A stretch of DNA of 64,000 bases from Clostridia bacterium. Lineage in GTDB: Bacteria; Bacillota; Clostridia; Christensenellales; CAG-138. The translations under genes were made by a program, and so were the position numbers. The notes beneath the pieces were generated by a model that was given only the letters and a program-made list of their open reading frames with translations, searched no databases and was not told the origin of the DNA. Position 1 is the stretch's first letter, and every line of letters begins with the position of its first letter. Positions 1 through 64,000 of this stretch are shown here, piece by piece. Location: NCBI GenBank assembly GCA_017395105.1, contig JAFPWD010000004.1, positions 21,143 through 85,142 of the forward strand, read 5' to 3'.

Positions 1-879
1 GACACCATCAACGTTGGCGGCAACCCCAGCTCCGCTGAGTCCAAGGCTCTGCGCAAGGCTATTGCCACCGTTCTTGCTGTATACCGTGATGTATCCTTCG
101 AGTCCTACTACGGCGAGGCTGCTTCCGTAATCCAGTACCCCATCTCCAACACCTCTTGGGCAGCTCCTCAGGCTTCCGATCCCGATTACAAGATCGCGTT
201 CTCCGAGGATCCCCAGGGCAACCCCATCTACACCGCTTCCATGTCCGCAGACGATAAGTATGCTGCTGCTCTCGAGGCCTCTCTGGCTTGGTTCGAGGCT
301 GCCGGCTACACCGTTGCAGACGGCAAGCTCACCGCTGCTCCCGAGGGCGCTAAGCTCGATTACGAGGTAATCATCCCCGCTGACGGTCAGAAGGATCATC
401 CCTCCTACAACGTTCTCTCTATGGCACGCGAAGCTTTCGAGACCATTGGCTTCACCCTTATCATCAACGATCCCGCTGACTCCAACGTTCTTTGGAACGC
501 GCTCGACTCCGGCGAGCAGGAGATGTGGTGCGCTGCATGGGGTTCCACCATTGATCCCGATATGTATCAGGTCTACCACGGCAACAACATCGTTGGTAAG
601 GGCGGCACCGACTCCAACCACTATCATATCAACGACGATCAGCTCAACCAGCTCATCATGGATGCACGTACCTCCGATGACCAGAGCTTCCGTAAGACCG
701 TCTACAAGCAGTGCCTCGATATCATCGTTGACTGGGCAGTTGAGATTCCCGCTTACCAGCGTCAGAACTGCATCGTGTTCAGCACCGAGCGCATCAACCT
801 CGATACTCTGACCCCCGACATCACCACTTTCTGGGGCTGGATGAACGACATCGAGAAGCTCGAGATGAAGTATAACTGA
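1..879 (+). CDS. ABC transporter substrate-binding protein, family 5 (oligopeptide/dipeptide/nickel type), C-terminal part; 5' end outside the window
   Basis: Frame 1 is open from nt 1; the track ORF 241..879 is only the Met-initiated part. The C-terminal sequence is SBP family-5 like (WCAAWGSTIDPDMY). OppB/C/D/F-type genes follow directly. Confidence 0.8.
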   Translation, partial: DTINVGGNPSSAESKALRKAIATVLAVYRDVSFESYYGEAASVIQYPISNTSWAAPQASDPDYKIAFSEDPQGNPIYTASMSADDKYAAALEASLAWFEAAGYTVADGKLTAAPEGAKLDYEVIIPADGQKDHPSYNVLSMAREAFETIGFTLIINDPADSNVLWNALDSGEQEMWCAAWGSTIDPDMYQVYHGNNIVGKGGTDSNHYHINDDQLNQLIMDARTSDDQSFRKTVYKQCLDIIVDWAVEIPAYQRQNCIVFSTERINLDTLTPDITTFWGWMNDIEKLEMKYN

Positions 880-1003
880 TGATTCAAAAAGGTTCTGCGG
901 GCATTAGCCCACAGGGCAACTCGGTTGAGCCCACCTTTTCGGTGGGCTCAACTGGAATTCCGGCAAAATTACGCGGTTCCGGAACCGCGAGAGGGTGGTA
1001 TAC

Positions 1004-1993
1004 ATGTGGAAATTCCTCGTTAGGAGAATTTTATTAGGTATTCTGATAGTCATACTCGGCGCATTCGTCGTGTATGCCGTTATTCGTTGCCTGCCTGCCG
1101 ACTATCTGCAGAAGATGGCAAGGCAGCTCGCAGCAGGCTCCCAGGGACGCATCAAATGGGAGGATATGTACGAAAGTCTTAAGGTTCAGTACGGCATGAA
1201 CACCGATATCTTCACCGGCTATCTCAAGTGGCTCGGCAATGCCATCACCGGCAATTTCGGCGATTCTTGGATGTACATGAAGCCTGTTACCAAGGTTTTC
1301 AGCGAAGTTATCTGGTGGTCCGTTCTTATGAACGTTATCACTCTTATTGTTGAAGTTTTGATCTCCATTCCGCTCGGTATTCTTGCCGCTCGCAAGCAGT
1401 ACCATCTTACGGATTATGCGGTCACGGTCTTTGCTCTTATGTGTATTTCGCTTCCGAGCTTCTACATCGGCACGGTTCTGAAATACGTATTCGCGGTAAA
1501 GCTCCAAATCTTGCCGCTCTACGGCTTGACAGGCCGCTTCTTCGAATCGCTCTCGACATGGGGCAAGATCGGCGACATTGCCGTTCACCTTATCATGCCG
1601 GTTGCAACGCTTGCTATCCTTTCCGTTGGTAGTCTCGTGCGTTTCACCCGTACCAACATGCTCGAGGTGCTCAATTCCGACTACATCCGTACCGCAAGGG
1701 CGAAGGGTCTCAATGAGAAGGTCGTTGTCAATAAGCACGCCTTCCGCAACACTCTGATACCGCTCGTAACCGTTTTCAGCGGCCTGCTTCCGAGCTTCTT
1801 CGGCGGCGCTATGATAACGGAAACGATCTTCCAGATCCCCGGTATCGGTTACAGATCATTCCAGGCTATGCTCCAGGGTGATATTCCCTTCGCAATGTTC
1901 TACACCACGTTCCTGATGGTTCTCACGCAGGTCAGCTTGATCCTTGCGGACATCATGTACGCTGTTGTAGACCCGCGCGTTCGCGTCAATTAA
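1004..1993 (+). CDS. Peptide ABC transporter permease, OppB/DppB type
   Basis: Multi-TM protein with the binding-protein-dependent transporter loop (IRTARAKGLNEKVVVNKHAFRNTLIPLVT). ATG at 1004 follows GAGAGGG; the track start at 995 is a GTG. Confidence 0.9.
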   Translation: MWKFLVRRILLGILIVILGAFVVYAVIRCLPADYLQKMARQLAAGSQGRIKWEDMYESLKVQYGMNTDIFTGYLKWLGNAITGNFGDSWMYMKPVTKVFSEVIWWSVLMNVITLIVEVLISIPLGILAARKQYHLTDYAVTVFALMCISLPSFYIGTVLKYVFAVKLQILPLYGLTGRFFESLSTWGKIGDIAVHLIMPVATLAILSVGSLVRFTRTNMLEVLNSDYIRTARAKGLNEKVVVNKHAFRNTLIPLVTVFSGLLPSFFGGAMITETIFQIPGIGYRSFQAMLQGDIPFAMFYTTFLMVLTQVSLILADIMYAVVDPRVRVN

Positions 1994-2005
1994 GGAGGTA
2001 CTTTT

Positions 2006-4246
2006 ATGGCTAAAGAGAATAAAGCTATTGAGCCTAACAAGAACGAAGAAGTGCTCCAGGAAAAAGAGCAGCTGGCTCTCGATGACGCGCGCCGAGTTAA
2101 AGTGCTTTCACCCGGTATGCTTGTTTTCAAGCGTTTCATCCGCAACAAGCTTGCCGTTATCGGTATCATCATTCTTGTCTTCATGTTCATCTTCTCCTTC
2201 CTCGGACCTCTCTTCTCCCCCTACGGGATATCTCAGGTCTTCTTTAAGGAAGTTGACGAGCCCGGCGATTATGCAACGGGTAAATACGTTGAAGGCTCCC
2301 TTTTCTACCCCAGCAACAACGCCGCGCTGAACTCCGCAGTGCTCAAGACACTCGGCGAGAATAAGGTTGCGGGAAAATACTCTCTGATCGCCGGCGAGGA
2401 GATCCCCTTTGCAGCCGGCAGCAATCACTACACTCTCAAGGTCATCAACCCCGACCCCGATAAGCCGAGCTGCGCCGTATACGGCACCACTCATATCGCA
2501 ACCGCTTCCAAGGGTGAAGTAAAGTGGTATGACGAAAGCTTCGTAGACGAGGCTCTGCTCGTTGCTATCACGGAGAATGCCGCTCAGGATAAGCCCGGCA
2601 CCGAGCTTGCGTGGGACGGCATGACCATCTCCATCGAGTCCGACAGGTTTGAAACCAAATACTACGCTCCCTCCAGCGAGCCCGTTGCGGTAACTTCCTA
2701 CAGCAGCTATTCGCCGCTTCTTGGTCGCGTGGGCGAGCTTCAGGCGGACACCGCTTTCCTGCATGACATTGCTTCGGCGGTCAAGGCAGGGGAGACCTCC
2801 GTTACCCGCGAGGGCGAGACCTACAACCTCACCGGTGACGCGATCAGCGGCTTAGTCCTCTCTTCGAGCGACGGCACTCCCCTTATGAACGTTGTCCGTG
2901 AGTTCATCTCCAAGTCCGTAAAGCTCGAGGAGCAGGATAAGGACGGCAACCCGGTCACCAAGGATAAGGATTTCCTTTCCCTCGTTTCCGATTCCAAGGC
3001 ATTCATTGAGGCCGCAAAGCAGGCTGTTGCCGAAAACGCCAAGGAAGTGGTTTTCGAAGACACGAGCTACGAGATCACCGAGAACGGCAACGAATACCTC
3101 ATCCTCAATACCGACGGTCAGATCGGCATGACGGTAGTTACCTCATTCGATCCCGTCGAGAGCAAATACGATTCCCTCAGCTCGGATTTCAACTTCATCA
3201 ATGCGATGGAGACCGCGATCGCTTCCGGCGCATCCACCTTCGAGTATGACGGCGAAACCTATTCCTATGCTGACGACAACGGCAGCTATTCCGCAAAGAA
3301 TTCGGCCGGTGAGGACGTTGTTCTTGCTTCCAATATCGTTTACGGCCCCGCCAAGAACGGTATCGAGCTTACTGCGGACTTTGCAAACAAGCTCCGCGAG
3401 GCGATCGTTGGCAAGCAGAATAAGTTCACCTTCGTAGATCAGTACGGTGAAGAGACCGAGGCTCAGATCGAGCTCAAGGTCGGCAACTACTACGTCAAGA
3501 CCATGCAGAAGACCTCCCTCTTCGATCAGAGAGCGCCTATCACTGCTAAGCATCTTCTCGGCACCGAGAACAACGGTATGGACGTTCTGACCCGCCTTAT
3601 GTACGGCGGCCGCGTATCGCTTATCGTTGGCTTCGTTGTAATCTTCTTCCGACTCATCATCGGTGTTGTCATCGGCGGTATCTCCGGTTATTTCGGAGGC
3701 GTTGTGGATACGATCCTGATGCGCTTTGTTGAGCTGTTCAACGCCATCCCGTTCTATCCCATGCTTATCATCATCGGCTCCGTTATGGATAATCTCCGCG
3801 TTGGAGCGACCCAGCGTCTGTTCATGACGATGGTGCTCCTCGGCGTTCTCGGTTGGACCGGTATCGCGCGTATCGTTCGCGGCCAGATCCTCTCCCTCCG
3901 CGAGCAGGACTTCATGGTTGCAACCGAAGCGACCGGTATCCGCACCAGCCGCAGGATCTTCAAGCATCTCGTTCCCAACGTTATGCCTCAGCTTATCGTT
4001 AATGCGACCAGTGCTCTTGGTGAAATCATTCTTACCGAGGCAACGCTCGGCTTCCTCGGTCTCGGTGTTAAGTACCCGATGGCATCCTGGGGCTCGATCA
4101 TCAACCAGGTCAACGATATGCAGGTCATGCAGACCGCGTGGTGGATCTGGATCCCCGCCGGCTTGCTCATTCTGTTGACGGTTCTCGGCTTTAACTTCGT
4201 TGGCGACGGTCTCCGCGATGCGTTCGACCCGAAGATGAAGCGCTAA
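2006..4246 (+). CDS. Peptide ABC transporter permease, OppC/DppC type, with a very large extracytoplasmic insertion after TM1 (746 aa)
   Basis: RBS AAGGAGG precedes the start. N-terminal TM (LAVIGIIILVFMFIFSFLGPLF). The C-terminal ~235 aa are canonical OppC (HLLGTENNGMDVLTRLMYGGRVSL ... GLRDAFDPKMK). The residues in between have no permease character. Confidence 0.85.
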   Translation: MAKENKAIEPNKNEEVLQEKEQLALDDARRVKVLSPGMLVFKRFIRNKLAVIGIIILVFMFIFSFLGPLFSPYGISQVFFKEVDEPGDYATGKYVEGSLFYPSNNAALNSAVLKTLGENKVAGKYSLIAGEEIPFAAGSNHYTLKVINPDPDKPSCAVYGTTHIATASKGEVKWYDESFVDEALLVAITENAAQDKPGTELAWDGMTISIESDRFETKYYAPSSEPVAVTSYSSYSPLLGRVGELQADTAFLHDIASAVKAGETSVTREGETYNLTGDAISGLVLSSSDGTPLMNVVREFISKSVKLEEQDKDGNPVTKDKDFLSLVSDSKAFIEAAKQAVAENAKEVVFEDTSYEITENGNEYLILNTDGQIGMTVVTSFDPVESKYDSLSSDFNFINAMETAIASGASTFEYDGETYSYADDNGSYSAKNSAGEDVVLASNIVYGPAKNGIELTADFANKLREAIVGKQNKFTFVDQYGEETEAQIELKVGNYYVKTMQKTSLFDQRAPITAKHLLGTENNGMDVLTRLMYGGRVSLIVGFVVIFFRLIIGVVIGGISGYFGGVVDTILMRFVELFNAIPFYPMLIIIGSVMDNLRVGATQRLFMTMVLLGVLGWTGIARIVRGQILSLREQDFMVATEATGIRTSRRIFKHLVPNVMPQLIVNATSALGEIILTEATLGFLGLGVKYPMASWGSIINQVNDMQVMQTAWWIWIPAGLLILLTVLGFNFVGDGLRDAFDPKMKR

Positions 4247-4258
4247 GGAGGTAATATT

Positions 4259-5413
4259 ATGGCAAAGAGAAAAGGCGTTAATTATATCTCCAGGAAAGAA
4301 TCCGCAAGGATCTCCCGTGAGAATCGCAAGATCACGAAAGCGATCGAGAAAAAGCGCAATCGCAGACACGTCGATCCTTCCGAATACCTGACCAAGATGC
4401 GTGATGACAACAACGTCGTCGAGTTCGACAACGTTCACACCTTCTTCTTCACCGATATCGGCACCGTTCGCGCTGTTGACGGCGTTTCCTTCGAGGTTCC
4501 TCAGGGAAGCACCGTGGGTATCGTTGGCGAATCCGGCTGCGGCAAGTCCGTAACCTCCCTTTCGCTGATGCAGCTCGTTCAGCGTCCGCAGGGTCAGACC
4601 GTTGAAGGTCAGATCCGCTTCAACGCGGGCGACGGCAAGGTGTACGACATTGCAAACACCCCCACCAAGGTCATGCAGACCCTTCGCGGCTCCAAGATCG
4701 CGATGATCTTCCAGGAGCCCATGACCTCGCTCAACCCCGTTTTCCGTATCGGCCAGCAGCTCAACGAGGTTCTCGAGCTGCACTATCCCGATTGGACGGA
4801 TGAGCAGGTCAAGGCGCGCACCATCGAAATGCTCAAGATGGTCGGTATCGCAAACAGCGAGGGCGTATACATGATGTATCCGCATGAGCTCTCCGGCGGT
4901 ATGCGTCAGCGCGTTATGATCGCTATGGCGCTTGCCTGCGACCCGAAGCTCATCATCGCAGACGAGCCCACCACGGCGCTTGACGTTACCATTCAGGCAC
5001 AGATCCTCGACCTGCTGCGCACCCTCAAGGATCGCATCAATTCGAGCATCATGCTCATTACCCACGACCTCGGCGTTATCGCCGAGATGGCAGACTACGT
5101 TGTGGTCATGTACTCCGGCCGTATCGTTGAGCGCGGTACCGCAAGCGAAGTGTTCCACAATCCCTGCCACCCCTACACCATCGGTCTGATGGCTTCCAAG
5201 CCCGTTGTCAACCGCCGCGTTGACCGCCTTTACAGCATTCCCGGTTCCGTTCCGAACCCGGTCAATATGCCCAACTACTGCTACTTCCGCGATCGCTGTG
5301 AGAAGTGTGTGGATAAGTGCAAAGGCGAATACCCGAAGGAGATCTATGTCAGCCCGACCCACATGGTAGCCTGCTACCGTTACGAGGACTATAGGGACAA
5401 GAAGGAGGACTAA
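4259..5413 (+). CDS. Peptide ABC transporter ATP-binding protein, OppD type
   Basis: Walker A GESGCGKS, signature LSGGMRQR, Walker B IIADEPTTALD, Cys-rich oligopeptide C-terminal domain. GGAGG RBS. Confidence 0.93.
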   Translation: MAKRKGVNYISRKESARISRENRKITKAIEKKRNRRHVDPSEYLTKMRDDNNVVEFDNVHTFFFTDIGTVRAVDGVSFEVPQGSTVGIVGESGCGKSVTSLSLMQLVQRPQGQTVEGQIRFNAGDGKVYDIANTPTKVMQTLRGSKIAMIFQEPMTSLNPVFRIGQQLNEVLELHYPDWTDEQVKARTIEMLKMVGIANSEGVYMMYPHELSGGMRQRVMIAMALACDPKLIIADEPTTALDVTIQAQILDLLRTLKDRINSSIMLITHDLGVIAEMADYVVVMYSGRIVERGTASEVFHNPCHPYTIGLMASKPVVNRRVDRLYSIPGSVPNPVNMPNYCYFRDRCEKCVDKCKGEYPKEIYVSPTHMVACYRYEDYRDKKED

Positions 5414-5415
5414 CC

Positions 5416-6516
5416 ATGGAAGCTGTCGAAAAAACCAAGAAAGCTGCCGAAGAAGTCAAGGAAAAGGTCCAAGAAGTTAAAAAGACCACCTTCGAACAGC
5501 TCGAAGAGAGGATCCAGAGCGTTAAGAACGAGCCCCCGATCCAGCATGATCCCTCAAACGTTCTTGAGGTTCACAACCTTCTCAAGTACTTCCCGATCAG
5601 AACAGGTCTGTTCTCCCGCATCACGGGCTATGTTCGCGCTGTTGACGGCGTTTCCTTCAACATCAAGCGCGGCACCACGATGGGTCTTGTTGGCGAATCC
5701 GGCTGCGGTAAAACCACCGTCGGTAAAACCATCCTCAGGCTCACAGAGAAGACCGCGGGTCAGGTACTCTTCAACGGCACCGAGATCCACGATCTGCCCA
5801 AGTCCGAGATTCGCAAGATCAGGCCGAAGATCCAGATGATCTTCCAGGATCCGTACTCCAGCCTTTCGCCCCGTCTGCCCATCTCGGAGATCATCGGCGA
5901 AGCGGTTCGTGAGCACAACATCATCCCGCAGAACGAGATGGACGACTATCTCGATAAGGTCATGAAGCAGTGCGGTCTGCAGCCCTACCATAAGGATCGC
6001 TATCCGCACGAGTTCTCGGGCGGTCAGCGCCAGCGTATCTGCATTGCGCGCTCAATCGCTCTGAAGCCCGACTTCATAATCTGCGACGAGCCCGTTTCGG
6101 CGCTTGACGTTTCCATTCAGGCTCAGATCATCAACCTGATGATGGATCTTCAGAAGGAACTCGGCCTTACCTATCTGTTCATCTCCCACGACCTCTCCGT
6201 TGTTGAGCATATCTCCGACACCATCGGCGTTATGTACCTCGGCAACATGGTCGAGTATGCGGATAAGGTAAGCCTGTTCGCCAAGCCGATGCATCCCTAT
6301 ACCGAGGCGCTGTTCTCCGCGATCCCCGTTCCCGATCCGGACTACAAGATGAACCGCGTTATCCTTCAGGGAAGCATCCCCTCTCCCGCAAATCCGCCCA
6401 CGGGTTGTAAGTTCCATACCCGCTGCTCCAAGTGCATGGGCATCTGCGGTGAGGTTCCCCCCGTTGCAAAAGAGGTCGAGCCGGGTCACTTCGTTGCCTG
6501 CCACCTCTACGACTGA
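5416..6516 (+). CDS. Peptide ABC transporter ATP-binding protein, OppF type
   Basis: Walker A GESGCGKT, signature FSGGQRQR, Walker [20 protein letters not shown]; starts 3 nt after oppD. Confidence 0.93.
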
Positions 6517-6525
6517 GATTCGTAA

Positions 6526-6804
6526 ATGGCTAAGATACAGAAACAATATGATGACGACGACGGGCGCACCATCGCCAATATGAACGTCGAAGGTATGCCC
6601 TGGTACGATAAGCAAATGAAGCGCGAAAGCCGCGCTCAGGCGCGTGCCGAGCTTGCCGACCGCGTTGCAAGGGGCGATGCTCTCACGACCCGTGAAACCC
6701 TCCGCTACGGCCTGTATGCCGTGCTCGCCGGTCTCACCGTGGTCGGCTTCATCGCCGGAGGTGTCTGTTTGATTATACTGATACTGTATCTGCTTTGGAA
6801 GTAA
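6526..6804 (+). CDS. Small hypothetical protein with a C-terminal transmembrane helix (92 aa)
   Basis: ORF 10 nt after oppF with host-like codon composition and a C-terminal hydrophobic segment (LYAVLAGLTVVGFIAGGVCLIILILYLLW). No clear SD and no recognised family. Confidence 0.45.
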   Translation: MAKIQKQYDDDDGRTIANMNVEGMPWYDKQMKRESRAQARAELADRVARGDALTTRETLRYGLYAVLAGLTVVGFIAGGVCLIILILYLLWK

Positions 6805-6859
6805 GCTGCCATTCGGCAATCAACTCATCATTTTCTGCACAAGTGTGCTACCCTAAACG

Positions 6860-6893
6860 AAGGGCGGTCATCCTCGGATGGCCGCCCTTTCGG
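6860..6893 (+). terminator. Rho-independent terminator candidate ending the opp operon
   Basis: GC-rich hairpin AAGGGCGGTCATCC / GGATGGCCGCCCTT followed by TTT. Confidence 0.6.
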
Positions 6894-6973
6894 GTCTATA
6901 TTCGTTTTGTTGAGGTTTGCTGCAGAGCGGAACCTTGCGCTTGGCATTAATGCGGAGCAGGGGGGAGAGGAAA

Positions 6974-7003
6974 CAAAAAAAGCCTTGCAAAGCAAGGCTT
7001 TTA
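6974..7003. terminator. Bidirectional hairpin terminator downstream of tRNA-Thr
   Basis: AGCCTTGC-AAA-GCAAGGCT, flanked by an A7 run on one side and TTTTA on the other. Confidence 0.7.
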
Positions 7004-7006
7004 TGT

Positions 7007-7082
7007 TGGAGCTGGTGATCAGATTCGAACTGACTACCTCGTCATTACCAATGACGTGCTCTACCTACTGAGCTACACCAGC
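7007..7082 (-). tRNA. tRNA-Thr (anticodon GGU), CCA encoded
   Basis: The reverse complement reads GCTGGTGTAGCTCAGTAGGTAGAGCACGTCATTGGTAATGACGAGGTAGTCAGTTCGAATCTGATCACCAGCTCCA. This gives a 7-bp acceptor stem, D-arm AGCTCAGTAGGTAGAGC, anticodon loop TTGGTAA, and T-arm GTTCGAATC. Confidence 0.93.
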
Positions 7083-7098
7083 GTGCCGAACGAATTGT

Positions 7099-7127
7099 AT
7101 TATAGCGGAAGTTGACATCATTTTCAA
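7099..7127 (-). promoter_or_regulatory. Sigma-70-type promoter for tRNA-Thr
   Basis: Minus strand reads TTGAAA, 17 nt, TATAAT. The -10 element ends about 16 nt upstream of the mature tRNA 5' end. Confidence 0.55.
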
Positions 7128-7281
7128 GCCCTTTTCACCATTAACTATTATATATTTGCGTTTGCGTATGACCAATGCTCATAATTCACCTTGTTCGTGT
7201 ATAAATTTCTTCCGCACTGCGCTATTGAGGTATATTTTGAGCATTATACCGAAAATGTACTTAAATGTTCACAAATCCGCC

Positions 7282-7310
7282 TTGAAATTAGACGAATATT
7301 GAACTATAAT
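7282..7310 (+). promoter_or_regulatory. Sigma-70-type promoter upstream of the VanW-family gene
   Basis: TTGAAA (7282-7287), 17 nt, TATAAT (7305-7310), inside an AT-rich intergenic region. Confidence 0.5.
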
Positions 7311-7352
7311 GTATTCGTAGCAAGATGCTTTTTTGCGATTGAAGCTTGAATC

Positions 7353-9077
7353 ATGCGTACTGTGAGGGGAAAAACATTGGAAACTGATTATGTGGTAAAT
7401 AAACCGTCCGCTTTTAAAGGTGCCGAAGTATCTGCGCTGAGCGTTGAGGATAAAAGCATGCTGTGGCGTATCATCAGGATAGGCGTTTATTTTCTGGTGA
7501 TAACCGCTGTCTTTGCGTATATCTATTTTTCAACTAAGACTCTGCGCGAGAGATTCGTTGCCGCCGAGCAGGAGAATGATGAAAACAATCAATACACCGT
7601 TACCGATCTTGCAAGCGGCGGTATGCTTGTCAAGGGCAAGTCGAACGGCATTGATTACGAATACATTGAGGACGGCAGGATCCTCAATGGGGTCAGAGTT
7701 GCCGGTGTCGATTTGGGTGGCATGGACTATGCTCAGGCTCGCGAGGCGCTGCTCAACGACGTTGAAAAAAGGATCGCCGATATCAATATCTGCGCAAACG
7801 TCGAGAATACTACGATGCTTCTCACCGCAGCCGATTTCAACGTCTCCTGTGACGTGAACCCGCTGCTCCACGAGGCATTCAAGGTTGGCAGGGAGAGCGA
7901 GCAGACCGATTTCTATTCCGTTTATCTCGAAAGGCAGAGGATCGCCGAGGAGGGCGTTGAGCTTGGCGATTACGAACTCACTATGGATGAGGAGAGCATG
8001 CGAGCGATCGTCGATGAGATCGGCGAAATGGTGGATAAGTCGCCCACAGAGCCCTATATCACGCTTCTGAATCTCGTTGGCGGCGGTAAGCCCGGCGTTG
8101 GTATCGGCGGCAGGACGGACGATCTTGCTTCCGTTAAAACAGTCTATGCGCCGAATGGCACCGCAATGGCCGATATCCAGTTCCATAACGGGCATAACGG
8201 CTACGTGCTCAATAGGGAGGACATGCTTAAAAAGATCTGCAATGCGTTCTACTCCGGCGAACATAATGCGGAGCTTATTCTCGAACTCGAGGAGACCGAG
8301 CCCGAATATACCGCCGCTGAGCTCGCCGCTTCCTATACCGAGCTTTCAAGGTTTTCAACTCGCTTCTCATCAAGCGGCGATTATCGCGCCCGCAACGTTC
8401 AGAAGGCTGCGGGACTGCTGCACTGCGTTGTGATGCTTCCGGGTGAGGAATACGGCTATAACGACCTGCTTGGCCCGCGCTACGAAAAGGACGGCTGGCT
8501 TCCCGCGCCCGGCATCTCCGGCGGCAAGGAGTATATCGACAGCCCCGGCGGCGGCATCTGCCAGGTCAGCTCCACGCTCTACAATTCGCTGCTGCTTATT
8601 GGGGAGGATGCCAAGATAATCCGCAGGTATCATCACTCCATACCCGGCAGCTACATCGATATGGGTCTGGATGCTACCGTTTCCTACGGCGGTCCCGATC
8701 TTGTTTGGAAGAATACCACCGAAACGAGCATGCTGCTGTTTGCCTATGCCGATATGCGCAACCGTACCGTTTATTCCATCATCTACGGCGTACCGCGCGA
8801 GGATGGTCACACCTTTAAGGTTTGGTCGGAGATTGTTGAAGAGGTCGAGCCGCCAGAGCCCCTCATCATAGAGGAGCCGATGTGGCCGAGCGGCTACTCC
8901 AAAATGGTCATAACTCCGCGAACCGGCTATAACGTGGACGTGTTCAGGCAGGAATACGATGCCGACGGCAACCAAGTGGGCGAGCCCGTGAAGCTGTATC
9001 AGGATAAATACGCGGCCGTTCAGGGCGAGAAGCATGTCGGTACCGGCTCGCCGTCGCTCCCGATCCCGCAGGGCTGA
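7353..9077 (+). CDS. VanW-family protein with N-terminal membrane anchor
   Basis: N-terminal TM (IIRIGVYFLVITAVFAYIYF). VanW core is unmistakable (PGEEYGYNDLLGPRY...GGGICQVSSTLYNSLLL...DATVSYGGPDLVWKN). The start is uncertain: ATG 7353 lacks an SD, and TTG 7377 follows GAGGGGA. Confidence 0.85.
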   Translation: MRTVRGKTLETDYVVNKPSAFKGAEVSALSVEDKSMLWRIIRIGVYFLVITAVFAYIYFSTKTLRERFVAAEQENDENNQYTVTDLASGGMLVKGKSNGIDYEYIEDGRILNGVRVAGVDLGGMDYAQAREALLNDVEKRIADINICANVENTTMLLTAADFNVSCDVNPLLHEAFKVGRESEQTDFYSVYLERQRIAEEGVELGDYELTMDEESMRAIVDEIGEMVDKSPTEPYITLLNLVGGGKPGVGIGGRTDDLASVKTVYAPNGTAMADIQFHNGHNGYVLNREDMLKKICNAFYSGEHNAELILELEETEPEYTAAELAASYTELSRFSTRFSSSGDYRARNVQKAAGLLHCVVMLPGEEYGYNDLLGPRYEKDGWLPAPGISGGKEYIDSPGGGICQVSSTLYNSLLLIGEDAKIIRRYHHSIPGSYIDMGLDATVSYGGPDLVWKNTTETSMLLFAYADMRNRTVYSIIYGVPREDGHTFKVWSEIVEEVEPPEPLIIEEPMWPSGYSKMVITPRTGYNVDVFRQEYDADGNQVGEPVKLYQDKYAAVQGEKHVGTGSPSLPIPQG

Positions 9078-9196
9078 TAAACGCTCGTTTTCAATGAGCA
9101 TCGGTTCGCTAAAGTCGGTTCTCACCTTTGGCGGTGCATCTTGAATTAATATACCGAAAAAATACGGTTTTTTTGAGAAAAACAACTTAAAAAAGC

Positions 9197-9225
9197 TTGA
9201 CAAAGCGCTTCGGATTCTGTATAAT
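9197..9225 (+). promoter_or_regulatory. Consensus sigma-70 promoter of the rplM-rpsI operon
   Basis: TTGACA (9197-9202), exactly 17 nt, TATAAT (9220-9225). Confidence 0.75.
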
Positions 9226-9332
9226 GCCGAAGTGCTTTGCTTATGGTGGAGGATTGCGGTCACCAGCCCCGTCCGTTGTCGGAAATCTTAGCAAAAAATA
9301 AGAAATTCAACAAACTCTTTGGAGGACATTGC
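9226..9332 (+). promoter_or_regulatory. 5' leader of rplM (~100 nt), possible L13 autoregulatory leader
   Basis: Long untranslated region between a consensus promoter and the rplM RBS (GGAGGA). Firmicutes have a described L13 leader RNA, but the structure was not verified here. Confidence 0.3.
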
Positions 9333-9764
9333 ATGAAAAGCTATATGGCAAAAGCAGAGTCCATGGAACGCAAGTGGTACATCGTTGATGCAGAAGGCAT
9401 GGTGCTCGGCCGTCTCGCATCCCAGGTTGCCGCTATACTCCGTGGTAAACATAAGCCCATCTTTACGCCCCACGTGGACTGTGGCGATCACGTTATCATC
9501 ATCAACGCCGATAAGGTCGTTCTGACCGGCCGCAAGCTCGATCAGAAGATCTACTATCATCACACCGGCTATCCCGGCGGACTTAAAGAGACCAAGTACG
9601 GCACTCTCATCGAGAAAAAGCCCGAGTTCATGGTTCATGAAGCCGTTCGCCGCATGATGCCCAAGGGCCCTCTCGGCAGGCAGATGCTCACCAAGCTTCG
9701 CGTTTATCGCGGCAGCGAGCATAAGCACCAGGCTCAGATGCCCGAAGAGCTCAAGCTGAAGTAA
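9333..9764 (+). CDS. rplM: 50S ribosomal protein L13
   Basis: [30 protein letters not shown]... is the canonical L13 N-terminus. The upstream part of track ORF 9237.. is leader sequence. Confidence 0.97.
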
Positions 9765-9784
9765 TAGGGAAGGAGATTTAAACT

Positions 9785-10180
9785 ATGGCTACCAATCAGT
9801 ACCTCGGAACCGGCAGGCGCAAGAGCTCCGTTGCACGCGTTCGTCTCATTCCCGGCAGCGGCAATATCACCATCAACAAGCGTGGTATCGATGACTACTT
9901 CGGCTACGAGACCCTCAAGATGATCGTTCGCGCACCCCTTGAGCTTACCGACACCCTCGGAAAGTTCGATGTTCTTGTGAACGTATACGGCGGCGGTTAC
10001 ACCGGTCAGGCCGGCGCTATCCGTCACGGTATCTCCCGTGCGCTGCTCGACGTTGACTCCCAAGAATACCGCGCTGCCCTCAAGAAGGCAGGCTTCCTCA
10101 CCCGCGATCCTCGCATGAAGGAGAGGAAGAAGTACGGCCTCAAGGCGGCGAGACGTGCTCCTCAGTTCAGCAAGCGTTAA
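9785..10180 (+). CDS. rpsI: 30S ribosomal protein S9
   Basis: [14 protein letters not shown]...[19 protein letters not shown]...[25 protein letters not shown]. Confidence 0.97.
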
Positions 10181-10190
10181 ATTGCATATC

Positions 10191-10226
10191 AAAACCCCGG
10201 AAACCACTCTCCGGGGTTTTTGTTGT
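10191..10226 (+). terminator. Rho-independent terminator after rpsI
   Basis: AACCCCGG / CCGGGGTT hairpin followed by a T-run. Confidence 0.8.
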
Positions 10227-10285
10227 TCTTGCGGGTTTTCCGCGCCGTGCCTGAAAATCAGCTTCATCAAGCGAACGGAGATATA

Positions 10286-11908
10286 ATGAAAATCATCTAC
10301 TTCAACGGAAAAGTTTATACGGGCGAGCTCCCGCTTGCGGAAGCCTTCGCCGTGGAAGACGGCAGATTTACCGCTGTCGGAACGAATGCAGAGATGCTTG
10401 CGCTCGCCGATTCCTCATGCGAAACAATCGATCTTTTAGGACGCTTCGTTTGCGCGGGCTTTAACGATTCGCATATGCACCTTCTGAACTACGGCCAATC
10501 GCTGCTTTCCGCAAAGCTCTATGAGCACACGGGGAGCCTCTCCGCTGTGCTCGAATGTATGAGAGCGCAGCTTGAAGCCTTCCCGCCAGAAAACGGCGCG
10601 TGGCTTCGCGGCAGGGGTTGGAATCAGGATTATTTTTCTGATGAAAAGAGGATGCCGAACAGATACGATCTCGACAGCGTTTCGACCGAAGTTCCGATAA
10701 TGATGACCCGCGCCTGCGGGCATTGCTGCATAGTCAATTCCAAGGCGCTTGAAATCTGCGGTATAACCGCCGAAACCGTTTCTCCCGAGGGCGGCGCGAT
10801 AGGTATGGAAAACGGCGAGCCGGACGGCAGGCTTTATGATAACGCGATGGATATTGCCTTCGATAAAATGCCGCTTCCCGATAAAACTCAGCTCAAGCAG
10901 ATGATACGCCTTGCCGCCAAAGCCCTGAACGGCTACGGCATAACGAGCGCACAAACCGACGATTACTGCGTTTTCAGGCAGATAGCCTTTGAAACGGTGA
11001 ATGAAGCCTACCGTGAGCTCGAGGAGGCGGGTGAGCTGACGGTTCGCGTTTACGAGCAGGCTAATTTTACCGAGCTCGACGAACTCAAACGCTTTGTTGA
11101 AGCCGGCAATATGACGGGCAAGGGCAGTGAGCTGTTCAAAATCGGGCCCCTAAAACTGCTTGGCGACGGTTCCCTCGGAAGCCGCACCGCTCATCTCTCC
11201 GTTCCGTACATCGGAGATGCGGAAAACCGCGGCTTTTCGCTCTTTACCAAGGAGCAGTTCAATTCGCTCTGTTCGTATGCAAATGAAAACGGTATGCAGA
11301 TCGCCGTTCATGCGATAGGCGATGCCTGCCTCGACAGCGTGCTTGATGCGCTTGAGAATGCGCTCGATGAGCATCCCCGCTCGGATCATCGCCACGGCAT
11401 AGTTCATTGTCAGATCTCGCGCCCCGATCAGCTTGAGCGAATGATACGCTTAAAGCTGCATATTTACGCGCAGTCCATATTCCTTGATTATGATAACCAT
11501 ATCGTTGAAAAGCTTGTGCCCAAGCCGCTTTCGGAAACGAGCTACAACTGGAAAACCCTGCTTGACGGCGGACTTTCCGTTTCAAACGGCTCGGATTGCC
11601 CCGTTGAGCTTCCCGATGTTATGAAGGGCATCGAATGTGCTGTGACGCGCCTCTCGATGGACGGCACGGGGCCGTATTTGATCGATCAGGCGTTTTCCAT
11701 AAAGCAAGCGCTGGACAGCTTCACGACGGCGGGCGCACGAGCGAGCTTTGAGGAGAACATCAAGGGCAGGATCGCTCCGGGGTATCTTGCGGATTTCGTG
11801 ATCCTTTCTCAAAATCCGTTCGAAACAGAGCCGTGCGAGCTTCACTCGATAAGCATTGAAAAAACCTTCCTCGGCGGCGTGGAAGTGTTTTCAAAACAGC
11901 ATCATTGA
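10286..11908 (+). CDS. Amidohydrolase-family metallohydrolase (Amidohydro_3 / YtcJ-like)
   Basis: GFNDSHMHLL metal-binding motif, a later HAIGD and a C-terminal GSDCPVE. ATG 10286 follows ACGGAG. Confidence 0.85.
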   Translation: MKIIYFNGKVYTGELPLAEAFAVEDGRFTAVGTNAEMLALADSSCETIDLLGRFVCAGFNDSHMHLLNYGQSLLSAKLYEHTGSLSAVLECMRAQLEAFPPENGAWLRGRGWNQDYFSDEKRMPNRYDLDSVSTEVPIMMTRACGHCCIVNSKALEICGITAETVSPEGGAIGMENGEPDGRLYDNAMDIAFDKMPLPDKTQLKQMIRLAAKALNGYGITSAQTDDYCVFRQIAFETVNEAYRELEEAGELTVRVYEQANFTELDELKRFVEAGNMTGKGSELFKIGPLKLLGDGSLGSRTAHLSVPYIGDAENRGFSLFTKEQFNSLCSYANENGMQIAVHAIGDACLDSVLDALENALDEHPRSDHRHGIVHCQISRPDQLERMIRLKLHIYAQSIFLDYDNHIVEKLVPKPLSETSYNWKTLLDGGLSVSNGSDCPVELPDVMKGIECAVTRLSMDGTGPYLIDQAFSIKQALDSFTTAGARASFEENIKGRIAPGYLADFVILSQNPFETEPCELHSISIEKTFLGGVEVFSKQHH

Positions 11909-11930
11909 CCCGTATTCAAACCGAATGATA

Positions 11931-11970
11931 CAAAAACGATCCCGACCGAAAGATCGGGATCGCGTTTATT
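11931..11970. terminator. Bidirectional terminator between convergent genes
   Basis: CGATCCCGA / TCGGGATCG hairpin, with A-run upstream and T-rich sequence downstream. Confidence 0.7.
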
Positions 11971-11983
11971 ATGAGAAAGCGCA

Positions 11984-13594
11984 TTAATCAAGCTCTGCAA
12001 ACCGCTTTGAGCCCCAGCCGGTTATGAGCTTATAGAGAAGCAAACAACCGATGGCGAGCAGGCACGCGGCGATGCAAAGATACTCGAGCGGCTGAACGAG
12101 CTTGCTTAAAAGCAGATATAATCCCAACAGTAGTAAAAGCAGTCCGAAGCCGGAAAACAGCGCAAGGAAGGTGGGCAGGCTCTGCTTTATCGGTATTACC
12201 TCGTTCGTCCAATGCAGGTTCGCCCATTTCAGGTTCACGGCAAGGCCGAACAGTGCAAGAAACAGCACGCAAAGCACCGAAACTATGCATATAAGGACGG
12301 ATAGCGCCGCGGAAAAACGGAAGGCTGTCAGCACGGCGGCAAGCAGCAGCGCAAGCGGGGGCGTAATGAGCGCCAAATGAAGCTTGAGCTTTGCAAGAAG
12401 CGCCGCTTTCGGCTCGATTGGCAGGCTGTGCGCGATCCATATATGCTTGCCCTCGAGGGAAACCGAGGATGCCGTGGTGACGTTCATGGAGCTTATCATG
12501 CAAACGGCTGCGCATGCGATAAGCGCAAGCATATCGCTGCCAAAGATATCGGCATCTATCAGTAACTTGCGCAGCTCACCGCCCTTGATGAACAGCAGAA
12601 CAGCGATACCGACCATGAAAACAAGCCCGAGATTCGCGTTCATCATATAGTTAGGGCTCGAGGTAAAGCGCAGAAGTTCCTTTTTAAAGAGTGCGGAGGA
12701 AGAGGAACCTAAATGGATATCCTTCTCGGAATACAGCGCCTTGCTCCTTGAATGCGAAGCGCTCCCGCCGCCGATGACGGACTTTGAAAAGCCGCTTACG
12801 ATGATGGAATAAACGAGCGCCGCAGAGCCTATGCAGATAAGCGCAAACAGCAGGAATTTCACGATATCGCCCGAAGCGCCCATGCCGAGAAGATACAGGG
12901 GATAGACCTTTGTTTTCAGCGCGTTTGCGATTAAGGCGGGGGCGGCGAGGATACTGTTTAGAATGCTCGATAAGCGGAAAGAGAAGAAATAGTAAACGCC
13001 AGCAAACAGAAGCGAAATGATTACTGTTACTATGCTCTTGCTTTTTATTCTCGGAGCGATCAAGGATATCAGCCAGCCGAGCAGGCAGGAAAGCGCAGTC
13101 ACGAAAAACGCAAGCACAACCGGCGTGAGTATGAGCAGAACCATGCCGAGAAAGCCGGGCTTGACCATCCCGAGATAAGCGATGATCGCAGGTATGAACA
13201 TTAGCGAAGAATACAGCAGACTCATAAGATACACGCTAACGAGCCTTGAATTCAGCACCGTGCGCGGCTTTACGGGCATTGAAAAGAGCATCTCGTTGTC
13301 CTTGGCAACGTAAAGCGAGTTATAGGTCGAAAACGAGCTGCCCATAATGCCGAAAAACAGCGCGGAAATCGCGAACAGCGCGAAATACAGCCAGCTCATA
13401 CCGGCGGTGACGAGCGGCTCACAGAGCCCGCGTGCAGTGACGTAGAACGAGCCGATGACCATGCAGTACACAAGAACATAGAGCAAGCCAATGAGAACGG
13501 CTTCGCCGGCGCTGCGCGCTTTGCCCTTGCGCTTATCTATGAAGATAAACGAGAACACCTCTAAAAACTGCTTTTTGAGAAGCGCTTTAAACAT
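11984..13594 (-). CDS. ABC exporter permease, polytopic (putative ABC-exporter family)
   Basis: About 536 aa and almost entirely hydrophobic helices. ATG 13594 follows GGAGGGAT and lies 1 nt after the stop of the upstream ATPase gene. Confidence 0.75.
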   Translation of the reverse strand: MFKALLKKQFLEVFSFIFIDKRKGKARSAGEAVLIGLLYVLVYCMVIGSFYVTARGLCEPLVTAGMSWLYFALFAISALFFGIMGSSFSTYNSLYVAKDNEMLFSMPVKPRTVLNSRLVSVYLMSLLYSSLMFIPAIIAYLGMVKPGFLGMVLLILTPVVLAFFVTALSCLLGWLISLIAPRIKSKSIVTVIISLLFAGVYYFFSFRLSSILNSILAAPALIANALKTKVYPLYLLGMGASGDIVKFLLFALICIGSAALVYSIIVSGFSKSVIGGGSASHSRSKALYSEKDIHLGSSSSALFKKELLRFTSSPNYMMNANLGLVFMVGIAVLLFIKGGELRKLLIDADIFGSDMLALIACAAVCMISSMNVTTASSVSLEGKHIWIAHSLPIEPKAALLAKLKLHLALITPPLALLLAAVLTAFRFSAALSVLICIVSVLCVLFLALFGLAVNLKWANLHWTNEVIPIKQSLPTFLALFSGFGLLLLLLGLYLLLSKLVQPLEYLCIAACLLAIGCLLLYKLITGWGSKRFAELD

Positions 13595-13595
13595 T

Positions 13596-14300
13596 TTATC
13601 CCTCCAACTCAAGGAATACGGACTCAAGCGATGCATCGCCGCGAACCTCGTCCATAGTGCCGCATTTCATGAGCCTGCCGCCCTTGATTATCGCTACCTT
13701 GTCGCAAAGCTTTTCGGCCACCTCAAGAACGTGCGTGGAAAAGAAGATAGCTCCGCCCGAATTGCAGATATCGCGCATGATGCCCTTAAGAATATGACTC
13801 GCCTTCGGATCGAGGCCAACGAACGGCTCATCCATGAGAAAAAGCTTAGGTTCGTGAATGAGCGCGGAGATAATCGCAAGCTTCTGCTTCATGCCGTGGG
13901 AATACGATGAGATGGGTTGGGCAAGGTCGGCCTTGATCTCGAAGAGCTCGGCGTATTTATCTATCCTTTCCCTGCGGATATCGGCGGGAATCGCGTAGAT
14001 ATCCGAAACGAAGTTCAAAAAGCGTATGCCCGTCATAAAATTATACAGATCAGGATTGTCGGGAAGATACGCCATTCGCTTTTTGCATTCGATCGGGTGC
14101 TCCGATATGGAAATGCCATCCACCGTGATGCTTCCCGAATCGGGCTTTAGGATGCCGCAGCAGGCCTTGAGCGTGGTGGTTTTGCCCGCTCCGTTATGCC
14201 CGATGAAGCCGAATATTTCGCCCTTGCGGATATGAAGGCTCAGTCCGTCCACTGCAGTCTTAGTGCCGTAGCTCTTTGAAAGATTATCTATTTTAAGCAT
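13596..14300 (-). CDS. ABC transporter ATP-binding protein
   Basis: Walker A GHNGAGKTT, signature YSHGMKQK, Walker B LFLMDEPFVGLD. Confidence 0.92.
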   Translation of the reverse strand: MLKIDNLSKSYGTKTAVDGLSLHIRKGEIFGFIGHNGAGKTTTLKACCGILKPDSGSITVDGISISEHPIECKKRMAYLPDNPDLYNFMTGIRFLNFVSDIYAIPADIRRERIDKYAELFEIKADLAQPISSYSHGMKQKLAIISALIHEPKLFLMDEPFVGLDPKASHILKGIMRDICNSGGAIFFSTHVLEVAEKLCDKVAIIKGGRLMKCGTMDEVRGDASLESVFLELEG

Positions 14301-14460
14301 AAATGCTCCTTTCGGTTATTATTTGACCCTAAATTATTTTATATGATTCATCGAAATATGTCAATGTAATTCAACTCCATGATGGGTACATCCGTATGAC
14401 AAATTATGGCGAAGCCCGCCGAAAGGAATATGAAAAACAGAACGAAGCATAGGCTTATGC

Positions 14461-15330
14461 ATGAGTACTTTAAGAAAAACCGTTTCCGCAGTTTTGATGG
14501 CAGCGATGCTGCTGCTGATAGTGCTTCTGCCGAGATATGCTTCGGGGCTGCTTGGCGCAAGAAGCACTCTTGATTGGCTGATGCCGAAGAAGGAGAGCTT
14601 TTCGGGAGTCATCACCTGCTGGCATGTCGTTCGCTTCAAGCCTTATAGCGGAAGCATGGGCGCATGGCTTGAAAAGCACGCTAAGCGCATGGAAAAGCGG
14701 CATTTCGGCGTGTACTTCGAGGTCGAATCCATAACCGAGGCGGAGGCTTCAAGAAGAAGTGCATTGGGGCTTTTTCCTGATATCATAAGCTTCCCAAAGG
14801 GCTTTTTAAGCGGGGAAGAGCTGCTTGAAATGCGGATTGAAGCATCTGAAGAACAAACGAAAGCCGCCCGCTCTCTCGCGCTTGCCGCATCATGCGAACT
14901 GCTGCTCTTTTATCCCGAAAAAACGGACGTGGAAGGGGCAGCGCTTATTGAAAACGCAAAAAAGTATTCCTTTGAGGAGTTTAAGTCCGGCAAGGTGCCG
15001 TGCTGCATTGCTGATGCGCGCGGAGCGGGGGATATGCAGCGTTTGCTTGCAGCCGGAAAGGCGGATTATTTCGACATACTGCCGTTTAAAAACGAAACGG
15101 AGCTCGTGCAGTTTGCAGGGATCTCCGCAAGCACGGCAGCGGAAAAGCTGCCCTATGCGCTCGAGCTTATAGAGCTTATCACGGGCGAAGCCGCGCAGGG
15201 CGAGCTTTCATCCATAGGCCTGATGCCGATGAACGACCATGCAGAGCCCGTGTACGAGCAGAGCTTTCTTGCGGATGCTTACCGCATGATCGCCAAGAGC
15301 GCAGGCGCAGGGAAAAACGCCTTTGACTGA
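14461..15330 (+). CDS. Hypothetical exported/membrane-anchored protein (289 aa)
   Basis: N-terminal hydrophobic signal/anchor (VSAVLMAAMLLLIVLL) and coding-like composition. No family recognised; weak RBS. Confidence 0.55.
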   Translation: MSTLRKTVSAVLMAAMLLLIVLLPRYASGLLGARSTLDWLMPKKESFSGVITCWHVVRFKPYSGSMGAWLEKHAKRMEKRHFGVYFEVESITEAEASRRSALGLFPDIISFPKGFLSGEELLEMRIEASEEQTKAARSLALAASCELLLFYPEKTDVEGAALIENAKKYSFEEFKSGKVPCCIADARGAGDMQRLLAAGKADYFDILPFKNETELVQFAGISASTAAEKLPYALELIELITGEAAQGELSSIGLMPMNDHAEPVYEQSFLADAYRMIAKSAGAGKNAFD

Positions 15331-15504
15331 CAGCATGGAGCTAACATATAAAACGATGCGCTTATTTGAGTCGAGAGATCGAGCGCGGGATGGAGCGCCT
15401 GAAAGAGCAAAAATCGGCGTAGACCCCGCTTTGCACTGTTTACTTTTTCCTTAATAGGTGGTATAGTATCAAATGTATAAGTTTGTATTGGGAGAAACGA
15501 AGCA

Positions 15505-16398
15505 ATGCCTATAAGCAAATGTTTTGAAAATAAGCTCCTTGCGCTCGGCGCGAAAAGGGGCGTTGAAGCGCGAAGCTTTACTACCTTCCGCATAGGCGGA
15601 GAGGTGGCGTTTTTTGCCGAACCCCGTGATTCGGATGAGCTTAAATCGCTTCTTTCCGCAGCGAAGTGCTGCGATTATCCCGTTTACGTCATTGGAAACG
15701 GCAGCAATCTGCTCGTTTCGGATGAGGGTGTGGACGCGCTGTTCATCAGGCTCGGCAGCGTCATGTCGTCCTATTCGCTTGACGGAACGCACCTTACCTG
15801 CGATGCGGGAGCTTTGCTGTGTACAGTGGCGAAGGCGAGCGTGGCTGCGGGGCTCATGGGAATGGAATGGGCCTCCGGTATACCCGGAACCGTCGGCGGC
15901 GCCGTCGCGATGAATGCGGGAGCCTATGGAGGCGAGATAAAGCAGATACTGCGTTCAGTGACTTGCGTTTCATCAGGTGAGATCATAACCGTGCCGGTGC
16001 GTGAAGGCGATCTTGCATACAGGCATTCTGCGTTTGCTTGGCCGGATGCGGTCGTGGTTTCGGCAGAGTTTGAACTTCGTGAGGATGACGGAAACGCCAA
16101 AATGCGTATGGATGAGTATAATGCTCAGCGCCGCGAGAAGCAGCCGCTCGAATTCCCGTCCGCGGGAAGCGTATTTAAACGCCCCGTGGGTCATTTCGCG
16201 GGGACGCTCATTGAGCAGGCGGGTCTGAAGGGTAAGCGCATAGGCGGCGCGATGGTCAGCCCCAAGCATGCGGGCTTCATCGTCAACTGCGGCGGAGCAT
16301 CGTTTAACGACGTTGCGGAGCTCATAGCCTTCGTTCAGGATACCGTTTATAAAAACAGCGGCGTAATGCTCGAGCCCGAGATCAAGATAATAGACTGA
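15505..16398 (+). CDS. murB: UDP-N-acetylenolpyruvoylglucosamine reductase
   Basis: FAD-binding N-terminus (FRIGGEVAFFAEP, VIGNGSNLLV) and MurB C-terminus (GGAMVSPKHAGFIVN). Confidence 0.93.
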   Translation: MPISKCFENKLLALGAKRGVEARSFTTFRIGGEVAFFAEPRDSDELKSLLSAAKCCDYPVYVIGNGSNLLVSDEGVDALFIRLGSVMSSYSLDGTHLTCDAGALLCTVAKASVAAGLMGMEWASGIPGTVGGAVAMNAGAYGGEIKQILRSVTCVSSGEIITVPVREGDLAYRHSAFAWPDAVVVSAEFELREDDGNAKMRMDEYNAQRREKQPLEFPSAGSVFKRPVGHFAGTLIEQAGLKGKRIGGAMVSPKHAGFIVNCGGASFNDVAELIAFVQDTVYKNSGVMLEPEIKIID

Positions 16399-16481
16399 AG
16401 CAGTTAAAAACTCATGCGGCGAAGCCCGAGAGTACCGATCAAGCAAAGGATAATACCGATATTTCGGATTTGGAGGGAACC

Positions 16482-17369
16482 ATGTATATTTTGATAGTTA
16501 CCGGCCTTTCCGGCGCGGGTAAAACCGGAGCGCTCAACGTGCTCGAGGATATGGGCTTTGTTTGTGCGGACAACATGCCCTGCCAGCTTATCGGCGAGTA
16601 TCTTGCGCTATGCGAAAGCAGCGAAAACACCATCGATAAGGTTGCAATAGTTATCGACAGCCGCGAATCGCATTTCGGCTACAACCCGCGGAAGGCGTTT
16701 TCGGAGCTGAAGCATCTTCCGTACAAATACGAGATAATGTTCCTTGAATGCGAGGATGCCGTTTTGCAGCGCCGCTACAGCGAAACGAGGCGTTTGCATC
16801 CGATGCACGACGACGTAAGCATCGGCATCTCCCTTGAGCGCGATATGCTCATGCCGCTCAAGGAGAATGCAACCTATATTATCGACACCACCAATATGCG
16901 CCCGCAGGAGCTCTCAAGGGCAGTTGAGGAGAAGCTGAGCAAGGATCTGAATCTTTCGATGCGCCTTATTGTGTCGAGCTTCGGCTTCAAGCGTGGCATC
17001 CCCGGAAATGCCGATTTCGTTTTCGATATGCGCTACACCGAAAACCCATTCTATTTTCCCGAGCTCCGCTATAAGTCCGGTCGGGATCCGGAGGTGCGAA
17101 ACTACGTGTTTTCCGATAAGGAAGTGGTGATGCAGCTCGACGGCATCGAGGAGATGATACGCATGCTCATTCCCAAGTTCATAGAGCAGGGCAAGCGCAG
17201 GCTGATGATCGCCTTCGGCTGTACCGGCGGCAGACATAGATCGGTCGCAATGGCGGAGGCGCTGCATGACAGGCTTTCAAGGGATTATCCCGTTCTTGTG
17301 GAGCACAGGGATCTTGTTTACGAGGCGGACGATATCAAGGACAGATTCGATACCGATAAGAAACAATAA
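16482..17369 (+). CDS. rapZ: RNase adapter / nucleotide-binding protein RapZ (YvcJ)
   Basis: MYILIVTGLSGAGKTGALNVLEDMGFVCADNMP, then ...GCTGGRHRSV. GGAGGGA RBS before ATG 16482. Confidence 0.92.
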   Translation: MYILIVTGLSGAGKTGALNVLEDMGFVCADNMPCQLIGEYLALCESSENTIDKVAIVIDSRESHFGYNPRKAFSELKHLPYKYEIMFLECEDAVLQRRYSETRRLHPMHDDVSIGISLERDMLMPLKENATYIIDTTNMRPQELSRAVEEKLSKDLNLSMRLIVSSFGFKRGIPGNADFVFDMRYTENPFYFPELRYKSGRDPEVRNYVFSDKEVVMQLDGIEEMIRMLIPKFIEQGKRRLMIAFGCTGGRHRSVAMAEALHDRLSRDYPVLVEHRDLVYEADDIKDRFDTDKKQ

Positions 17370-17410
17370 CCACACCCGCTGCGAGCTGTCGCACTGATAA
17401 AAACGAATCG

Positions 17411-18391
17411 ATGGCAAAAACGGTCTCGGAAAAAACCGATTCATTCACAACCAAGGTAAAAGCCGAGCTTTCCACCTTGAAGATCAGGCGCTTTGAGGAT
17501 GCGCGTGCGCTTTTGTGCGCCTTCACACTCTGTATAGGCTCCCTTAAATTTGTGCCCCAAAAACGAAGCTGGGGGGTGCATTTTTCGCTTAAAAGCAGGG
17601 AGGCGATCGAGCTTTGCGCAAAGCTTTGTGCGCAGTATTTTTCGCTTGAATGCAGCATCTCCGAGGTTCAGCACGAGCGGTTGAACGCAAACAATATCGA
17701 GCTCATCGTTTTCGGAGAGGGCATAGAGAATTTCATGCAGTCGGTTGGAATGATGAGCGTGGACGAGCACGGTGAGAGAGCCTTTGCTCCATCCGTTCCG
17801 AAGGATGCGGCATCGACCGATACAGGCAGAAGGGCATTCATAAGAGGGCTCTTTCTTGCCTGCGGCATGATGTCCGATCCCGAAAAGGCGTACCATATCG
17901 AATTTGTTATAAACAGCGGTTTTCTTGCCGATGAGGCTGCACGGATACTCGCTCAATGCGGCATCGCTCCAAACAGATCAAAGCGCAAGAACAGCATCGT
18001 TTTATACGTAAAAGAGGGCGAAAAGCTTGAGGATCTGCTTGCCTTCATCGGCGCTTCTGAGGCGATGATGCTTGTGAGCAACGAGCGCATAATAAAGCAG
18101 GCGAACAACACCGCAAACAGATACGTGAACTGCGCCAATGCGAATATGAACAGGGTCTGTGCCACCGCGCAAAAGCAGGCGGAGGATATTGATCTGGTTT
18201 TGAAAACGCTGGGCGCGGAGGCGCTTGGCGACGAGCTGATGGTGGTTGCCGAGGCGAGGCTTGAAAATCCCGAGCTTTCGCTTACCGAGCTTGCCGATGA
18301 GCTCAATATGGGGCGCTCGGCGGTGAATTATCGCCTTAAAAAGCTTCAAAAAACGGCGGAGGAGATACGAGGAAGAATTATAAACAATTAG
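17411..18391 (+). CDS. whiA: DNA-binding sporulation/cell-division regulator WhiA
   Basis: Degenerate LAGLIDADG-like core (FIRGLFLACGMMSDPEKAYHIEF) plus C-terminal HTH (LSLTELADELNMGRSAVNYRLKKL). Confidence 0.92.
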   Translation: MAKTVSEKTDSFTTKVKAELSTLKIRRFEDARALLCAFTLCIGSLKFVPQKRSWGVHFSLKSREAIELCAKLCAQYFSLECSISEVQHERLNANNIELIVFGEGIENFMQSVGMMSVDEHGERAFAPSVPKDAASTDTGRRAFIRGLFLACGMMSDPEKAYHIEFVINSGFLADEAARILAQCGIAPNRSKRKNSIVLYVKEGEKLEDLLAFIGASEAMMLVSNERIIKQANNTANRYVNCANANMNRVCATAQKQAEDIDLVLKTLGAEALGDELMVVAEARLENPELSLTELADELNMGRSAVNYRLKKLQKTAEEIRGRIINN

Positions 18392-18464
18392 CAGGACTGC
18401 ACTTGGCTTTTGATTTGAAACGAGCGTAGCTTGAGAACGAAGAGAATGATTGGAGAAACGAAGA

Positions 18465-21400
18465 ATGAGCTTTACACATCTGCACGTACACACCGAATAC
18501 AGCCTGCTCGACGGCGCAGCGAGGATAAGCGAGCTTGTGGAGCGCGTAAAGGAGCTTGGAATGAGCTCCGCTGCCATAACCGATCACGGCAATATGTACG
18601 GTGTGATCGAATTCTATAAAAAATGCACCGCCTCGGGCATCAAGCCCATCATCGGCATGGAGGCATACGTTGCCCCAAAAACCATCGCGGACAAGACAGG
18701 CATGCGCGAAAATGCGCATCTTATTCTGCTTTGCAAAAACGAAACGGGTTACAAAAACCTTATCAAGCTGTCCAGCATCGCGTTTGTGGACGGCTTTTAC
18801 TATCGCCCGAGGATAGATTATGATCTGCTTGAGCAGCACAGCGAGGGGCTTATATGCCTATCCGCTTGCCTTGCGGGCGACATTCCCTCGCACCTGCTTC
18901 TGAATCAATACGATGAAGCTAAGGCGCTCGCGCTGCGCCTCAAGCGTGTTTTCGGGGATGATTTCTATATCGAGCTTCAAAACCACGGCATTCCCGAGCA
19001 GCTTGTGGTGCTGCCGCGCCTTGCTAAGCTCGCCGAGGAGCTTGGAATAAAGACAGTTGCCACAAACGACGTGCACTACGTTAAAAAAGAGGATGCCGAG
19101 GCGCAGGATGTGCTGCTTTGCGTTCAAACGGGTCGATTTGTGGATGAAGAAAACCGCATGCGGATGCAGACCGAGGAATTCTACGTTAAGTCCGAGGCTG
19201 AGATGCTCGAGCGGATGCATGGCTATGAGCAGGCGGTTTACAACACCGCCGAGGTTGCCGAAAAATGCGATCTAAAGATCGAATTCGGCAAAAGGCATCT
19301 GCCCGGCTTCACTGCGCCTGATGGCATGAATAATGAAGAATACATCAAAAAGCTCTGCTCCGAGGGCATGATAAGGCGTTACGGCGAGCCGAGCGAGGAG
19401 CATTGGAACAGGCTGAATTTCGAGCTGGACGTTATCACGAAGATGGGCTTCGTGGATTACTACCTCATCGTTTGGGATTTCATCCGCTTTGCCAAAACAA
19501 ACGGCATTGAGGTTGGCCCAGGCAGGGGCAGCGGCGCGGCCTCCATCGCGGCGTACACGATGGGAATAACCGATATCGACCCGATAAAATACAACCTGCT
19601 GTTCGAACGCTTTTTGAACCCCGAGAGGGTCAGCATGCCGGATTTCGACGTGGACTTCTGCTATGAGCGCAGGCAGGAGGTTATTGAGTACGTTAAGGAA
19701 AAGTACGGCAGCGATCACGTTGCTCAGATAGTCACCTTCGGCACGATGGCGGCAAGGGGCTCGGTGCGCGACGTAGGAAGGGTGCTCCGCGTTCCGCTGA
19801 ACGAGGTGGACAGGATAGCAAAGCTTGTTCCGCAAACGCTGGGAATAACGCTCAAGGCCGCGCTCGAGAGCGTTCCGGAGCTTAAAACGCTCTATGATAC
19901 CGACGAGCAGGTGCATAAGCTAATCGACCTTTCGATGAAGGTGGAGGGGCTTCCGAGAAACACCTCGACCCATGCTGCGGGCGTGGTTATTTCCTCGCTT
20001 CCGACTATGGAGCTTGTTCCGCTTCAAAGAAACGATGAATCGATAACAACGCAGTTCACGATGACCGAGCTTGAGGAGCTTGGAATGCTCAAGATGGACT
20101 TCCTTGGGCTTCGCACGCTGACAGTTATCCGCGACTGCCTCGATCTTATAAGTGCGAAGGGGGAGACCCCGCCCGATTTTTCGAACTGCCAATACGACGA
20201 TAAGCGCGTTTACGACCTTATAAGCTCGGGCGAAACGGTTGGCGTGTTCCAGCTTGAATCCCCGGGCATGACGAGCTTCATGATGCAGATGAAGCCGAGC
20301 TGCCTTGAGGACGTTATCGCGGGAATCTCGCTGTACCGTCCCGGCCCGATGGATCAGATTCCGCGCTATATCGAGGGCAAGCAGAACGCTTCGAGCGTTC
20401 ACTATGAAACCGAGCTTCTGCGCCCTATCCTTGAAAACACATACGGCTGCATGGTTTATCAGGAGCAGGTAATGCAGATAGTTCGCGATCTTGCGGGCTA
20501 TTCGCTCGGAAGAAGCGATCTTGTTCGCCGCGCAATGAGCAAGAAAAAGCACGACGTAATGGCGAAGGAGCGGCAGAACTTCATCTACGGCATCGAGGAA
20601 AACGGCGTTGTGACCGTGGACGGAGCGCTGCGAAGAGGCGTTTCCAAGGAAGCGGCGGAAAGCATATTCGATGAAATGATGGATTTTGCATCATACGCAT
20701 TCAATAAAGCCCATGCCGCCTGCTACGCGGTCGTGGCGTACCGAACAGCGTTTTTAAAATGCCTGCATCCGGTTGAATTTATGACGGCGCTTATAAACAG
20801 CTTTATCACCGTTCAGGACACCGTGGCTTCCTATATCGGCTACTGCAAGCAGCGCGGCATAAGGCTGCTGCCGCCGGATGTGAACGCAAGCTTAGCGCGT
20901 TTCTCGGTTGAGAACGGCGCGATCCGCTTCGGACTTGCCGCAATTAAAAACGTTGGCGAGGGCGTTATAAACGAGGTGCTCGAGCAGCGGCAAACAGGCG
21001 GAGCTTTCCGCGATTTTTCGGATTTTGTTAAGCGCGCCGGCACAATAAACAAGCGTACCCTCGAATGGCTGATAAAAGCGGGCTGCTTTGACAGCTTCGG
21101 CGTTTCAAGAAAATACCTTATGGCGCACTACGAGCTTGAGCTCGCCTCGGCGGGCGCGGAAAGAAAGCGCATAGAGATAGGGCAGTTCTCACTCTTCGAT
21201 ATTCAGGACAGCGCTGCTCCCAAGCTCGAGCTCGGTGCAGAGGCAAAGAGCGAGTTCATTCTTTCCGAGCTTCTTGCGATGGAGCATGAGGCAACGGGCG
21301 TTTATATCAGCGGCCATCCGCTTATGGAATACGAAAAAGAGCTTTCCGAGCTGAAGCAGAGCTGCAAAATGCTGAACGATGCCGAGGAGAACGGTCCGAT

Positions 21401-21899
21401 AACGGACGGAAGCGCCGTTCGCGTTGGCGGCATAATCGCCTCGGTCAAAACAAGACCCATCAAGAACGGCTCGGGCGTTATGGCAACGGGCGTTCTTGAG
21501 GATATGAACGGAACTGTCGAATTTCTCGCGTTCCCGACCGTCTATCAAAAATGCGCTCAGCTTCTTTTGAAGGATAAGCGTGTGATTCTGACAGGCCGCC
21601 TCTCTATGCGCGAGGACAAGCCGAACACCGTGATGGTGGACGATGCCGTGCCGCTTATTAAGCTCGATACGCGCAGGCTTGCGCTGAACTTCACCGCCGA
21701 GACCGAGCCGCTTAAAAAGCGCGTTATCGAAGCGCTGCGCCGCTTCCCGGGCAATATGGAGGTCGTGTTCGCAAACTCCGTAACCAGAAAGCAGGAGCTT
21801 GCTCCGAGGGAGCTATCCGTGCATAATTCCGCCGATCTTATGATGGAGCTCAAAGCTCTTCTCGGTGCTGAAAATGTTAAACTGATTGCAAGAAAATAA
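18465..21899 (+). CDS. dnaE: DNA polymerase III alpha subunit
   Basis: PHP domain FTHLHVHTEYSLLDGA, polymerase core (PDFDVDF, GLLKMDFLGLRTL) and a C-terminal OB fold. ATG 18465 follows GGAGA; the track start 18450 is a TTG. Confidence 0.95.
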   Translation: MSFTHLHVHTEYSLLDGAARISELVERVKELGMSSAAITDHGNMYGVIEFYKKCTASGIKPIIGMEAYVAPKTIADKTGMRENAHLILLCKNETGYKNLIKLSSIAFVDGFYYRPRIDYDLLEQHSEGLICLSACLAGDIPSHLLLNQYDEAKALALRLKRVFGDDFYIELQNHGIPEQLVVLPRLAKLAEELGIKTVATNDVHYVKKEDAEAQDVLLCVQTGRFVDEENRMRMQTEEFYVKSEAEMLERMHGYEQAVYNTAEVAEKCDLKIEFGKRHLPGFTAPDGMNNEEYIKKLCSEGMIRRYGEPSEEHWNRLNFELDVITKMGFVDYYLIVWDFIRFAKTNGIEVGPGRGSGAASIAAYTMGITDIDPIKYNLLFERFLNPERVSMPDFDVDFCYERRQEVIEYVKEKYGSDHVAQIVTFGTMAARGSVRDVGRVLRVPLNEVDRIAKLVPQTLGITLKAALESVPELKTLYDTDEQVHKLIDLSMKVEGLPRNTSTHAAGVVISSLPTMELVPLQRNDESITTQFTMTELEELGMLKMDFLGLRTLTVIRDCLDLISAKGETPPDFSNCQYDDKRVYDLISSGETVGVFQLESPGMTSFMMQMKPSCLEDVIAGISLYRPGPMDQIPRYIEGKQNASSVHYETELLRPILENTYGCMVYQEQVMQIVRDLAGYSLGRSDLVRRAMSKKKHDVMAKERQNFIYGIEENGVVTVDGALRRGVSKEAAESIFDEMMDFASYAFNKAHAACYAVVAYRTAFLKCLHPVEFMTALINSFITVQDTVASYIGYCKQRGIRLLPPDVNASLARFSVENGAIRFGLAAIKNVGEGVINEVLEQRQTGGAFRDFSDFVKRAGTINKRTLEWLIKAGCFDSFGVSRKYLMAHYELELASAGAERKRIEIGQFSLFDIQDSAAPKLELGAEAKSEFILSELLAMEHEATGVYISGHPLMEYEKELSELKQSCKMLNDAEENGPITDGSAVRVGGIIASVKTRPIKNGSGVMATGVLEDMNGTVEFLAFPTVYQKCAQLLLKDKRVILTGRLSMREDKPNTVMVDDAVPLIKLDTRRLALNFTAETEPLKKRVIEALRRFPGNMEVVFANSVTRKQELAPRELSVHNSADLMMELKALLGAENVKLIARK

Positions 21900-21901
21900 C
21901 C

Positions 21902-23293
21902 GTGTTGGAATATAAAAACGAAAACCGAATAATCGAACTTGAAATAACCTCCTACGGATCGGAAGGGCAGGGCGTTGGAAGGCTCGACGGGCTTGCCGTG
22001 TTCGTGAAGGGCGCGCTATTAGGCGAGCGCGTTCGGGCTCGGATCACCAAAACCGCTCCGCGCTTTGCCGAGGCAAGGCTTATCGAAGTGCTTGATAAAA
22101 GCCAAAACAGGCTTGAGCCCGCCTGCCCGAATTTCGATCGCTGCGGCGGCTGCGATCTTATGCACATGAACTACGCTCATCAGCTCGAATTCAAGCGAAT
22201 GAAGGTCGAAAACGCCTTTCGCCGCATAGGGAGCTTTGATAATATCGAGGTGCGCTCCTGTGCCGCCTCTGCGCAAACCCTTCGCTACCGCAATAAGGCG
22301 GTTTTCAGCTTCGCTCAGCAGGGCGCAAGGGTCATTTCCGGCACACTCGGCGAAAAGAGCCATTGGGTCATCGAAACCGCGGACTGCCTTTTGCAAAACG
22401 AAGCCTCGCTCAAGGCGCTTGAAACCGTAACGGAATGGGCAAACGATTTCGGCATCCCCGCCTATAACGAGAAAACGGGGAAGGGCGTGCTGCGCCATCT
22501 TGCGGTGCGCTCGACATGCACGGGCGAAATCATGGTTATTATCATCGCCGCCGCTCGATTAAAGAACGAAGCCGAGCTTGTTTCGCGCCTCGTTTCCGCC
22601 GTTTCGGGCATAAAGAGCATCGTTGTGAACCTCAACCGCGAAAGATCGAGCCTTATCATGGGCAGAAAAAGTGTTTTGCTTTGGGGCAAAGAAGCGATAA
22701 CAGAGCGCATACTCGGCATGGATTTCGCTGTCGCCGCCGAAAGCTTTTTGCAGATAAACCACGATCAGACTGAGCGGCTCTATTCCTTCGCAGTCAATTC
22801 GCTCGAGCTGAACAAAAACGATTCCGCCATTGACCTATACTGCGGCATAGGCACGTTATCCCTTCTTATGGCGAAAAGCGCCGGTAGCGTTACGGGCATA
22901 GAATATGTGCCTCGGGCAATAGAAAACGCGAAGAATAACGCCCAAGCAAACGGCATCAAAAACGCCGACTTCCATTGCGGCGCGGCGGAAAAGCTGCTGC
23001 CGGAGCTTGTAAAGAGCGGAAAGCGCGTTTCAAAACTGCTTCTCGATCCGCCCCGCGCTGGCGCGATGAAGCCCGCGCTCGATGCGATAATTAAATGCGC
23101 ACCCGAGCGCATCGCATACGTTTCCTGCGATCCCGCAACGCTTGCGCGCGACTGCAAGATCCTTGTAAATGAGGGCGGCTATGTGATAGAATGTATACAG
23201 CCGTTCGATATGTTTCCGCAGACGGAGCATGTGGAGTCAGTAGTATTGATGACGAGATCAATTGATTGTAAGTATGAAAACAATAGAAATTAA
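21902..23293 (+). CDS. rlmD: 23S rRNA (uracil-5-)-methyltransferase RlmD/RumA; last ~14 codons appear to be supplied by an inserted AT-rich element
   Basis: TRAM domain, Fe-S cysteines (CPNFDRCGGCDLMHM), SAM motif LLDPPRAG, YVSCDPATLARD and FDMFPQTEHVESVVLM. The composition changes abruptly after nt 23251. Confidence 0.9.
   Translation: MLEYKNENRIIELEITSYGSEGQGVGRLDGLAVFVKGALLGERVRARITKTAPRFAEARLIEVLDKSQNRLEPACPNFDRCGGCDLMHMNYAHQLEFKRMKVENAFRRIGSFDNIEVRSCAASAQTLRYRNKAVFSFAQQGARVISGTLGEKSHWVIETADCLLQNEASLKALETVTEWANDFGIPAYNEKTGKGVLRHLAVRSTCTGEIMVIIIAAARLKNEAELVSRLVSAVSGIKSIVVNLNRERSSLIMGRKSVLLWGKEAITERILGMDFAVAAESFLQINHDQTERLYSFAVNSLELNKNDSAIDLYCGIGTLSLLMAKSAGSVTGIEYVPRAIENAKNNAQANGIKNADFHCGAAEKLLPELVKSGKRVSKLLLDPPRAGAMKPALDAIIKCAPERIAYVSCDPATLARDCKILVNEGGYVIECIQPFDMFPQTEHVESVVLMTRSIDCKYENNRN
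23228..23251 (+). repeat. Direct repeat copy 1 (putative attL core) within the rlmD 3' end
   Basis: CATGTGGAGTCAGTAGTATTGATG. It matches 24198-24221 at 21 of 24 positions, and both flanking 9-mers are identical. Confidence 0.7.
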
Positions 23294-23322
23294 TACCAAA
23301 TATGATAGGAGAAAATACTATT

Positions 23323-24072
23323 ATGTATAATGAAAAGCTATCCGTTTTCTTGTCTCATTCTCATAAGGACGTTGAGAAAGTGAGAAGAATCAGAGATGTT
23401 CTTGAAACGCTTGATTGCGAACCAATTATTTTTTTCTTGAAGTGCCTTGACGATGACAATCCAAATCTTGAGGATTTTATAAAACAAGAGATAGCTGCAA
23501 GGAATGTTTTTTTATACTGCAAATCAAAAAACTCAGAAGAAAGCATTTGGGTTCAAAAGGAGATAGAATACATCAAGAGTTTGGATAAAAGTAGATTATA
23601 TACTGTCGATTTAGAGCAAGGATTTGCTATAAATCTGATTGAAGTGTTACAGTCCATTCTTTATCTTATCAATAGGAACACTGTGATAATCTGTTGTTCA
23701 GAACAAGATAAAGATCATTGTGAAAAAATAGCTCAAGCTCTCAATAAAATAGGATATGTAATAAATTTTTATCATCCTCAGCTAACAGGGATTCCTTCGA
23801 TGAAATCTCTTAAAGACTGGGAGTATACTAAACTTCATGATCAGTATGCTCACTATTTCGATACAGAAATAATTCCGCAAATGAAAAAAATAATGATGAA
23901 GGGAACGGTCCTTGTAATGGATAGTAAAACCCTATTTGATGGAGACTGGTCATCTTATATGATGGGAAAGTTTCTCAATTGGTGTAAAACGAATAATTAC
24001 AATGTTGTACACGCCACTCTTCAGTCAGACTTTACAGAAATTGTAAACGCCATCAATAAATTATCTATTTGA
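23323..24072 (+). CDS. Tandem TIR-domain protein (N-terminal TIR with candidate catalytic Glu; C-terminal degenerate TIR-like domain)
   Basis: VFLSHSHKDVEKVRRIRDVLETLDCEPIIFF...NVFLYCKSKNSEESIWVQKEIEYI fits the bacterial TIR pattern (FxSxSxxD ... S-x-W-x-x-E). The second half, TVIICCSEQDKDHCEKIAQALNKIGYVINFY..., repeats the beta-alpha layout without the Glu motif. ATG 23323 follows AGGAG; the track start is 23302. Confidence 0.7.
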   Translation: MYNEKLSVFLSHSHKDVEKVRRIRDVLETLDCEPIIFFLKCLDDDNPNLEDFIKQEIAARNVFLYCKSKNSEESIWVQKEIEYIKSLDKSRLYTVDLEQGFAINLIEVLQSILYLINRNTVIICCSEQDKDHCEKIAQALNKIGYVINFYHPQLTGIPSMKSLKDWEYTKLHDQYAHYFDTEIIPQMKKIMMKGTVLVMDSKTLFDGDWSSYMMGKFLNWCKTNNYNVVHATLQSDFTEIVNAINKLSI

Positions 24073-24090
24073 TGTTTAGGCTATATCTAC

Positions 24091-24164
24091 ATCTACGCTG
24101 TTGCCTCGACCGTTTTAGAAAGTGGAAACTAAGCCACGAGGGTGGATGAGTAATCAGCGTAGAT
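24091..24164. repeat. Nested inverted repeat / long hairpin downstream of the TIR gene
   Basis: ATCTACGCTG (24091-24100) pairs perfectly with CAGCGTAGAT (24155-24164). An inner pair is CCTCG (24104-24108) / CGAGG (24137-24141). A T-rich tract follows (ATTTTTATT). Confidence 0.6.
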
Positions 24165-24197
24165 AACGGCATTTTTATTCACGCCATTGTCCCAAGG

Positions 24198-24221
24198 CAT
24201 GTGGAGACACTGGTATTGATG
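24198..24221 (+). repeat. Direct repeat copy 2 (putative attR core); displaced rlmD-like C-terminal codons
   Basis: CATGTGGAGACACTGGTATTGATG. In frame it encodes HVETLVLM followed by SQA and a stop, mirroring HVESVVLM at the end of rlmD. Confidence 0.7.
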
Positions 24222-24271
24222 TCTCAAGCCTGAGTTGAGGCTACAGATCGGATATGTCTTGAGGAGAGAAA

Positions 24272-24643
24272 ATGAAAAGCATTATAGTAATACGAAAACG
24301 TTCTTTTGCTTCTGCACTTATGCCATATTGGATTGTGTTTTCCAAAATCCTTAAAACCGGTTTTTTACAATCACATGGATTTGTGGGAGACTTGTGTGAT
24401 CATGACAAATTTGGTCAGCCAATATCGAGAATTGAAGTCTCTGAACTCGATCAAATAGGAATACGTGTCAAAAATGGTCAGATTATGGAAGTTCCGGTTC
24501 CTGAAGATACTGTATCTGTTTTTGTTATTACTTTTGGCGGAAGCATATCAAATGAGTTGTTGATAGATGAAATAAACGACACTTTAACGATAACAACGAA
24601 GGGCGGCTTTAAGACCGTGAGTTATCCGCATATTGAGACTTGA
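24272..24643 (+). CDS. Hypothetical small protein (123 aa), AT-rich gene
   Basis: GAGGAGAGAA RBS 4 nt before the ATG. No recognised motifs; the alternating pattern looks beta-rich. Composition resembles the islet rather than the host. Confidence 0.6.
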   Translation: MKSIIVIRKRSFASALMPYWIVFSKILKTGFLQSHGFVGDLCDHDKFGQPISRIEVSELDQIGIRVKNGQIMEVPVPEDTVSVFVITFGGSISNELLIDEINDTLTITTKGGFKTVSYPHIET

Positions 24644-24656
24644 CACCAATATGTGA

Positions 24657-24764
24657 TCAACGGAAAGCGACTGCGAGCTTGATAATATTGATAGTTTGAG
24701 GTTTCACACGGCTTTGGGCTTTGAGGAAGCAAATCGGATCGTATGCTTTAGAAAGGAACTGTAG
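24657..24764 (+). pseudogene. Remnant of a GNAT-family acetyltransferase gene (C-terminal ~35 codons only)
   Basis: Translates to STESDCELDNIDSLRFHTALGFEEANRIVCFRKEL*. The N..S..F...LGF........F.K.L ending is a typical GNAT C-terminus. No upstream coding continuation: a stop lies at 24654-24656. Confidence 0.45.
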
Positions 24765-24901
24765 TTTTTATGAAGCATGAAATCATACTTTTGGAACAGA
24801 GGTTCAGCATTCTGCACCGCAAGTGACTGAATTATTGAAAGGGCAACGAAACATAAAGAACAAAACCTTGCGATAATATCGCATACGTCAAAGGAGGAAA
24901 T

Positions 24902-25558
24902 ATGAAATACGGAGATATAACGAACAATAAGGAAATTCAAAAGTATTATGAAAAGGGAAATGCCATACTTGCGGAGCTTGGGTATACCGATCATTCGGTT
25001 GCCCATACGACCATGGTGGCAAAGAAGGCCGCGGAGATACTCACCGCTTTCAACTATGATAAGCATGATATCGAGCTTGTGAAGATCGCGGGTTTTCTTC
25101 ACGACATCGGCAACGTTATAAACCGAAGCCATCATGCGGAGTACGGTGCGCTGCTTGCAAATGAGATCTTAAAGGAGGAGGACTTGTCCATCGCCGACCG
25201 TGTTCAGATCGTTTCCGCAATAGCGAATCACGATGAGTCCACCGGCGTGGTGTCCGATCCGATCACCGCTGCGCTCATCATCGCCGATAAAACGGACGTA
25301 AGAAGAACGAGAGTCAGGCGTAAGAACCCGATTCATTACGACATACACGACAGGGTAAATCACGCGGTAACGGAAACGAAGCTTGAGTGCATCCCCGAAG
25401 AGAAGCTCATAGTGCTTCACTTAACGATCGACGAAAGCTCATGCACCATGTATGAATACTTCGATATTTTCCTGTCGAGAATGACCATGTGCTCCCATGC
25501 GGCCAGATTTTTGGGCGCGGAGTTTTCCTTGAGGGTGAACGACCGAAAGGTGCTGTGA
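24902..25558 (+). CDS. HD-domain phosphohydrolase
   Basis: HSVAHTTMVAKKAAEIL...AGFLHDIGN...HHAEYGA...IANHDE (H...HD...H...D pattern). AAAGGAGGA RBS. Confidence 0.8.
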   Translation: MKYGDITNNKEIQKYYEKGNAILAELGYTDHSVAHTTMVAKKAAEILTAFNYDKHDIELVKIAGFLHDIGNVINRSHHAEYGALLANEILKEEDLSIADRVQIVSAIANHDESTGVVSDPITAALIIADKTDVRRTRVRRKNPIHYDIHDRVNHAVTETKLECIPEEKLIVLHLTIDESSCTMYEYFDIFLSRMTMCSHAARFLGAEFSLRVNDRKVL

Positions 25559-25600
25559 TTCCTGATTGGGAAAGAGCTCTTGCATCGGAGGATAACTCAA

Positions 25601-26062
25601 GTGAACAAATGGGATTCTTTACATGAACTTGCGCAAAAGCATCGCTTGGCTCTGACGACCGATAACGCCAAAGCGATACTGGCCGATCCGAAAACGGGAG
25701 AGCAAATTGAAGTTTTAGAGGAAAAATACTACCCGAAAAGAGATTCGATCACGGGCACGGAGGACGAAGCTTTCGTTGAATACATCGTTTATTTTTCCAC
25801 TTAACACGCGCATTTTGAGGATCTTGATGATGCGCTCGAGTATGTTGCGGCGATAATTGCGGACGAGGTGCTGCCCATCGAGTTCTATCTAAACGGAGAA
25901 GACTGCTTCGGCGGAGAAATAACACAAGCTGATTTTGAAGAGCTGTCGGACGAGCTGTTAGCTGCTGAATTCGGATATTTCGCTAAGGATCTTTCGCAAT
26001 TCGAATATGAGATCCATAGCTGGTCGGGACGGTATAATACCGAGCGCAGGCGAGTCGAATAA
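25601..26062 (+). pseudogene. Hypothetical gene interrupted by a single in-frame TAA (25802-25804); track ORFs 25580..25804 and 25868..26062 share one frame
   Basis: GGAGGA RBS, 8 nt, then GTG 25601. No other stop lies between 25805 and 25867 in the same frame. The second ORF has only a GTG start with no convincing RBS. The peptide reads continuously across the stop (IVYFST*HAHFEDLDDALEYV). Confidence 0.45.
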
Positions 26063-26105
26063 GGTTGAGCTCGATCAGCTCAAACGGTAAAAAAGGAGCA
26101 GACCT

Positions 26106-26474
26106 ATGGATGATTGGCGGTTAAACGGGCAGGAAAAGTATTTACAGGGTGTTACCTTGTATAAGATCGTATTTCCGCAGTTTTGGCTGAAAGCGGTTAC
26201 GGAAAGAAACTCATTTTACGAGATGATAGCTAATCGGGCACACCGTTTTGCCGAGCAGATGCAGCGTGGAGAAGAATATATCGAAGGCGATGAGATTCAG
26301 CACTTCTTTCATGAACATTGCGAGTTTTGCATGGAAAAAGTCACAATGGATAAAGAAGGCGAGTTTTACTGCACGACCGATATGCAGCATTGGGTATGCT
26401 CCGAATGCTTCAACGACTTTAAAGAGCGGTTTGGGTGGAATGTAGTACAGAATGAAGGAGAAAGCGGTGAATAA
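26106..26474 (+). CDS. Hypothetical cysteine-rich (zinc-ribbon-like) protein, 122 aa
   Basis: AAAGGAG RBS. HEHCEFC ... WVCSECF gives a four-Cys arrangement. Family not recognised by name. Confidence 0.65.
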   Translation: MDDWRLNGQEKYLQGVTLYKIVFPQFWLKAVTERNSFYEMIANRAHRFAEQMQRGEEYIEGDEIQHFFHEHCEFCMEKVTMDKEGEFYCTTDMQHWVCSECFNDFKERFGWNVVQNEGESGE

Positions 26475-26504
26475 AGCATATCGTTCCTGCTTAACAGTAG
26501 CAAC

Positions 26505-27191
26505 ATGATCGACATTTACGAATACATAAACAGCCTAATAACCGAGTGCCGCGCCGATTTCGGCGATAGGCTTGTTTACGTTGGCCTACAAGGCAGCTAT
26601 CTGCGCGGCGAGGCGAACGAAAACAGCGATATAGACATAATGTTTGTTCTCGATTCGCTTTCCGTGGCGGATATGGACAGATATCGCACCATACTTCTCA
26701 GGATAGGGCATTTTGAAAAATCCTGCGGCTTTATCTGCGGCAGGGATGAGCTGATGCGCTGGAATCCTTTGGAGGTATGCCAGCTCAAGCACACCACGAA
26801 GGATATTCTCGGATCGCTCGATGAGCTTCTGCCGCAGGCCGCGCGGCAAGATGAAGTGAACTACGTTAAATTCAGCCTCGGCAACCTTTACCACGAGCTC
26901 TGCCATCGCTATATCCATGCCGAGCGAAGCAAGAATGAGGCGAAGCTGCGGGGGAGCTGCAAGGCGCTGTACTTCCTGATACAGAATCTGCACTACCTTG
27001 AGAGCGGCGATTTCGTTCTTAAAAAGAGCGAGCTTATGGAGCGGGTCTCGGGTGCTGATCGCGAGATGCTTGCGATGGCTGAGCTTAAGGATGACTTTGA
27101 TTTCGACAAGGCGTTTTACTCCGTGTTTAATTGGTGTAAAAAGGCTTTCATTCGCATTGAATCAATCGAATGCAATCATACCGAAGATTAG
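26505..27191 (+). CDS. Nucleotidyltransferase-domain protein (Pol-beta superfamily; aminoglycoside/MNT-like fold)
   Basis: GLQGSYLRGEANENSDIDIMFVLD matches the G-S ... D-x-D NTase motif. A helical C-terminal half follows. Substrate unknown. Confidence 0.7.
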   Translation: MIDIYEYINSLITECRADFGDRLVYVGLQGSYLRGEANENSDIDIMFVLDSLSVADMDRYRTILLRIGHFEKSCGFICGRDELMRWNPLEVCQLKHTTKDILGSLDELLPQAARQDEVNYVKFSLGNLYHELCHRYIHAERSKNEAKLRGSCKALYFLIQNLHYLESGDFVLKKSELMERVSGADREMLAMAELKDDFDFDKAFYSVFNWCKKAFIRIESIECNHTED

Positions 27192-27202
27192 GAAATACAG
27201 AA

Positions 27203-27706
27203 ATGATTGATTTTATAAAATTCAGCAGCAAATATTTCGTTCGAAGCATGGATGAGCGGGATGCCGATCGCATACTCGCACTTTGCCGCGGCAATTCGCT
27301 GTTTTATGAATACGCGCAGGCGGAGCCCACTCTTGAGCAGGTGCTCGGCGATCTGCGCATAAGCCCGCCAGGCGTTGATATGCAGGATAAATACTATCTT
27401 GGCTTTTTCGATGGTAAAACGCTTGTTGCCGTTATGGATATTATAGACGGCTACCCTGAGCCTTCTATCGCGTTCATCGGCTTTTTTATGGTGGATGCGG
27501 CTCTTCAAGGGCGGGGGAATGGAAGCTTCATTATAATGGAAACGGAGGAATATCTGCGCTCGATCGGTAAAACCGCTATCCGCTTAGGCATCGATTCGGA
27601 CAATCCGCAGTCAAATGCATTTTGGAGAAAAAACGGATTTTTTACGATCGCCGAGGTCGATAATGAGGGGCATACGATACTTTTGGCCGAAAAAAGCTTT
27701 GATTGA
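27203..27706 (+). CDS. GNAT-family N-acetyltransferase
   Basis: FFMVDAALQGRGNGSFIIMETEEYL (acetyl-CoA Q/RxxGxG/A motif) and ...NAFWRKNGF. ATG 27203 follows AGGAAA, 11 nt after the stop of the preceding NTase gene (27191); the 27170 start given in the ORF track, which would overlap the NTase 3' end, is not the start used here. Confidence 0.8.
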   Translation: MIDFIKFSSKYFVRSMDERDADRILALCRGNSLFYEYAQAEPTLEQVLGDLRISPPGVDMQDKYYLGFFDGKTLVAVMDIIDGYPEPSIAFIGFFMVDAALQGRGNGSFIIMETEEYLRSIGKTAIRLGIDSDNPQSNAFWRKNGFFTIAEVDNEGHTILLAEKSFD

Positions 27707-27790
27707 CGGCGCAAATGTGCTATAATGCTATCGGACAGTACGGGTAAATGCAGAACCGATCAGTATGATTGCATTTTTAGGAGGTATAAA

Positions 27791-28117
27791 ATGGGATTTC
27801 GTGATTGGCTGAAGGCCAAAAAGAAAAAGCGCAGTCAGGAGCGCATGGAAAAGCTTCGGCAGGAGGAGCAGGCTGAGCGCAGCTTCGCTTTAACAGGCAG
27901 CGATTCGGGCTTTGCGGTTGACCCTGCGGATATTGATCCGCCAGAGACCCGCTTTACGGACGAGTACCGCGAGTTCCTCGAAAAGCAAGAGGCTGCGGCG
28001 GCGAAGGCCGAAAGGCTTGCGCAGGAGCGCTTGAGCGAGGAGCTCGAAGCCGATGCAGCAAAGGCGGCGGAGGAGGTTCACTGCGCCTGCGAGGAGTGCG
28101 CAACGGAGAACAACTGA
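27791..28117 (+). CDS. Hypothetical Glu/Ala-rich protein (108 aa)
   Basis: TAGGAGGT RBS before ATG 27791. Charged, low-complexity sequence with a C-terminal HCACEEC. Confidence 0.55.
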   Translation: MGFRDWLKAKKKKRSQERMEKLRQEEQAERSFALTGSDSGFAVDPADIDPPETRFTDEYREFLEKQEAAAAKAERLAQERLSEELEADAAKAAEEVHCACEECATENN

Positions 28118-28195
28118 AATATCGGAGCTGTGCGGAACTGGTTCGCGCAAACCGTTTGCAGCATCAATAGATTAAATGGGAGCGGATTTCCGCTC

Positions 28196-29584
28196 TCATT
28201 TAACTATATTTATAAGCCATTTATCGCTCTTAACGAAGAAGTAACCGAGTGCGCATTTTATAAGCTCTGTCGAGGTAACGATGATATAGAGCGGAATAAT
28301 GGACATCTGCGTGAATTTGCTCAGCACGTATGCAAGCGGGATGCAGATCAGCCAAACGAAACAACTGTCGAAAAGCATGGTGATCTTAGTCTGCCCGCCC
28401 GAGCGCAGCGTGAAATAGCAGGCATGGGTGAAGGCCATAGATGGCATGAACGCGGCCGAGATCCTGAGGAACCTCGATGCGAGCGCGCGCACCTCGTCCG
28501 TGGTGTTGTAAAGCCTCGGAATGAAAGGCGAAGCGACAGCAAGCAGGATGCCGAAGAAAAAGCAGGAAAAAACGCTCAGCGCGATTATCTTTCGGTCGGT
28601 ATCGCGCGCCTCGTCGAGCTTGTTTGCGCCGAGCAGATTGCCAACTATTATGCCGATGGATGAACCGATGGACATAAAAACGATGTTGAAAAGGTTGGAT
28701 ACCGTGCTCGAAATGTTCATCCCCGCGACCACAGCCAGGCCGCGAGTGGAATAACGCTGCTGAAGCGTGGTCATGCCGAGCGACCACAAGGTTTCGTTTA
28801 TGAGAAGGGGCATCCCCTTGAGGATGATATCCCGAGCAAGCTTCCGCGGCAGGCGCATGGAGCGGTAGAGCCCAGAGAAGAAGGCAAAGCGCAATGTATG
28901 CCTGTGCGCCCAAGAAACGATGATCGTAAGCTCCACAAAGCGTGAAACGACAGTTGCTATAGCCGCGCCGCGAACGCCGAGGGCGGGGAAGCCGAGCTTT
29001 CCGAATATCAGCAAAAAGTTTAAAAAAAGGTTCAGCGCTACCGCCGTTCCGCTCGCGATCATGGGAACGAAGGTTTCCTTCGCTTCGCGCAGTGATGAGG
29101 CATAGCACTGCGCGATCGAGTGCGGAAAAAGTCCGATAAGCATTATAAATAGATATTGCCTGCCGAATTCAAGCGTTGCGGCAAGATCGCCCTCCGAACT
29201 GCCTTGGTGAAGGAAAAGCCCGAGCAGGGGCTTTGCGAAGAAGCCGAGCACTATGAGCGATACCGCGGAAACGACGGCGCAGGTCCAAAGCTTGAAGCGC
29301 AAAACGTGCCTCATACCGTCCGTATCGCCCTTTCCTGCGTACTGCGCGCCGAAGATGCCGGCGCCCGAAAGTCCGCCGAAAATGGTCAGGTTGAAAACAA
29401 AGATAAGCTGATTTGCTATTGCAACGCCGCTCATCTGCTCCGTGCCGAGCCTGCCCACCATTATATTGTCAAGAACCGTAACAAACTGAGTGATGCCGTT
29501 CTGAATCACGATCGGTACCACTATTGCGAGCACTGCCCGATAGAAAGCGCGGGTGCCTATAAGTTTTCTTAAAGCCTTGGTCAA
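28196..29584 (-). CDS. MATE-family multidrug/sodium efflux transporter
   Basis: 462 aa with about 12 TM segments. The typical MATE N-terminus is present (AIVVPIVIQNGITQFVTVLDNIMVGRLG). Confidence 0.88.
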   Translation of the reverse strand: MTKALRKLIGTRAFYRAVLAIVVPIVIQNGITQFVTVLDNIMVGRLGTEQMSGVAIANQLIFVFNLTIFGGLSGAGIFGAQYAGKGDTDGMRHVLRFKLWTCAVVSAVSLIVLGFFAKPLLGLFLHQGSSEGDLAATLEFGRQYLFIMLIGLFPHSIAQCYASSLREAKETFVPMIASGTAVALNLFLNFLLIFGKLGFPALGVRGAAIATVVSRFVELTIIVSWAHRHTLRFAFFSGLYRSMRLPRKLARDIILKGMPLLINETLWSLGMTTLQQRYSTRGLAVVAGMNISSTVSNLFNIVFMSIGSSIGIIVGNLLGANKLDEARDTDRKIIALSVFSCFFFGILLAVASPFIPRLYNTTDEVRALASRFLRISAAFMPSMAFTHACYFTLRSGGQTKITMLFDSCFVWLICIPLAYVLSKFTQMSIIPLYIIVTSTELIKCALGYFFVKSDKWLINIVK

Positions 29585-29873
29585 TGAAAACTCCCTGTGA
29601 AAACGCGAATAACGCTTTAATTATACCGATAGCATAACATATCGCCGCGCTTATTGGAAGAAGATTCGAGCGAAATGATGAAATATAATCAAATCAACCG
29701 ATGCTGTTTGATCCTCCGCAAGCTCGCTCATGACTTCGGCGATCGCAAAGCATTTTAAGTTTTTTTTGAAAAACTGTATACAACGGAAGAAAAATGTGAT
29801 AACATATACATATCGTTCTATCCGCACCGCAAAGCTCTGCGGCAAGGCGATAAGTTTGTCTACGAAAGGAAGC

Positions 29874-30413
29874 ATGGCTATGAAATGCCCGAATTGCGGA
29901 AATCCTATTGAGGGAAACTCTCTGTTCTGCACCAATTGCGGAGGCAGACTCGACAATATCGACACAGCGCCGTCCAATGAAGGAGGCTTAGCCGAAAGTG
30001 ATGCAGCCGATATTGCGCTCGAGCACGCAGTGCCCCCAGCGCCCGCCGCATCAACCTATGTAAACACGGCTGCGCTCGCGAAGAAGCCGCAGCGTGTTGA
30101 GCCGACCGCTCCCGTGCAGAAGAGAAAAAAGAAAAGGGATACGGCTCCGTGCAGACCGCTTTCAACATGGGGCTTTACATGGAGAACGCTTCTGTTTTGC
30201 ATCCCTGTCGTGAACCTCATCTTCCTCTTCGTTTTTGCGTTTGCGGACGGAATAAATGAAAACAGCCGCTCCTATGCAAGAAGCTGGCTCATCCTGCTCC
30301 TTGTTGGAGTTATACTCTTTGTGATCGGTGCCGTACTCTGCTATATCTTCAGAGACAGCATAACCGACTGGTTCGTGCGCTTCTCGGAAAACCTCAGAAG
30401 CCTCGCGCAATAA
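29874..30413 (+). CDS. Zinc-ribbon membrane protein (hypothetical)
   Basis: MAMKCPNCGNPIEGNSLFCTNCGG zinc ribbon, a linker, then two C-terminal TM helices. GAAAGGAAG RBS. Confidence 0.65.
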   Translation: MAMKCPNCGNPIEGNSLFCTNCGGRLDNIDTAPSNEGGLAESDAADIALEHAVPPAPAASTYVNTAALAKKPQRVEPTAPVQKRKKKRDTAPCRPLSTWGFTWRTLLFCIPVVNLIFLFVFAFADGINENSRSYARSWLILLLVGVILFVIGAVLCYIFRDSITDWFVRFSENLRSLAQ

Positions 30414-30432
30414 CGAAATACTGCCCTTTTTT

Positions 30433-30463
30433 CGCGCCCGCGTACTGCGGGCGCGTTTCTTTG
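30433..30463 (+). terminator. Rho-independent terminator
   Basis: CGCGCCCGC-GTACT-GCGGGCGCG followed by TTTCTTT. Confidence 0.8.
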
Positions 30464-30581
30464 CATAAACCATATCGCCGAGTCAAAATGCGGGATTGAC
30501 AGAGCGGCGCAAAAATAGTATCATGATAAACAGCGGCGTATGCGTTCATGATCTGCCGCAATACCGATTGGAGTTATTAAA

Positions 30582-31463
30582 ATGCATCCGTTCATACATG
30601 TTTTCGGCCTAAAGATCCCGAGCTACGGTCTTATGATGGCGATCGCCTTCATAACGGCTATCCTGATCAGCTATATAAGGGCCAAAAAGGCGGGGAAGAA
30701 TCCCGACACAATACTCGATCTTGCGATCGCCGCAATAATACTCGGCCTTGGCAGTGCTTACCTGCTCTATATCTTCGTTACCTATCCATTGAGCGAGATC
30801 TGGAACAGCATAAAGAGCGGAAGCTTTGCCGTGTTCAAGGACGGCGGTCTCGTGTTCTACGGCGGAGTTATCGGCGGCGCGCTTGCGGTCATCGGCTACC
30901 TCAAGCTCATCAAAAAGGAGCGCGTTTGGGATTATGCCGCAATAATCGTGCCAACCATCCCGCTCGCCCATGCGCTCGGCAGGGTGGGATGCTTCCTCGC
31001 CGGATGCTGCTATGGCAAATGCGTTGAAACGCCCATCTCCGTTATCTATGAAAATCCGATCGGCGGCGCACCGGTGGGCGTTCCCGTTTTCCCGATACAG
31101 CTCGTTGAAGCCACTTGCAATATCGTGGTTTTCGTGATCCTCATGCTCTACGTTGGCAAAAAGCTGAAGCGGGGCAGCGTTCTGTTTCTCTATATGATAC
31201 TGTACGGCATCGAACGCTTCGTGCTCGAGTATTTCCGCTACGACGAGATACGCGGCATCTTCCTCAGCCTATCCACCTCGCAGTGGATAAGCATTGCCAT
31301 GGTGATAATAGGCGTTATCGGCATGGCCTTGACGTATAAAAAAGAAAGCCTCTCTTTAAAGATGCAGAGCATCGAAGGCTGTGATGCAGCTGAGGAAGCG
31401 GACGGCGTAAACGAAACCGAAGCCGATGCACCCGAAGCAGCCGAAGATGATGCGAACGAATGA
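30582..31463 (+). CDS. lgt: Prolipoprotein diacylglyceryl transferase
   Basis: Polytopic protein with the Lgt signature GRVGCFLAGCCYGK and FPIQLVEA; acidic C-terminal tail. Confidence 0.9.
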   Translation: MHPFIHVFGLKIPSYGLMMAIAFITAILISYIRAKKAGKNPDTILDLAIAAIILGLGSAYLLYIFVTYPLSEIWNSIKSGSFAVFKDGGLVFYGGVIGGALAVIGYLKLIKKERVWDYAAIIVPTIPLAHALGRVGCFLAGCCYGKCVETPISVIYENPIGGAPVGVPVFPIQLVEATCNIVVFVILMLYVGKKLKRGSVLFLYMILYGIERFVLEYFRYDEIRGIFLSLSTSQWISIAMVIIGVIGMALTYKKESLSLKMQSIEGCDAAEEADGVNETEADAPEAAEDDANE

Positions 31464-31479
31464 TCCTGCTGTTTGAATA

Positions 31480-31527
31480 AAAAATGCGCCGCGCCCATGA
31501 AAGCAGGGGAGCGGCGCTCGCTTTATG
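31480..31527. terminator. Bidirectional terminator between lgt and rmuC
   Basis: GCGCCGCGCCC ... GGGGAGCGGCGC hairpin, A-run upstream and T-rich downstream. Confidence 0.6.
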
Positions 31528-31553
31528 TATCAAAAGTGGACAGATTGGCTGCC

Positions 31554-32969
31554 TCAGTCCTCCTCGCCTGAGCCGAGCGCATACGAGCCAATGGGATTGA
31601 TGCCGAGTATCTCCTGCGGCTGCTCGCCGTCGCCGGGAAGCTCCTCGACCTTGTTCAGCGCGCGAAGTATCTGCTTGGTGCGCACTCCAACGAGCTTATC
31701 AAGATCGGCGTTCGCCTTATCGAGCGCCTTTTTTGTGCTTGCGAGCACGTCGTCGAAGGTTTTGAATTCCTTTTTGATACGCGCAAGGATATCCCAAACC
31801 TCGCTCGAGCGCTTCTGTATCGCAAGCGTTCTGAAGCCCATCTGGAGGCTGTTCAAAAGCGCAGCCATGGTAGAAGGGCCCGCAAGGTTTATCCTATACT
31901 TGGCCTGAAGCTGCTCGATAAGCCCCATGCGAACGGCCTCCGCGTAAAGCCCTTCAGTGGGAAGAAACATAATGGCGAAATTCGTGGTGCGCGGCGGGTT
32001 TATGTATTTGTCGTGGATATCCCTGCCGAATTTCAAAACGGAATCCCGAAGCAGCTTCTTTGCGGCTTCTATAGCCGCCGGATCGCCGGAATCGTAGGCA
32101 TCGCAAAGCTTAACGTAGATATCCGAAGGGAACTTGCTGTCTATTGGAAGATAAACGGGCGAAGCGCCGTCGTTTGGGAGCTTTATAGCGAACTCAACGC
32201 GCTCGTTGCCGCCCTTTCCGGCATCGAAATTGCGCTCGAACTGCTCGGGAGCAAGCACCTCGTCGAGTATTGCGCCAAGCTGTATCTCGCCAAGAGTGCC
32301 GCGCGTCTTAACGTTTGACAGCACCTTTTTCAGATCGCCCACGCCGCTTGCAAGCGCCTGCATCTCGCCAAGCCCCTTGTAAACCTCCGTAAGCCGCTCC
32401 TCAACGCGCTTGAAGCTTTCGCCGAGCCGCTCGTTCAGTGTTTGCTGAAGCTTTTCGTTCACAACGCCGCGAATAGAATCGAGCTGAGCTTCGTTTGTCT
32501 CGCGCATCGATTTGAGTGCAATTTCGATAGAGCGAAGCTGCTCGGTGCAGGAGGTCTCGAAGCTCTTGAAGCGCTGTTCTGCCTTCGTATTCTCGGCAAG
32601 CATCTGAGTGCTCATTCCGTCCAGCTTCTCGCCAACGCTTTTGTTCATGCTCTCCTGCTTATAGGTCAGCCCGTCGTTCAGTGCATCCGAGCTCTGCTCC
32701 ATCAGCTTCGAGAGCGAATCCATGCGCATGGATATGCTTTCGCCAAGAGTGGAGCGCAGCTCGTGCATGTCCCTCGCGCTTTCTCCGGTTGAGGCATCAA
32801 GCTTGATGGAGAGGCGCTTTTCCACTCCATCCACGGCTGAATAGAGCTTATCGAGGGAGCCCTCGCCCGCATGCGATTTCTTGAACAGAAGATAGATCAA
32901 CAGCACGGTTGAAACGGCGAAGGAAAACAGCGCAAGCACGAGCAGGATTATGAACTGATACTTTTCCAT
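31554..32969 (-). CDS. rmuC: DNA recombination protein RmuC
   Basis: N-terminal TM, long coiled-coil, and a C-terminal RmuC nuclease-like region (FAIMFLPTEGLYAEA). Confidence 0.85.
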   Translation of the reverse strand: MEKYQFIILLVLALFSFAVSTVLLIYLLFKKSHAGEGSLDKLYSAVDGVEKRLSIKLDASTGESARDMHELRSTLGESISMRMDSLSKLMEQSSDALNDGLTYKQESMNKSVGEKLDGMSTQMLAENTKAEQRFKSFETSCTEQLRSIEIALKSMRETNEAQLDSIRGVVNEKLQQTLNERLGESFKRVEERLTEVYKGLGEMQALASGVGDLKKVLSNVKTRGTLGEIQLGAILDEVLAPEQFERNFDAGKGGNERVEFAIKLPNDGASPVYLPIDSKFPSDIYVKLCDAYDSGDPAAIEAAKKLLRDSVLKFGRDIHDKYINPPRTTNFAIMFLPTEGLYAEAVRMGLIEQLQAKYRINLAGPSTMAALLNSLQMGFRTLAIQKRSSEVWDILARIKKEFKTFDDVLASTKKALDKANADLDKLVGVRTKQILRALNKVEELPGDGEQPQEILGINPIGSYALGSGEED

Positions 32970-33110
32970 GCGGCACCTCCAAATAATAAGAATGATTTTG
33001 ATATTAGAAAAAAGCCGCGTTAAGCGGCAAAAGTGCTTGCAGGCAGCGCAGCACCGGGAAGCTCGGCATTACGACTGCGCAAATTAGGGAGCCGATCCCC
33101 TTGAAGGGGA

Positions 33111-34955
33111 TCAGCCGTTATTACTGTTATTCTTGCGGCGATACAGATAATATTCAAGCGCAGCAAGCAGAACGATCGCGATCAGCGCAATGATGAAGAT
33201 AATGCGAAGCACCTTCCAAATATTCATAAGCTGCTGACCCTTCTCGCTTATCTGACGGTCGAGGTTGAGATCCACGATCGTGGTGCCGGAATTGCCGCCG
33301 GGCTCGGGGGTAGCATTCGGAATGGAAGAGGTAACGTCGATTCGCTGAGCGTTGATATGCGCATCGAAGGTGTGCTCGTTGCCGGAGGGATCGAACGCGG
33401 TCAGAATAAACACAAGCTCGCGCGGCTCGTCGATAGTAAGGTCTATATTGAAGGAAACGGGCTCGGTCGAAGCGGCAAGTCCGTGGATCTCGTGAAGCGT
33501 GTAGCCAAGCTGCTCTTCACTAAGCACGATATCGGAATATGCAAGCCTGCCGGTGTTTTCAACGGTGAAGGTCAGCCCGATATTGTTGTCGGCATCGAGC
33601 TGCTTTCTAACCTCGGCACGGAACTTGAGTCCAAGAAGCGCGGGGTTGATATACGGGCGGACTGTATAGCTCGTGGTGTTGTCGGCAAACTCCTTGCCCT
33701 CGTCGTAAGTGCCGTTGATGTAGAACACGACGTTGCGAACGCCATCGGGATCGGGAACAAAATGCTCTATGATCCTGCTTTCGCCGATAGCAAGACTGAA
33801 GCCCGAAGCGAGCACGCTGCCAAGATCGTCCTTAACAACAAGACCGCTGAGGTTCTGGCTGCCGTTGTTGGTCAAAAACAGCGTGAAGGAAACGCCCTCG
33901 GGAGTTGCTGCGCCAACGTTGACGCTCTTTGTTATCTGAGCGTTGATAAGACCAATGGTCATCTTGGAGACCGTTACGGAAAGAACATTCGAGCTGCCCT
34001 CGGGAGTAAAGGTGGCGGTGGGCTTTGAAACAACGCTCGCGCCCCTCATTTTATAGATGAATTTAATCTCTCTGTGTTCACCGGAGCCAAGGGAGAAGGG
34101 CTCGGCGATCGCTGCGTTGCCGATGATCTTGTCGTCTGTCAAACGGATATTGGTGAGCCTTCTTGAGCCGGTATTCACGAAGGAATAGGTGAATTCAACC
34201 TCCTCATCCGCAGCGGCGTTCGAAACGCTCGCTGTTCTCGAAAGCCTGAGATACGCGGTGTCGGAGCGCTGGATAACAACCGAAAGCTCCTGAGAATAGG
34301 TCTGGTTGATCGCGGTGTCGTACCATGAGATGTTGAAGGTGAGCTTCTGTCCGATCATGGATTCGTACACCATCATCTGGGAAGTGAAAACGCCCGTGGT
34401 GCCGGGATTAACGTCGCTCGTGTTGAACACGGCGCCGTAGGGATTGGAGATCGAAACATGCGTAAAACGCCCTGCCTGGGGAACGGCGGTAGGACCCGAG
34501 GTCACGATGGGATCCGATGTTACGTGCGGAGTTTCGGTCGGCACGATGGGCTCCGGTGTCGGAACGGGAGGCTCGGTTTCGGAAGGCACCGACGTAATGG
34601 GAGGACGAGTGCTGATGGGGAAGGGGAAAGACGCGCTCAGCATACGAACGCCGGTTCCGCCGATGCTGTTCATGCCGATGGAGCTGTTGCTGTTGCGAAG
34701 CTTGATGGTAATAGTAACGTTTCTGGGACCGGTGATGCGCGAAGGATCGGATTCGATGCTCGCAGAGCCGGAAGTTGATGCCGTTTGCAGAGAAACGGCC
34801 GAAGAGACGGAAACAAGGCTCTCACCGGAGCCTTCATCAATAATGAACGGCATGGAACCCTCGCCGACCGCCAAAGCCGAAGCAAGGGCAGGAACGGCGG
34901 CCATCATAAGCACCAATACGGCGGCAATTACGGATGTCAGTCTTCTCAGTTTCAA
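33111..34955 (-). CDS. Large exported surface protein with Pro/Thr linker, repeated Ig-like modules and C-terminal TM anchor (614 aa)
   Basis: Signal peptide (AAVLVLMMAAVPALASA) and a P/T/E-rich linker. Several ~100-aa modules have recurring patterns (EFTYSFVNTGSRRLTNIRLTDD; SFTLFLTNNGSQNLSGLVVKDD; GLTFTVENTGRLAYSDIVLSEE). The C-terminus is hydrophobic with a basic tail. Confidence 0.7.
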   Translation of the reverse strand: MKLRRLTSVIAAVLVLMMAAVPALASALAVGEGSMPFIIDEGSGESLVSVSSAVSLQTASTSGSASIESDPSRITGPRNVTITIKLRNSNSSIGMNSIGGTGVRMLSASFPFPISTRPPITSVPSETEPPVPTPEPIVPTETPHVTSDPIVTSGPTAVPQAGRFTHVSISNPYGAVFNTSDVNPGTTGVFTSQMMVYESMIGQKLTFNISWYDTAINQTYSQELSVVIQRSDTAYLRLSRTASVSNAAADEEVEFTYSFVNTGSRRLTNIRLTDDKIIGNAAIAEPFSLGSGEHREIKFIYKMRGASVVSKPTATFTPEGSSNVLSVTVSKMTIGLINAQITKSVNVGAATPEGVSFTLFLTNNGSQNLSGLVVKDDLGSVLASGFSLAIGESRIIEHFVPDPDGVRNVVFYINGTYDEGKEFADNTTSYTVRPYINPALLGLKFRAEVRKQLDADNNIGLTFTVENTGRLAYSDIVLSEEQLGYTLHEIHGLAASTEPVSFNIDLTIDEPRELVFILTAFDPSGNEHTFDAHINAQRIDVTSSIPNATPEPGGNSGTTIVDLNLDRQISEKGQQLMNIWKVLRIIFIIALIAIVLLAALEYYLYRRKNNSNNG

Positions 34956-35262
34956 TCTAATGCACTCCTTTTTTTCGATTCGCCTGATCGCGCAGTATAG
35001 TCCAATGCAAAGCCGAGGATATGATCCGTTAAATCAAACGGCCTGCATTTATCACAATCATATCCACTCTGCATTATACACCATAATTATCCGTTGAGCA
35101 AGCGTTTTGAGCGGCTCGGATAATATTTTTCGTTAAAGCACCATCCGTCCATACCTCGATTCGCCGATGCATAGATAGATTCTCCCTCGGAATAAGCTGC
35201 AAAGATAACATGCGCAGGAAAGTGAAAAAGTGACTGCGAAGCAATTTCTAATATTCAAACCA

Positions 35263-35304
35263 ATGAAAAGCAGCCCGTTCCGAGAGAACTGCGGAAAGGG
35301 CTGC
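35263..35304 (-). terminator. Rho-independent terminator after tkt
   Basis: The minus strand reads GCAGCCCTTTCCGC ... CGGAACGGGCTGC, followed by TTTTC. Confidence 0.7.
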
Positions 35305-35321
35305 GCTGTTAAGCCTTTTGA

Positions 35322-37313
35322 TTATTTCTCTGTTTTTTCAATGCTGCGGCGAACTGCATTTGCCACGTTTTCGGGGGTAAAGCCGAAATGCGTGTAAACG
35401 AGCGAACCGGGTGCGGATGCGCCGAAGCCGTTCATCGAAACGATCTCGCCGTCAAGACCCGTGTAGCGGTGCCAGTAATTGCCGCCGAGCGCCTCAACAG
35501 CGACCCTTGCGCGAAGGGCGGAGGGGATAACGCTCTCACGGTACTCGTTGCTCTGCTTTTCAAACAGCTCGCAGCAGGGCATGGATACCACGCGAACGCT
35601 CTTTCCTTCGGTTTCAAGCAGCTTCTGAGCCTCGATGGAAAGGGATACCTCGGAGCCGGTAGCAATGATAACGGCATCGAGCGATGAGGGGTTCTTGCCC
35701 TCGCTGATGATATATCCACCCTTGAGCGCCTCTCTGCCGCTGCCTGCAAGGCGGGGCAGATTCTGGCGGGAAAGCGCCAGCACTGCGGGAGCATCAAGCT
35801 GCATCGCGGCAAGATAGCAGGCAGCCGTCTCCTTGCCGTCCGCCGGTCTGAAAACGAAGGTGTTCGGCGTTGCGCGGAACATTTCGAGCTGCTCGATGGG
35901 CTGATGCGTGGGGCCGTCCTCGCCAACGCAGATGCTGTCGTGTGTCATAATGTAAATAACGTTCAGCCCCATGAGTGCGCTGAGCCTTGCCGCGGGCTTG
36001 AGATAATCCGCAAACACGAGGAAGCCCGCACAGTAGGGGCGAATGCCGCCATAGAGCGCGATGCCGTTTGAAATGGCCGCCATCGCAAACTCGCGGATGC
36101 CGTAATGAACGTTTCTGCCATCGGGGGTCTCGGGACAGAAGTAGGGAATATCCTTGAGCTCGCTCATATTGGTGGGCGCAAGATCCGCGCTGCCGCCAAA
36201 AAGATTTTCAATGCGCTCGGCAAGCCTGTTGAGAACGGTGCCGGAGCATACGCGCGTGGCAATGGGCTTGTCCTCAAACTCGAAGAGCGATTCATCGCTC
36301 ATAACTGCTTCGGGAAGCTTGCCGCCGAGCCAATCTGCGAGCTTGGCGCAAAGCTCGGGGTGCGATGCATGGTAGGCCTCGAGCATAGCATCATATTCGC
36401 GAACAGCCTTATCGTTTTCACTCATGAGCTCAGAGATATGCGCCTTGACCTCGCTCGGCACTTCAAACGGAGCGTACTCCCAATCGAGGCTCTTTTTCCA
36501 ATCGGCTATAACGTCGTCGCCAAGCGGCGCACCGTGGCTCGATGCGGAGCCCTGCTTTGCAGTGCCCTGAGCGATATTGGTGTGAACTATGATGAGCGAG
36601 GGATGCGCTTCATCCTGCTTTGCCTCGGCTATAGCGGCGCGGATAGCGTCGATATCCTCGCCGTCGGCAACGTTTAGCACCTGCCAGCCGTAGGCGGTGA
36701 AGCGCGCGCTGACATCCTCGGTGAAGGTGGTGTCGGTGCTGCCCTCGATGGTTATTTTATTGCAGTCGTATATCGCGATAAGCTTGCCGAGCTTCATCGT
36801 GCCCGCAAAGGATGCCGCTTCCGAAGCAACGCCCTCCATCATGCAGCCGTCGCCGGTGAGGGTGAAGGTGTGGTTGTTGAAAACGGGATAGCCCGCGCGA
36901 TTGAACACGGCGGCAAGATGTTTTTCGGCGGCGGCCATGCCAACGGCCATTGCAAAGCCCTGACCGAGCGGGCCGGTGGTTGCCTCAACGCCGGGAGTGT
37001 GACCGAATTCGGGATGACCGGCGGTCTTGCTCGCAAACTGACGGAAGGACTTGATATCGTCGATCGAAACGTCGTAGCCGAAAAGATGCAGAAGCGCATA
37101 GTTGAGCATGGAGGCATGACCCGCGCTGAGGATGAAGCGGTCGCGGCCGAGCCAGTCTGCCTGAGCGGGCTTCTTTTTAAGCTGCTCGAAGATCGCAAGC
37201 GCGATGGGAGCAGAGCCGATAGCCATTCCGGGGTGGCCGCTCTTGGCCTTCTGGATGGCATCCGAACATAGGGTTCGGATGGTGTTTACGGTAAGCTTGT
37301 CGATATGTTTCAT
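35322..37313 (-). CDS. tkt: Transketolase
   Basis: [21 protein letters not shown] (ThDP motif) and a full-length three-domain layout. ATG 37313 follows GGAG; the track ORF extends spuriously to 37418. Confidence 0.95.
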
Positions 37314-37630
37314 GGTAACTCCAAGGGGCGAATTTTGCGCAAACGTGCATGCCCATAATATAACAGCATAATTATACCGCCGAAAACCGAATAAAACAAG
37401 GCAAAATCGATACGGCAAAAATTATATTGCACGGAAATACCCGCTGAAAGTGTTTGCAATGAATATCGAAAGCAGGGTTGGTATCGCCGCTGTAATAAAT
37501 TGCTGTTCAGCAGTGGATCGAAGGCAAAAGCTTCGCTGACTGAAATCGGTTCTTACTTCTAAAGAATACGGATTTATTTAAAAATTACTAAGTAATAATA
37601 TGAAAAAAGGATATGCATCCGATGCTTCGA

Positions 37631-39886
37631 CTACAGCATATCCTGCGGGTTGATCTCGATGCCGCGGCAGCTTTCCTCGGGCTTTTCGGCGGCATAGGAA
37701 TATATCGATTCTATTGCTGCGGCGGTATGCGCGGTTCTTGCAAGCTTAATTATAACGGCGTAACGATACTCGCCGTCCCTTTTTCTTATGGGCGCCGCGC
37801 CGGGCATAACGAATATAAGCTCGTTTTCGGCGCCATGCCCGCCGAGTGATGATAGGATCGCCTCGGTAACGCCGGAAGAGAATCTGCCCGAAGCTTCGGC
37901 GGCCTCGGCTTCGACCCTTGAAACGAAGAGTGCGCGCACAAAAACCGAGAACGGGGGAAACAGTGTGTGCAGCCTGTCGCCGATCTCGAGGTTATAAAAG
38001 CCCTTATAGTCGTGCTTTGTGCAGAGCGAAATGGCTCTATGGTTCGGTGCGTTCGTTTGAATTACGACTCTACCCTCCTTATCGGCCCTGCCTGCGCGCC
38101 CCGCCACCTGCGTAAGAAGCTGAAAGGTGCGTTCGTTGCTGCGATAATCGGAGTGGAAGAGTGTTGAATCGGCGAAAACCACGCCAACGAGCGTAACGTT
38201 CGGTATGTCAAGCCCCTTGGCGACCATCTGAGTGCCTATAAGCACGTCCGCCTCGCCTCGTGTGAAGCAGTCGAGGATATCGCGGTGTGCGTTTTTGCCC
38301 ACGGTGGTATCGGTATCCATGCGAAGCGTTCTGATGCTTGGGAAAAGCTCGTGGAGCTGCTCCTCAACCTGCTGCGTCCCCATGCCCGAGAATTTCACAA
38401 ACTCGCTGCCGCAGCTTGGGCATTTATTCGGAACGAAGGCTGAGGCGCCGCAGTAATGGCATCGAAGCGCGTTGTCGAACTTATGATAAGTCATAGCAAC
38501 GTCGCAATTATTGCAGGTAAAAACGAAACCGCACGCACGGCACTCAACATGCGATGAGTAGCCGCGCCTGTTTAAAAACAGTATCGCCTGCTCGCCCTTT
38601 TCAAGAACGCTTGCGACAGCATCCTTTAAAAGTCCTGAAAAGATGCCGTTGTTGCCCGAAAGGTACTCGCTGCGCATATCGACGACATCAACGCGCGGCA
38701 TGGTTTCGCCGTTTATGCGCTCCGGCATCTCAATCAGCTTATACTGCCCGCGTTTTGCGCGGTAATAGCTCGTCAGCGACGGCGTTGCGCTGCCGAGAAC
38801 AAGTCTTGCGCCGGTTATGCGCGCCCTGCGCCTTGCAACCTCGACGGCGGAATACTTGGGCGTTTGCTCGGATTGATAGCTCGGCTCGTGCTCCTCGTCG
38901 ATGATGATGAGTCCAAGCTCCTCAACGGGCGCAAACACGGCGGAGCGAGCGCCGATAACGACCCTTGCCTTTTTAAATCGTATGCGCCGCCACTCGTCGA
39001 AGCGTTCGCCGTCGCTCAAATGGCTGTGGAGCACCGCGACCGTATCACCGAATCGGCTCCTGAATCTGTCCGTAGTCTGAGGCGTGAGCGATATCTCGGG
39101 AACGAGCACTATCGCGCCGCGCCCCTTTTCAAGCTCGGCGGCTATCGCCTGCATATATACCTCGGTCTTTCCGCTGCCCGTAACGCCGTGCAGAAGCAGC
39201 GTTTCGCCCGCAGAAGCTCCGTTTATCGCATCAAGCGCGGCGGCCTGCGACGGGAGCAGAGGGAGGGGAAGGGAGGGCTTCGGATCGCGCCCCGCGAAGG
39301 GATTTCGGAAGGTTTCCCTGCCTGCTTCGATAAGAATGCCTTTTTTAACGAGCGCGGCTATTGCGGAGGCTGCGCCGGGAATGAACGCGCTGATATCCGA
39401 AGCGGAGTATTCGGCCTCGGGATGATCGAGAAGCTCGTATACCTCGAGCTGCTTCGGCGCCTTTATGCTGCCGTCCTTTGCGCTTATCGAAGAAATAAAG
39501 CTCTCCCTGTTCGCGACGGGGGAGAGGCGAAGCGTGCGCACGGTCTTCTCCTTGATCCTCGAGCCGCGCAGCTTGGCGGGGATCATGCCTCGCAGCGAAT
39601 CCGCGCGGGTGCAGTGATATGCGGCGCATATCCATTCCGAAAGCCTGAGCTGCTCATCGGTGAGCACCGTATAGGGCTCAAGCGTTCTCAATATCGGCTT
39701 GACCTCGTGGGAGGTCTGCTTTTCATCCGAAAACGCAATTATAAAGCCCTCGATCGGCTTGTTTCCGCGACCAAAGGGCACGAGAACACGCTGACCGGGG
39801 GCAGCCTTTATTTCCTCGGGCAGAGAGTAGGTAAAAAGCCTGTCCACATTGGTGTTTGAAATATCAACTATCACCCTTGCAAACAT
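37631..39886 (-). CDS. priA: Primosomal protein N' (replication restart helicase PriA)
   Basis: Walker A HGVTGSGKTEVY, DEEHE box and a Cys-rich zinc insert (CRACGFVFTCNNCD...CHYCG...CPSCG). Confidence 0.95.
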   Translation of the reverse strand: MFARVIVDISNTNVDRLFTYSLPEEIKAAPGQRVLVPFGRGNKPIEGFIIAFSDEKQTSHEVKPILRTLEPYTVLTDEQLRLSEWICAAYHCTRADSLRGMIPAKLRGSRIKEKTVRTLRLSPVANRESFISSISAKDGSIKAPKQLEVYELLDHPEAEYSASDISAFIPGAASAIAALVKKGILIEAGRETFRNPFAGRDPKPSLPLPLLPSQAAALDAINGASAGETLLLHGVTGSGKTEVYMQAIAAELEKGRGAIVLVPEISLTPQTTDRFRSRFGDTVAVLHSHLSDGERFDEWRRIRFKKARVVIGARSAVFAPVEELGLIIIDEEHEPSYQSEQTPKYSAVEVARRRARITGARLVLGSATPSLTSYYRAKRGQYKLIEMPERINGETMPRVDVVDMRSEYLSGNNGIFSGLLKDAVASVLEKGEQAILFLNRRGYSSHVECRACGFVFTCNNCDVAMTYHKFDNALRCHYCGASAFVPNKCPSCGSEFVKFSGMGTQQVEEQLHELFPSIRTLRMDTDTTVGKNAHRDILDCFTRGEADVLIGTQMVAKGLDIPNVTLVGVVFADSTLFHSDYRSNERTFQLLTQVAGRAGRADKEGRVVIQTNAPNHRAISLCTKHDYKGFYNLEIGDRLHTLFPPFSVFVRALFVSRVEAEAAEASGRFSSGVTEAILSSLGGHGAENELIFVMPGAAPIRKRDGEYRYAVIIKLARTAHTAAAIESIYSYAAEKPEESCRGIEINPQDML

Positions 39887-39942
39887 TATGCTTCACTCTC
39901 TCCAATCGATGCTTTTTGTTTTGATATCGGCTCAGCCGAAGA

Positions 39943-40161
39943 TCATTTTTCCGAGGTCTGATAGTATTCGTTCGGATACTTGAGATCGAGCTCGTCGTTA
40001 TAGAGCTCTTCCACAGCCTGGGTAACGGGCTTAAGCTCGCTGTGCTGCTTCTTGGCGATGATCTGGCGCGCTCTTCTCGCAACTGCGGTAACGAGCATAT
40101 AGCGGCAGCCCGCCTTGTTTTCAAGCTCCACGACCGGGGGATGGTTCATCTGATGTTTCAT
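39943..40161 (-). CDS. rpoZ: DNA-directed RNA polymerase omega subunit
   Basis: RYMLVTAVARRARQI core. Lies in the gmk-rpoZ-priA context. GGAGG RBS before ATG 40161. Confidence 0.85.
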   Translation of the reverse strand: MKHQMNHPPVVELENKAGCRYMLVTAVARRARQIIAKKQHSELKPVTQAVEELYNDELDLKYPNEYYQTSEK

Positions 40162-40212
40162 GGGTATACCTCCGAAAATATTAAGCAAATAGTTGGATGA
40201 AGAAACTCTGAA

Positions 40213-40848
40213 TCAGGCTTCCTCGGCATTCAGCGTGCGGAAAAGCTCGTCCTTATATTCCTTTCCCGCAAGACGGGATGAGCGAAGGATGCACTCAACG
40301 TCCTCAACCGCCAATTCAAGATCGTCGTTCACAACAACGTAGTCGTATTCGTTCACAAGCTTAAGCTCGGTCTTGGCCTCGGCAAAACGACTTTCAATGG
40401 CTTCCTCGGTGTCGGTGCCGCGGCCGACGAGGCGGCGGTGCAGCTCGGCGAGGGTCGGCGGAGCTATGAATATCATAACCGCCTCGGGATAGTTCTTTTT
40501 AACCACCATTGCGCCCTGAACGTCGATATCAAGAAGAACGCTGATGCCCTGCGCAAGCTTTTCTTCAACAAATTTGCGGGGGGTGCCGTAGTAATTCCTG
40601 CCGAAAACCTGCATATACTCGAGGAATTCGCCGTTTTCGATCATCTCTTGGAATTGCTGAACGGTTTTATAGTAGTAGTTCACGCCCTCCTGTTCGCCCT
40701 CGCGCATCTCTCGGGTGGTGGCCGAAACCGAGAAGCAAAGATCGTCGTGCTTTTCAAGAAGACGTGCGCCAATCGTGCCCTTTCCAACGCCGGAGGGGCC
40801 CGAAAGAACTATGAGATTGCCGGTTTTGTTTACGATGTCGATAAGCAT
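40213..40848 (-). CDS. gmk: Guanylate kinase
   Basis: LSGPSGVGKGT P-loop and SATTREMREGEQEGVNYYY. Confidence 0.95.
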   Translation of the reverse strand: MLIDIVNKTGNLIVLSGPSGVGKGTIGARLLEKHDDLCFSVSATTREMREGEQEGVNYYYKTVQQFQEMIENGEFLEYMQVFGRNYYGTPRKFVEEKLAQGISVLLDIDVQGAMVVKKNYPEAVMIFIAPPTLAELHRRLVGRGTDTEEAIESRFAEAKTELKLVNEYDYVVVNDDLELAVEDVECILRSSRLAGKEYKDELFRTLNAEEA

Positions 40849-40899
40849 ACAAGCCTCCGAAGCATAAATTTTTTAATAAATCATAAGTAAGAACCTTTA

Positions 40900-41778
40900 T
40901 CACTCAAGATTCTGCACCTGCTCGCGGAGCTTTTCAAGCTCCGCCTTGCCGTCTATCACAAGAGCGGTTATCGCCTGATCGTTGGCCTTCGAGCCGATGG
41001 TGTTGAACTCGCGGTTCATCTCCTGAACGAGAAAATCAAGCTTCCTGCCAACGGGCTCATCGCTTGACAGCAGCTCGAGCGCGCCTTTGAAATGGCTTTC
41101 AAGTCGAACGAGCTCCTCGTCAATATTGGCCTTGTCCGCAAAAAGCGCGATCTCGGTCGCAAGGCGCGCGCGATCTATCTCGGTCTCCGAAAGGATGGAT
41201 TCGATTCTTGTATTGAGCTTCGCGCGATACGCTTCAACGACCAAAGGTGCGCGCTCGGCGATCTTTTCGCGAACGGAAGAAAGCGTTGCGATACGCGCTT
41301 CAAGATCACATTTGATGCGCTCACCCTCGAGCTCACGCATCCCGATGAGCTCGGAGCATGCCGTGCGCACGGCCTCGACCATAAGGCCTTTAAGCGCCTC
41401 GGGATCGTCGTCCGCATCGTTTATGCTCACAAGATCGGAGATCCTGAGAAGCTTTGAAACGGTGATATCGTTCTGAAGCTCGAATTCGACGGCAAGCTCG
41501 CTTGAAGCGGCAAGATATGCCGAGACCAACGCTTTATCAACGCTTATGCTCTTGGCATCGCTTCGGGTATTTCTATAGTATGCGTATGCGTCAACGTGCC
41601 CGCGCGAAAGAAGGCGGGAAAGCTCGCCGCGAACCGTATCCTCAAGGAAGGAGAGGGAACGCGGGAACCTGAAGGACAGATCGAGAAAACGGTGATTGAC
41701 AGCTTTGAGCTCAACGGTCAGCTCCCTTCCGTCTATCGAAAGAGATACTCTGCCGAAGCCCGTCATGCTTTTTATCAT
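40900..41778 (-). CDS. yicC: YicC-family stress-induced protein (endoribonuclease-type)
   Basis: MIKSMTGFGR N-terminus and the C-terminal ...EMNREFNTIGSKA motif. ATG 41778 follows GGAGG. Confidence 0.88.
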   Translation of the reverse strand: MIKSMTGFGRVSLSIDGRELTVELKAVNHRFLDLSFRFPRSLSFLEDTVRGELSRLLSRGHVDAYAYYRNTRSDAKSISVDKALVSAYLAASSELAVEFELQNDITVSKLLRISDLVSINDADDDPEALKGLMVEAVRTACSELIGMRELEGERIKCDLEARIATLSSVREKIAERAPLVVEAYRAKLNTRIESILSETEIDRARLATEIALFADKANIDEELVRLESHFKGALELLSSDEPVGRKLDFLVQEMNREFNTIGSKANDQAITALVIDGKAELEKLREQVQNLE

Positions 41779-41901
41779 TGCGACCTCCGCTGATTCATGT
41801 TCGATTTTTGCTATTATAGCATATAGAGCGGCATTTTTAAAGCGTTTTGATACAAATAGCCGAATAAAAACAAAGGAGCGGTGAAACCGCCCCAAGTGTT
41901 T

Positions 41902-42072
41902 TTAATACTTACGCTTTCTTGCAGCCTCAGCCTTCTTTTTGCGCTTTACGCTGGGCTTCTCATAGTGCTCGCGCTTCCTTGCGTCGGCAAGGATGCCGGA
42001 ACGCGCGCATTTACGCTTCCAACGCTTTATTGCACTTTCCAAAGACTCGTTTTCGCCTACACGGATTTCCAT
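41902..42072 (-). CDS. rpsU: 30S ribosomal protein S21
   Basis: [47 protein letters not shown]. The track ORF is N-terminally over-extended. Confidence 0.92.
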
Positions 42073-42146
42073 TAAAAATTTCCCCCCTCTCTTTATTCGG
42101 GTATAGCATGCGCTCATCCGAAGCGGAAAGAACCATGCAAGTGATA

Positions 42147-42175
42147 ATTATAATGCTTATTGCTTCGCAAGTCAA
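42147..42175 (-). promoter_or_regulatory. Sigma-70-type promoter for rpsU
   Basis: Minus strand reads TTGACT, 17 nt, TATAAT. Confidence 0.6.
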
Positions 42176-42229
42176 CACCAAAAGGCGATAAAGCAGCGCA
42201 AAAATAAAATATACTGCACCGAACAATGC

Positions 42230-42258
42230 TTGAAAAAGATTTTGACCTATGGTATAAT
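42230..42258 (+). promoter_or_regulatory. Sigma-70-type promoter for deoD
   Basis: TTGAAA (42230-42235), 17 nt, TATAAT (42253-42258). Confidence 0.6.
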
Positions 42259-42287
42259 ATAATCATTAATTTGGAAGAGGTGCAGTT

Positions 42288-42998
42288 ATGAGCAATACTC
42301 CAACTCCGCATATCGCCGCAAATCCCGGTGATTTCGCAAAAACGGTCCTTATGCCGGGAGACCCAAAAAGAGCCAGATTCGTTGCCGAAAACTTCCTTGA
42401 GGATCGCGTTCTTGTAAACGACGTTCGCGGCGTTCAGGGCTATACGGGCAGCTATAAGGGCAAGCGCGTTTCCGTTATGGCAAGCGGCATGGGCATTCCG
42501 TCCATCGGTATCTATTCATACGAGCTTTTCAACTTCTTCAGAGTTGAAAACATAATCAGAATCGGCTCTGCGGGAGCCATACATCCCGATCTTAAGATTC
42601 GCGACGTCGTTATTGGCATGGGTGCCTGCACGAACTCCAACTTTGCCGCGCAGTATGCTCTGCCGGGCACTTTCGCGCCTATCGCGAGCTATGAACTCGT
42701 TAAAAAAGCTGCCGAGAGCGCCGAGAAGCTCGGCGTTCGCTACATGGTCGGCAATCTGCTTTCCGCGGATACCTTCTATGATGACTCCGCAAGCCTTGCC
42801 TCATGGCAGAAGATGGGCGTTCTTGCTGTTGAAATGGAGAGCGCGGGTCTTTATTGCAATGCGGCGCGCGCCGGCAAAAATGCGCTCTGTATCTGCACCA
42901 TATCCGACACGCCGTTTTCACCCGGCAACGACTGCACCGCCGAGGAGAGGCAAAATTCTTTTACTAAAATGATGGAAATAGCTCTTGATATCGCCTGA
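42288..42998 (+). CDS. deoD: Purine nucleoside phosphorylase (DeoD type)
   Basis: TPHIAANPGDFAKTVLMPGDPKRA ... GSAGA ... VEMESAGLY. Confidence 0.93.
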   Translation: MSNTPTPHIAANPGDFAKTVLMPGDPKRARFVAENFLEDRVLVNDVRGVQGYTGSYKGKRVSVMASGMGIPSIGIYSYELFNFFRVENIIRIGSAGAIHPDLKIRDVVIGMGACTNSNFAAQYALPGTFAPIASYELVKKAAESAEKLGVRYMVGNLLSADTFYDDSASLASWQKMGVLAVEMESAGLYCNAARAGKNALCICTISDTPFSPGNDCTAEERQNSFTKMMEIALDIA

Positions 42999-43053
42999 TA
43001 GATAGCTTGAGTGAACGAACGATCGGCTTGAAGCTGCACCCGTCAAGGAGGGA

Positions 43054-43524
43054 ATGATGTTTTCGATCGGAGATACCGTGTGCTACCCGCTGCACGGTGT
43101 GGGCACAATCGAAGCAATTGAAGCGCGTGATGTTCTCGGTAAGACCACCACGTATTATGTTCTGCGCCTTATAAACACCAAGCTGACCGCTATGCTTCCT
43201 GTGGACAACGCCGAAGCGGTCGGCTTAAGACGAATAATCACCAAACAAGAGTGCGAGGAGCTTTTCAAGTATTATCGCACCGCTCAGCCCAGCCTTGGCA
43301 GCGCAAACTGGAATCAGCGCTATCGCGATAATATGGACAAGCTTCGCACCGGAGACCCGAAAACCGTTGTGGACGTTATGCTCTGCCTCGGCAAGCGAAA
43401 CAGCATCCGCACGCTCTCATCCGGCGAAAGGAAGATGCTGTCCAATGCAAAGAATATCCTTTGCACCGAGATATCGGTTGTTCTTGAAAAGCCGATCGAG
43501 GAGATCGAAGCCATGTTTGATTGA
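43054..43524 (+). CDS. CarD/CdnL-family transcriptional regulator
   Basis: FSIGDTVCYPLHGVGTIEAIE is a CarD_CdnL_TRCF N-terminal domain; size about 156 aa. Confidence 0.85.
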   Translation: MMFSIGDTVCYPLHGVGTIEAIEARDVLGKTTTYYVLRLINTKLTAMLPVDNAEAVGLRRIITKQECEELFKYYRTAQPSLGSANWNQRYRDNMDKLRTGDPKTVVDVMLCLGKRNSIRTLSSGERKMLSNAKNILCTEISVVLEKPIEEIEAMFD

Positions 43525-43626
43525 TTCTCATTAAATAAACACATTAAACAAAAACGGGGAGCCGCAGAAGTGCGGCTCCTAAGTTTATTGTAAGAGTATT
43601 GAGATTTTTGCAGCATCAAGTGAGCT

Positions 43627-44367
43627 TCAGCTCTCAAAAACCGCTCCTCCGAGTACCTCTCCTATGCTTTCGTTTATCACAAGATCGGCTCTTGAATCAT
43701 ACGGCGTTGCGCTCTTATTTATAAGCACGAGCCTGTCGCCGCGATAATAGTCGATGAGTCCGGCAGCGGGGTAGACCTGCAGCGATGTGCCGCCCACTAT
43801 CATCATATCCGCACGCATAACGTGCGTAAGAGCACCGTTCAAGCATTCGTGATCGAGCTGCTCTTCATATAAAACAACGTCGGGCTTGATGATGCCTCCG
43901 CAGGGGCAGTAGGGGATGCCCTTCGCAGAGCCGACATACTCCGCATCGAAAAACTTATGACATTTCATGCAGTAGTTGCGGTGTATCGAGCCGTGCAGCT
44001 CGTAAACCTTCTTGCTTCCGGCCATCTGATGCAGCCCGTCTATATTCTGAGTGATAACTGCTGTCAGCTTGCCGCGCGCTTCAAGCTCCGCAAGCGCAAG
44101 ATGTGCCTTATTCGGCTTTGCATCGGGCGAAAGCAGAAGCTCCTTATAATATTCGAAGAAGGTCTCGGTCTTGCGCTCAAAGAAAGTGTGCGAAAGCAGC
44201 TCCTCGGGCGGATAGCCGTATTTTCTTATCGCTTCGAAGATGCCGTTTGAGCTTCTGAAATCGGGAATGCCGCTTTCGCAGGATACGCCTGCGCCGCCGA
44301 GGAAAACTATCCTGCCGCTCTCATCGATCATCCTTTTGAGCATTTCGATCTTTTCGTTCATATCCAT
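43627..44367 (-). CDS. cobB: NAD-dependent protein deacylase (SIR2 family, CobB type)
   Basis: GAGVSCESGIPDFRS, TQNIDGLH and a zinc ribbon (CMKC...CPCGG). The start at 44367 follows GAGGTG. Confidence 0.9.
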   Translation of the reverse strand: MDMNEKIEMLKRMIDESGRIVFLGGAGVSCESGIPDFRSSNGIFEAIRKYGYPPEELLSHTFFERKTETFFEYYKELLLSPDAKPNKAHLALAELEARGKLTAVITQNIDGLHQMAGSKKVYELHGSIHRNYCMKCHKFFDAEYVGSAKGIPYCPCGGIIKPDVVLYEEQLDHECLNGALTHVMRADMMIVGGTSLQVYPAAGLIDYYRGDRLVLINKSATPYDSRADLVINESIGEVLGGAVFES

Positions 44368-44572
44368 AAGCCTGTATTCACCTCGCTGAATCAAATCAGT
44401 AAAGCGGACGAACCGCCATGCGAATATTATACCATTTCTTTGCCCGCTTTCCAATCCGAAACACAATGTAAATAAGGAAAAAATACGCAATATATAGTTT
44501 GACATAAATGGGTTTCGGGACTATAATTAAAGCATCGAATTCTTTCAATAAAACAGGTATTGGAGGTTAATT

Positions 44573-45847
44573 ATGGTTCTCAAGGAAATGGAGCGCAGCA
44601 AGCTCGAAGCATTCTATAGCGATGCGCTCAAGGCATACGAAAACTGCAAATCGCAGGGTCTCAAGCTCGATATGTCCCGCGGCAAGCCCGGCAAAGCACA
44701 GCTCGATCTTTCCATGGAGCTTCTCAATATGCATATCGACCCGGAGCAAACCAAGGTAGACGGCGTTGAGGCTCGCAACTATGGCGAGCTGATGGGTCTG
44801 CCTGCGGCGCGCAGGCTTTTTGCCGAGCTGCTCGGCGTTAAGTTTGAGCAGGTATTCGCGGGCGGCAGCGCAAGCCTGACCCTTATGTACGACCTCATAG
44901 CCAAAGCGTACACAAACGGTCTGCTTCACTCCGAAAAGCCGTGGTCAAAGCTCGATAAGGTTAAGTTCCTCTGCCCTGCTCCGGGATACGACCGCCACTT
45001 CACCATCTCATCCTCCTTCGGCATGGAGCTTATCATGATCCCGATGACCGAAGAAGGTCCCGATATGGATCTTGTTGAAAAATACGCCGCAGATCCCGAG
45101 GTAAAGGGCATCTGGTGCGTTCCGAAATATTCCAATCCCGATGGCATAACCTATTCCGACGAAACCATCCGCCGCCTTGCCTCCCTCAAGCATGCAGCGC
45201 CCGACTTCGTTCTCGTTTGGGACAATGCGTACTGCGTGCATGAGTTCGACGGCGAGTTCGTTCCCTTCAAGAATATCCTCGAGGAATGCGAGAAGGCGGG
45301 CAACCCCGATATGGTATTCGAGTTCGCCTCCACCTCCAAGATAACCTTCCCCGGCGCGGGCATCGCATGCTTTGCCTGCTCAGAGGCGAATATGACCTAT
45401 ATGAAAAAGCTGCTGAACGCACAGCTCATCAGCTTCGATAAGATAAATCATCTTCGCCACGTGCTCTTTTTCAAAAACGCGCAGGGCGTTCTTGACCACA
45501 TGAAAAAGCATGCCGAGATAATGAAGCCAAAGTTCGACATGGTGCTTGAATATCTCGATAAGCAGATCGCACCCCTCGGAATCGCGCACTGGCATAGGCC
45601 GAAGGGCGGCTATTTCGTTAGCCTCTTCGTTGAACCCGGCTGCGCAAAGCGCGTGCATCAGCTCTGCAAGGAAGCGGGCGTTGTAATGACCGAGGCGGGC
45701 GCGACCTATCCTTATAAGAATGATCCCGACGACAGCAATCTGCGCATAGCGCCCAGCTTCCCGCCGCTCGATGAGCTTGAGAAGGCGATGCAGGTGCTCT
45801 GCTGCTGCATCAAGCTTGCCGCCGCCGAAAAGCTCCTTGGCAAATAA
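44573..45847 (+). CDS. PLP-dependent aminotransferase, class I/II fold
   Basis: 424 aa with DMSRGKP... N-terminus, NPDG, and SKITFPGAGI containing a candidate PLP lysine. Substrate not assignable. Confidence 0.8.
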   Translation: MVLKEMERSKLEAFYSDALKAYENCKSQGLKLDMSRGKPGKAQLDLSMELLNMHIDPEQTKVDGVEARNYGELMGLPAARRLFAELLGVKFEQVFAGGSASLTLMYDLIAKAYTNGLLHSEKPWSKLDKVKFLCPAPGYDRHFTISSSFGMELIMIPMTEEGPDMDLVEKYAADPEVKGIWCVPKYSNPDGITYSDETIRRLASLKHAAPDFVLVWDNAYCVHEFDGEFVPFKNILEECEKAGNPDMVFEFASTSKITFPGAGIACFACSEANMTYMKKLLNAQLISFDKINHLRHVLFFKNAQGVLDHMKKHAEIMKPKFDMVLEYLDKQIAPLGIAHWHRPKGGYFVSLFVEPGCAKRVHQLCKEAGVVMTEAGATYPYKNDPDDSNLRIAPSFPPLDELEKAMQVLCCCIKLAAAEKLLGK

Positions 45848-45892
45848 TAATTTGATAAAACAAAATCGAATATAAATCCCGGAGGAAATACC

Positions 45893-46933
45893 ATGACTAA
45901 AATGATGGATGCGCTCGTCAAAACCGAGGCGGGCAAGGGCTTGACCCTTATGCAGATCCCCGTTCCCACTCCCGGAATGGGTGAGGTGCTTATCAAGATT
46001 CGCAAAACCGCTATCTGCGGAACGGACGTTCATATATACAACTGGGATAGCTGGAGCGAGCAGCATATCAAGCCCCCGATGGCGGTCGGCCATGAGTATG
46101 TGGGCGAGATCGCCGAGCTCGGCGAGGGCGTGAGCGGTCTGCACATCGGTCAACGCGTTTCGGGAGAGGGGCATATCGTTTGCGGTCACTGCCGCAACTG
46201 CCGCAGCGGCAACGGTCAGTGGTGTGTACACACCAAGGGCGTGGGCGTGGATCGTCAGGGCGCTTTCGCGGAGTACCTCTGCATCCCCGCATCCAACGTC
46301 GTTCCCATGGACGATAACGATATACCGGACGATATAATCTCCTTCTTCGATGCCTATGGCAACGCCACGCACACCGCGCTGATGTTCGATGTGGTGGGTG
46401 AGGACGTGCTTATCACCGGCGCCGGCCCCATCGGCATCATGGCGGCGGCTATCTGCCGTCACAACGGCGCAAGGAACGTGCTGATTACGGACGTAAACGA
46501 GTATCGTCTCGATCTTGCAAAGAAGATGGGCGCAACTCCCGTAAACGTTGCCAAGGAAAAGCTTGAGGACGTTATGAAAGCCTGCCACGTGAAGGAAGGC
46601 TTCGACGTAGGCCTCGAGATGAGCGGCAACGGCCGTGCGCTCAATCAGCTTATCGGCGCTATGCGCAATGGCGGCAAGGTAGCGCTTCTCGGCATCGCCG
46701 GCCCCGGCACCGTCGTAGATTGGAACGAGATCATCTTCAAGGGTCTCACCCTTCAGGGCATCTACGGCCGCAAAATGTACGAAACCTGGTACAAGATGGG
46801 AGCCATGGTCGAGGCAGGTCTCGATCTTTCGCCCATCGTAACGCACCGCTTCAACTACCGCGATTTTGAAAAGGGCTTTGAGGCGATGAACAGCGGTCAG
46901 AGCGGCAAGGTCGTTCTTGATTGGACAAAATAA
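45893..46933 (+). CDS. tdh: L-threonine 3-dehydrogenase (zinc MDR family)
   Basis: [14 protein letters not shown] and structural-zinc cysteines ([10 protein letters not shown]). Adjacent to kbl. Confidence 0.9.
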
Positions 46934-46967
46934 ACTATAAAAATACGAATAAAACAAGGAGCATAAT

Positions 46968-48149
46968 ATGAAACAGGCATACGAAATCTTCCGCGGCGAA
47001 CTCGCCTCCATCAAGGAAGCAGGCACCTATAAGGACGAGCGCATCATCACCACCCCCCAGAAGGCGCGCATCGACACCACCAAGACTCATGGCGTTCTCA
47101 ATATGTGCGCAAACAACTACCTCGGCCTTTCCAACAACCCCGACATCATCGAGGCTGCCAAGGCCAGCTACGATGAGTGGGGCTTCGGTCTCTCCTCCGT
47201 GCGCTTCATCTGCGGCACCCAGCAGATCCACAAGACCCTTGAAAGAAAGATCGCGGACTTCCTCGGCATGGATGACTGCATCCTCTACACCTCCTGCTTC
47301 GATGCAAACGGCGGTCTTTTCGAGACCATCCTCGGCGCGGACGATGCCATCATTTCCGACGAGCTCAACCACGCCAGCATCATCGACGGCGTTCGTCTCT
47401 GCAAAGCAAAGCGCTTCCGCTATAAGAACAACAATATGGAGGATCTCAAGGCTCAGCTCGAGGCCGCAAAGGATTGCCGCATCAAGCTGATCGCCACCGA
47501 CGGCGTTTTCTCCATGGATGGATTCATCGCCAACCTGCCCGCTATCTGCGATCTCGCCGATGAATACGGCGCGCTCGTAATGGTGGACGACAGCCATGCG
47601 GTCGGCTTCATGGGCGACCACGGCAAGGGCACTCCCGAGTTCTGCGGCGTGATGGATCGCGTGGATATCATCACCGGCACGCTCGGCAAGGCGCTCGGCG
47701 GCGCAAGCGGCGGCTACACCGCAGCCCGTCAAGAGATCATCGACCTGCTCAGGCAGAAGTCCCGTCCCTATCTCTTCTCGAATACCCTTGCTCCCGCGAT
47801 CTGCGCGGCTTCGATCAAGGTTTTCGATATGCTCACCGAATCCACCGCGCTCCGCGACAAGGTGCATGAAAACACCAAGTACTTCCGCGAGCAGCTCGGC
47901 AAGCTAGGCTTCGACGTTCCCGAAGGAACCCATCCGATCGTTCCCGTCATGCTTTACGATGCCAAGGTCGCGCAGGAGTTCGCAAAGCGTATGCTCGAAA
48001 AGGGCGTATATGTCGTTGGCTTCTTCTATCCAGTCGTGCCGATGGGCAAGGCAAGGATCCGCACCCAGGTTTCCGCAGGCCACTCCAAGGAAGACCTCGA
48101 TTTCGCAGTAAAATGCTTCAAGGAAGTTAAAGAGGAAATGGGAATCTGA
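46968..48149 (+). CDS. kbl: 2-amino-3-ketobutyrate CoA ligase (glycine C-acetyltransferase)
   Basis: An alpha-oxoamine synthase ([27 protein letters not shown]) immediately after tdh. Confidence 0.9.
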
Positions 48150-48173
48150 GCCATTCAACCAAACTGATTTCAG

Positions 48174-48212
48174 CCCCCCTTTCGTTCAAAGCAAACGGAA
48201 GGGGGTTTCTTG
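48174..48212 (+). terminator. Rho-independent terminator after kbl
   Basis: CCCCCTTTCGTT ... AACGGAAGGGGG hairpin followed by TTTCTT. Confidence 0.65.
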
Positions 48213-48396
48213 AAAAAAGTCGATATATAATGCCAAAAACACACTAAAACCACTAAATGCAACCGATGGTTGACACTTTTCAAACGCCGTATTGGTTGCT
48301 ATGCACCCGTGGGATGCGCTATGATATGGGTGCAAATTAAAGGTCGCTTCCGAGCTTTACGCAAAGAAGCAGGCCGATAAAAAAGGAGTATCAAAA

Positions 48397-49023
48397 ATGA
48401 AGCTAAACGAGAAGATAATCATGGCGAGGAAGAAAGCGGGAATGTCCCAGCTCGATCTTGCGGATGCGATGGGCGTATCCCGTCAGTCCGTTTCAAAATG
48501 GGAAACGGGCGAAGCAAACCCCGAGATCGGCAAGCTGACGCTGCTTGCAAACACGCTCAATGTTTCCGTGGATTGGCTGCTGTCGGAGTCCGATGAGCCG
48601 ATTTCCGATCCCTCGGTTGAGAGTGAAACCCGCCGTGATGAGCCTTCAAACGCATATCCCGATTGGGTGGATCATTTGCCGAATAGCATTGGCAGGCTGG
48701 TAAAGCGCTTCGGCTGGCTGTACGGGCTTCGTGTAGCCGCAAGCGGATTGGGCTTCCTGCTAATCGGTGCTTTCACAAGATTCTTTACGGTGAATGCTAT
48801 CAAAAAATCCGCAGATATCGGCAGCACAACATTTGATAGCAACTTTTTCACGGGTATTGCACCTGTGTCGAATGGAGCTCAGGACGAGATTGCCAATACT
48901 GCGGCAAATGCGTTTTCGATATTCGCATACGCCGCGCTCGGTATCGGCGCTATCCTGCTCATTGGAGGCATCGTTCTTGCCGTGATGCTCAAACGGTGGG
49001 GCGCTAAAGAAGCTAAGGAATAA
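48397..49023 (+). CDS. XRE-family HTH protein with C-terminal membrane domain
   Basis: RKKAGMSQLDLADAMGVSRQSVSKWETG is an HTH_3 motif. Two or three hydrophobic helices lie in the C-terminal half. Confidence 0.8.
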   Translation: MKLNEKIIMARKKAGMSQLDLADAMGVSRQSVSKWETGEANPEIGKLTLLANTLNVSVDWLLSESDEPISDPSVESETRRDEPSNAYPDWVDHLPNSIGRLVKRFGWLYGLRVAASGLGFLLIGAFTRFFTVNAIKKSADIGSTTFDSNFFTGIAPVSNGAQDEIANTAANAFSIFAYAALGIGAILLIGGIVLAVMLKRWGAKEAKE

Positions 49024-49119
49024 GCACGACATAATAATATATTTATAAAGGGGCGGCATATCACCGCTCTTTTGTGCTATAATTACTGCATTATTATTAA
49101 AAAGAAGGAGGGTCTTTGT

Positions 49120-50109
49120 ATGGAAAAGAAGATCATTCTAAGCGGCATCAAGCCGACGGGTATTCCCACACTTGGCAATTATATAGGGGCTCTCCGCAAC
49201 TGGCGCGAGATGCAGCAGGACGACAAGTATTGCTATTACATGGTTGCGGATCTGCACGCGCTGACCGTTCGAAACGATCCCAAGGAGCTTCGCGAGCAGA
49301 CCCGCTCGATGGCGGCGCTGCTCATCGCCTGCGGTATCGATCCCGAGAGGTCGCCTCTGTTCATCCAGAGCCATGTTCATCAGCACGCGGAGCTGAGCTG
49401 GCTGCTCGGCTGCACCACCTATATGGGCGAGCTGAACCGCATGACGCAGTTCAAGGATAAATCCCAGAAGCATTCCGATAATATCAATGCGGGTCTTTAT
49501 ACCTATCCCGTGCTCATGGCTTCGGATATCCTTATTTACGGCGCGCACATGGTTCCCGTTGGCGACGATCAGAAGCAGCACGTTGAGCTTGCGCGCAATA
49601 TCGCGATCCGCTTCAACAACGCCTTCGGCGAAACCTTCATCGTGCCGGAGCCGGTTATGCCCAAATTCGGCGCAAGGATCATGGGTCTTCAGGATCCCGA
49701 GCATAAGATGAGCAAGACGGACACGAACCCCAACGGCTATATCTCCATGCTGGACGATCCCGCCGTTATAATGAAGAAGTTTAAGAAGGCCGTCACCGAC
49801 TGCGAGCCCACAATCGCTTATGCCGAGGGGCGCTACGGCTGCAACAACCTGCTTACCATCTATTGCGCCTGCATCGGCAAGAATATGGATGAAGCCGTAA
49901 AGGAATTCGAGGGCGCGGGCTACGGCAAGCTCAAGGTCGCGGTCGCAGAGGCCGTTATCGCCGAGATCGAGCCGATTCAGGCCACCTATAAGCGCTATAT
50001 GGACGACGAGGCCGAGCTCGACCGCATCGTGAAGAAAGGCGCCGAGCAGGCAGGGGAGAGGGCGCAGATCACGCTCGATAAGGCGTATCGTGCGGTCGGA
50101 TTAAGATAA
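49120..50109 (+). CDS. trpS: Tryptophan--tRNA ligase
   Basis: GIKPTGIPTLGNYIGA (HIGH-region variant), KMSKTD (KMSKS) and a size of about 329 aa. AAGGAGGG RBS before ATG 49120. Confidence 0.93.
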   Translation: MEKKIILSGIKPTGIPTLGNYIGALRNWREMQQDDKYCYYMVADLHALTVRNDPKELREQTRSMAALLIACGIDPERSPLFIQSHVHQHAELSWLLGCTTYMGELNRMTQFKDKSQKHSDNINAGLYTYPVLMASDILIYGAHMVPVGDDQKQHVELARNIAIRFNNAFGETFIVPEPVMPKFGARIMGLQDPEHKMSKTDTNPNGYISMLDDPAVIMKKFKKAVTDCEPTIAYAEGRYGCNNLLTIYCACIGKNMDEAVKEFEGAGYGKLKVAVAEAVIAEIEPIQATYKRYMDDEAELDRIVKKGAEQAGERAQITLDKAYRAVGLR

Positions 50110-50143
50110 ATCCTTTTACAAACAGAACATCATCTGAATAACC

Positions 50144-50181
50144 AAACGGACTTTGGGGCAAGCCTCAAAGTCCGTTTTCTA
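50144..50181 (+). terminator. Rho-independent terminator after trpS
   Basis: AAACGGACTTTG ... CAAAGTCCGTTT hairpin followed by TCT. Confidence 0.8.
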
Positions 50182-50199
50182 TATAAGCTCTATATAAGC

Positions 50200-50391
50200 T
50201 CACTTCTCGCTCTTAAAAAGACCGATAAATGCGGCGATCAAGCCAATAACTGCGGCGCAAACCGCGATATAGAAGAACCACGGGTTAGCAATATTAATAA
50301 TGCTGTCGCCGCTATCTGCATACTGCTGAAACTTGAAGCAGAGAAACGAAAAGATAAACTGCATCAATGCAAACTTAAAGTGTTTATTCAT
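50200..50391 (-). CDS. Small hypothetical membrane protein (63 aa)
   Basis: GGGAG RBS and two hydrophobic helices. No family recognised. Confidence 0.5.
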   Translation of the reverse strand: MNKHFKFALMQFIFSFLCFKFQQYADSGDSIINIANPWFFYIAVCAAVIGLIAAFIGLFKSEK

Positions 50392-50402
50392 AATACTCCC
50401 TT

Positions 50403-50434
50403 ATAAAAAGGCTGTACGATAAAACCGCACAGCC
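50403..50434 (-). terminator. Rho-independent terminator after serA
   Basis: The minus strand reads GGCTGTGCG-GTTTTAT-CGTACAGCC, followed by TTTTTAT. Confidence 0.7.
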
Positions 50435-50452
50435 CGGTTTAAGTCAAATCAA

Positions 50453-51364
50453 TTACGCAAAGAACTTACCGATGATATCAACGATCTCCGCGCCGATACG
50501 CTTCTGCGCCTCAACGGTGCTTGCGCCGATATGGGGGGTGCAGCTCACCATGGGGTGATTGTAGAGCGCATCGTTCTTGGAGGGCTCCTCCGCCCAAACG
50601 TCCAGACCTGCGGAGCGAACCTTGCCGCTGTTCAGCGCCTCAAGAAGCGCAGCCTCGTCGATGTTTGCGCCGCGGCTGGTGTTGATGATGTTCACGCCGT
50701 CCTTCATTTTGGCGATGGTCTCAGCATTGATGAGGGGCTTGCCGTCGATCGCGGGGGTGTGGATGGAGATGAAGTCGGACTTTGCGAAAAGCTCGTCCAT
50801 CTCAACGTACTTCATGTTCTCGTTCTCGATGCCTTCAACATGGTAGATGTCGAACGCAAGAACCTTCATGCCGAGCGCCTGAGCCATTCTGCCGAGGCTC
50901 TGACCGATGCGGCCGTAGCCGATAACGCCGAGAGTCTTGCCGCCGACCTCGATGCCCTTTGCATAGGCCTTCTTCTCCCACTTGCCTTCGCGCATGGAGT
51001 GACCCGCATGGCTGACGAAACGAGCGCAGGAGAGCATGTGCGCAAGCGCAAGCTCCGCAACCGCATCGCTGGAGGCGCGGGGAGTGTTGCGAACCGCAAT
51101 GCCCTTTTCTTCGGCATACTTGTGGTCGATATTGTCGATGCCAACGCCGCCGCGAATGATGAGCTTGAGCTTGCCGGTCTCAAGAGCTGCATCGATGATG
51201 GGCTCGCGAACCTTGGTGGCGCTGCGAACAACGAGAACGTCGAAATTCTTTACCTGCTCTGCGAGCTCTGCGGGCTCGTAGAACTGCTCAACAACTTCGT
51301 GGCCCTGTGCCTGAAGCGCGGCCACGGCATTTTTTTCCATACCGTCGGATGCAAGAATACGCAT
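50453..51364 (-). CDS. serA: D-3-phosphoglycerate dehydrogenase (short form, D-2-hydroxyacid dehydrogenase family)
   Basis: NAD-binding GVIGYGRIGQ and catalytic ...TPHIGAST. Directly downstream of serC. Confidence 0.85.
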   Translation of the reverse strand: MRILASDGMEKNAVAALQAQGHEVVEQFYEPAELAEQVKNFDVLVVRSATKVREPIIDAALETGKLKLIIRGGVGIDNIDHKYAEEKGIAVRNTPRASSDAVAELALAHMLSCARFVSHAGHSMREGKWEKKAYAKGIEVGGKTLGVIGYGRIGQSLGRMAQALGMKVLAFDIYHVEGIENENMKYVEMDELFAKSDFISIHTPAIDGKPLINAETIAKMKDGVNIINTSRGANIDEAALLEALNSGKVRSAGLDVWAEEPSKNDALYNHPMVSCTPHIGASTVEAQKRIGAEIVDIIGKFFA

Positions 51365-51457
51365 AATAAGTAACTCCTTTAAAAATGTTTTAATTGTTCT
51401 GTTTAACAGTGATAGGAGCGGGATACAGAAGCACCCCGCTCCGCGATAGACTTTTTC

Positions 51458-52552
51458 TTAGCCCTTATAATTTTCCTTCTCGTACTGACGGAGGAAATCA
51501 ACGAGCGCCACAACGCCTTCCTTGGGCATTGCGTTGTAGGTGGAGGCGCGGAGACCGCCAACGCTCTTGTGTCCCTTGAGGTTGTCGAAGCCTGCCTTCT
51601 TGGTGGCTGCAACTACTTCTGCATCGAGCTCTGCGGATTCGGTAACGAAGGGGATGTTCATGAGGGAGCGGAACTCCTTCTCAACGGTGCCCTTGAACAT
51701 TTTGGACTCGTCGAGGAAGTCGTAAAGAACCTTCGCCTTGTCCTCGTTCATCTTAGCCATAGCCTCGAGACCGCCGATCTTCTTGAGGTACTTGAATACC
51801 TGGCCGCAAACGTAGATGCTCCAGCAGTTGGGGGTGTTGTACATGGAGCCGTTGTCAGCATGGGTCTTGTAGCTCATGTAGGTGGGAACGTACTCGGGAA
51901 GATCCTCGCGGATGAGGTCCTCGCGCATAATAACGATTACCATACCAGCGGGGCCGATGTTCTTCTGAACGCCGCCGTAGATCACGCCGTAGTCGGACAC
52001 GTTGCAGGGCTTACTAAGGAACATGGAGCTCTGGTCGGAAACCAAGATCTTGCCCTTGGTGTTCGGCAGCTTCTGGAAGGTGGTGCCGTGGATGGTCTCG
52101 TTTTCGCAGATGTAAACGTAGTCCGCATCCTCGCTGATGGGCAGATCGGAGCAATCGGGAATGTAGCTGAAGTTCTTATCCTTGCTGGTTGCAACGAGAT
52201 TGATCTTGCCGTACTTCTGAGCTTCCTTATAAGCCTTCTGAGACCAGCTGCCGGTAACGATGTAGTCGGCAACGCCGTTCTTCATGAGGTTCATGGGGAG
52301 CATTGCGAACTGGAGGGTAGCGCCGCCCTGGATGAACATTACCTTGTAGTTGTCGGGAATGTTCATAAGATCGCGAAGATCCTGCTCGGCCTCGTCGATG
52401 ATCTGCTGGAAGACCTTGGACCTGTGGCTCATTTCCATTACGCACATGCCGGAGCCTTCGTAGTTGAGAAGGTTGTCGCGGACGCTTTCAAGCACCTCTT
52501 CGGGAAGGATGGAGGGGCCTGCGGAGAAGTTGTAAACTCGACCGTATTTCAT
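51458..52552 (-). CDS. serC: Phosphoserine aminotransferase
   Basis: YNFSAGPSILPEEVL N-terminus, GGVQKNIGPAG (PLP lysine) and ...GGLRASTYNAMP. AAAGGAG RBS before ATG 52552. Confidence 0.93.
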   Translation of the reverse strand: MKYGRVYNFSAGPSILPEEVLESVRDNLLNYEGSGMCVMEMSHRSKVFQQIIDEAEQDLRDLMNIPDNYKVMFIQGGATLQFAMLPMNLMKNGVADYIVTGSWSQKAYKEAQKYGKINLVATSKDKNFSYIPDCSDLPISEDADYVYICENETIHGTTFQKLPNTKGKILVSDQSSMFLSKPCNVSDYGVIYGGVQKNIGPAGMVIVIMREDLIREDLPEYVPTYMSYKTHADNGSMYNTPNCWSIYVCGQVFKYLKKIGGLEAMAKMNEDKAKVLYDFLDESKMFKGTVEKEFRSLMNIPFVTESAELDAEVVAATKKAGFDNLKGHKSVGGLRASTYNAMPKEGVVALVDFLRQYEKENYKG

Positions 52553-52611
52553 TGCAAATACTCCTTTGAATTTGGTTTGTATTTTCTTTGGAAGCATTCT
52601 TCCATACATGG

Positions 52612-52640
52612 ATTATAACGCTAAAAACAATTTGGTTCAA
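52612..52640 (-). promoter_or_regulatory. Sigma-70-type promoter for serC-serA
   Basis: Minus strand reads TTGAAC, 17 nt, TATAAT. Confidence 0.55.
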
Positions 52641-52721
52641 CCTTAAAAACTGTTTTTTGCATATATATTTTTCGGCATACGGTAAACCGGGCGAACAGCA
52701 AAAGGAGGAAGCTTCACGAAA

Positions 52722-52768
52722 GCAAAATGAAACAAGCAGTGCAAGCTCGGCGCACTGCTTGTTTATGA
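52722..52768. terminator. Hairpin terminator after the pilus operon
   Basis: AAACAAGCAGTGC ... GCACTGCTTGTTT is a perfect 13-bp stem, with T/A runs on both sides. Confidence 0.75.
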
Positions 52769-52809
52769 GCTGTAGCTTGGATCGTTTCCATCGCAATTAT
52801 TCCAGAGTA

Positions 52810-53592
52810 TCAAACGGAACGCTTCTTCCTGCCAAGGCAGATCAGCATTATCGCACTCAGAACAGCCGCAGCGCCGACTGCCGCTACGGAAGCGGTGCCC
52901 GTGGGCGGTGACGGGGGAGTTGTGGGCTTGGGCGAAGGACTCTCGGGCGGCATCGGGGTTGGACTGTATTCCGGCGTGGGCGATGGGCTTATGCCGGGAG
53001 TGGGCGAAGGCGTGAGCTCCGGCGGGGGCGTGGGTGCCTCGGTGGGCGCGGGAGTGGGCTGCGGCGTGATCGAGCCGGATTTCGGCGAAGCCACAACGCC
53101 GTATACCCAAGCGGAATTCTCCTCATCCCAGCTTGGGAGCAGAACGAGGAAGGGCAGGCAGGTGTAGATGCTGCCCGAGGATTCAACGGGGTGCCCAACA
53201 ACAAGATAGAGTCCCTCATCAAGCGGCGGACTTCCCGTGCCGGGAAATACGACCCTGCCGCTTGCATCGGTGAAGCCTGTTTCCATAGGCGAAACGCCGT
53301 GCTCCTCGGCAAAATCGCTCATCGCTTGTGCGAGCGCATCCCAACCAACGTGATCCTCAAAGCCTTCGATCGAAAAATCGCTTGCAAAGGCGGGGGAAAG
53401 GGTATAGCCCGCAGATAAATCGAATTCCGCAACGTAATATATATCGAACCTTGCGCCCGAAAGTGCCGTTTCACCGCTGACGAAGCGTATCGTCAGCGAA
53501 ACGGTTTGTTCCGCGGCGATCGAGCGGAAAACGGGGAGTGCGGCAAGAGCAAGCGCCAGCATGAGTATCGGCACAGGCCGCGTTTTTTTCAT
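52810..53592 (-). CDS. Pilin-like cell-wall-anchored protein with Pro-rich stalk and atypical SPPTG sorting signal
   Basis: Signal peptide, one Ig-like domain (SLTIRFVSGETALSGARFDIYY; YLVVGHPVESSG), and a ~60-aa P/T/S/E-rich stalk. The C-terminus is SPPTG, then a hydrophobic helix, then GRKKRSV. Confidence 0.7.
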   Translation of the reverse strand: MKKTRPVPILMLALALAALPVFRSIAAEQTVSLTIRFVSGETALSGARFDIYYVAEFDLSAGYTLSPAFASDFSIEGFEDHVGWDALAQAMSDFAEEHGVSPMETGFTDASGRVVFPGTGSPPLDEGLYLVVGHPVESSGSIYTCLPFLVLLPSWDEENSAWVYGVVASPKSGSITPQPTPAPTEAPTPPPELTPSPTPGISPSPTPEYSPTPMPPESPSPKPTTPPSPPTGTASVAAVGAAAVLSAIMLICLGRKKRSV

Positions 53593-53628
53593 TCAAACTC
53601 CCCCTTTCATTACGTATTTTCAGTAAAT

Positions 53629-54522
53629 TCAGTTTTTCTTAGGCGTTTCATACGCGCCTGCCGAATTGATTTGCTCGGCCCTGTTCTTGCACTTCTTACG
53701 TGCGATAGCTCTTACTAAAACGAGAATGATTATGAGTATCAGCAGGCCGACTGCAACTGCGAGCGCTATGTAGAAAGGCTCGCCGGTCTTTATCTGAGCC
53801 TCCTCGACCTTCGCCTTGACCTCCTTCTCGACAGCTTCGGGGGTCTCGATGCGATGACCGCGAACGAGCAGCCTATGGGAGTTCACTCCGTAGGGAGTGC
53901 AGGTTACAAGGGTGCAGTAGTCCATCCCGGGTACTATGCCAAGCGCATCAGCCTCATGCGGCAGCACCACGAGCACCTGATCCACCTCGTAGGTCAGCAC
54001 AACGCCGAGTGTGCTGAGCGTGAAGATATCGCCTTCATGCACCGCATCAAGATAAGTAAAAAGCTTTGCGCTCGGAAGTCCCGTGTGCCCGGAGATAACG
54101 CAGTGGGTGTTTTCACCGCCAACGGGCAGCGAGCTTGTTTCCACATGCCCGGCATTGGACTGGAGAGTGCCTTCGTCGGTGCCGTGACAGAGAGGAAGAT
54201 GGCAGTTTATGCTCGGTATGTCGATATAGGACATCATACCGTTATTGGTAACGTTCAGAACCTCGTAATAATCGAGTTTTTCGCTTTCGGGTGTTTCGAT
54301 GCCGCGTGTGAGGTTGAAAAGCTGCTCGTTGTAAAGCACGGCCTCATCCCACATTTGCTTGAAGGTTTCGTCATCAAAGCCGTTTATCTTTTCGGCATAA
54401 TCCACGATCGCGCCCGATTGATGAATGCGGTTATAATAATCGCTCAGGGTGGGGTAGAGTATGAGCGAAAGCCCCGCAAGCAGTATCAAGATTGCAAGAA
54501 TTGCAAGCACAAACTTTTTCAT
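53629..54522 (-). CDS. Class C (pilin-polymerising) sortase
   Basis: N-terminal TM, catalytic TLVTCTPYGVNSHRLLVRG (TLxTC), HTGLP and a C-terminal TM. Embedded between pilin genes. Confidence 0.9.
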   Translation of the reverse strand: MKKFVLAILAILILLAGLSLILYPTLSDYYNRIHQSGAIVDYAEKINGFDDETFKQMWDEAVLYNEQLFNLTRGIETPESEKLDYYEVLNVTNNGMMSYIDIPSINCHLPLCHGTDEGTLQSNAGHVETSSLPVGGENTHCVISGHTGLPSAKLFTYLDAVHEGDIFTLSTLGVVLTYEVDQVLVVLPHEADALGIVPGMDYCTLVTCTPYGVNSHRLLVRGHRIETPEAVEKEVKAKVEEAQIKTGEPFYIALAVAVGLLILIIILVLVRAIARKKCKNRAEQINSAGAYETPKKN

Positions 54523-54644
54523 ACATAACCCTCCAAAGCTTTTGCGGGGGAGGGGAGAGCCCTCCCCCACGATGAACAGAGATCACTTGCCGTATCTGAA
54601 GTTATTCAACTCTCGGGATGCGGCTTGGTTCATCAAAGCACCCA

Positions 54645-56153
54645 TCAGGACTTTTTGCGTTCACGAGAGAGCATTACGATAACTACCGCAGCGGCCGCAA
54701 CGAGAACGCCGCCGAGGATGTAGAAGATGTAGGTACCGATACCACCGGTGGAAGGAAGATTGGTGCCGGGGGTATTGGAAACGCGAACGAACTCGGAGAG
54801 AGCCAGGAAGAGCTCGGACTCATTGAGACCGATCGCGGTGGCATCGGAGCCGTCCACAACCACCTCGATGGGTTCGGTTAGCATGGTGTAGCCGGCGGGA
54901 GCCTCGGTTTCAACGAGGGAGTACGTGCCGTCCGCAAGGCCGCCAAACTCGGCAGCGCCCTCTGCATCGGTCACGGCAACGTATGCATCGGCAACGTCAT
55001 CGACCCAGATGACCGCGTTGTTCGTATCCTTGGAATAGTACTTGCCATCCGCGTTCATCAACACGAACTTAGCGCCGGGAACCTTGCTCTCGGGAGAGCC
55101 GGTCTCGAACTTGTCGATGATGACGGTGGAGGTGTAGTGCTTGGTCATGCTGTCCTTATGGTGCTGGGAGTTCTCATCGCCATAGTCAAGACCCGCGTTG
55201 TTCTCGCTGATAACTGCGATCGCGTTCTCGTTTACGGTTGCGGAATAGGTGATGATGATATCCTCGCCCGCAAGGCCTTCCTCGTTCATCTCGATCATGT
55301 CGAGGGAGAGATCGAAGCCGCAGAGACGGTCATCGGAAGGATCATCGGGAGTTGCGGGATCGTTTTCGTCGATGTAGTTGTAGCGGATCTGGTTGCCGGT
55401 AAGCTCGGCAGCGGGGTCGTAGATGGGGTCGAGGGTGATGGTCTGAGCGCCGATCGTAACGACTACGGAATCGGGAACAAGATCAAGACCGCCGGTGAGA
55501 TAATCGTTCACAAGGTAGAAGTAGGAAGTCTGATCGGCATCGAGGGCGGGAACCTTGCCGGTGATCCTGAAGTTCAGAGTGTCGCCAACGTTAACGCCGG
55601 ATTCCTTGCCCCAGTCGCCGTTTTCAAGCTCCACCTCTTTCTCAAAGGGCATGTCGTTCTTATCCTGGATCGCGATCTCAAGATCGAGCACGGTACAAAG
55701 GGAAGCAACCTCGCCGGGATCGGGAACCACAAGATAGTAGCCCGGATCGATCTCGCCGGTGGTCATTTTGCCGTTTGCATCCTCTGCAAGGGCGATCTCG
55801 GCTGCGCTGTCGGGGATATTAGCCATCGCCCAAGCGGCAAAGTCCGCTGCCTTGAAGTACGGAAGCTTGGTAACGGTGCCGTCGTCGGCAATCTGCAGAC
55901 CGGCGAGCTCGCCCGCTTCAAGAGCATCGAGAATGGCGGTTTTCCATGGGTCCTCGGCTGTGTAGGTCAAATCGCCGTTATCGTTTTCAACGGTGAAGAT
56001 CTGATAGGCGGTGTAGGTGGTGCCGTCGGCTGGTTCCATCACGGTGATGGAGCCGGAAGGGGTAGGAGCGGGGGACGCAAGCGCGGGGATCGCAAGAGCG
56101 ACGGTGAGCAGTGCCGCTATGAATACGGCGATGATTCCGGTTGACTTCTTCAT
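54645..56153 (-). CDS. Major pilin (SpaA-type backbone subunit), LPSTG-anchored
   Basis: Signal peptide and E-box YSLVETEAPAGYTM. The C-terminus is NLPSTGGIGTYIFYILGGVLVAAAAVVIVMLSRERKK. A possible pilin-motif Lys lies in TKLPYFK. Confidence 0.85.
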   Translation of the reverse strand: MKKSTGIIAVFIAALLTVALAIPALASPAPTPSGSITVMEPADGTTYTAYQIFTVENDNGDLTYTAEDPWKTAILDALEAGELAGLQIADDGTVTKLPYFKAADFAAWAMANIPDSAAEIALAEDANGKMTTGEIDPGYYLVVPDPGEVASLCTVLDLEIAIQDKNDMPFEKEVELENGDWGKESGVNVGDTLNFRITGKVPALDADQTSYFYLVNDYLTGGLDLVPDSVVVTIGAQTITLDPIYDPAAELTGNQIRYNYIDENDPATPDDPSDDRLCGFDLSLDMIEMNEEGLAGEDIIITYSATVNENAIAVISENNAGLDYGDENSQHHKDSMTKHYTSTVIIDKFETGSPESKVPGAKFVLMNADGKYYSKDTNNAVIWVDDVADAYVAVTDAEGAAEFGGLADGTYSLVETEAPAGYTMLTEPIEVVVDGSDATAIGLNESELFLALSEFVRVSNTPGTNLPSTGGIGTYIFYILGGVLVAAAAVVIVMLSRERKKS

Positions 56154-56233
56154 TGGTTTTTCCTCCTAATACTTTTTATTTTATAGTTATTGGTCCTTGG
56201 GGTGCAGTTGGTCCTTGAGGTACGGTGGAATCA

Positions 56234-57523
56234 TTATTTCGTCCCATAATGCCTCCTTTTTCGATTTTTTATCTGTATGTAAATCGCGAGAGCCGCGCTC
56301 GTGATCAAAAGCGCCGTACCCGTGAGCAGATACATCGTTTCGCCCCATGCGCCGGTATCGGGAAGCCGCCAGTAGGTGTTGGTAAGCTTCACGGTGCCGG
56401 AGGCGTGATCCACGGTGTATGCGGAGTTGTAATACTCCGGCGTTGACTCGTGGACGTAATAAACGTAGTACTTTCCGTTTTGACAGAAGCCGTATTCAAG
56501 GTCGTCCACCACCCTGCGCCATGTGTCGCTAAGGGGGTCGGCGTCCGCCGCGGTCAGAACTATCGACCTGGTGTCAACTATAGAGCCCCTCAGTGAAGCG
56601 GGAACCCATCCGGCGATCACTGCCCGATCGGGAACGGATGCGCCGTATTCAACGGTTTCGATCACCACGCGCAGGCTTTCGGGGCGATGGTGCCGAGCAT
56701 CGTTGTCATCGTTCCAAACCTTCTGAACGGTGATCTCAATGGGCTCATCCTCGCAGGGGTCCTTCTTTTCGGCGGGCATAGGCACGATGCCGATCGGATT
56801 ATCCTTAAGCACCGCATCCGCCATGCCGACGAATTTGGAAGCGGATTTGTACGCCTTGAGCTCACGAACTCCCGATGCGCCGCGCTCCTCTGCACCGGCA
56901 AGATCGGCGAGCATGGAGATAACTCCGAGGTGCTCCACCTCGTAGCGGTTGAAGCTTTCACCCGAAACGGAGCTTGAATCCTCCTGCGCCGCTGCGATCA
57001 TGCCGCCCGAGGAGGTGTATGCAGTCAGCTTGCCGGCCTTGGGCGCGCCGATAATGCTGCCTGAGAGATCCTCAGGAAGCATGATAGCCGCTCCGTTCAG
57101 CGCGATATCGTTTGCAATATAATAATCGGCCGAATCCGTGTAGCGTGCGGGCGTTCCGTCGTCATAATAGACCTGCTCGCCGCTGCTGAAAGCGCCCTCA
57201 TTAAGATCGGCATCCGTAACGGAAAAGCCCGAGCCGATGGCAAGCAGCTGCTTGAGGTTGGATATCCTGATCCTGTTGCCGATCAGAAGCTCGCTCCTCG
57301 CCTTCTTATCGCTCGAAGCGATTATGGAATTGTTTGCATTAGTGGAATCGATGCGTGAAACAAGCTCTCTGTAGGGGGATTCCGGAATAGCCGCATCGAA
57401 TAAGCTGCTGTCGTATAGGGAGTTGTAGCGCTCGGCTGTAACGGCAGTAGCAAGATCGGTTGTGACCGCGCAAAACATCGCAAGTGCGAGGAAAGCGGCC
57501 GTTAATTTCTTGAACGTACTCAT
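56234..57523 (-). CDS. Ancillary/tip pilin candidate with CnaB-type domain, LPDTG-anchored
   Basis: Signal peptide and a CnaB-like segment (ITVQKVWNDDNDARHHRPESLRVVIE). The C-terminus is RLPDTGAWGETMYLLTGTALLITSAALAIYIQIKNRKRR. Confidence 0.75.
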   Translation of the reverse strand: MSTFKKLTAAFLALAMFCAVTTDLATAVTAERYNSLYDSSLFDAAIPESPYRELVSRIDSTNANNSIIASSDKKARSELLIGNRIRISNLKQLLAIGSGFSVTDADLNEGAFSSGEQVYYDDGTPARYTDSADYYIANDIALNGAAIMLPEDLSGSIIGAPKAGKLTAYTSSGGMIAAAQEDSSSVSGESFNRYEVEHLGVISMLADLAGAEERGASGVRELKAYKSASKFVGMADAVLKDNPIGIVPMPAEKKDPCEDEPIEITVQKVWNDDNDARHHRPESLRVVIETVEYGASVPDRAVIAGWVPASLRGSIVDTRSIVLTAADADPLSDTWRRVVDDLEYGFCQNGKYYVYYVHESTPEYYNSAYTVDHASGTVKLTNTYWRLPDTGAWGETMYLLTGTALLITSAALAIYIQIKNRKRRHYGTK

Positions 57524-57589
57524 AACAAGTACCCCGCTTTACCGATATTGCTTACCTCTTGCTGTGAAGCAGCAAGACTTATATATGAA

Positions 57590-57619
57590 ATTATACACCT
57601 GCATTATTCCGAAAGTCAA
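57590..57619 (-). promoter_or_regulatory. Sigma-70-type promoter for the pilus operon
   Basis: Minus strand reads TTGACT, 18 nt, TATAAT. A leader hairpin follows (CTTGCTG-CTTCA-CAGCAAG). Confidence 0.5.
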
Positions 57620-58027
57620 GCATCTAATTAAAAATATTGAAAAGTGTACTATTATATATTATAAATAGGTATCTGTCGAGAATATAAAACAAAAACGATA
57701 ACCGGGACTGATTTATGCTTATTTGCATGCAATTTTATCTGAAAAATTTTTTATATGAGCATTCGATTTTCACAAGGCATACTCATTTTATGATCGGCTA
57801 AATGAGCGGCATCACGCCCTTCTGCGCCGCGTTGTTAGGTGCGGAACAAAGAAATCGCCGTTAAAGCTTTGGGGTTGGAATACATGGCGCATTGCTTTTT
57901 GATCGGATCGTTCTTTGCTTTTGAAATCGAATAAGCTCCTATCGAGGCCAATTCGATAGGGGCTTAATGATATAAAGCTTGATGCAGAAGCGATTTTTTG
58001 ATCGAAACTGCCGTGGTATAAAATGCA

Positions 58028-59449
58028 TCAGCTAAGCATCGACACTGCATCGGCGATCGTTTTTTCGAGGGCTTCTCGGCCGTATTTATCAACGGCGGCT
58101 TTGTTTTTCTCTCCGTGGGTAAGGTTGCCTGCGCCGCCGATACATCCGCTGATGCAGGCCATGCCTTCGATAAAGTTTGCATCCAGTGCGTTCCTGCTCT
58201 TTCTAAGCAGCGCGGCCTTGCATTCCTCGATGCCGTCGCAAACGCAGGCCTTCAGATCAAAGTCATCGAGCCCCTGCTCCTTTATCGCTTGCACGACTGC
58301 ATCGGAGAGACCGCCGCTTCGTGCGAAGATGCGCCCGAAATAGGATGCGTTGTCGAGCACGCCTTCCTCAAGGGAGGTGAGGTCTATATCCTTGCTGTCA
58401 AACAATGCCTGAAGCTCCTCAAAGGTAATCACGGCATCCACAAAGGGCTTTACCTCCTCGAGCCTTGCCTCCGCTTTCTTAGCGGTGCAGGGTCCGATGA
58501 AAACTATCCTTGCGCTGTCATCATGCTTTTTGATGTACTTTGCAAGTGCAACCATCGGTGAGGGATTGTGTGAGATATGCTCCGCAAGCTCTGGAAAAGC
58601 GGTTTTGACGTATTTTACGAACGCAGGGCAGCATGAGCTGGTCAAAAAGCCCTTTTGTACAAGCTCTCTGGATTCCTCCTGCGCCACTATATCCGCGCCG
58701 AGAGCGACCTCGATCGTGGTATAGAAGCCGAGCTCCTTTATTCCCGTGATGATCTGCCCGAGCTTTGCGTAGGTCATCTGACTGCCCACGGCGGGGGCGA
58801 CAAGCGCATAAACCTTGTACTTGGTGTTGTTCTCGCTGCGCTTGAGCATATCGATAACGTTGATTATGAAGGAACGATCCGATATCGCACCGAAGGGACA
58901 TTGATACACGCATGCGCCGCAGGCGATGCATTTTTCGTCGTCGATCCTCGCCGCATTGTCATCGTTTATGTCGATGGCCTTTATCTTGCATGCGACCTGG
59001 CAGGGGCGCTTGAGGTTGACGATCGCACTGTACGGACAAACCTTTGCACACATGCCGCATTCAACGCATTTTGTTTTATCGATATGTGCCTCGTGCTTAT
59101 GATTAAAGGAGATAGCGCCTCGCCTGCACGATGCTTCGCAGCGATGCGCAAGGCAGCCCCTGCAGGAAGCAGTGACCTGGTATCCGACTGCGGGGCAGTC
59201 ATCGCAGGCGATGTCGATGACCTGTATCACGTTGGAGCCGGTGCCGCCGCCCATAGCGAGCTTCACTCGCTCTGCAAGGATGGCCTGCTCCTTGTATACG
59301 CAGCAGCGAATCTCAGGAACCTTGCCGGGGGCGATGATCTTGGGTATGTCCATAACACTTTCCATAAGCGTATCGCCCCATGCCCTTCGCGCGACCTCGC
59401 GCAGCACCCTGTACTTGAGCTCTTGAACCTTTGTGTCGAACTTATGCAT
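58028..59449 (-). CDS. [FeFe]-hydrogenase, HydA2-like (ferredoxin-type clusters plus H-domain)
   Basis: Fe-S motifs CVECGMCAKVCP and CIACGACVYQCP. H-cluster motifs are TSSCCPAF (L1), GPCTAKKAEA (L2) and EGMACISGCIGGAGN (L3). ATG 59449 follows GAGGTG. Confidence 0.85.
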   Translation of the reverse strand: MHKFDTKVQELKYRVLREVARRAWGDTLMESVMDIPKIIAPGKVPEIRCCVYKEQAILAERVKLAMGGGTGSNVIQVIDIACDDCPAVGYQVTASCRGCLAHRCEASCRRGAISFNHKHEAHIDKTKCVECGMCAKVCPYSAIVNLKRPCQVACKIKAIDINDDNAARIDDEKCIACGACVYQCPFGAISDRSFIINVIDMLKRSENNTKYKVYALVAPAVGSQMTYAKLGQIITGIKELGFYTTIEVALGADIVAQEESRELVQKGFLTSSCCPAFVKYVKTAFPELAEHISHNPSPMVALAKYIKKHDDSARIVFIGPCTAKKAEARLEEVKPFVDAVITFEELQALFDSKDIDLTSLEEGVLDNASYFGRIFARSGGLSDAVVQAIKEQGLDDFDLKACVCDGIEECKAALLRKSRNALDANFIEGMACISGCIGGAGNLTHGEKNKAAVDKYGREALEKTIADAVSMLS

Positions 59450-59457
59450 ATTGCACC

Positions 59458-60633
59458 TCAAAAATAGCTTACCTTGATGCGTTTTCCCATCCGCTTGAGC
59501 GCCTCGCTCAGCTCCTGTACCAGATTCATTTTAATATTGAAGTTGATGGGAAGATCCGGGTTCTGATGCGCCGGATTCATAGCCCTGCCAACGTAGAAAT
59601 TGATGTCCGTCGCTTCCTCAAACAGCAGCCTGCATATCTGGCAAGCGCCGTCCTTGCCGATGCTCCATTTTTCATAGAGCCTGTTTTCGCCAACACAGTC
59701 CTCGGCATAGCTTATGACCTTGCTCATCGTAACAACGCCCTCGGTCACAAGATCCACGCCCTCAATATGCGCCGTCGGAGGCACGTCGCTGTCCTTGTCG
59801 TAGCCGATGCTTACGTCGAGCGGCTTGCCGAGCCAGCCCGCAGCGATCGTGGAGGTAGTTCCGCCGCAGATGATATGCTTGCCCTGCTTGGAGAAGAAAA
59901 GGCTCATCATGCGGTCGCAGTCGTCCCTGTTGGACGGGGGGCCGAACAGCAGGTTCATCGGTGCGCGCTTTCTTATGCGGATAACGCAGGCCGTTGCATC
60001 GTCACCGGGAAGGCCGCCGTAAAGCTTATAGCATTCATCCACGAGCATTGCGGCAAGCGTTTTCGCGCTGTACCCGATGGGTGCGAGCATCTCAACGAAT
60101 TTTGCGATGTCCTCGCGCTTCCAGCCGAAGTTGTACGCTTCGCCGATGCCCGCATGGGGGCATCCATCGCTCATAGCGGTAAAGATATCGCCGTCGCGAA
60201 GGCGGATGACCGATTTGACGATGGTCTTGCCGCCGATGCTGAGCTCGCTCCTCGGATAATCGTAGACCTTGCCTTCGCGAAGCATTATCACGCTCGGATT
60301 GTCGTATTCGATGATCTCGGCAACGCTGTTATGAAGTAGCCTTATGATCGTGAAGGTGGAGTAGGCCACGCCGCGCACCGAGCAAACGGGGAGCGTTTGG
60401 GCTATCGTAGAAACACATTCCTCGATCGACAGCCCGTTCGCCATCATGGTTGAGATGATCTTCGAGGTCAGCGTTGAAAGTATACTCGCTTTCACGCCGC
60501 TTCCAAGGCCGTCCGCAAGCACGGCAACGGTGGAATCCTCGTCGAACTCGCTTACCTCAACGTGGTCGCCGCAGAGCTGCTCCCCGAAATGATTTATGCT
60601 TTTGTAGCCGATATCGGCGCAAAGGTCATTCAT
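59458..60633 (-). CDS. PP2C/SpoIIE-family serine phosphatase with C-terminal domain of unknown function
   Basis: GEQLCGDHVEV...AVLADGLGSGVKASILS is a PPM metal-binding pattern, and a later MSDG is present. The start ATG overlaps the hydS stop (ATGAATGA). Confidence 0.8.
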   Translation of the reverse strand: MNDLCADIGYKSINHFGEQLCGDHVEVSEFDEDSTVAVLADGLGSGVKASILSTLTSKIISTMMANGLSIEECVSTIAQTLPVCSVRGVAYSTFTIIRLLHNSVAEIIEYDNPSVIMLREGKVYDYPRSELSIGGKTIVKSVIRLRDGDIFTAMSDGCPHAGIGEAYNFGWKREDIAKFVEMLAPIGYSAKTLAAMLVDECYKLYGGLPGDDATACVIRIRKRAPMNLLFGPPSNRDDCDRMMSLFFSKQGKHIICGGTTSTIAAGWLGKPLDVSIGYDKDSDVPPTAHIEGVDLVTEGVVTMSKVISYAEDCVGENRLYEKWSIGKDGACQICRLLFEEATDINFYVGRAMNPAHQNPDLPINFNIKMNLVQELSEALKRMGKRIKVSYF

Positions 60634-62302
60634 TGGAAATCGACTCCTTAAGTTTTGCAAGCGCGATCTTCGTTTCGGCCGCGGTTTCGCCAAGAAGCGA
60701 TGCTATCTCCTGAACGATGCGCATCTGCTTGTCAACTACGCGGTCGGCAACTTCAACGGTCTGTCGGCTGATATCCTCCTTGCGGCGGCGCTCGGCTTCC
60801 TCGTTTGAAACGTCGCGCATAATGCAAAGGAGCATCCTGCCCTCATCGGTCGGAACGACCGTCCGCTCAACGAAGCGATCGTATTCCGCTAGGTACACGC
60901 GCTCGTTCGATACGGCGCGCTTGGTTGAAAGCACCTTGGAGAATACCGTGGGATCGAGTATGCGCACAACGCTGTCGCCGAGGATATCCGATGCCGAGCG
61001 CAGCGAGACCATTTTGAGAGCGGAGGAGTTTATCTGCTGCACCTCGAGCTTATCGTTTACAACGATTATCGCGTTCGGAGTGTTGTTTACGATGGACGAT
61101 GAGAAATTTTCCACCCTGTCCTTCAAAAACGGCAGACACATTGATTTTTCGGCCTTGCCCTGATAGATGGCTATCGCCTTGTCGCGGCAGGTGTTGTAGC
61201 CGCAGGAGCCGCAGTTGAGCTCGTGCTCGGGCTTGAATTTATCCATCTCGCGAAGGATAGCGCGGATCTCATCCTCGCTCGGAAGCTTCGAGCGCCGCTC
61301 GAATGCGTTGTGCTGCTTTTTAAGATAGTGCAGCTTCGGCTGCTCGGTTATGAAATCCTCGCTGCCCGCGTATTTTGCCACGGACATATAGTCGCGAACG
61401 GGGCTTCTGTGGTATTTTTCCATCACGGGGCCGCCGATGCAGCTTCCCACGCAAGCGGACATCTCTATAAAGCATTTATTGAGCTTGCCCGTTCTAACGT
61501 CGTTCAGCGCCGCGATGCAGTTGTCGATGCCGTCGAGCGCAATATAGGCGTAGTCCTTTGCGGCGCAGTCCATGCTCTTGAGTATGCCGCCGGTGGTAGG
61601 GAAGAAGCGCGCCTTGCTGTTTTCATCCGCATCGGAAGATTTCTCGGGCTCTATCCCCGCCGCCTTGAGCATTGCTGTCAGCTCCTCGAAGGTCAGTGCG
61701 GCATCCACAAGCCCGTCGCTCTGCTCCGCCTCGTCCTTCTTGGCAACGCAGGGACCGATGAAAACGGTCTTTGCGTTTTTGATGCGGCGCTTTATATCCA
61801 TCGAATGCGCCTGCATGGGGGAGAGAACGTCCGCAAGATACGGCAGAAGCTCGGGATAATACTTCTCTATCAGCAGGTTTATCGAGTGGCAGCAGGAGGA
61901 GATCACGATATCGTGGTTCTCCTCGGCGAGCATTCGATCATACTCGCGCTTGACCTGTGTTGCGCCGATCGCTGTCTCCTCGGCATCGTAAAAGCCGAGC
62001 TTTTTGAGCGCATCGCGCATGGACTCTATGCCAATGCCGTCGTAGTTGGCGATGAACGATGGAGCAAGGCTTGCCACAACCGGCTCGCCGCTTTGCAGCA
62101 TCACCTTGACCTTCTCGGTCTCATCCACTATCTGCTTGGCGTTCTGCGGGCAAACCACGAAGCATTGCCCGCAGAGTATGCATTCCTCGCCGATAATATG
62201 CGCCTGCCCCGCCGAGAAGCGGATGGATTTGACGGGGCAGTAGCGGATACATTTATAGCAGTTCTTGCAGTTGGATTTTTTGAGTGTCAAGCATGACCTC
62301 AT
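60626..62302 (-). CDS. hydS: Sensory-type [FeFe]-hydrogenase (HydS / group C) with C-terminal Cx2Cx4Cx16C cluster and PAS domain
   Basis: N-terminal 2x[4Fe-4S] (CKNCYKCIRYCP, CILCGQCFVVCP). H-domain motifs are SSCCHS, GPCVAKKDEAE and EMSACVGSCIGGP. It continues with NCGSCGYNTCRDKAIAIYQGKAEKSMC, a PAS-like region and a C-terminal coiled tail. Confidence 0.85.
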   Translation of the reverse strand: MRSCLTLKKSNCKNCYKCIRYCPVKSIRFSAGQAHIIGEECILCGQCFVVCPQNAKQIVDETEKVKVMLQSGEPVVASLAPSFIANYDGIGIESMRDALKKLGFYDAEETAIGATQVKREYDRMLAEENHDIVISSCCHSINLLIEKYYPELLPYLADVLSPMQAHSMDIKRRIKNAKTVFIGPCVAKKDEAEQSDGLVDAALTFEELTAMLKAAGIEPEKSSDADENSKARFFPTTGGILKSMDCAAKDYAYIALDGIDNCIAALNDVRTGKLNKCFIEMSACVGSCIGGPVMEKYHRSPVRDYMSVAKYAGSEDFITEQPKLHYLKKQHNAFERRSKLPSEDEIRAILREMDKFKPEHELNCGSCGYNTCRDKAIAIYQGKAEKSMCLPFLKDRVENFSSSIVNNTPNAIIVVNDKLEVQQINSSALKMVSLRSASDILGDSVVRILDPTVFSKVLSTKRAVSNERVYLAEYDRFVERTVVPTDEGRMLLCIMRDVSNEEAERRRKEDISRQTVEVADRVVDKQMRIVQEIASLLGETAAETKIALAKLKESISNE

Positions 62303-62316
62303 ATTACCACCCGCCT

Positions 62317-62562
62317 TCAGCCGAGCAGCTTGGCCTTCACGTTTGTTTCAAAGAAGTCGTTGACGGTCTCGGGACTGACGGAGAAGAACTCGCCGTCCAC
62401 CGTGACACATACGCCCTGCTGGCATTTGCCCATGCAGAAGGTGCCGCCGAGCTCGATGCGGCTGCCGAGATCGTTCTCGCGAACGAGGTACTGGAGCTGC
62501 TCCACGACCTGCCTGGAGCCCTTGATGTGGCAGGATGAACCGATGCAAACTGTGATCTTCAT
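62317..62562 (-). CDS. Thioredoxin-like [2Fe-2S] ferredoxin (NuoE/HndA-like small protein)
   Basis: 81 aa with CIGSSCH...CMGKC, giving the four-Cys spacing typical of the thioredoxin-like 2Fe-2S fold. Confidence 0.75.
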   Translation of the reverse strand: MKITVCIGSSCHIKGSRQVVEQLQYLVRENDLGSRIELGGTFCMGKCQQGVCVTVDGEFFSVSPETVNDFFETNVKAKLLG

Positions 62563-62581
62563 TTTTATATCCTCCTAAAAA

Positions 62582-63331
62582 TCAGCTGTAATCCGCGATA
62601 TTTACCCAATCCATCAGGAATTCCTTTTCCTGAGGAACGCCTTTTTCAAGCCTCGCCGCCGCAGCGATCGGCATCCATTTCTGAACGATCTGCTTCGGGG
62701 TGTCGCTCTTTTCGCAATAGAGCTCGAGGTATCTCTCAGCCGTTGCGAAATCGCCCTTCATGTAGAACAGCAGATAGGTCTGCGCCGCATCTGCAGCAGG
62801 GCAGCCCTTCGCCGCGTGCGACCAGTCGATGATATAGGCTTCGCCGCTATTGGCAATTATGACGTTGGCGGGGTAGAAGTCGCCGTGCAAAAGCTTATCG
62901 TCCTTGGGCAGAGAGTTGAGCCTCGTGTGCAGGTCGTAACGAATGGTTGCGTTAAGATCCGTGCCGTCTATGCGCTCGTGCATCCTCTCGCGAAGCCTCG
63001 TGAGCGCGGGGCATTTCTTTTCGGATACCTTGAGCTGGATATCCACGAACCTATTTAGGTATTCGTCCTTTTTCTCCTCGTCCTCAAGCATAAGCTGCTC
63101 GAGCGTTTTGCCGACGACGTAGTCGGTAACGAGCGTCCACTTGCCGTCGATCGAAACGACCTCGAGAACCTTGGGAACGTTCAGTCCGGTGGCTTCGACC
63201 CTTGCCTGATTGAGCGCCGCATCGAGCACCTCCCATTTGGGATGGCTTTCGTTGTACACCTTCAGGCAGCGGTCGCCGTCGCGGTAGATGGTCTTGGTGT
63301 TGCGAACTGCGATAACGCGATCGAGATTCAT
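62582..63331 (-). CDS. Protein-kinase-fold enzyme of the aminoglycoside-phosphotransferase/choline-kinase family
   Basis: Catalytic loop HGDFYPANVII and metal-binding IIDWSHAAKG. 249 aa; GGAGG RBS 13 nt after adhE. Confidence 0.75.
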   Translation of the reverse strand: MNLDRVIAVRNTKTIYRDGDRCLKVYNESHPKWEVLDAALNQARVEATGLNVPKVLEVVSIDGKWTLVTDYVVGKTLEQLMLEDEEKKDEYLNRFVDIQLKVSEKKCPALTRLRERMHERIDGTDLNATIRYDLHTRLNSLPKDDKLLHGDFYPANVIIANSGEAYIIDWSHAAKGCPAADAAQTYLLFYMKGDFATAERYLELYCEKSDTPKQIVQKWMPIAAAARLEKGVPQEKEFLMDWVNIADYS

Positions 63332-63344
63332 AGCCTTTACCTCC

Positions 63345-64000
63345 TTATTTCTTGTTGAGGCCGCTCTTGGCCCTTCTGTACGGAGCCTTGAATTCGTCCT
63401 TCACGGCAACGGGGAGCTGGCTCTCATCCGGCATTTCGGGTTCAACGAAGCTCCTGCCGTAATAGGCATTCAGATACATCTGCTTTATCTCGCTCATCAG
63501 CGGATAACGCGGGTTCGCTCCGGTGCACTGATCGTCGAACGCCTGCTCCACCATATCGTCGAGCCTTGCAAGGAAATCCTTTTCATCGGAGATATATTCT
63601 CCGATCTTAGACTTGATTCCGACCTTCGCCTTCAGCTCGTCGAGTCCGGCGATCAGGCTTTCAAGCTTCTCGGCATCACTCGAACCGCCGAATCCGAGAT
63701 AATCCGCAACCTCGGCATACCTTGCAAGCGTATGCGGATGATCGTACTGCGAGAATGTGCCCATCTTGACGGGCCTCTCCGCCGCATTGAACCTCAGCAC
63801 CTCGTCGATCATCAGCGCGTTTGCAACGCCGTGCGGCAGGTGGTGGAACGCGCCGAGCTTATGGGCCATAGAGTGGCACACTCCGAGGAAGGCGTTTGCA
63901 AAAGCCATGCCCGCCATCGTTGCGGCGTTCGCCATCTTTTCGCGCGCCTCCACGTCGGTCTGTCCGTTTTCATAGGCGCGGGGCAGGTACTCGAATATGG
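63345..64000 (-). CDS. adhE: Iron-containing alcohol dehydrogenase domain, C-terminal part (most likely bifunctional aldehyde/alcohol dehydrogenase AdhE); 5' end outside the window
   Basis: The frame is open to the window edge (IFEYLPRAYENGQTDVEAREKMANAATMAGMAFANAFLGVCHSMAHKLGAFHHLPHGVANA). This is a Fe-ADH histidine motif with an AdhE-like C-terminal tail. Confidence 0.8.
   Translation of the reverse strand, partial: IFEYLPRAYENGQTDVEAREKMANAATMAGMAFANAFLGVCHSMAHKLGAFHHLPHGVANALMIDEVLRFNAAERPVKMGTFSQYDHPHTLARYAEVADYLGFGGSSDAEKLESLIAGLDELKAKVGIKSKIGEYISDEKDFLARLDDMVEQAFDDQCTGANPRYPLMSEIKQMYLNAYYGRSFVEPEMPDESQLPVAVKDEFKAPYRRAKSGLNKK

Follow-up and report, generated by a model that had tools for sequence, protein, structure and literature searches.

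The 3' end of rlmD (23S rRNA uracil-5-methyltransferase) carries an AT-rich segment in the window, which here means the whole 64,000-nucleotide stretch of a Clostridia bacterium that we analyzed (assembly GCA_017395105.1, contig JAFPWD010000004.1). This segment is a real 970-bp insertion at a known recombination site, and it belongs to a widespread, apparently undescribed family of tiny recombinase-less gene cassettes that stack into integron-like arrays in rumen and gut Clostridia. The features of the locus, all on the forward strand, are as follows.

21902 to 23293, + strand: rlmD, native up to the GA at 23234-23235, with the last 19 codons plus the stop supplied by the insert.
23228 to 23251, + strand: attL core (copy 1 of the direct repeat), with the inferred crossover dinucleotide GA at 23234-23235, within the GAG codon of HVE.
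23236 to 23322, + strand: cassette left end, holding the replacement RlmD C-terminus (SVVLMTRSIDCKYENNRN, then a stop), a spacer and an AGGAG ribosome-binding site.
23323 to 24072, + strand: cargo gene for a 249-aa TIR protein.
24065 to 24197, + strand: conserved non-coding right-end "arm" of the cassette family, the presumed recombinase-binding attP-type half-site plus accessory DNA, containing the inverted repeat 24091-24107 / 24148-24164.
24198 to 24233, + strand: attR core (copy 2, with GA at 24204-24205), followed by the pseudo C-terminus TLVLMSQA and a stop.
24206 to 24643, + strand: probable second cassette unit, with a standard leader of about 75 nt and ORF123 (24272-24643) but no arm at its 3' side.
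24666 to 24764, + strand: remnant of a GNAT gene (the last 32 codons only), marking decay at the distal end of the variable region.

The observation of a direct repeat bracketing an AT-rich islet in the end of rlmD was confirmed. The repeat reads CATGTGGAGTCAGTAGTATTGATG at 23228-23251 and CATGTGGAGACACTGGTATTGATG at 24198-24221, identical at 21 of 24 positions, or 22 of 25 (23227-23251 and 24197-24221) if the preceding G is included. These are the only two matches in the 64 kb, and 0 were expected in 100 shuffles. Pfam found tRNA_U5-meth_tr, TRAM and methyltransferase domains in the rlmD product, whose ORF ends in HVESVVLMTRSIDCKYENNRN and a stop, while copy 2 reads in frame HVETLVLMSQA with its stop at 24231-24233. 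GC content falls from about 0.53-0.56 to 0.31-0.35 at 23250, and one gene lies between the repeats. The inverted repeat noticed earlier consists of 17-nt arms with 82% complementarity. No recombinase was found in the window: the ORF inventory looks housekeeping, tblastn with a large serine recombinase gave no hit, and Pfam on the 10 least obvious ORFs found none. However, three corrections to the original prediction apply. First, the low-GC stretch continues about 700 bp beyond copy 2, to roughly 24900. Second, the description of the cargo as a tandem-TIR protein is only half shown, because the C-terminal half is predicted to be a TIR-like alpha/beta fold with no significant sequence match. 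Third, the 24-nt similarity is not a target duplication; relatives diverge right after GTGGA, so only the GA is shared by recombination, and the rest is similar because both copies encode the same RlmD C-terminal motif.

The cargo protein has an N-terminal TIR domain (Pfam TIR_2, 1.9e-13; PADLOC ThsB-like hits) with a conserved SxWxxxE motif, in which W76 and E80 are invariant in 38 homologues; this glutamate is the catalytic residue of TIR domains. The AF2 model (pLDDT 84.7) shows a predicted C-terminal flavodoxin-like alpha/beta domain, and Foldseek with the model matched the TIR domains of SPARTA and MyD88, in agreement with a TIR fold. Although these features fit a Thoeris ThsB-type protein, there is no adjacent ThsA (SIR2 or Macro plus SLOG) effector, since the neighbors are rlmD and ORF123, which has no Pfam or PADLOC hit, and the only SIR2-family gene lies 20 kb away. 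We also considered ORF123 as a partner of the TIR protein and rejected it, because it is unrelated to the gene downstream of the 68%-identical TIR homologue. The exact TIR cassette of the window was seen only in this one genomic context.

By comparing six relatives with 85-94% identical RlmD (the window and the loci L196, L003, L198, L197 and L001; loci compared here are designated L with a number), we found that they are colinear and identical up to CATGTGGA, reading through GAGCATGTGGA, and then diverge. Each carries different content: a TIR protein, a 249-aa unknown, an MBL-fold protein, a 284-aa unknown, a TPR protein plus a beta-lactamase-fold protein, or an ICE. The point of divergence is the GA crossover in the GAG codon of rumA, which, with serine recombinases as the agents, is published (PMC4120198; PMC5704250). 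That relatives might instead share the segment as ancestral sequence had been named beforehand as a refuting outcome, and it did not occur. No empty site was found among six relatives of the window lineage (the site in L002, with 70% identity, is ambiguous), so excision and an empty attB are not demonstrated.

The original prediction treated the islet as a decayed island or a minimal satellite mobilised in trans, and missed that the roughly 135 bp left of copy 2 form a conserved non-coding arm. A pattern derived from this arm found 95 metagenome loci and one IMG/VR locus, and an nhmmer profile built from 80 arms found 132 strong copies, up to five per contig; copy 2 of the repeat sits at the end of a 166-nt match to this family (E=1e-35), and no second arm occurs in the window. 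The arms are about 135-150 bp long, and their last ~55 nt are nearly invariant across hosts whose flanking GC ranges from 0.41 to 0.70. The arm was not found in the plasmid or phage collections searched. Unlike the right end of published rumA elements, the arm is not the 3' end of a serine recombinase gene: the frame into copy 2 is open for only 16 codons, only 1 of 97 arms ends a long ORF, which is a lipoprotein-like cargo, and the arm peptide and arm profile hit almost only 29-145-aa orphan ORFs and no recombinase in 5.8e9 and 1.84e9 proteins. A structured RNA or attC-like hairpin was also rejected, because Rfam gave nothing relevant and RNAalifold on 55 arms gave -1.66 kcal/mol with no consensus structure and no compensatory pairs.

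Forty distinct core-to-core units share one plan, namely a leader, a same-strand ORF and then the arm. The longest ORF is on the rlmD strand in 40/40, 33/40 have a single ORF of at least 90 aa, the median core-to-ATG gap is ~66 nt, the median stop-to-arm gap is ~6 nt, and the median unit length is 857 nt. The units often form arrays, including five consecutive single-gene units in 2.7 kb. The cargo is mainly GNAT acetyltransferases and small unknown proteins rather than defence genes, with methyltransferases, NUDIX, TIR and DUF proteins also present, and no unit carries a recombinase. A universal leader motif was rejected, since the CTCGAGCCGGGG-GTGACTACAG type occurs after only ~10 of 130 distinct cores. 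The 75 nt from copy 2 to the ORF123 start codon align colinearly with the leaders of the L183, L140 and L197 units (79% mean column identity, start codon in register), and sister strains end in HVETVVLLSTITETVVSMHD and a stop before the conserved HD gene. HVETLVLMSQA is therefore probably not the ancestral rlmD end, contrary to the original prediction. The GNAT remnant downstream is 78% identical to the C-terminus of a 149-aa GNAT in L145 (E=1e-17).

The same cassettes recur in unrelated hosts. The GNAT164 cassette occurs in L176, L116, L115, L166 and L149, and both its boundaries fall at the GAG although the left flanks are unrelated (true rlmD, an arm, or pseudo-rlmD fragments); it is 89-94% identical while the adjacent rlmD genes are barely alignable. 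In L176, the rlmD stop codon overlaps the cargo ATG. Likewise, the TIR266+arm module is 98.9% identical in two hosts with different rlmD, and an IME in L111 (MobV relaxase, truncated large serine recombinase) carries the same arm at its right end. Arm-core junctions are followed by ICE-type "tail" left ends in several loci, as accretion would produce, and tandems of a cassette followed by an ICE/IME tail exist as static sequences in L117, L143 and L095. In the window, no + strand terminator was predicted between rlmD and the cargo gene.

According to the above-described analysis, the interpretation in the original prediction is partly supported: a site-specific insertion at the rumA/rlmD 3' hotspot, a replacement C-terminus, the absence of a nearby recombinase and a defence-type TIR cargo all held, whereas a one-off decayed island is not supported. 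We consider it somewhat more likely than not that window 23236-24205 is a non-autonomous, single-gene integrative cassette. In this view, recombination at the GA joined rlmD to the cassette's left end, which re-supplies the last RlmD codons, a stop and a ribosome-binding site, and the TIR gene is followed by the arm abutting a second GTGGAG core. The cassette would be integrated, excised or exchanged in trans by a large serine recombinase of a co-resident rlmD-targeting ICE or IME, with arm plus core acting as the attP-type site. Because every cassette's left end imitates the rlmD terminus, each junction would stay recombination-competent, which would allow arrays to build up, and the cargo is probably co-transcribed with rlmD. 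Our data show the insertion at the published crossover, membership of a large arm-bearing family with a rigid architecture, the arrays, the recurrence of the same cassettes in unrelated hosts and the absence of a linked recombinase, while the recombinase class, trans-mobilisation, read-through expression, recombinase binding by the arm, and NADase or defence activity of the TIR protein are inferred. Several results weigh against this view. No intact recombinase was found in any arm-bearing locus or in the window, and searches upstream of rlmD in other hosts and next to arms returned only the truncated copy in L111. No empty site was seen, and self-comparisons of all loci revealed no circular junction or tandem permutation. 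Published rumA elements carry their recombinase gene at the right end reading into the core, which these arms do not, and the exact TIR cassette of the window was seen only in one genomic context. Some cargo modules also change context at points that are not the GA: TIR266 homology starts 29 nt upstream of its ATG, and cassette M in L110 and cassette C in L164 are joined to upstream genes without a core.

Passive decay remnants (CIMEs) remain a serious rival, although we judge them the less likely explanation. Each unit would be what is left of a full ICE or IME that integrated at rlmD and lost everything except its att sites and the cargo gene next to its right end; arrays would arise by repeated accretion and deletion, and the units would no longer move as units. 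The CIME concept and accretion at attR are established (PMC5704250). The L111 IME has TIR266 as its last gene before the same arm, and the solo TIR266 unit in L107 shares only the segment starting 29 nt upstream of the ATG, as an internal deletion would leave. The truncated serine recombinase in L111 suggests that decay is frequent, and truncated "tail" ORFs, pseudo-rlmD fragments and the window's arm-less ORF123 plus GNAT stump all show ongoing erosion. However, random deletions should not give the uniform strand, ORF number, leader and stop-to-arm gap of the 40 units, nor five consecutive single-gene units in 2.7 kb, nor the same cassette with identical GAG boundaries after unrelated left flanks, and the near-invariance of the arm's last ~55 nt also speaks against it.

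Exchange by homologous recombination seems still less likely. Here the cargo between two conserved anchors (rlmD on the left, arm plus downstream DNA on the right) would be swapped between strains after transformation or conjugation, with no site-specific recombinase needed today. Consistent with this, strains with 100% identical HD protein carry different single units in the same slot, arms give about 150 bp of 85-95% identity, and fragments of foreign rlmD 3' ends travel with some cassettes. Yet it cannot explain the original insertions, the sharp GA boundary where the left flanks are non-homologous (rlmD versus arm), or the spread between hosts whose rlmD genes are only ~67% identical over a short stretch. 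Chance similarity or ancestral sequence has nothing in its favor beyond the shortness of the repeat and is refuted by the shuffles, the arm-family match ending at copy 2 and the different content in every close relative.

A bolder reading, which we hold only tentatively, is that rumen and gut Clostridia possess an integron-like gene-capture system built on serine-recombinase logic. The 3' end of rlmD would be the fixed entry site (the attI equivalent), and single-ORF cassettes would carry a ~150-bp arm (the attC equivalent) and a leader that rebuilds the RlmD terminus. New cassettes would enter at the rlmD-proximal position and be expressed by read-through or translational coupling with rlmD, the recombinase being supplied in trans by resident ICEs or IMEs, and the window's TIR unit would then be the most recently acquired cassette. 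Integron surveys are not known to have found integrons in Firmicutes. If these units are active, they are a second, mechanistically different way of stockpiling and shuffling single genes, including defence genes such as TIR proteins, in some of the most abundant gut and rumen bacteria, at a site already known for spreading antibiotic resistance through ICEs. The compact arm-core-leader sites could also define new serine-recombinase att pairs for genome engineering. Even if the units are inert, the family is a useful marker, as it explains why assemblies break at this locus and shows that the rlmD terminus is rewritten in nearly every lineage examined.

Literature searches for a prior description of such arrays found only the related concepts, namely the rumA hotspot, CIMEs, accretion and SCC elements. 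The rumA/rlmD-targeting serine-recombinase ICEs and IMEs (ICE-r, vanG elements, ICESp2905, IME_SpnAP200_rumA) use the same GA in the GAG codon of HVE, replace the gene's end in frame with element DNA and undergo tandem accretion. However, those elements are 8-100 kb, carry a large serine recombinase gene at the right end that lacks a stop codon and reads into the core, and carry transfer or mobilisation genes, whereas this unit is 970 bp with one cargo gene and no recombinase, and its right end is a non-coding arm with no detectable recombinase homology. Their left end is a start-less ORF of ~100-115 codons fused in frame to rumA, while the window adds only 13 codons after VVLM; the long tail (~100 codons in the ICE of L001, a relative of this very genome) is present in L001, L095, L111 and L143.

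CIMEs (cis-mobilisable elements of the ICESt1/ICESt3 type) are likewise bounded by attL and attR, lack integration and transfer genes, and are found in tandem with ICEs or IMEs at the same site (PMC5704250), but they are described as idiosyncratic decay products of particular ICEs, whereas here there is a large family with a shared arm, a uniform single-ORF design and multi-unit arrays. SCCmec, pseudo-SCC and ACME composite islands of staphylococci insert in the 3' end of an rRNA methyltransferase gene, rlmH (orfX), by large serine recombinases (Ccr), with direct repeats demarcating modules, recombinase-less modules in composite arrays and restoration of the gene's end (PMC7029136). With direct repeats and no recombinase, our unit is analogous to a pseudo-SCC only, and differs in the gene (rlmD), the hosts (Clostridia), the scale (single genes of about 0.5-1.4 kb against 10-60 kb) and its long conserved arm rather than an 18-nt direct repeat only.

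Integron gene-cassette arrays also consist of promoterless, same-orientation, mostly single-ORF cassettes separated by a family-specific repeat; both are rich in GNATs and small unknown proteins, sit next to a fixed chromosomal entry site and show cassettes shared between arrays. In contrast, there is no IntI tyrosine recombinase or attI/Pc module next to the array, the genes upstream of rlmD being dnaE, whiA, rapZ and murB, the arm has no conserved attC-like hairpin, and the crossover lies inside a protein-coding gene at a serine-recombinase-type GA.

The rlmD open reading frame reads FDMFPQTEHVESVVLM and then ends in TRSIDCKYENNRN and a stop codon. The core of 24 nucleotides recurs 970 bp downstream with an identity of 21/24, or 22/25 when the preceding G is included, and these two copies are the only matches in the window, with none found in 100 shuffles. 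The features that concern us here are arranged as follows.
21902-23293, the rlmD open reading frame
23228-23251, copy 1 of the core, CATGTGGAGTCAGTAGTATTGATG, with the GA at 23234-23235
23323-24072, the TIR gene, the only gene between the two copies
24065-24230, the stretch matched by the arm profile, starting right at the TIR stop codon
24198-24221, copy 2 of the core, CATGTGGAGACACTGGTATTGATG, with the GA at 24204-24205
24272-24643, ORF123, read here as a second unit
24666-24764, the last 32 codons of a GNAT gene
25580-28117, a run of small same-strand ORFs between the HD gene and the convergent MatE gene
Copy 2 encodes HVETLVLMSQA followed by a stop codon in frame. The GC content drops from about 0.55 to about 0.32 at 23250, but it stays low until roughly 24900, well past copy 2. 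The gene between the copies matches Pfam TIR_2 (1.9e-13) and ThsB-like PADLOC models, while a search of Rfam returned nothing relevant. These data confirm the repeat-bounded insertion that was described in the original prediction.

In order to place the insertion point, we aligned six members of the window's lineage (RlmD 85-94% identical, with the same murB-rapZ-whiA-dnaE-rlmD synteny) across the rlmD end. All of them are identical through GACGGAGCATGTGGA and diverge immediately afterwards, and each carries something different: the window carries the TIR gene, and of the other five loci, L196 carries a 249-aa unknown protein, L003 an MBL-fold gene, L198 a 284-aa unknown protein, L197 a TPR protein and then a beta-lactamase-fold protein, and L001 an ICE with a VirD4-like gene. 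Similarly, ten RlmD proteins of 79-94% identity have ten different sequences after HVE, apart from a repeated TVVLLSRK. Srinivasan et al. (PMC4120198) showed that vanG and ICE-r elements of streptococci, enterococci, and Roseburia insert at a GA inside the GAG codon near the rumA 3' end, and that these elements re-create in-frame fusions and carry large serine recombinase genes. The break seen here falls on that GA. Therefore, the 24-nt similarity, which the original prediction took for a duplication of the att core, is not a target duplication, and both copies simply encode the conserved (H)VExVVLM terminus.

The roughly 45 nt left of copy 2 are identical in L003 although the cargo differs; they are part of a conserved sequence that we call the arm. 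The pattern TTATTCACGC-N6-8-CCAAGGCANGNGGAG found one IMG/VR locus and 95 metagenome loci from rumen and human gut. A 190-nt nhmmer profile matches window 24065-24230 at E=1e-35 and gives 177 hits in the collected loci, of which 132 are strong non-redundant arms. The last ~55 nt before the core are almost invariant, while the distal half falls into subtypes, and the subtype of the window, with its 17-nt inverted repeat, recurs in the arm-bearing loci L141, L170, and L145. At about -95 to -55 before the core, the distal part of the arm consensus (GGCATATTCTTGACGTCGAGGGTCGTGACAACAG) resembles the 3' half of the rlmD core plus the common post-core leader (GTCGTATTGATGTCTCGAGCCGGGGCGTGACTACAG), suggesting that the arm contains a fossil of an earlier junction. 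The arm is absent from the plasmid and phage collections, and among 80 species-representative rlmD loci, only L003 carries one. More than one arm family uses the HVE core, because a second family, built from pseudo-rlmD fragments (GTGGATATGTTCC, AAAGTGCGAACAG), is present in L192 (385-5901) and L191 (1184-1330), two loci with homologues of the TIR protein, and separates units in a TIR-rich array; proteins of 250 and 525 aa are encoded in L192, and TIR proteins of 462 and 154 aa are listed for its sister contig.

The arm is not a recombinase remnant. The frame into the core is open for only 10-116 codons in 96 of 97 cases, and the single long ORF is a lipoprotein-like cargo; this 660-codon ORF, in the locus L126 (295-2320), reads through the whole arm and ends in the rlmD-type terminus (FIHAIVPRHVECVTLMTRK and a stop), and it is the only case of an arm translated as part of a long protein. 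A word-based search of 5.8e9 proteins returned only ORFs of 29-90 aa, and an exhaustive HMMER profile search of 1.84e9 representatives returned almost only ORFs of 37-145 aa, plus one 269-aa fusion and two weak repeat-protein hits, and no recombinase. The arm is not a folded element either, since RNAalifold on 55 arms gives -1.66 kcal/mol and no compensatory change.

In at least 18 loci the true rlmD core lies only 0.5-4.4 kb upstream of an arm-core, and many contigs hold several arms: five in 2.7 kb in L183, five in L132, and four in each of L098, L165, and L152. Forty distinct core-to-core units share a common plan. Their median length is 857 nt, against 970 nt for the unit in the window; the longest ORF is on the rlmD strand in 40/40 units, and 33/40 have exactly one ORF of at least 90 aa; the median gap from core to start codon is about 66 nt, and that from stop codon to arm is about 6 nt. 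The GC content is 0.34-0.52, often far below that of the host flank (for example, 0.37 against 0.66 in the L107 locus). Eighty-seven unique arm-adjacent proteins form 51 clusters with a median length of 173 aa. By Pfam, these are mostly GNAT acetyltransferases (at least 9 of the 48 cluster representatives scanned), together with methyltransferases, NUDIX, two TIR families, a GmrSD, MBL, PNP_UDP, and several DUFs, whereas few match defence models.

By comparing units between loci, we found that the same cassettes recur in different contexts. A cassette encoding a 164-aa GNAT occurs directly after true rlmD in L176, after an arm-core in L116, and after pseudo-rlmD fragments in L115 and L166, and in each case homology starts at the GAG on the left and ends at the GAG on the right. 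The cassettes are 89-94% identical over 673 nt, whereas the adjacent rlmD genes of L176 and L166 align only at 67% over 270 nt. In L176, the rlmD stop codon overlaps the cargo ATG. Four other recurrent cassettes (labeled Q, M, C, and T) are also found in different arrays and in different orders, and a module of a second TIR gene (TIR266) plus its arm is 98.9% identical in two hosts with different rlmD. Additionally, strains encoding a 100%-identical HD protein downstream carry different units, and many metagenome contigs with the identical HD-domain gene (window 24902-25558 and loci L086-L094) end 400-700 bp upstream of it; assemblies break at the variable cassette slot.

However, decay is also evident. 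In L111, a locus from a human-gut bacterium, a 7.6-kb IME (77-7700) is integrated in rlmD and sits between rlmD and an arm-core; it consists of a tail ORF, an N-terminally truncated large serine recombinase on the minus strand, an 885-aa helicase with an MZB domain, a MobV relaxase, a RhuM-like protein, an SMI1-like protein, and TIR266 as its last gene before the arm. The solo TIR266 unit in L107 shares with it only the segment that begins 29 nt upstream of the ATG. Cassette M in L110 and cassette C in L164 abut upstream genes without a core. In L108 and L111 (7700-7795), there is a miniature unit of 61-66 nt, in which the segment CTATTGTCCCAAGGCATGTGGAGACGGTT occurs twice with only ~40 nt between the copies, as if a cassette had been reduced to its junctions.

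In the window, the 75 nt from copy 2 to the ORF123 start codon align colinearly with three other cassette leaders, so ORF123 is probably a second unit, which lacks an arm and is followed by the GNAT remnant. Further downstream, the run of small same-strand ORFs at 25580-28117 (74, 64, 122, 228 [NTase], 178 [GNAT], and 130 aa) differs in gene content between strains whose HD protein is 100% identical, and one of them, ORF 26106-26474, is 68% identical to an arm-bounded cassette cargo in L130. We read this as an old, eroded array, and the run looks like one that has lost its arms. Sister strains end the last core with TVVLLSTITETVVSMHD and a stop codon before the conserved intergenic DNA, which is a better candidate for the ancestral terminus than the SQA terminus proposed in the original prediction.

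No recombinase was found in the 64-kb window, and none was found upstream of rlmD or next to arms in other loci, apart from the truncated copy in L111. An empty site, which the original prediction proposed to look for, was not found among the relatives compared, and neither circle junctions nor tandem permutations were found. The serine-recombinase assignment therefore rests on three things, namely, the published site, the L111 remnant, and the ICE in L001.

With regard to the cargo, the AF2 model (pLDDT 84.7) shows two alpha/beta domains. The predicted N-terminal domain matches the SPARTA and MyD88 TIR domains, and its SxWxxxE motif is invariant in 38 homologues, while the predicted C-terminal domain is a four-stranded beta-alpha domain with only a hint of TIR_2 similarity (E=0.16). 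A 68%-identical homologue sits directly after rlmD in an Oscillospiraceae MAG (L191), flanked by a 30-nt direct repeat but with a different arm type, and a 69%-identical homologue lies in the TIR-rich array with pseudo-rlmD arms (L192). A 46%-identical homologue (L193, 5001-5813; also L194 and L195) sits directly after cmr6 in a type III-B CRISPR-Cas locus with an RT-Cas1 fusion, which suggests that this TIR family can act as a CRISPR accessory effector. The exact protein of the window was seen only in this one context. A SIR2-family protein (43627-44505, minus strand; Pfam 4.5e-50) lies 20 kb from the TIR gene; it is probably a housekeeping deacetylase and is mentioned only because SIR2 effectors partner with TIR proteins in Thoeris.

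According to the above-described analysis, we consider, with moderate confidence, that the best explanation is a trans-mobilized single-gene cassette belonging to a new, widespread arm-bearing family. The insertion at the published GA, the conserved arm, the shared architecture, and the recurrence of cassettes are seen in the sequences themselves, whereas the recombinase class and the mobilization in trans are inferred. The main rival, that the units are inert decay remnants, seems less likely but draws on the erosion seen in L111, L107, L110, L164, and the window. The interpretation given in the original prediction is partly supported.

The attachment site, the serine-recombinase elements that use it, and the CIME concept are already known; what is apparently new is the family of single-gene units with a common arm, and literature searches found no description of such arrays. 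The site and the logic match rumA-targeting serine-recombinase ICEs and IMEs, but three of the four defining features of those elements are lacking. Formally, the unit is a CIME (PMC5704250), and it is also analogous to pseudo-SCC or ACME modules at rlmH (PMC7029136). Meanwhile, the array organization and cargo resemble those of integrons, but there is no IntI and no attC hairpin.
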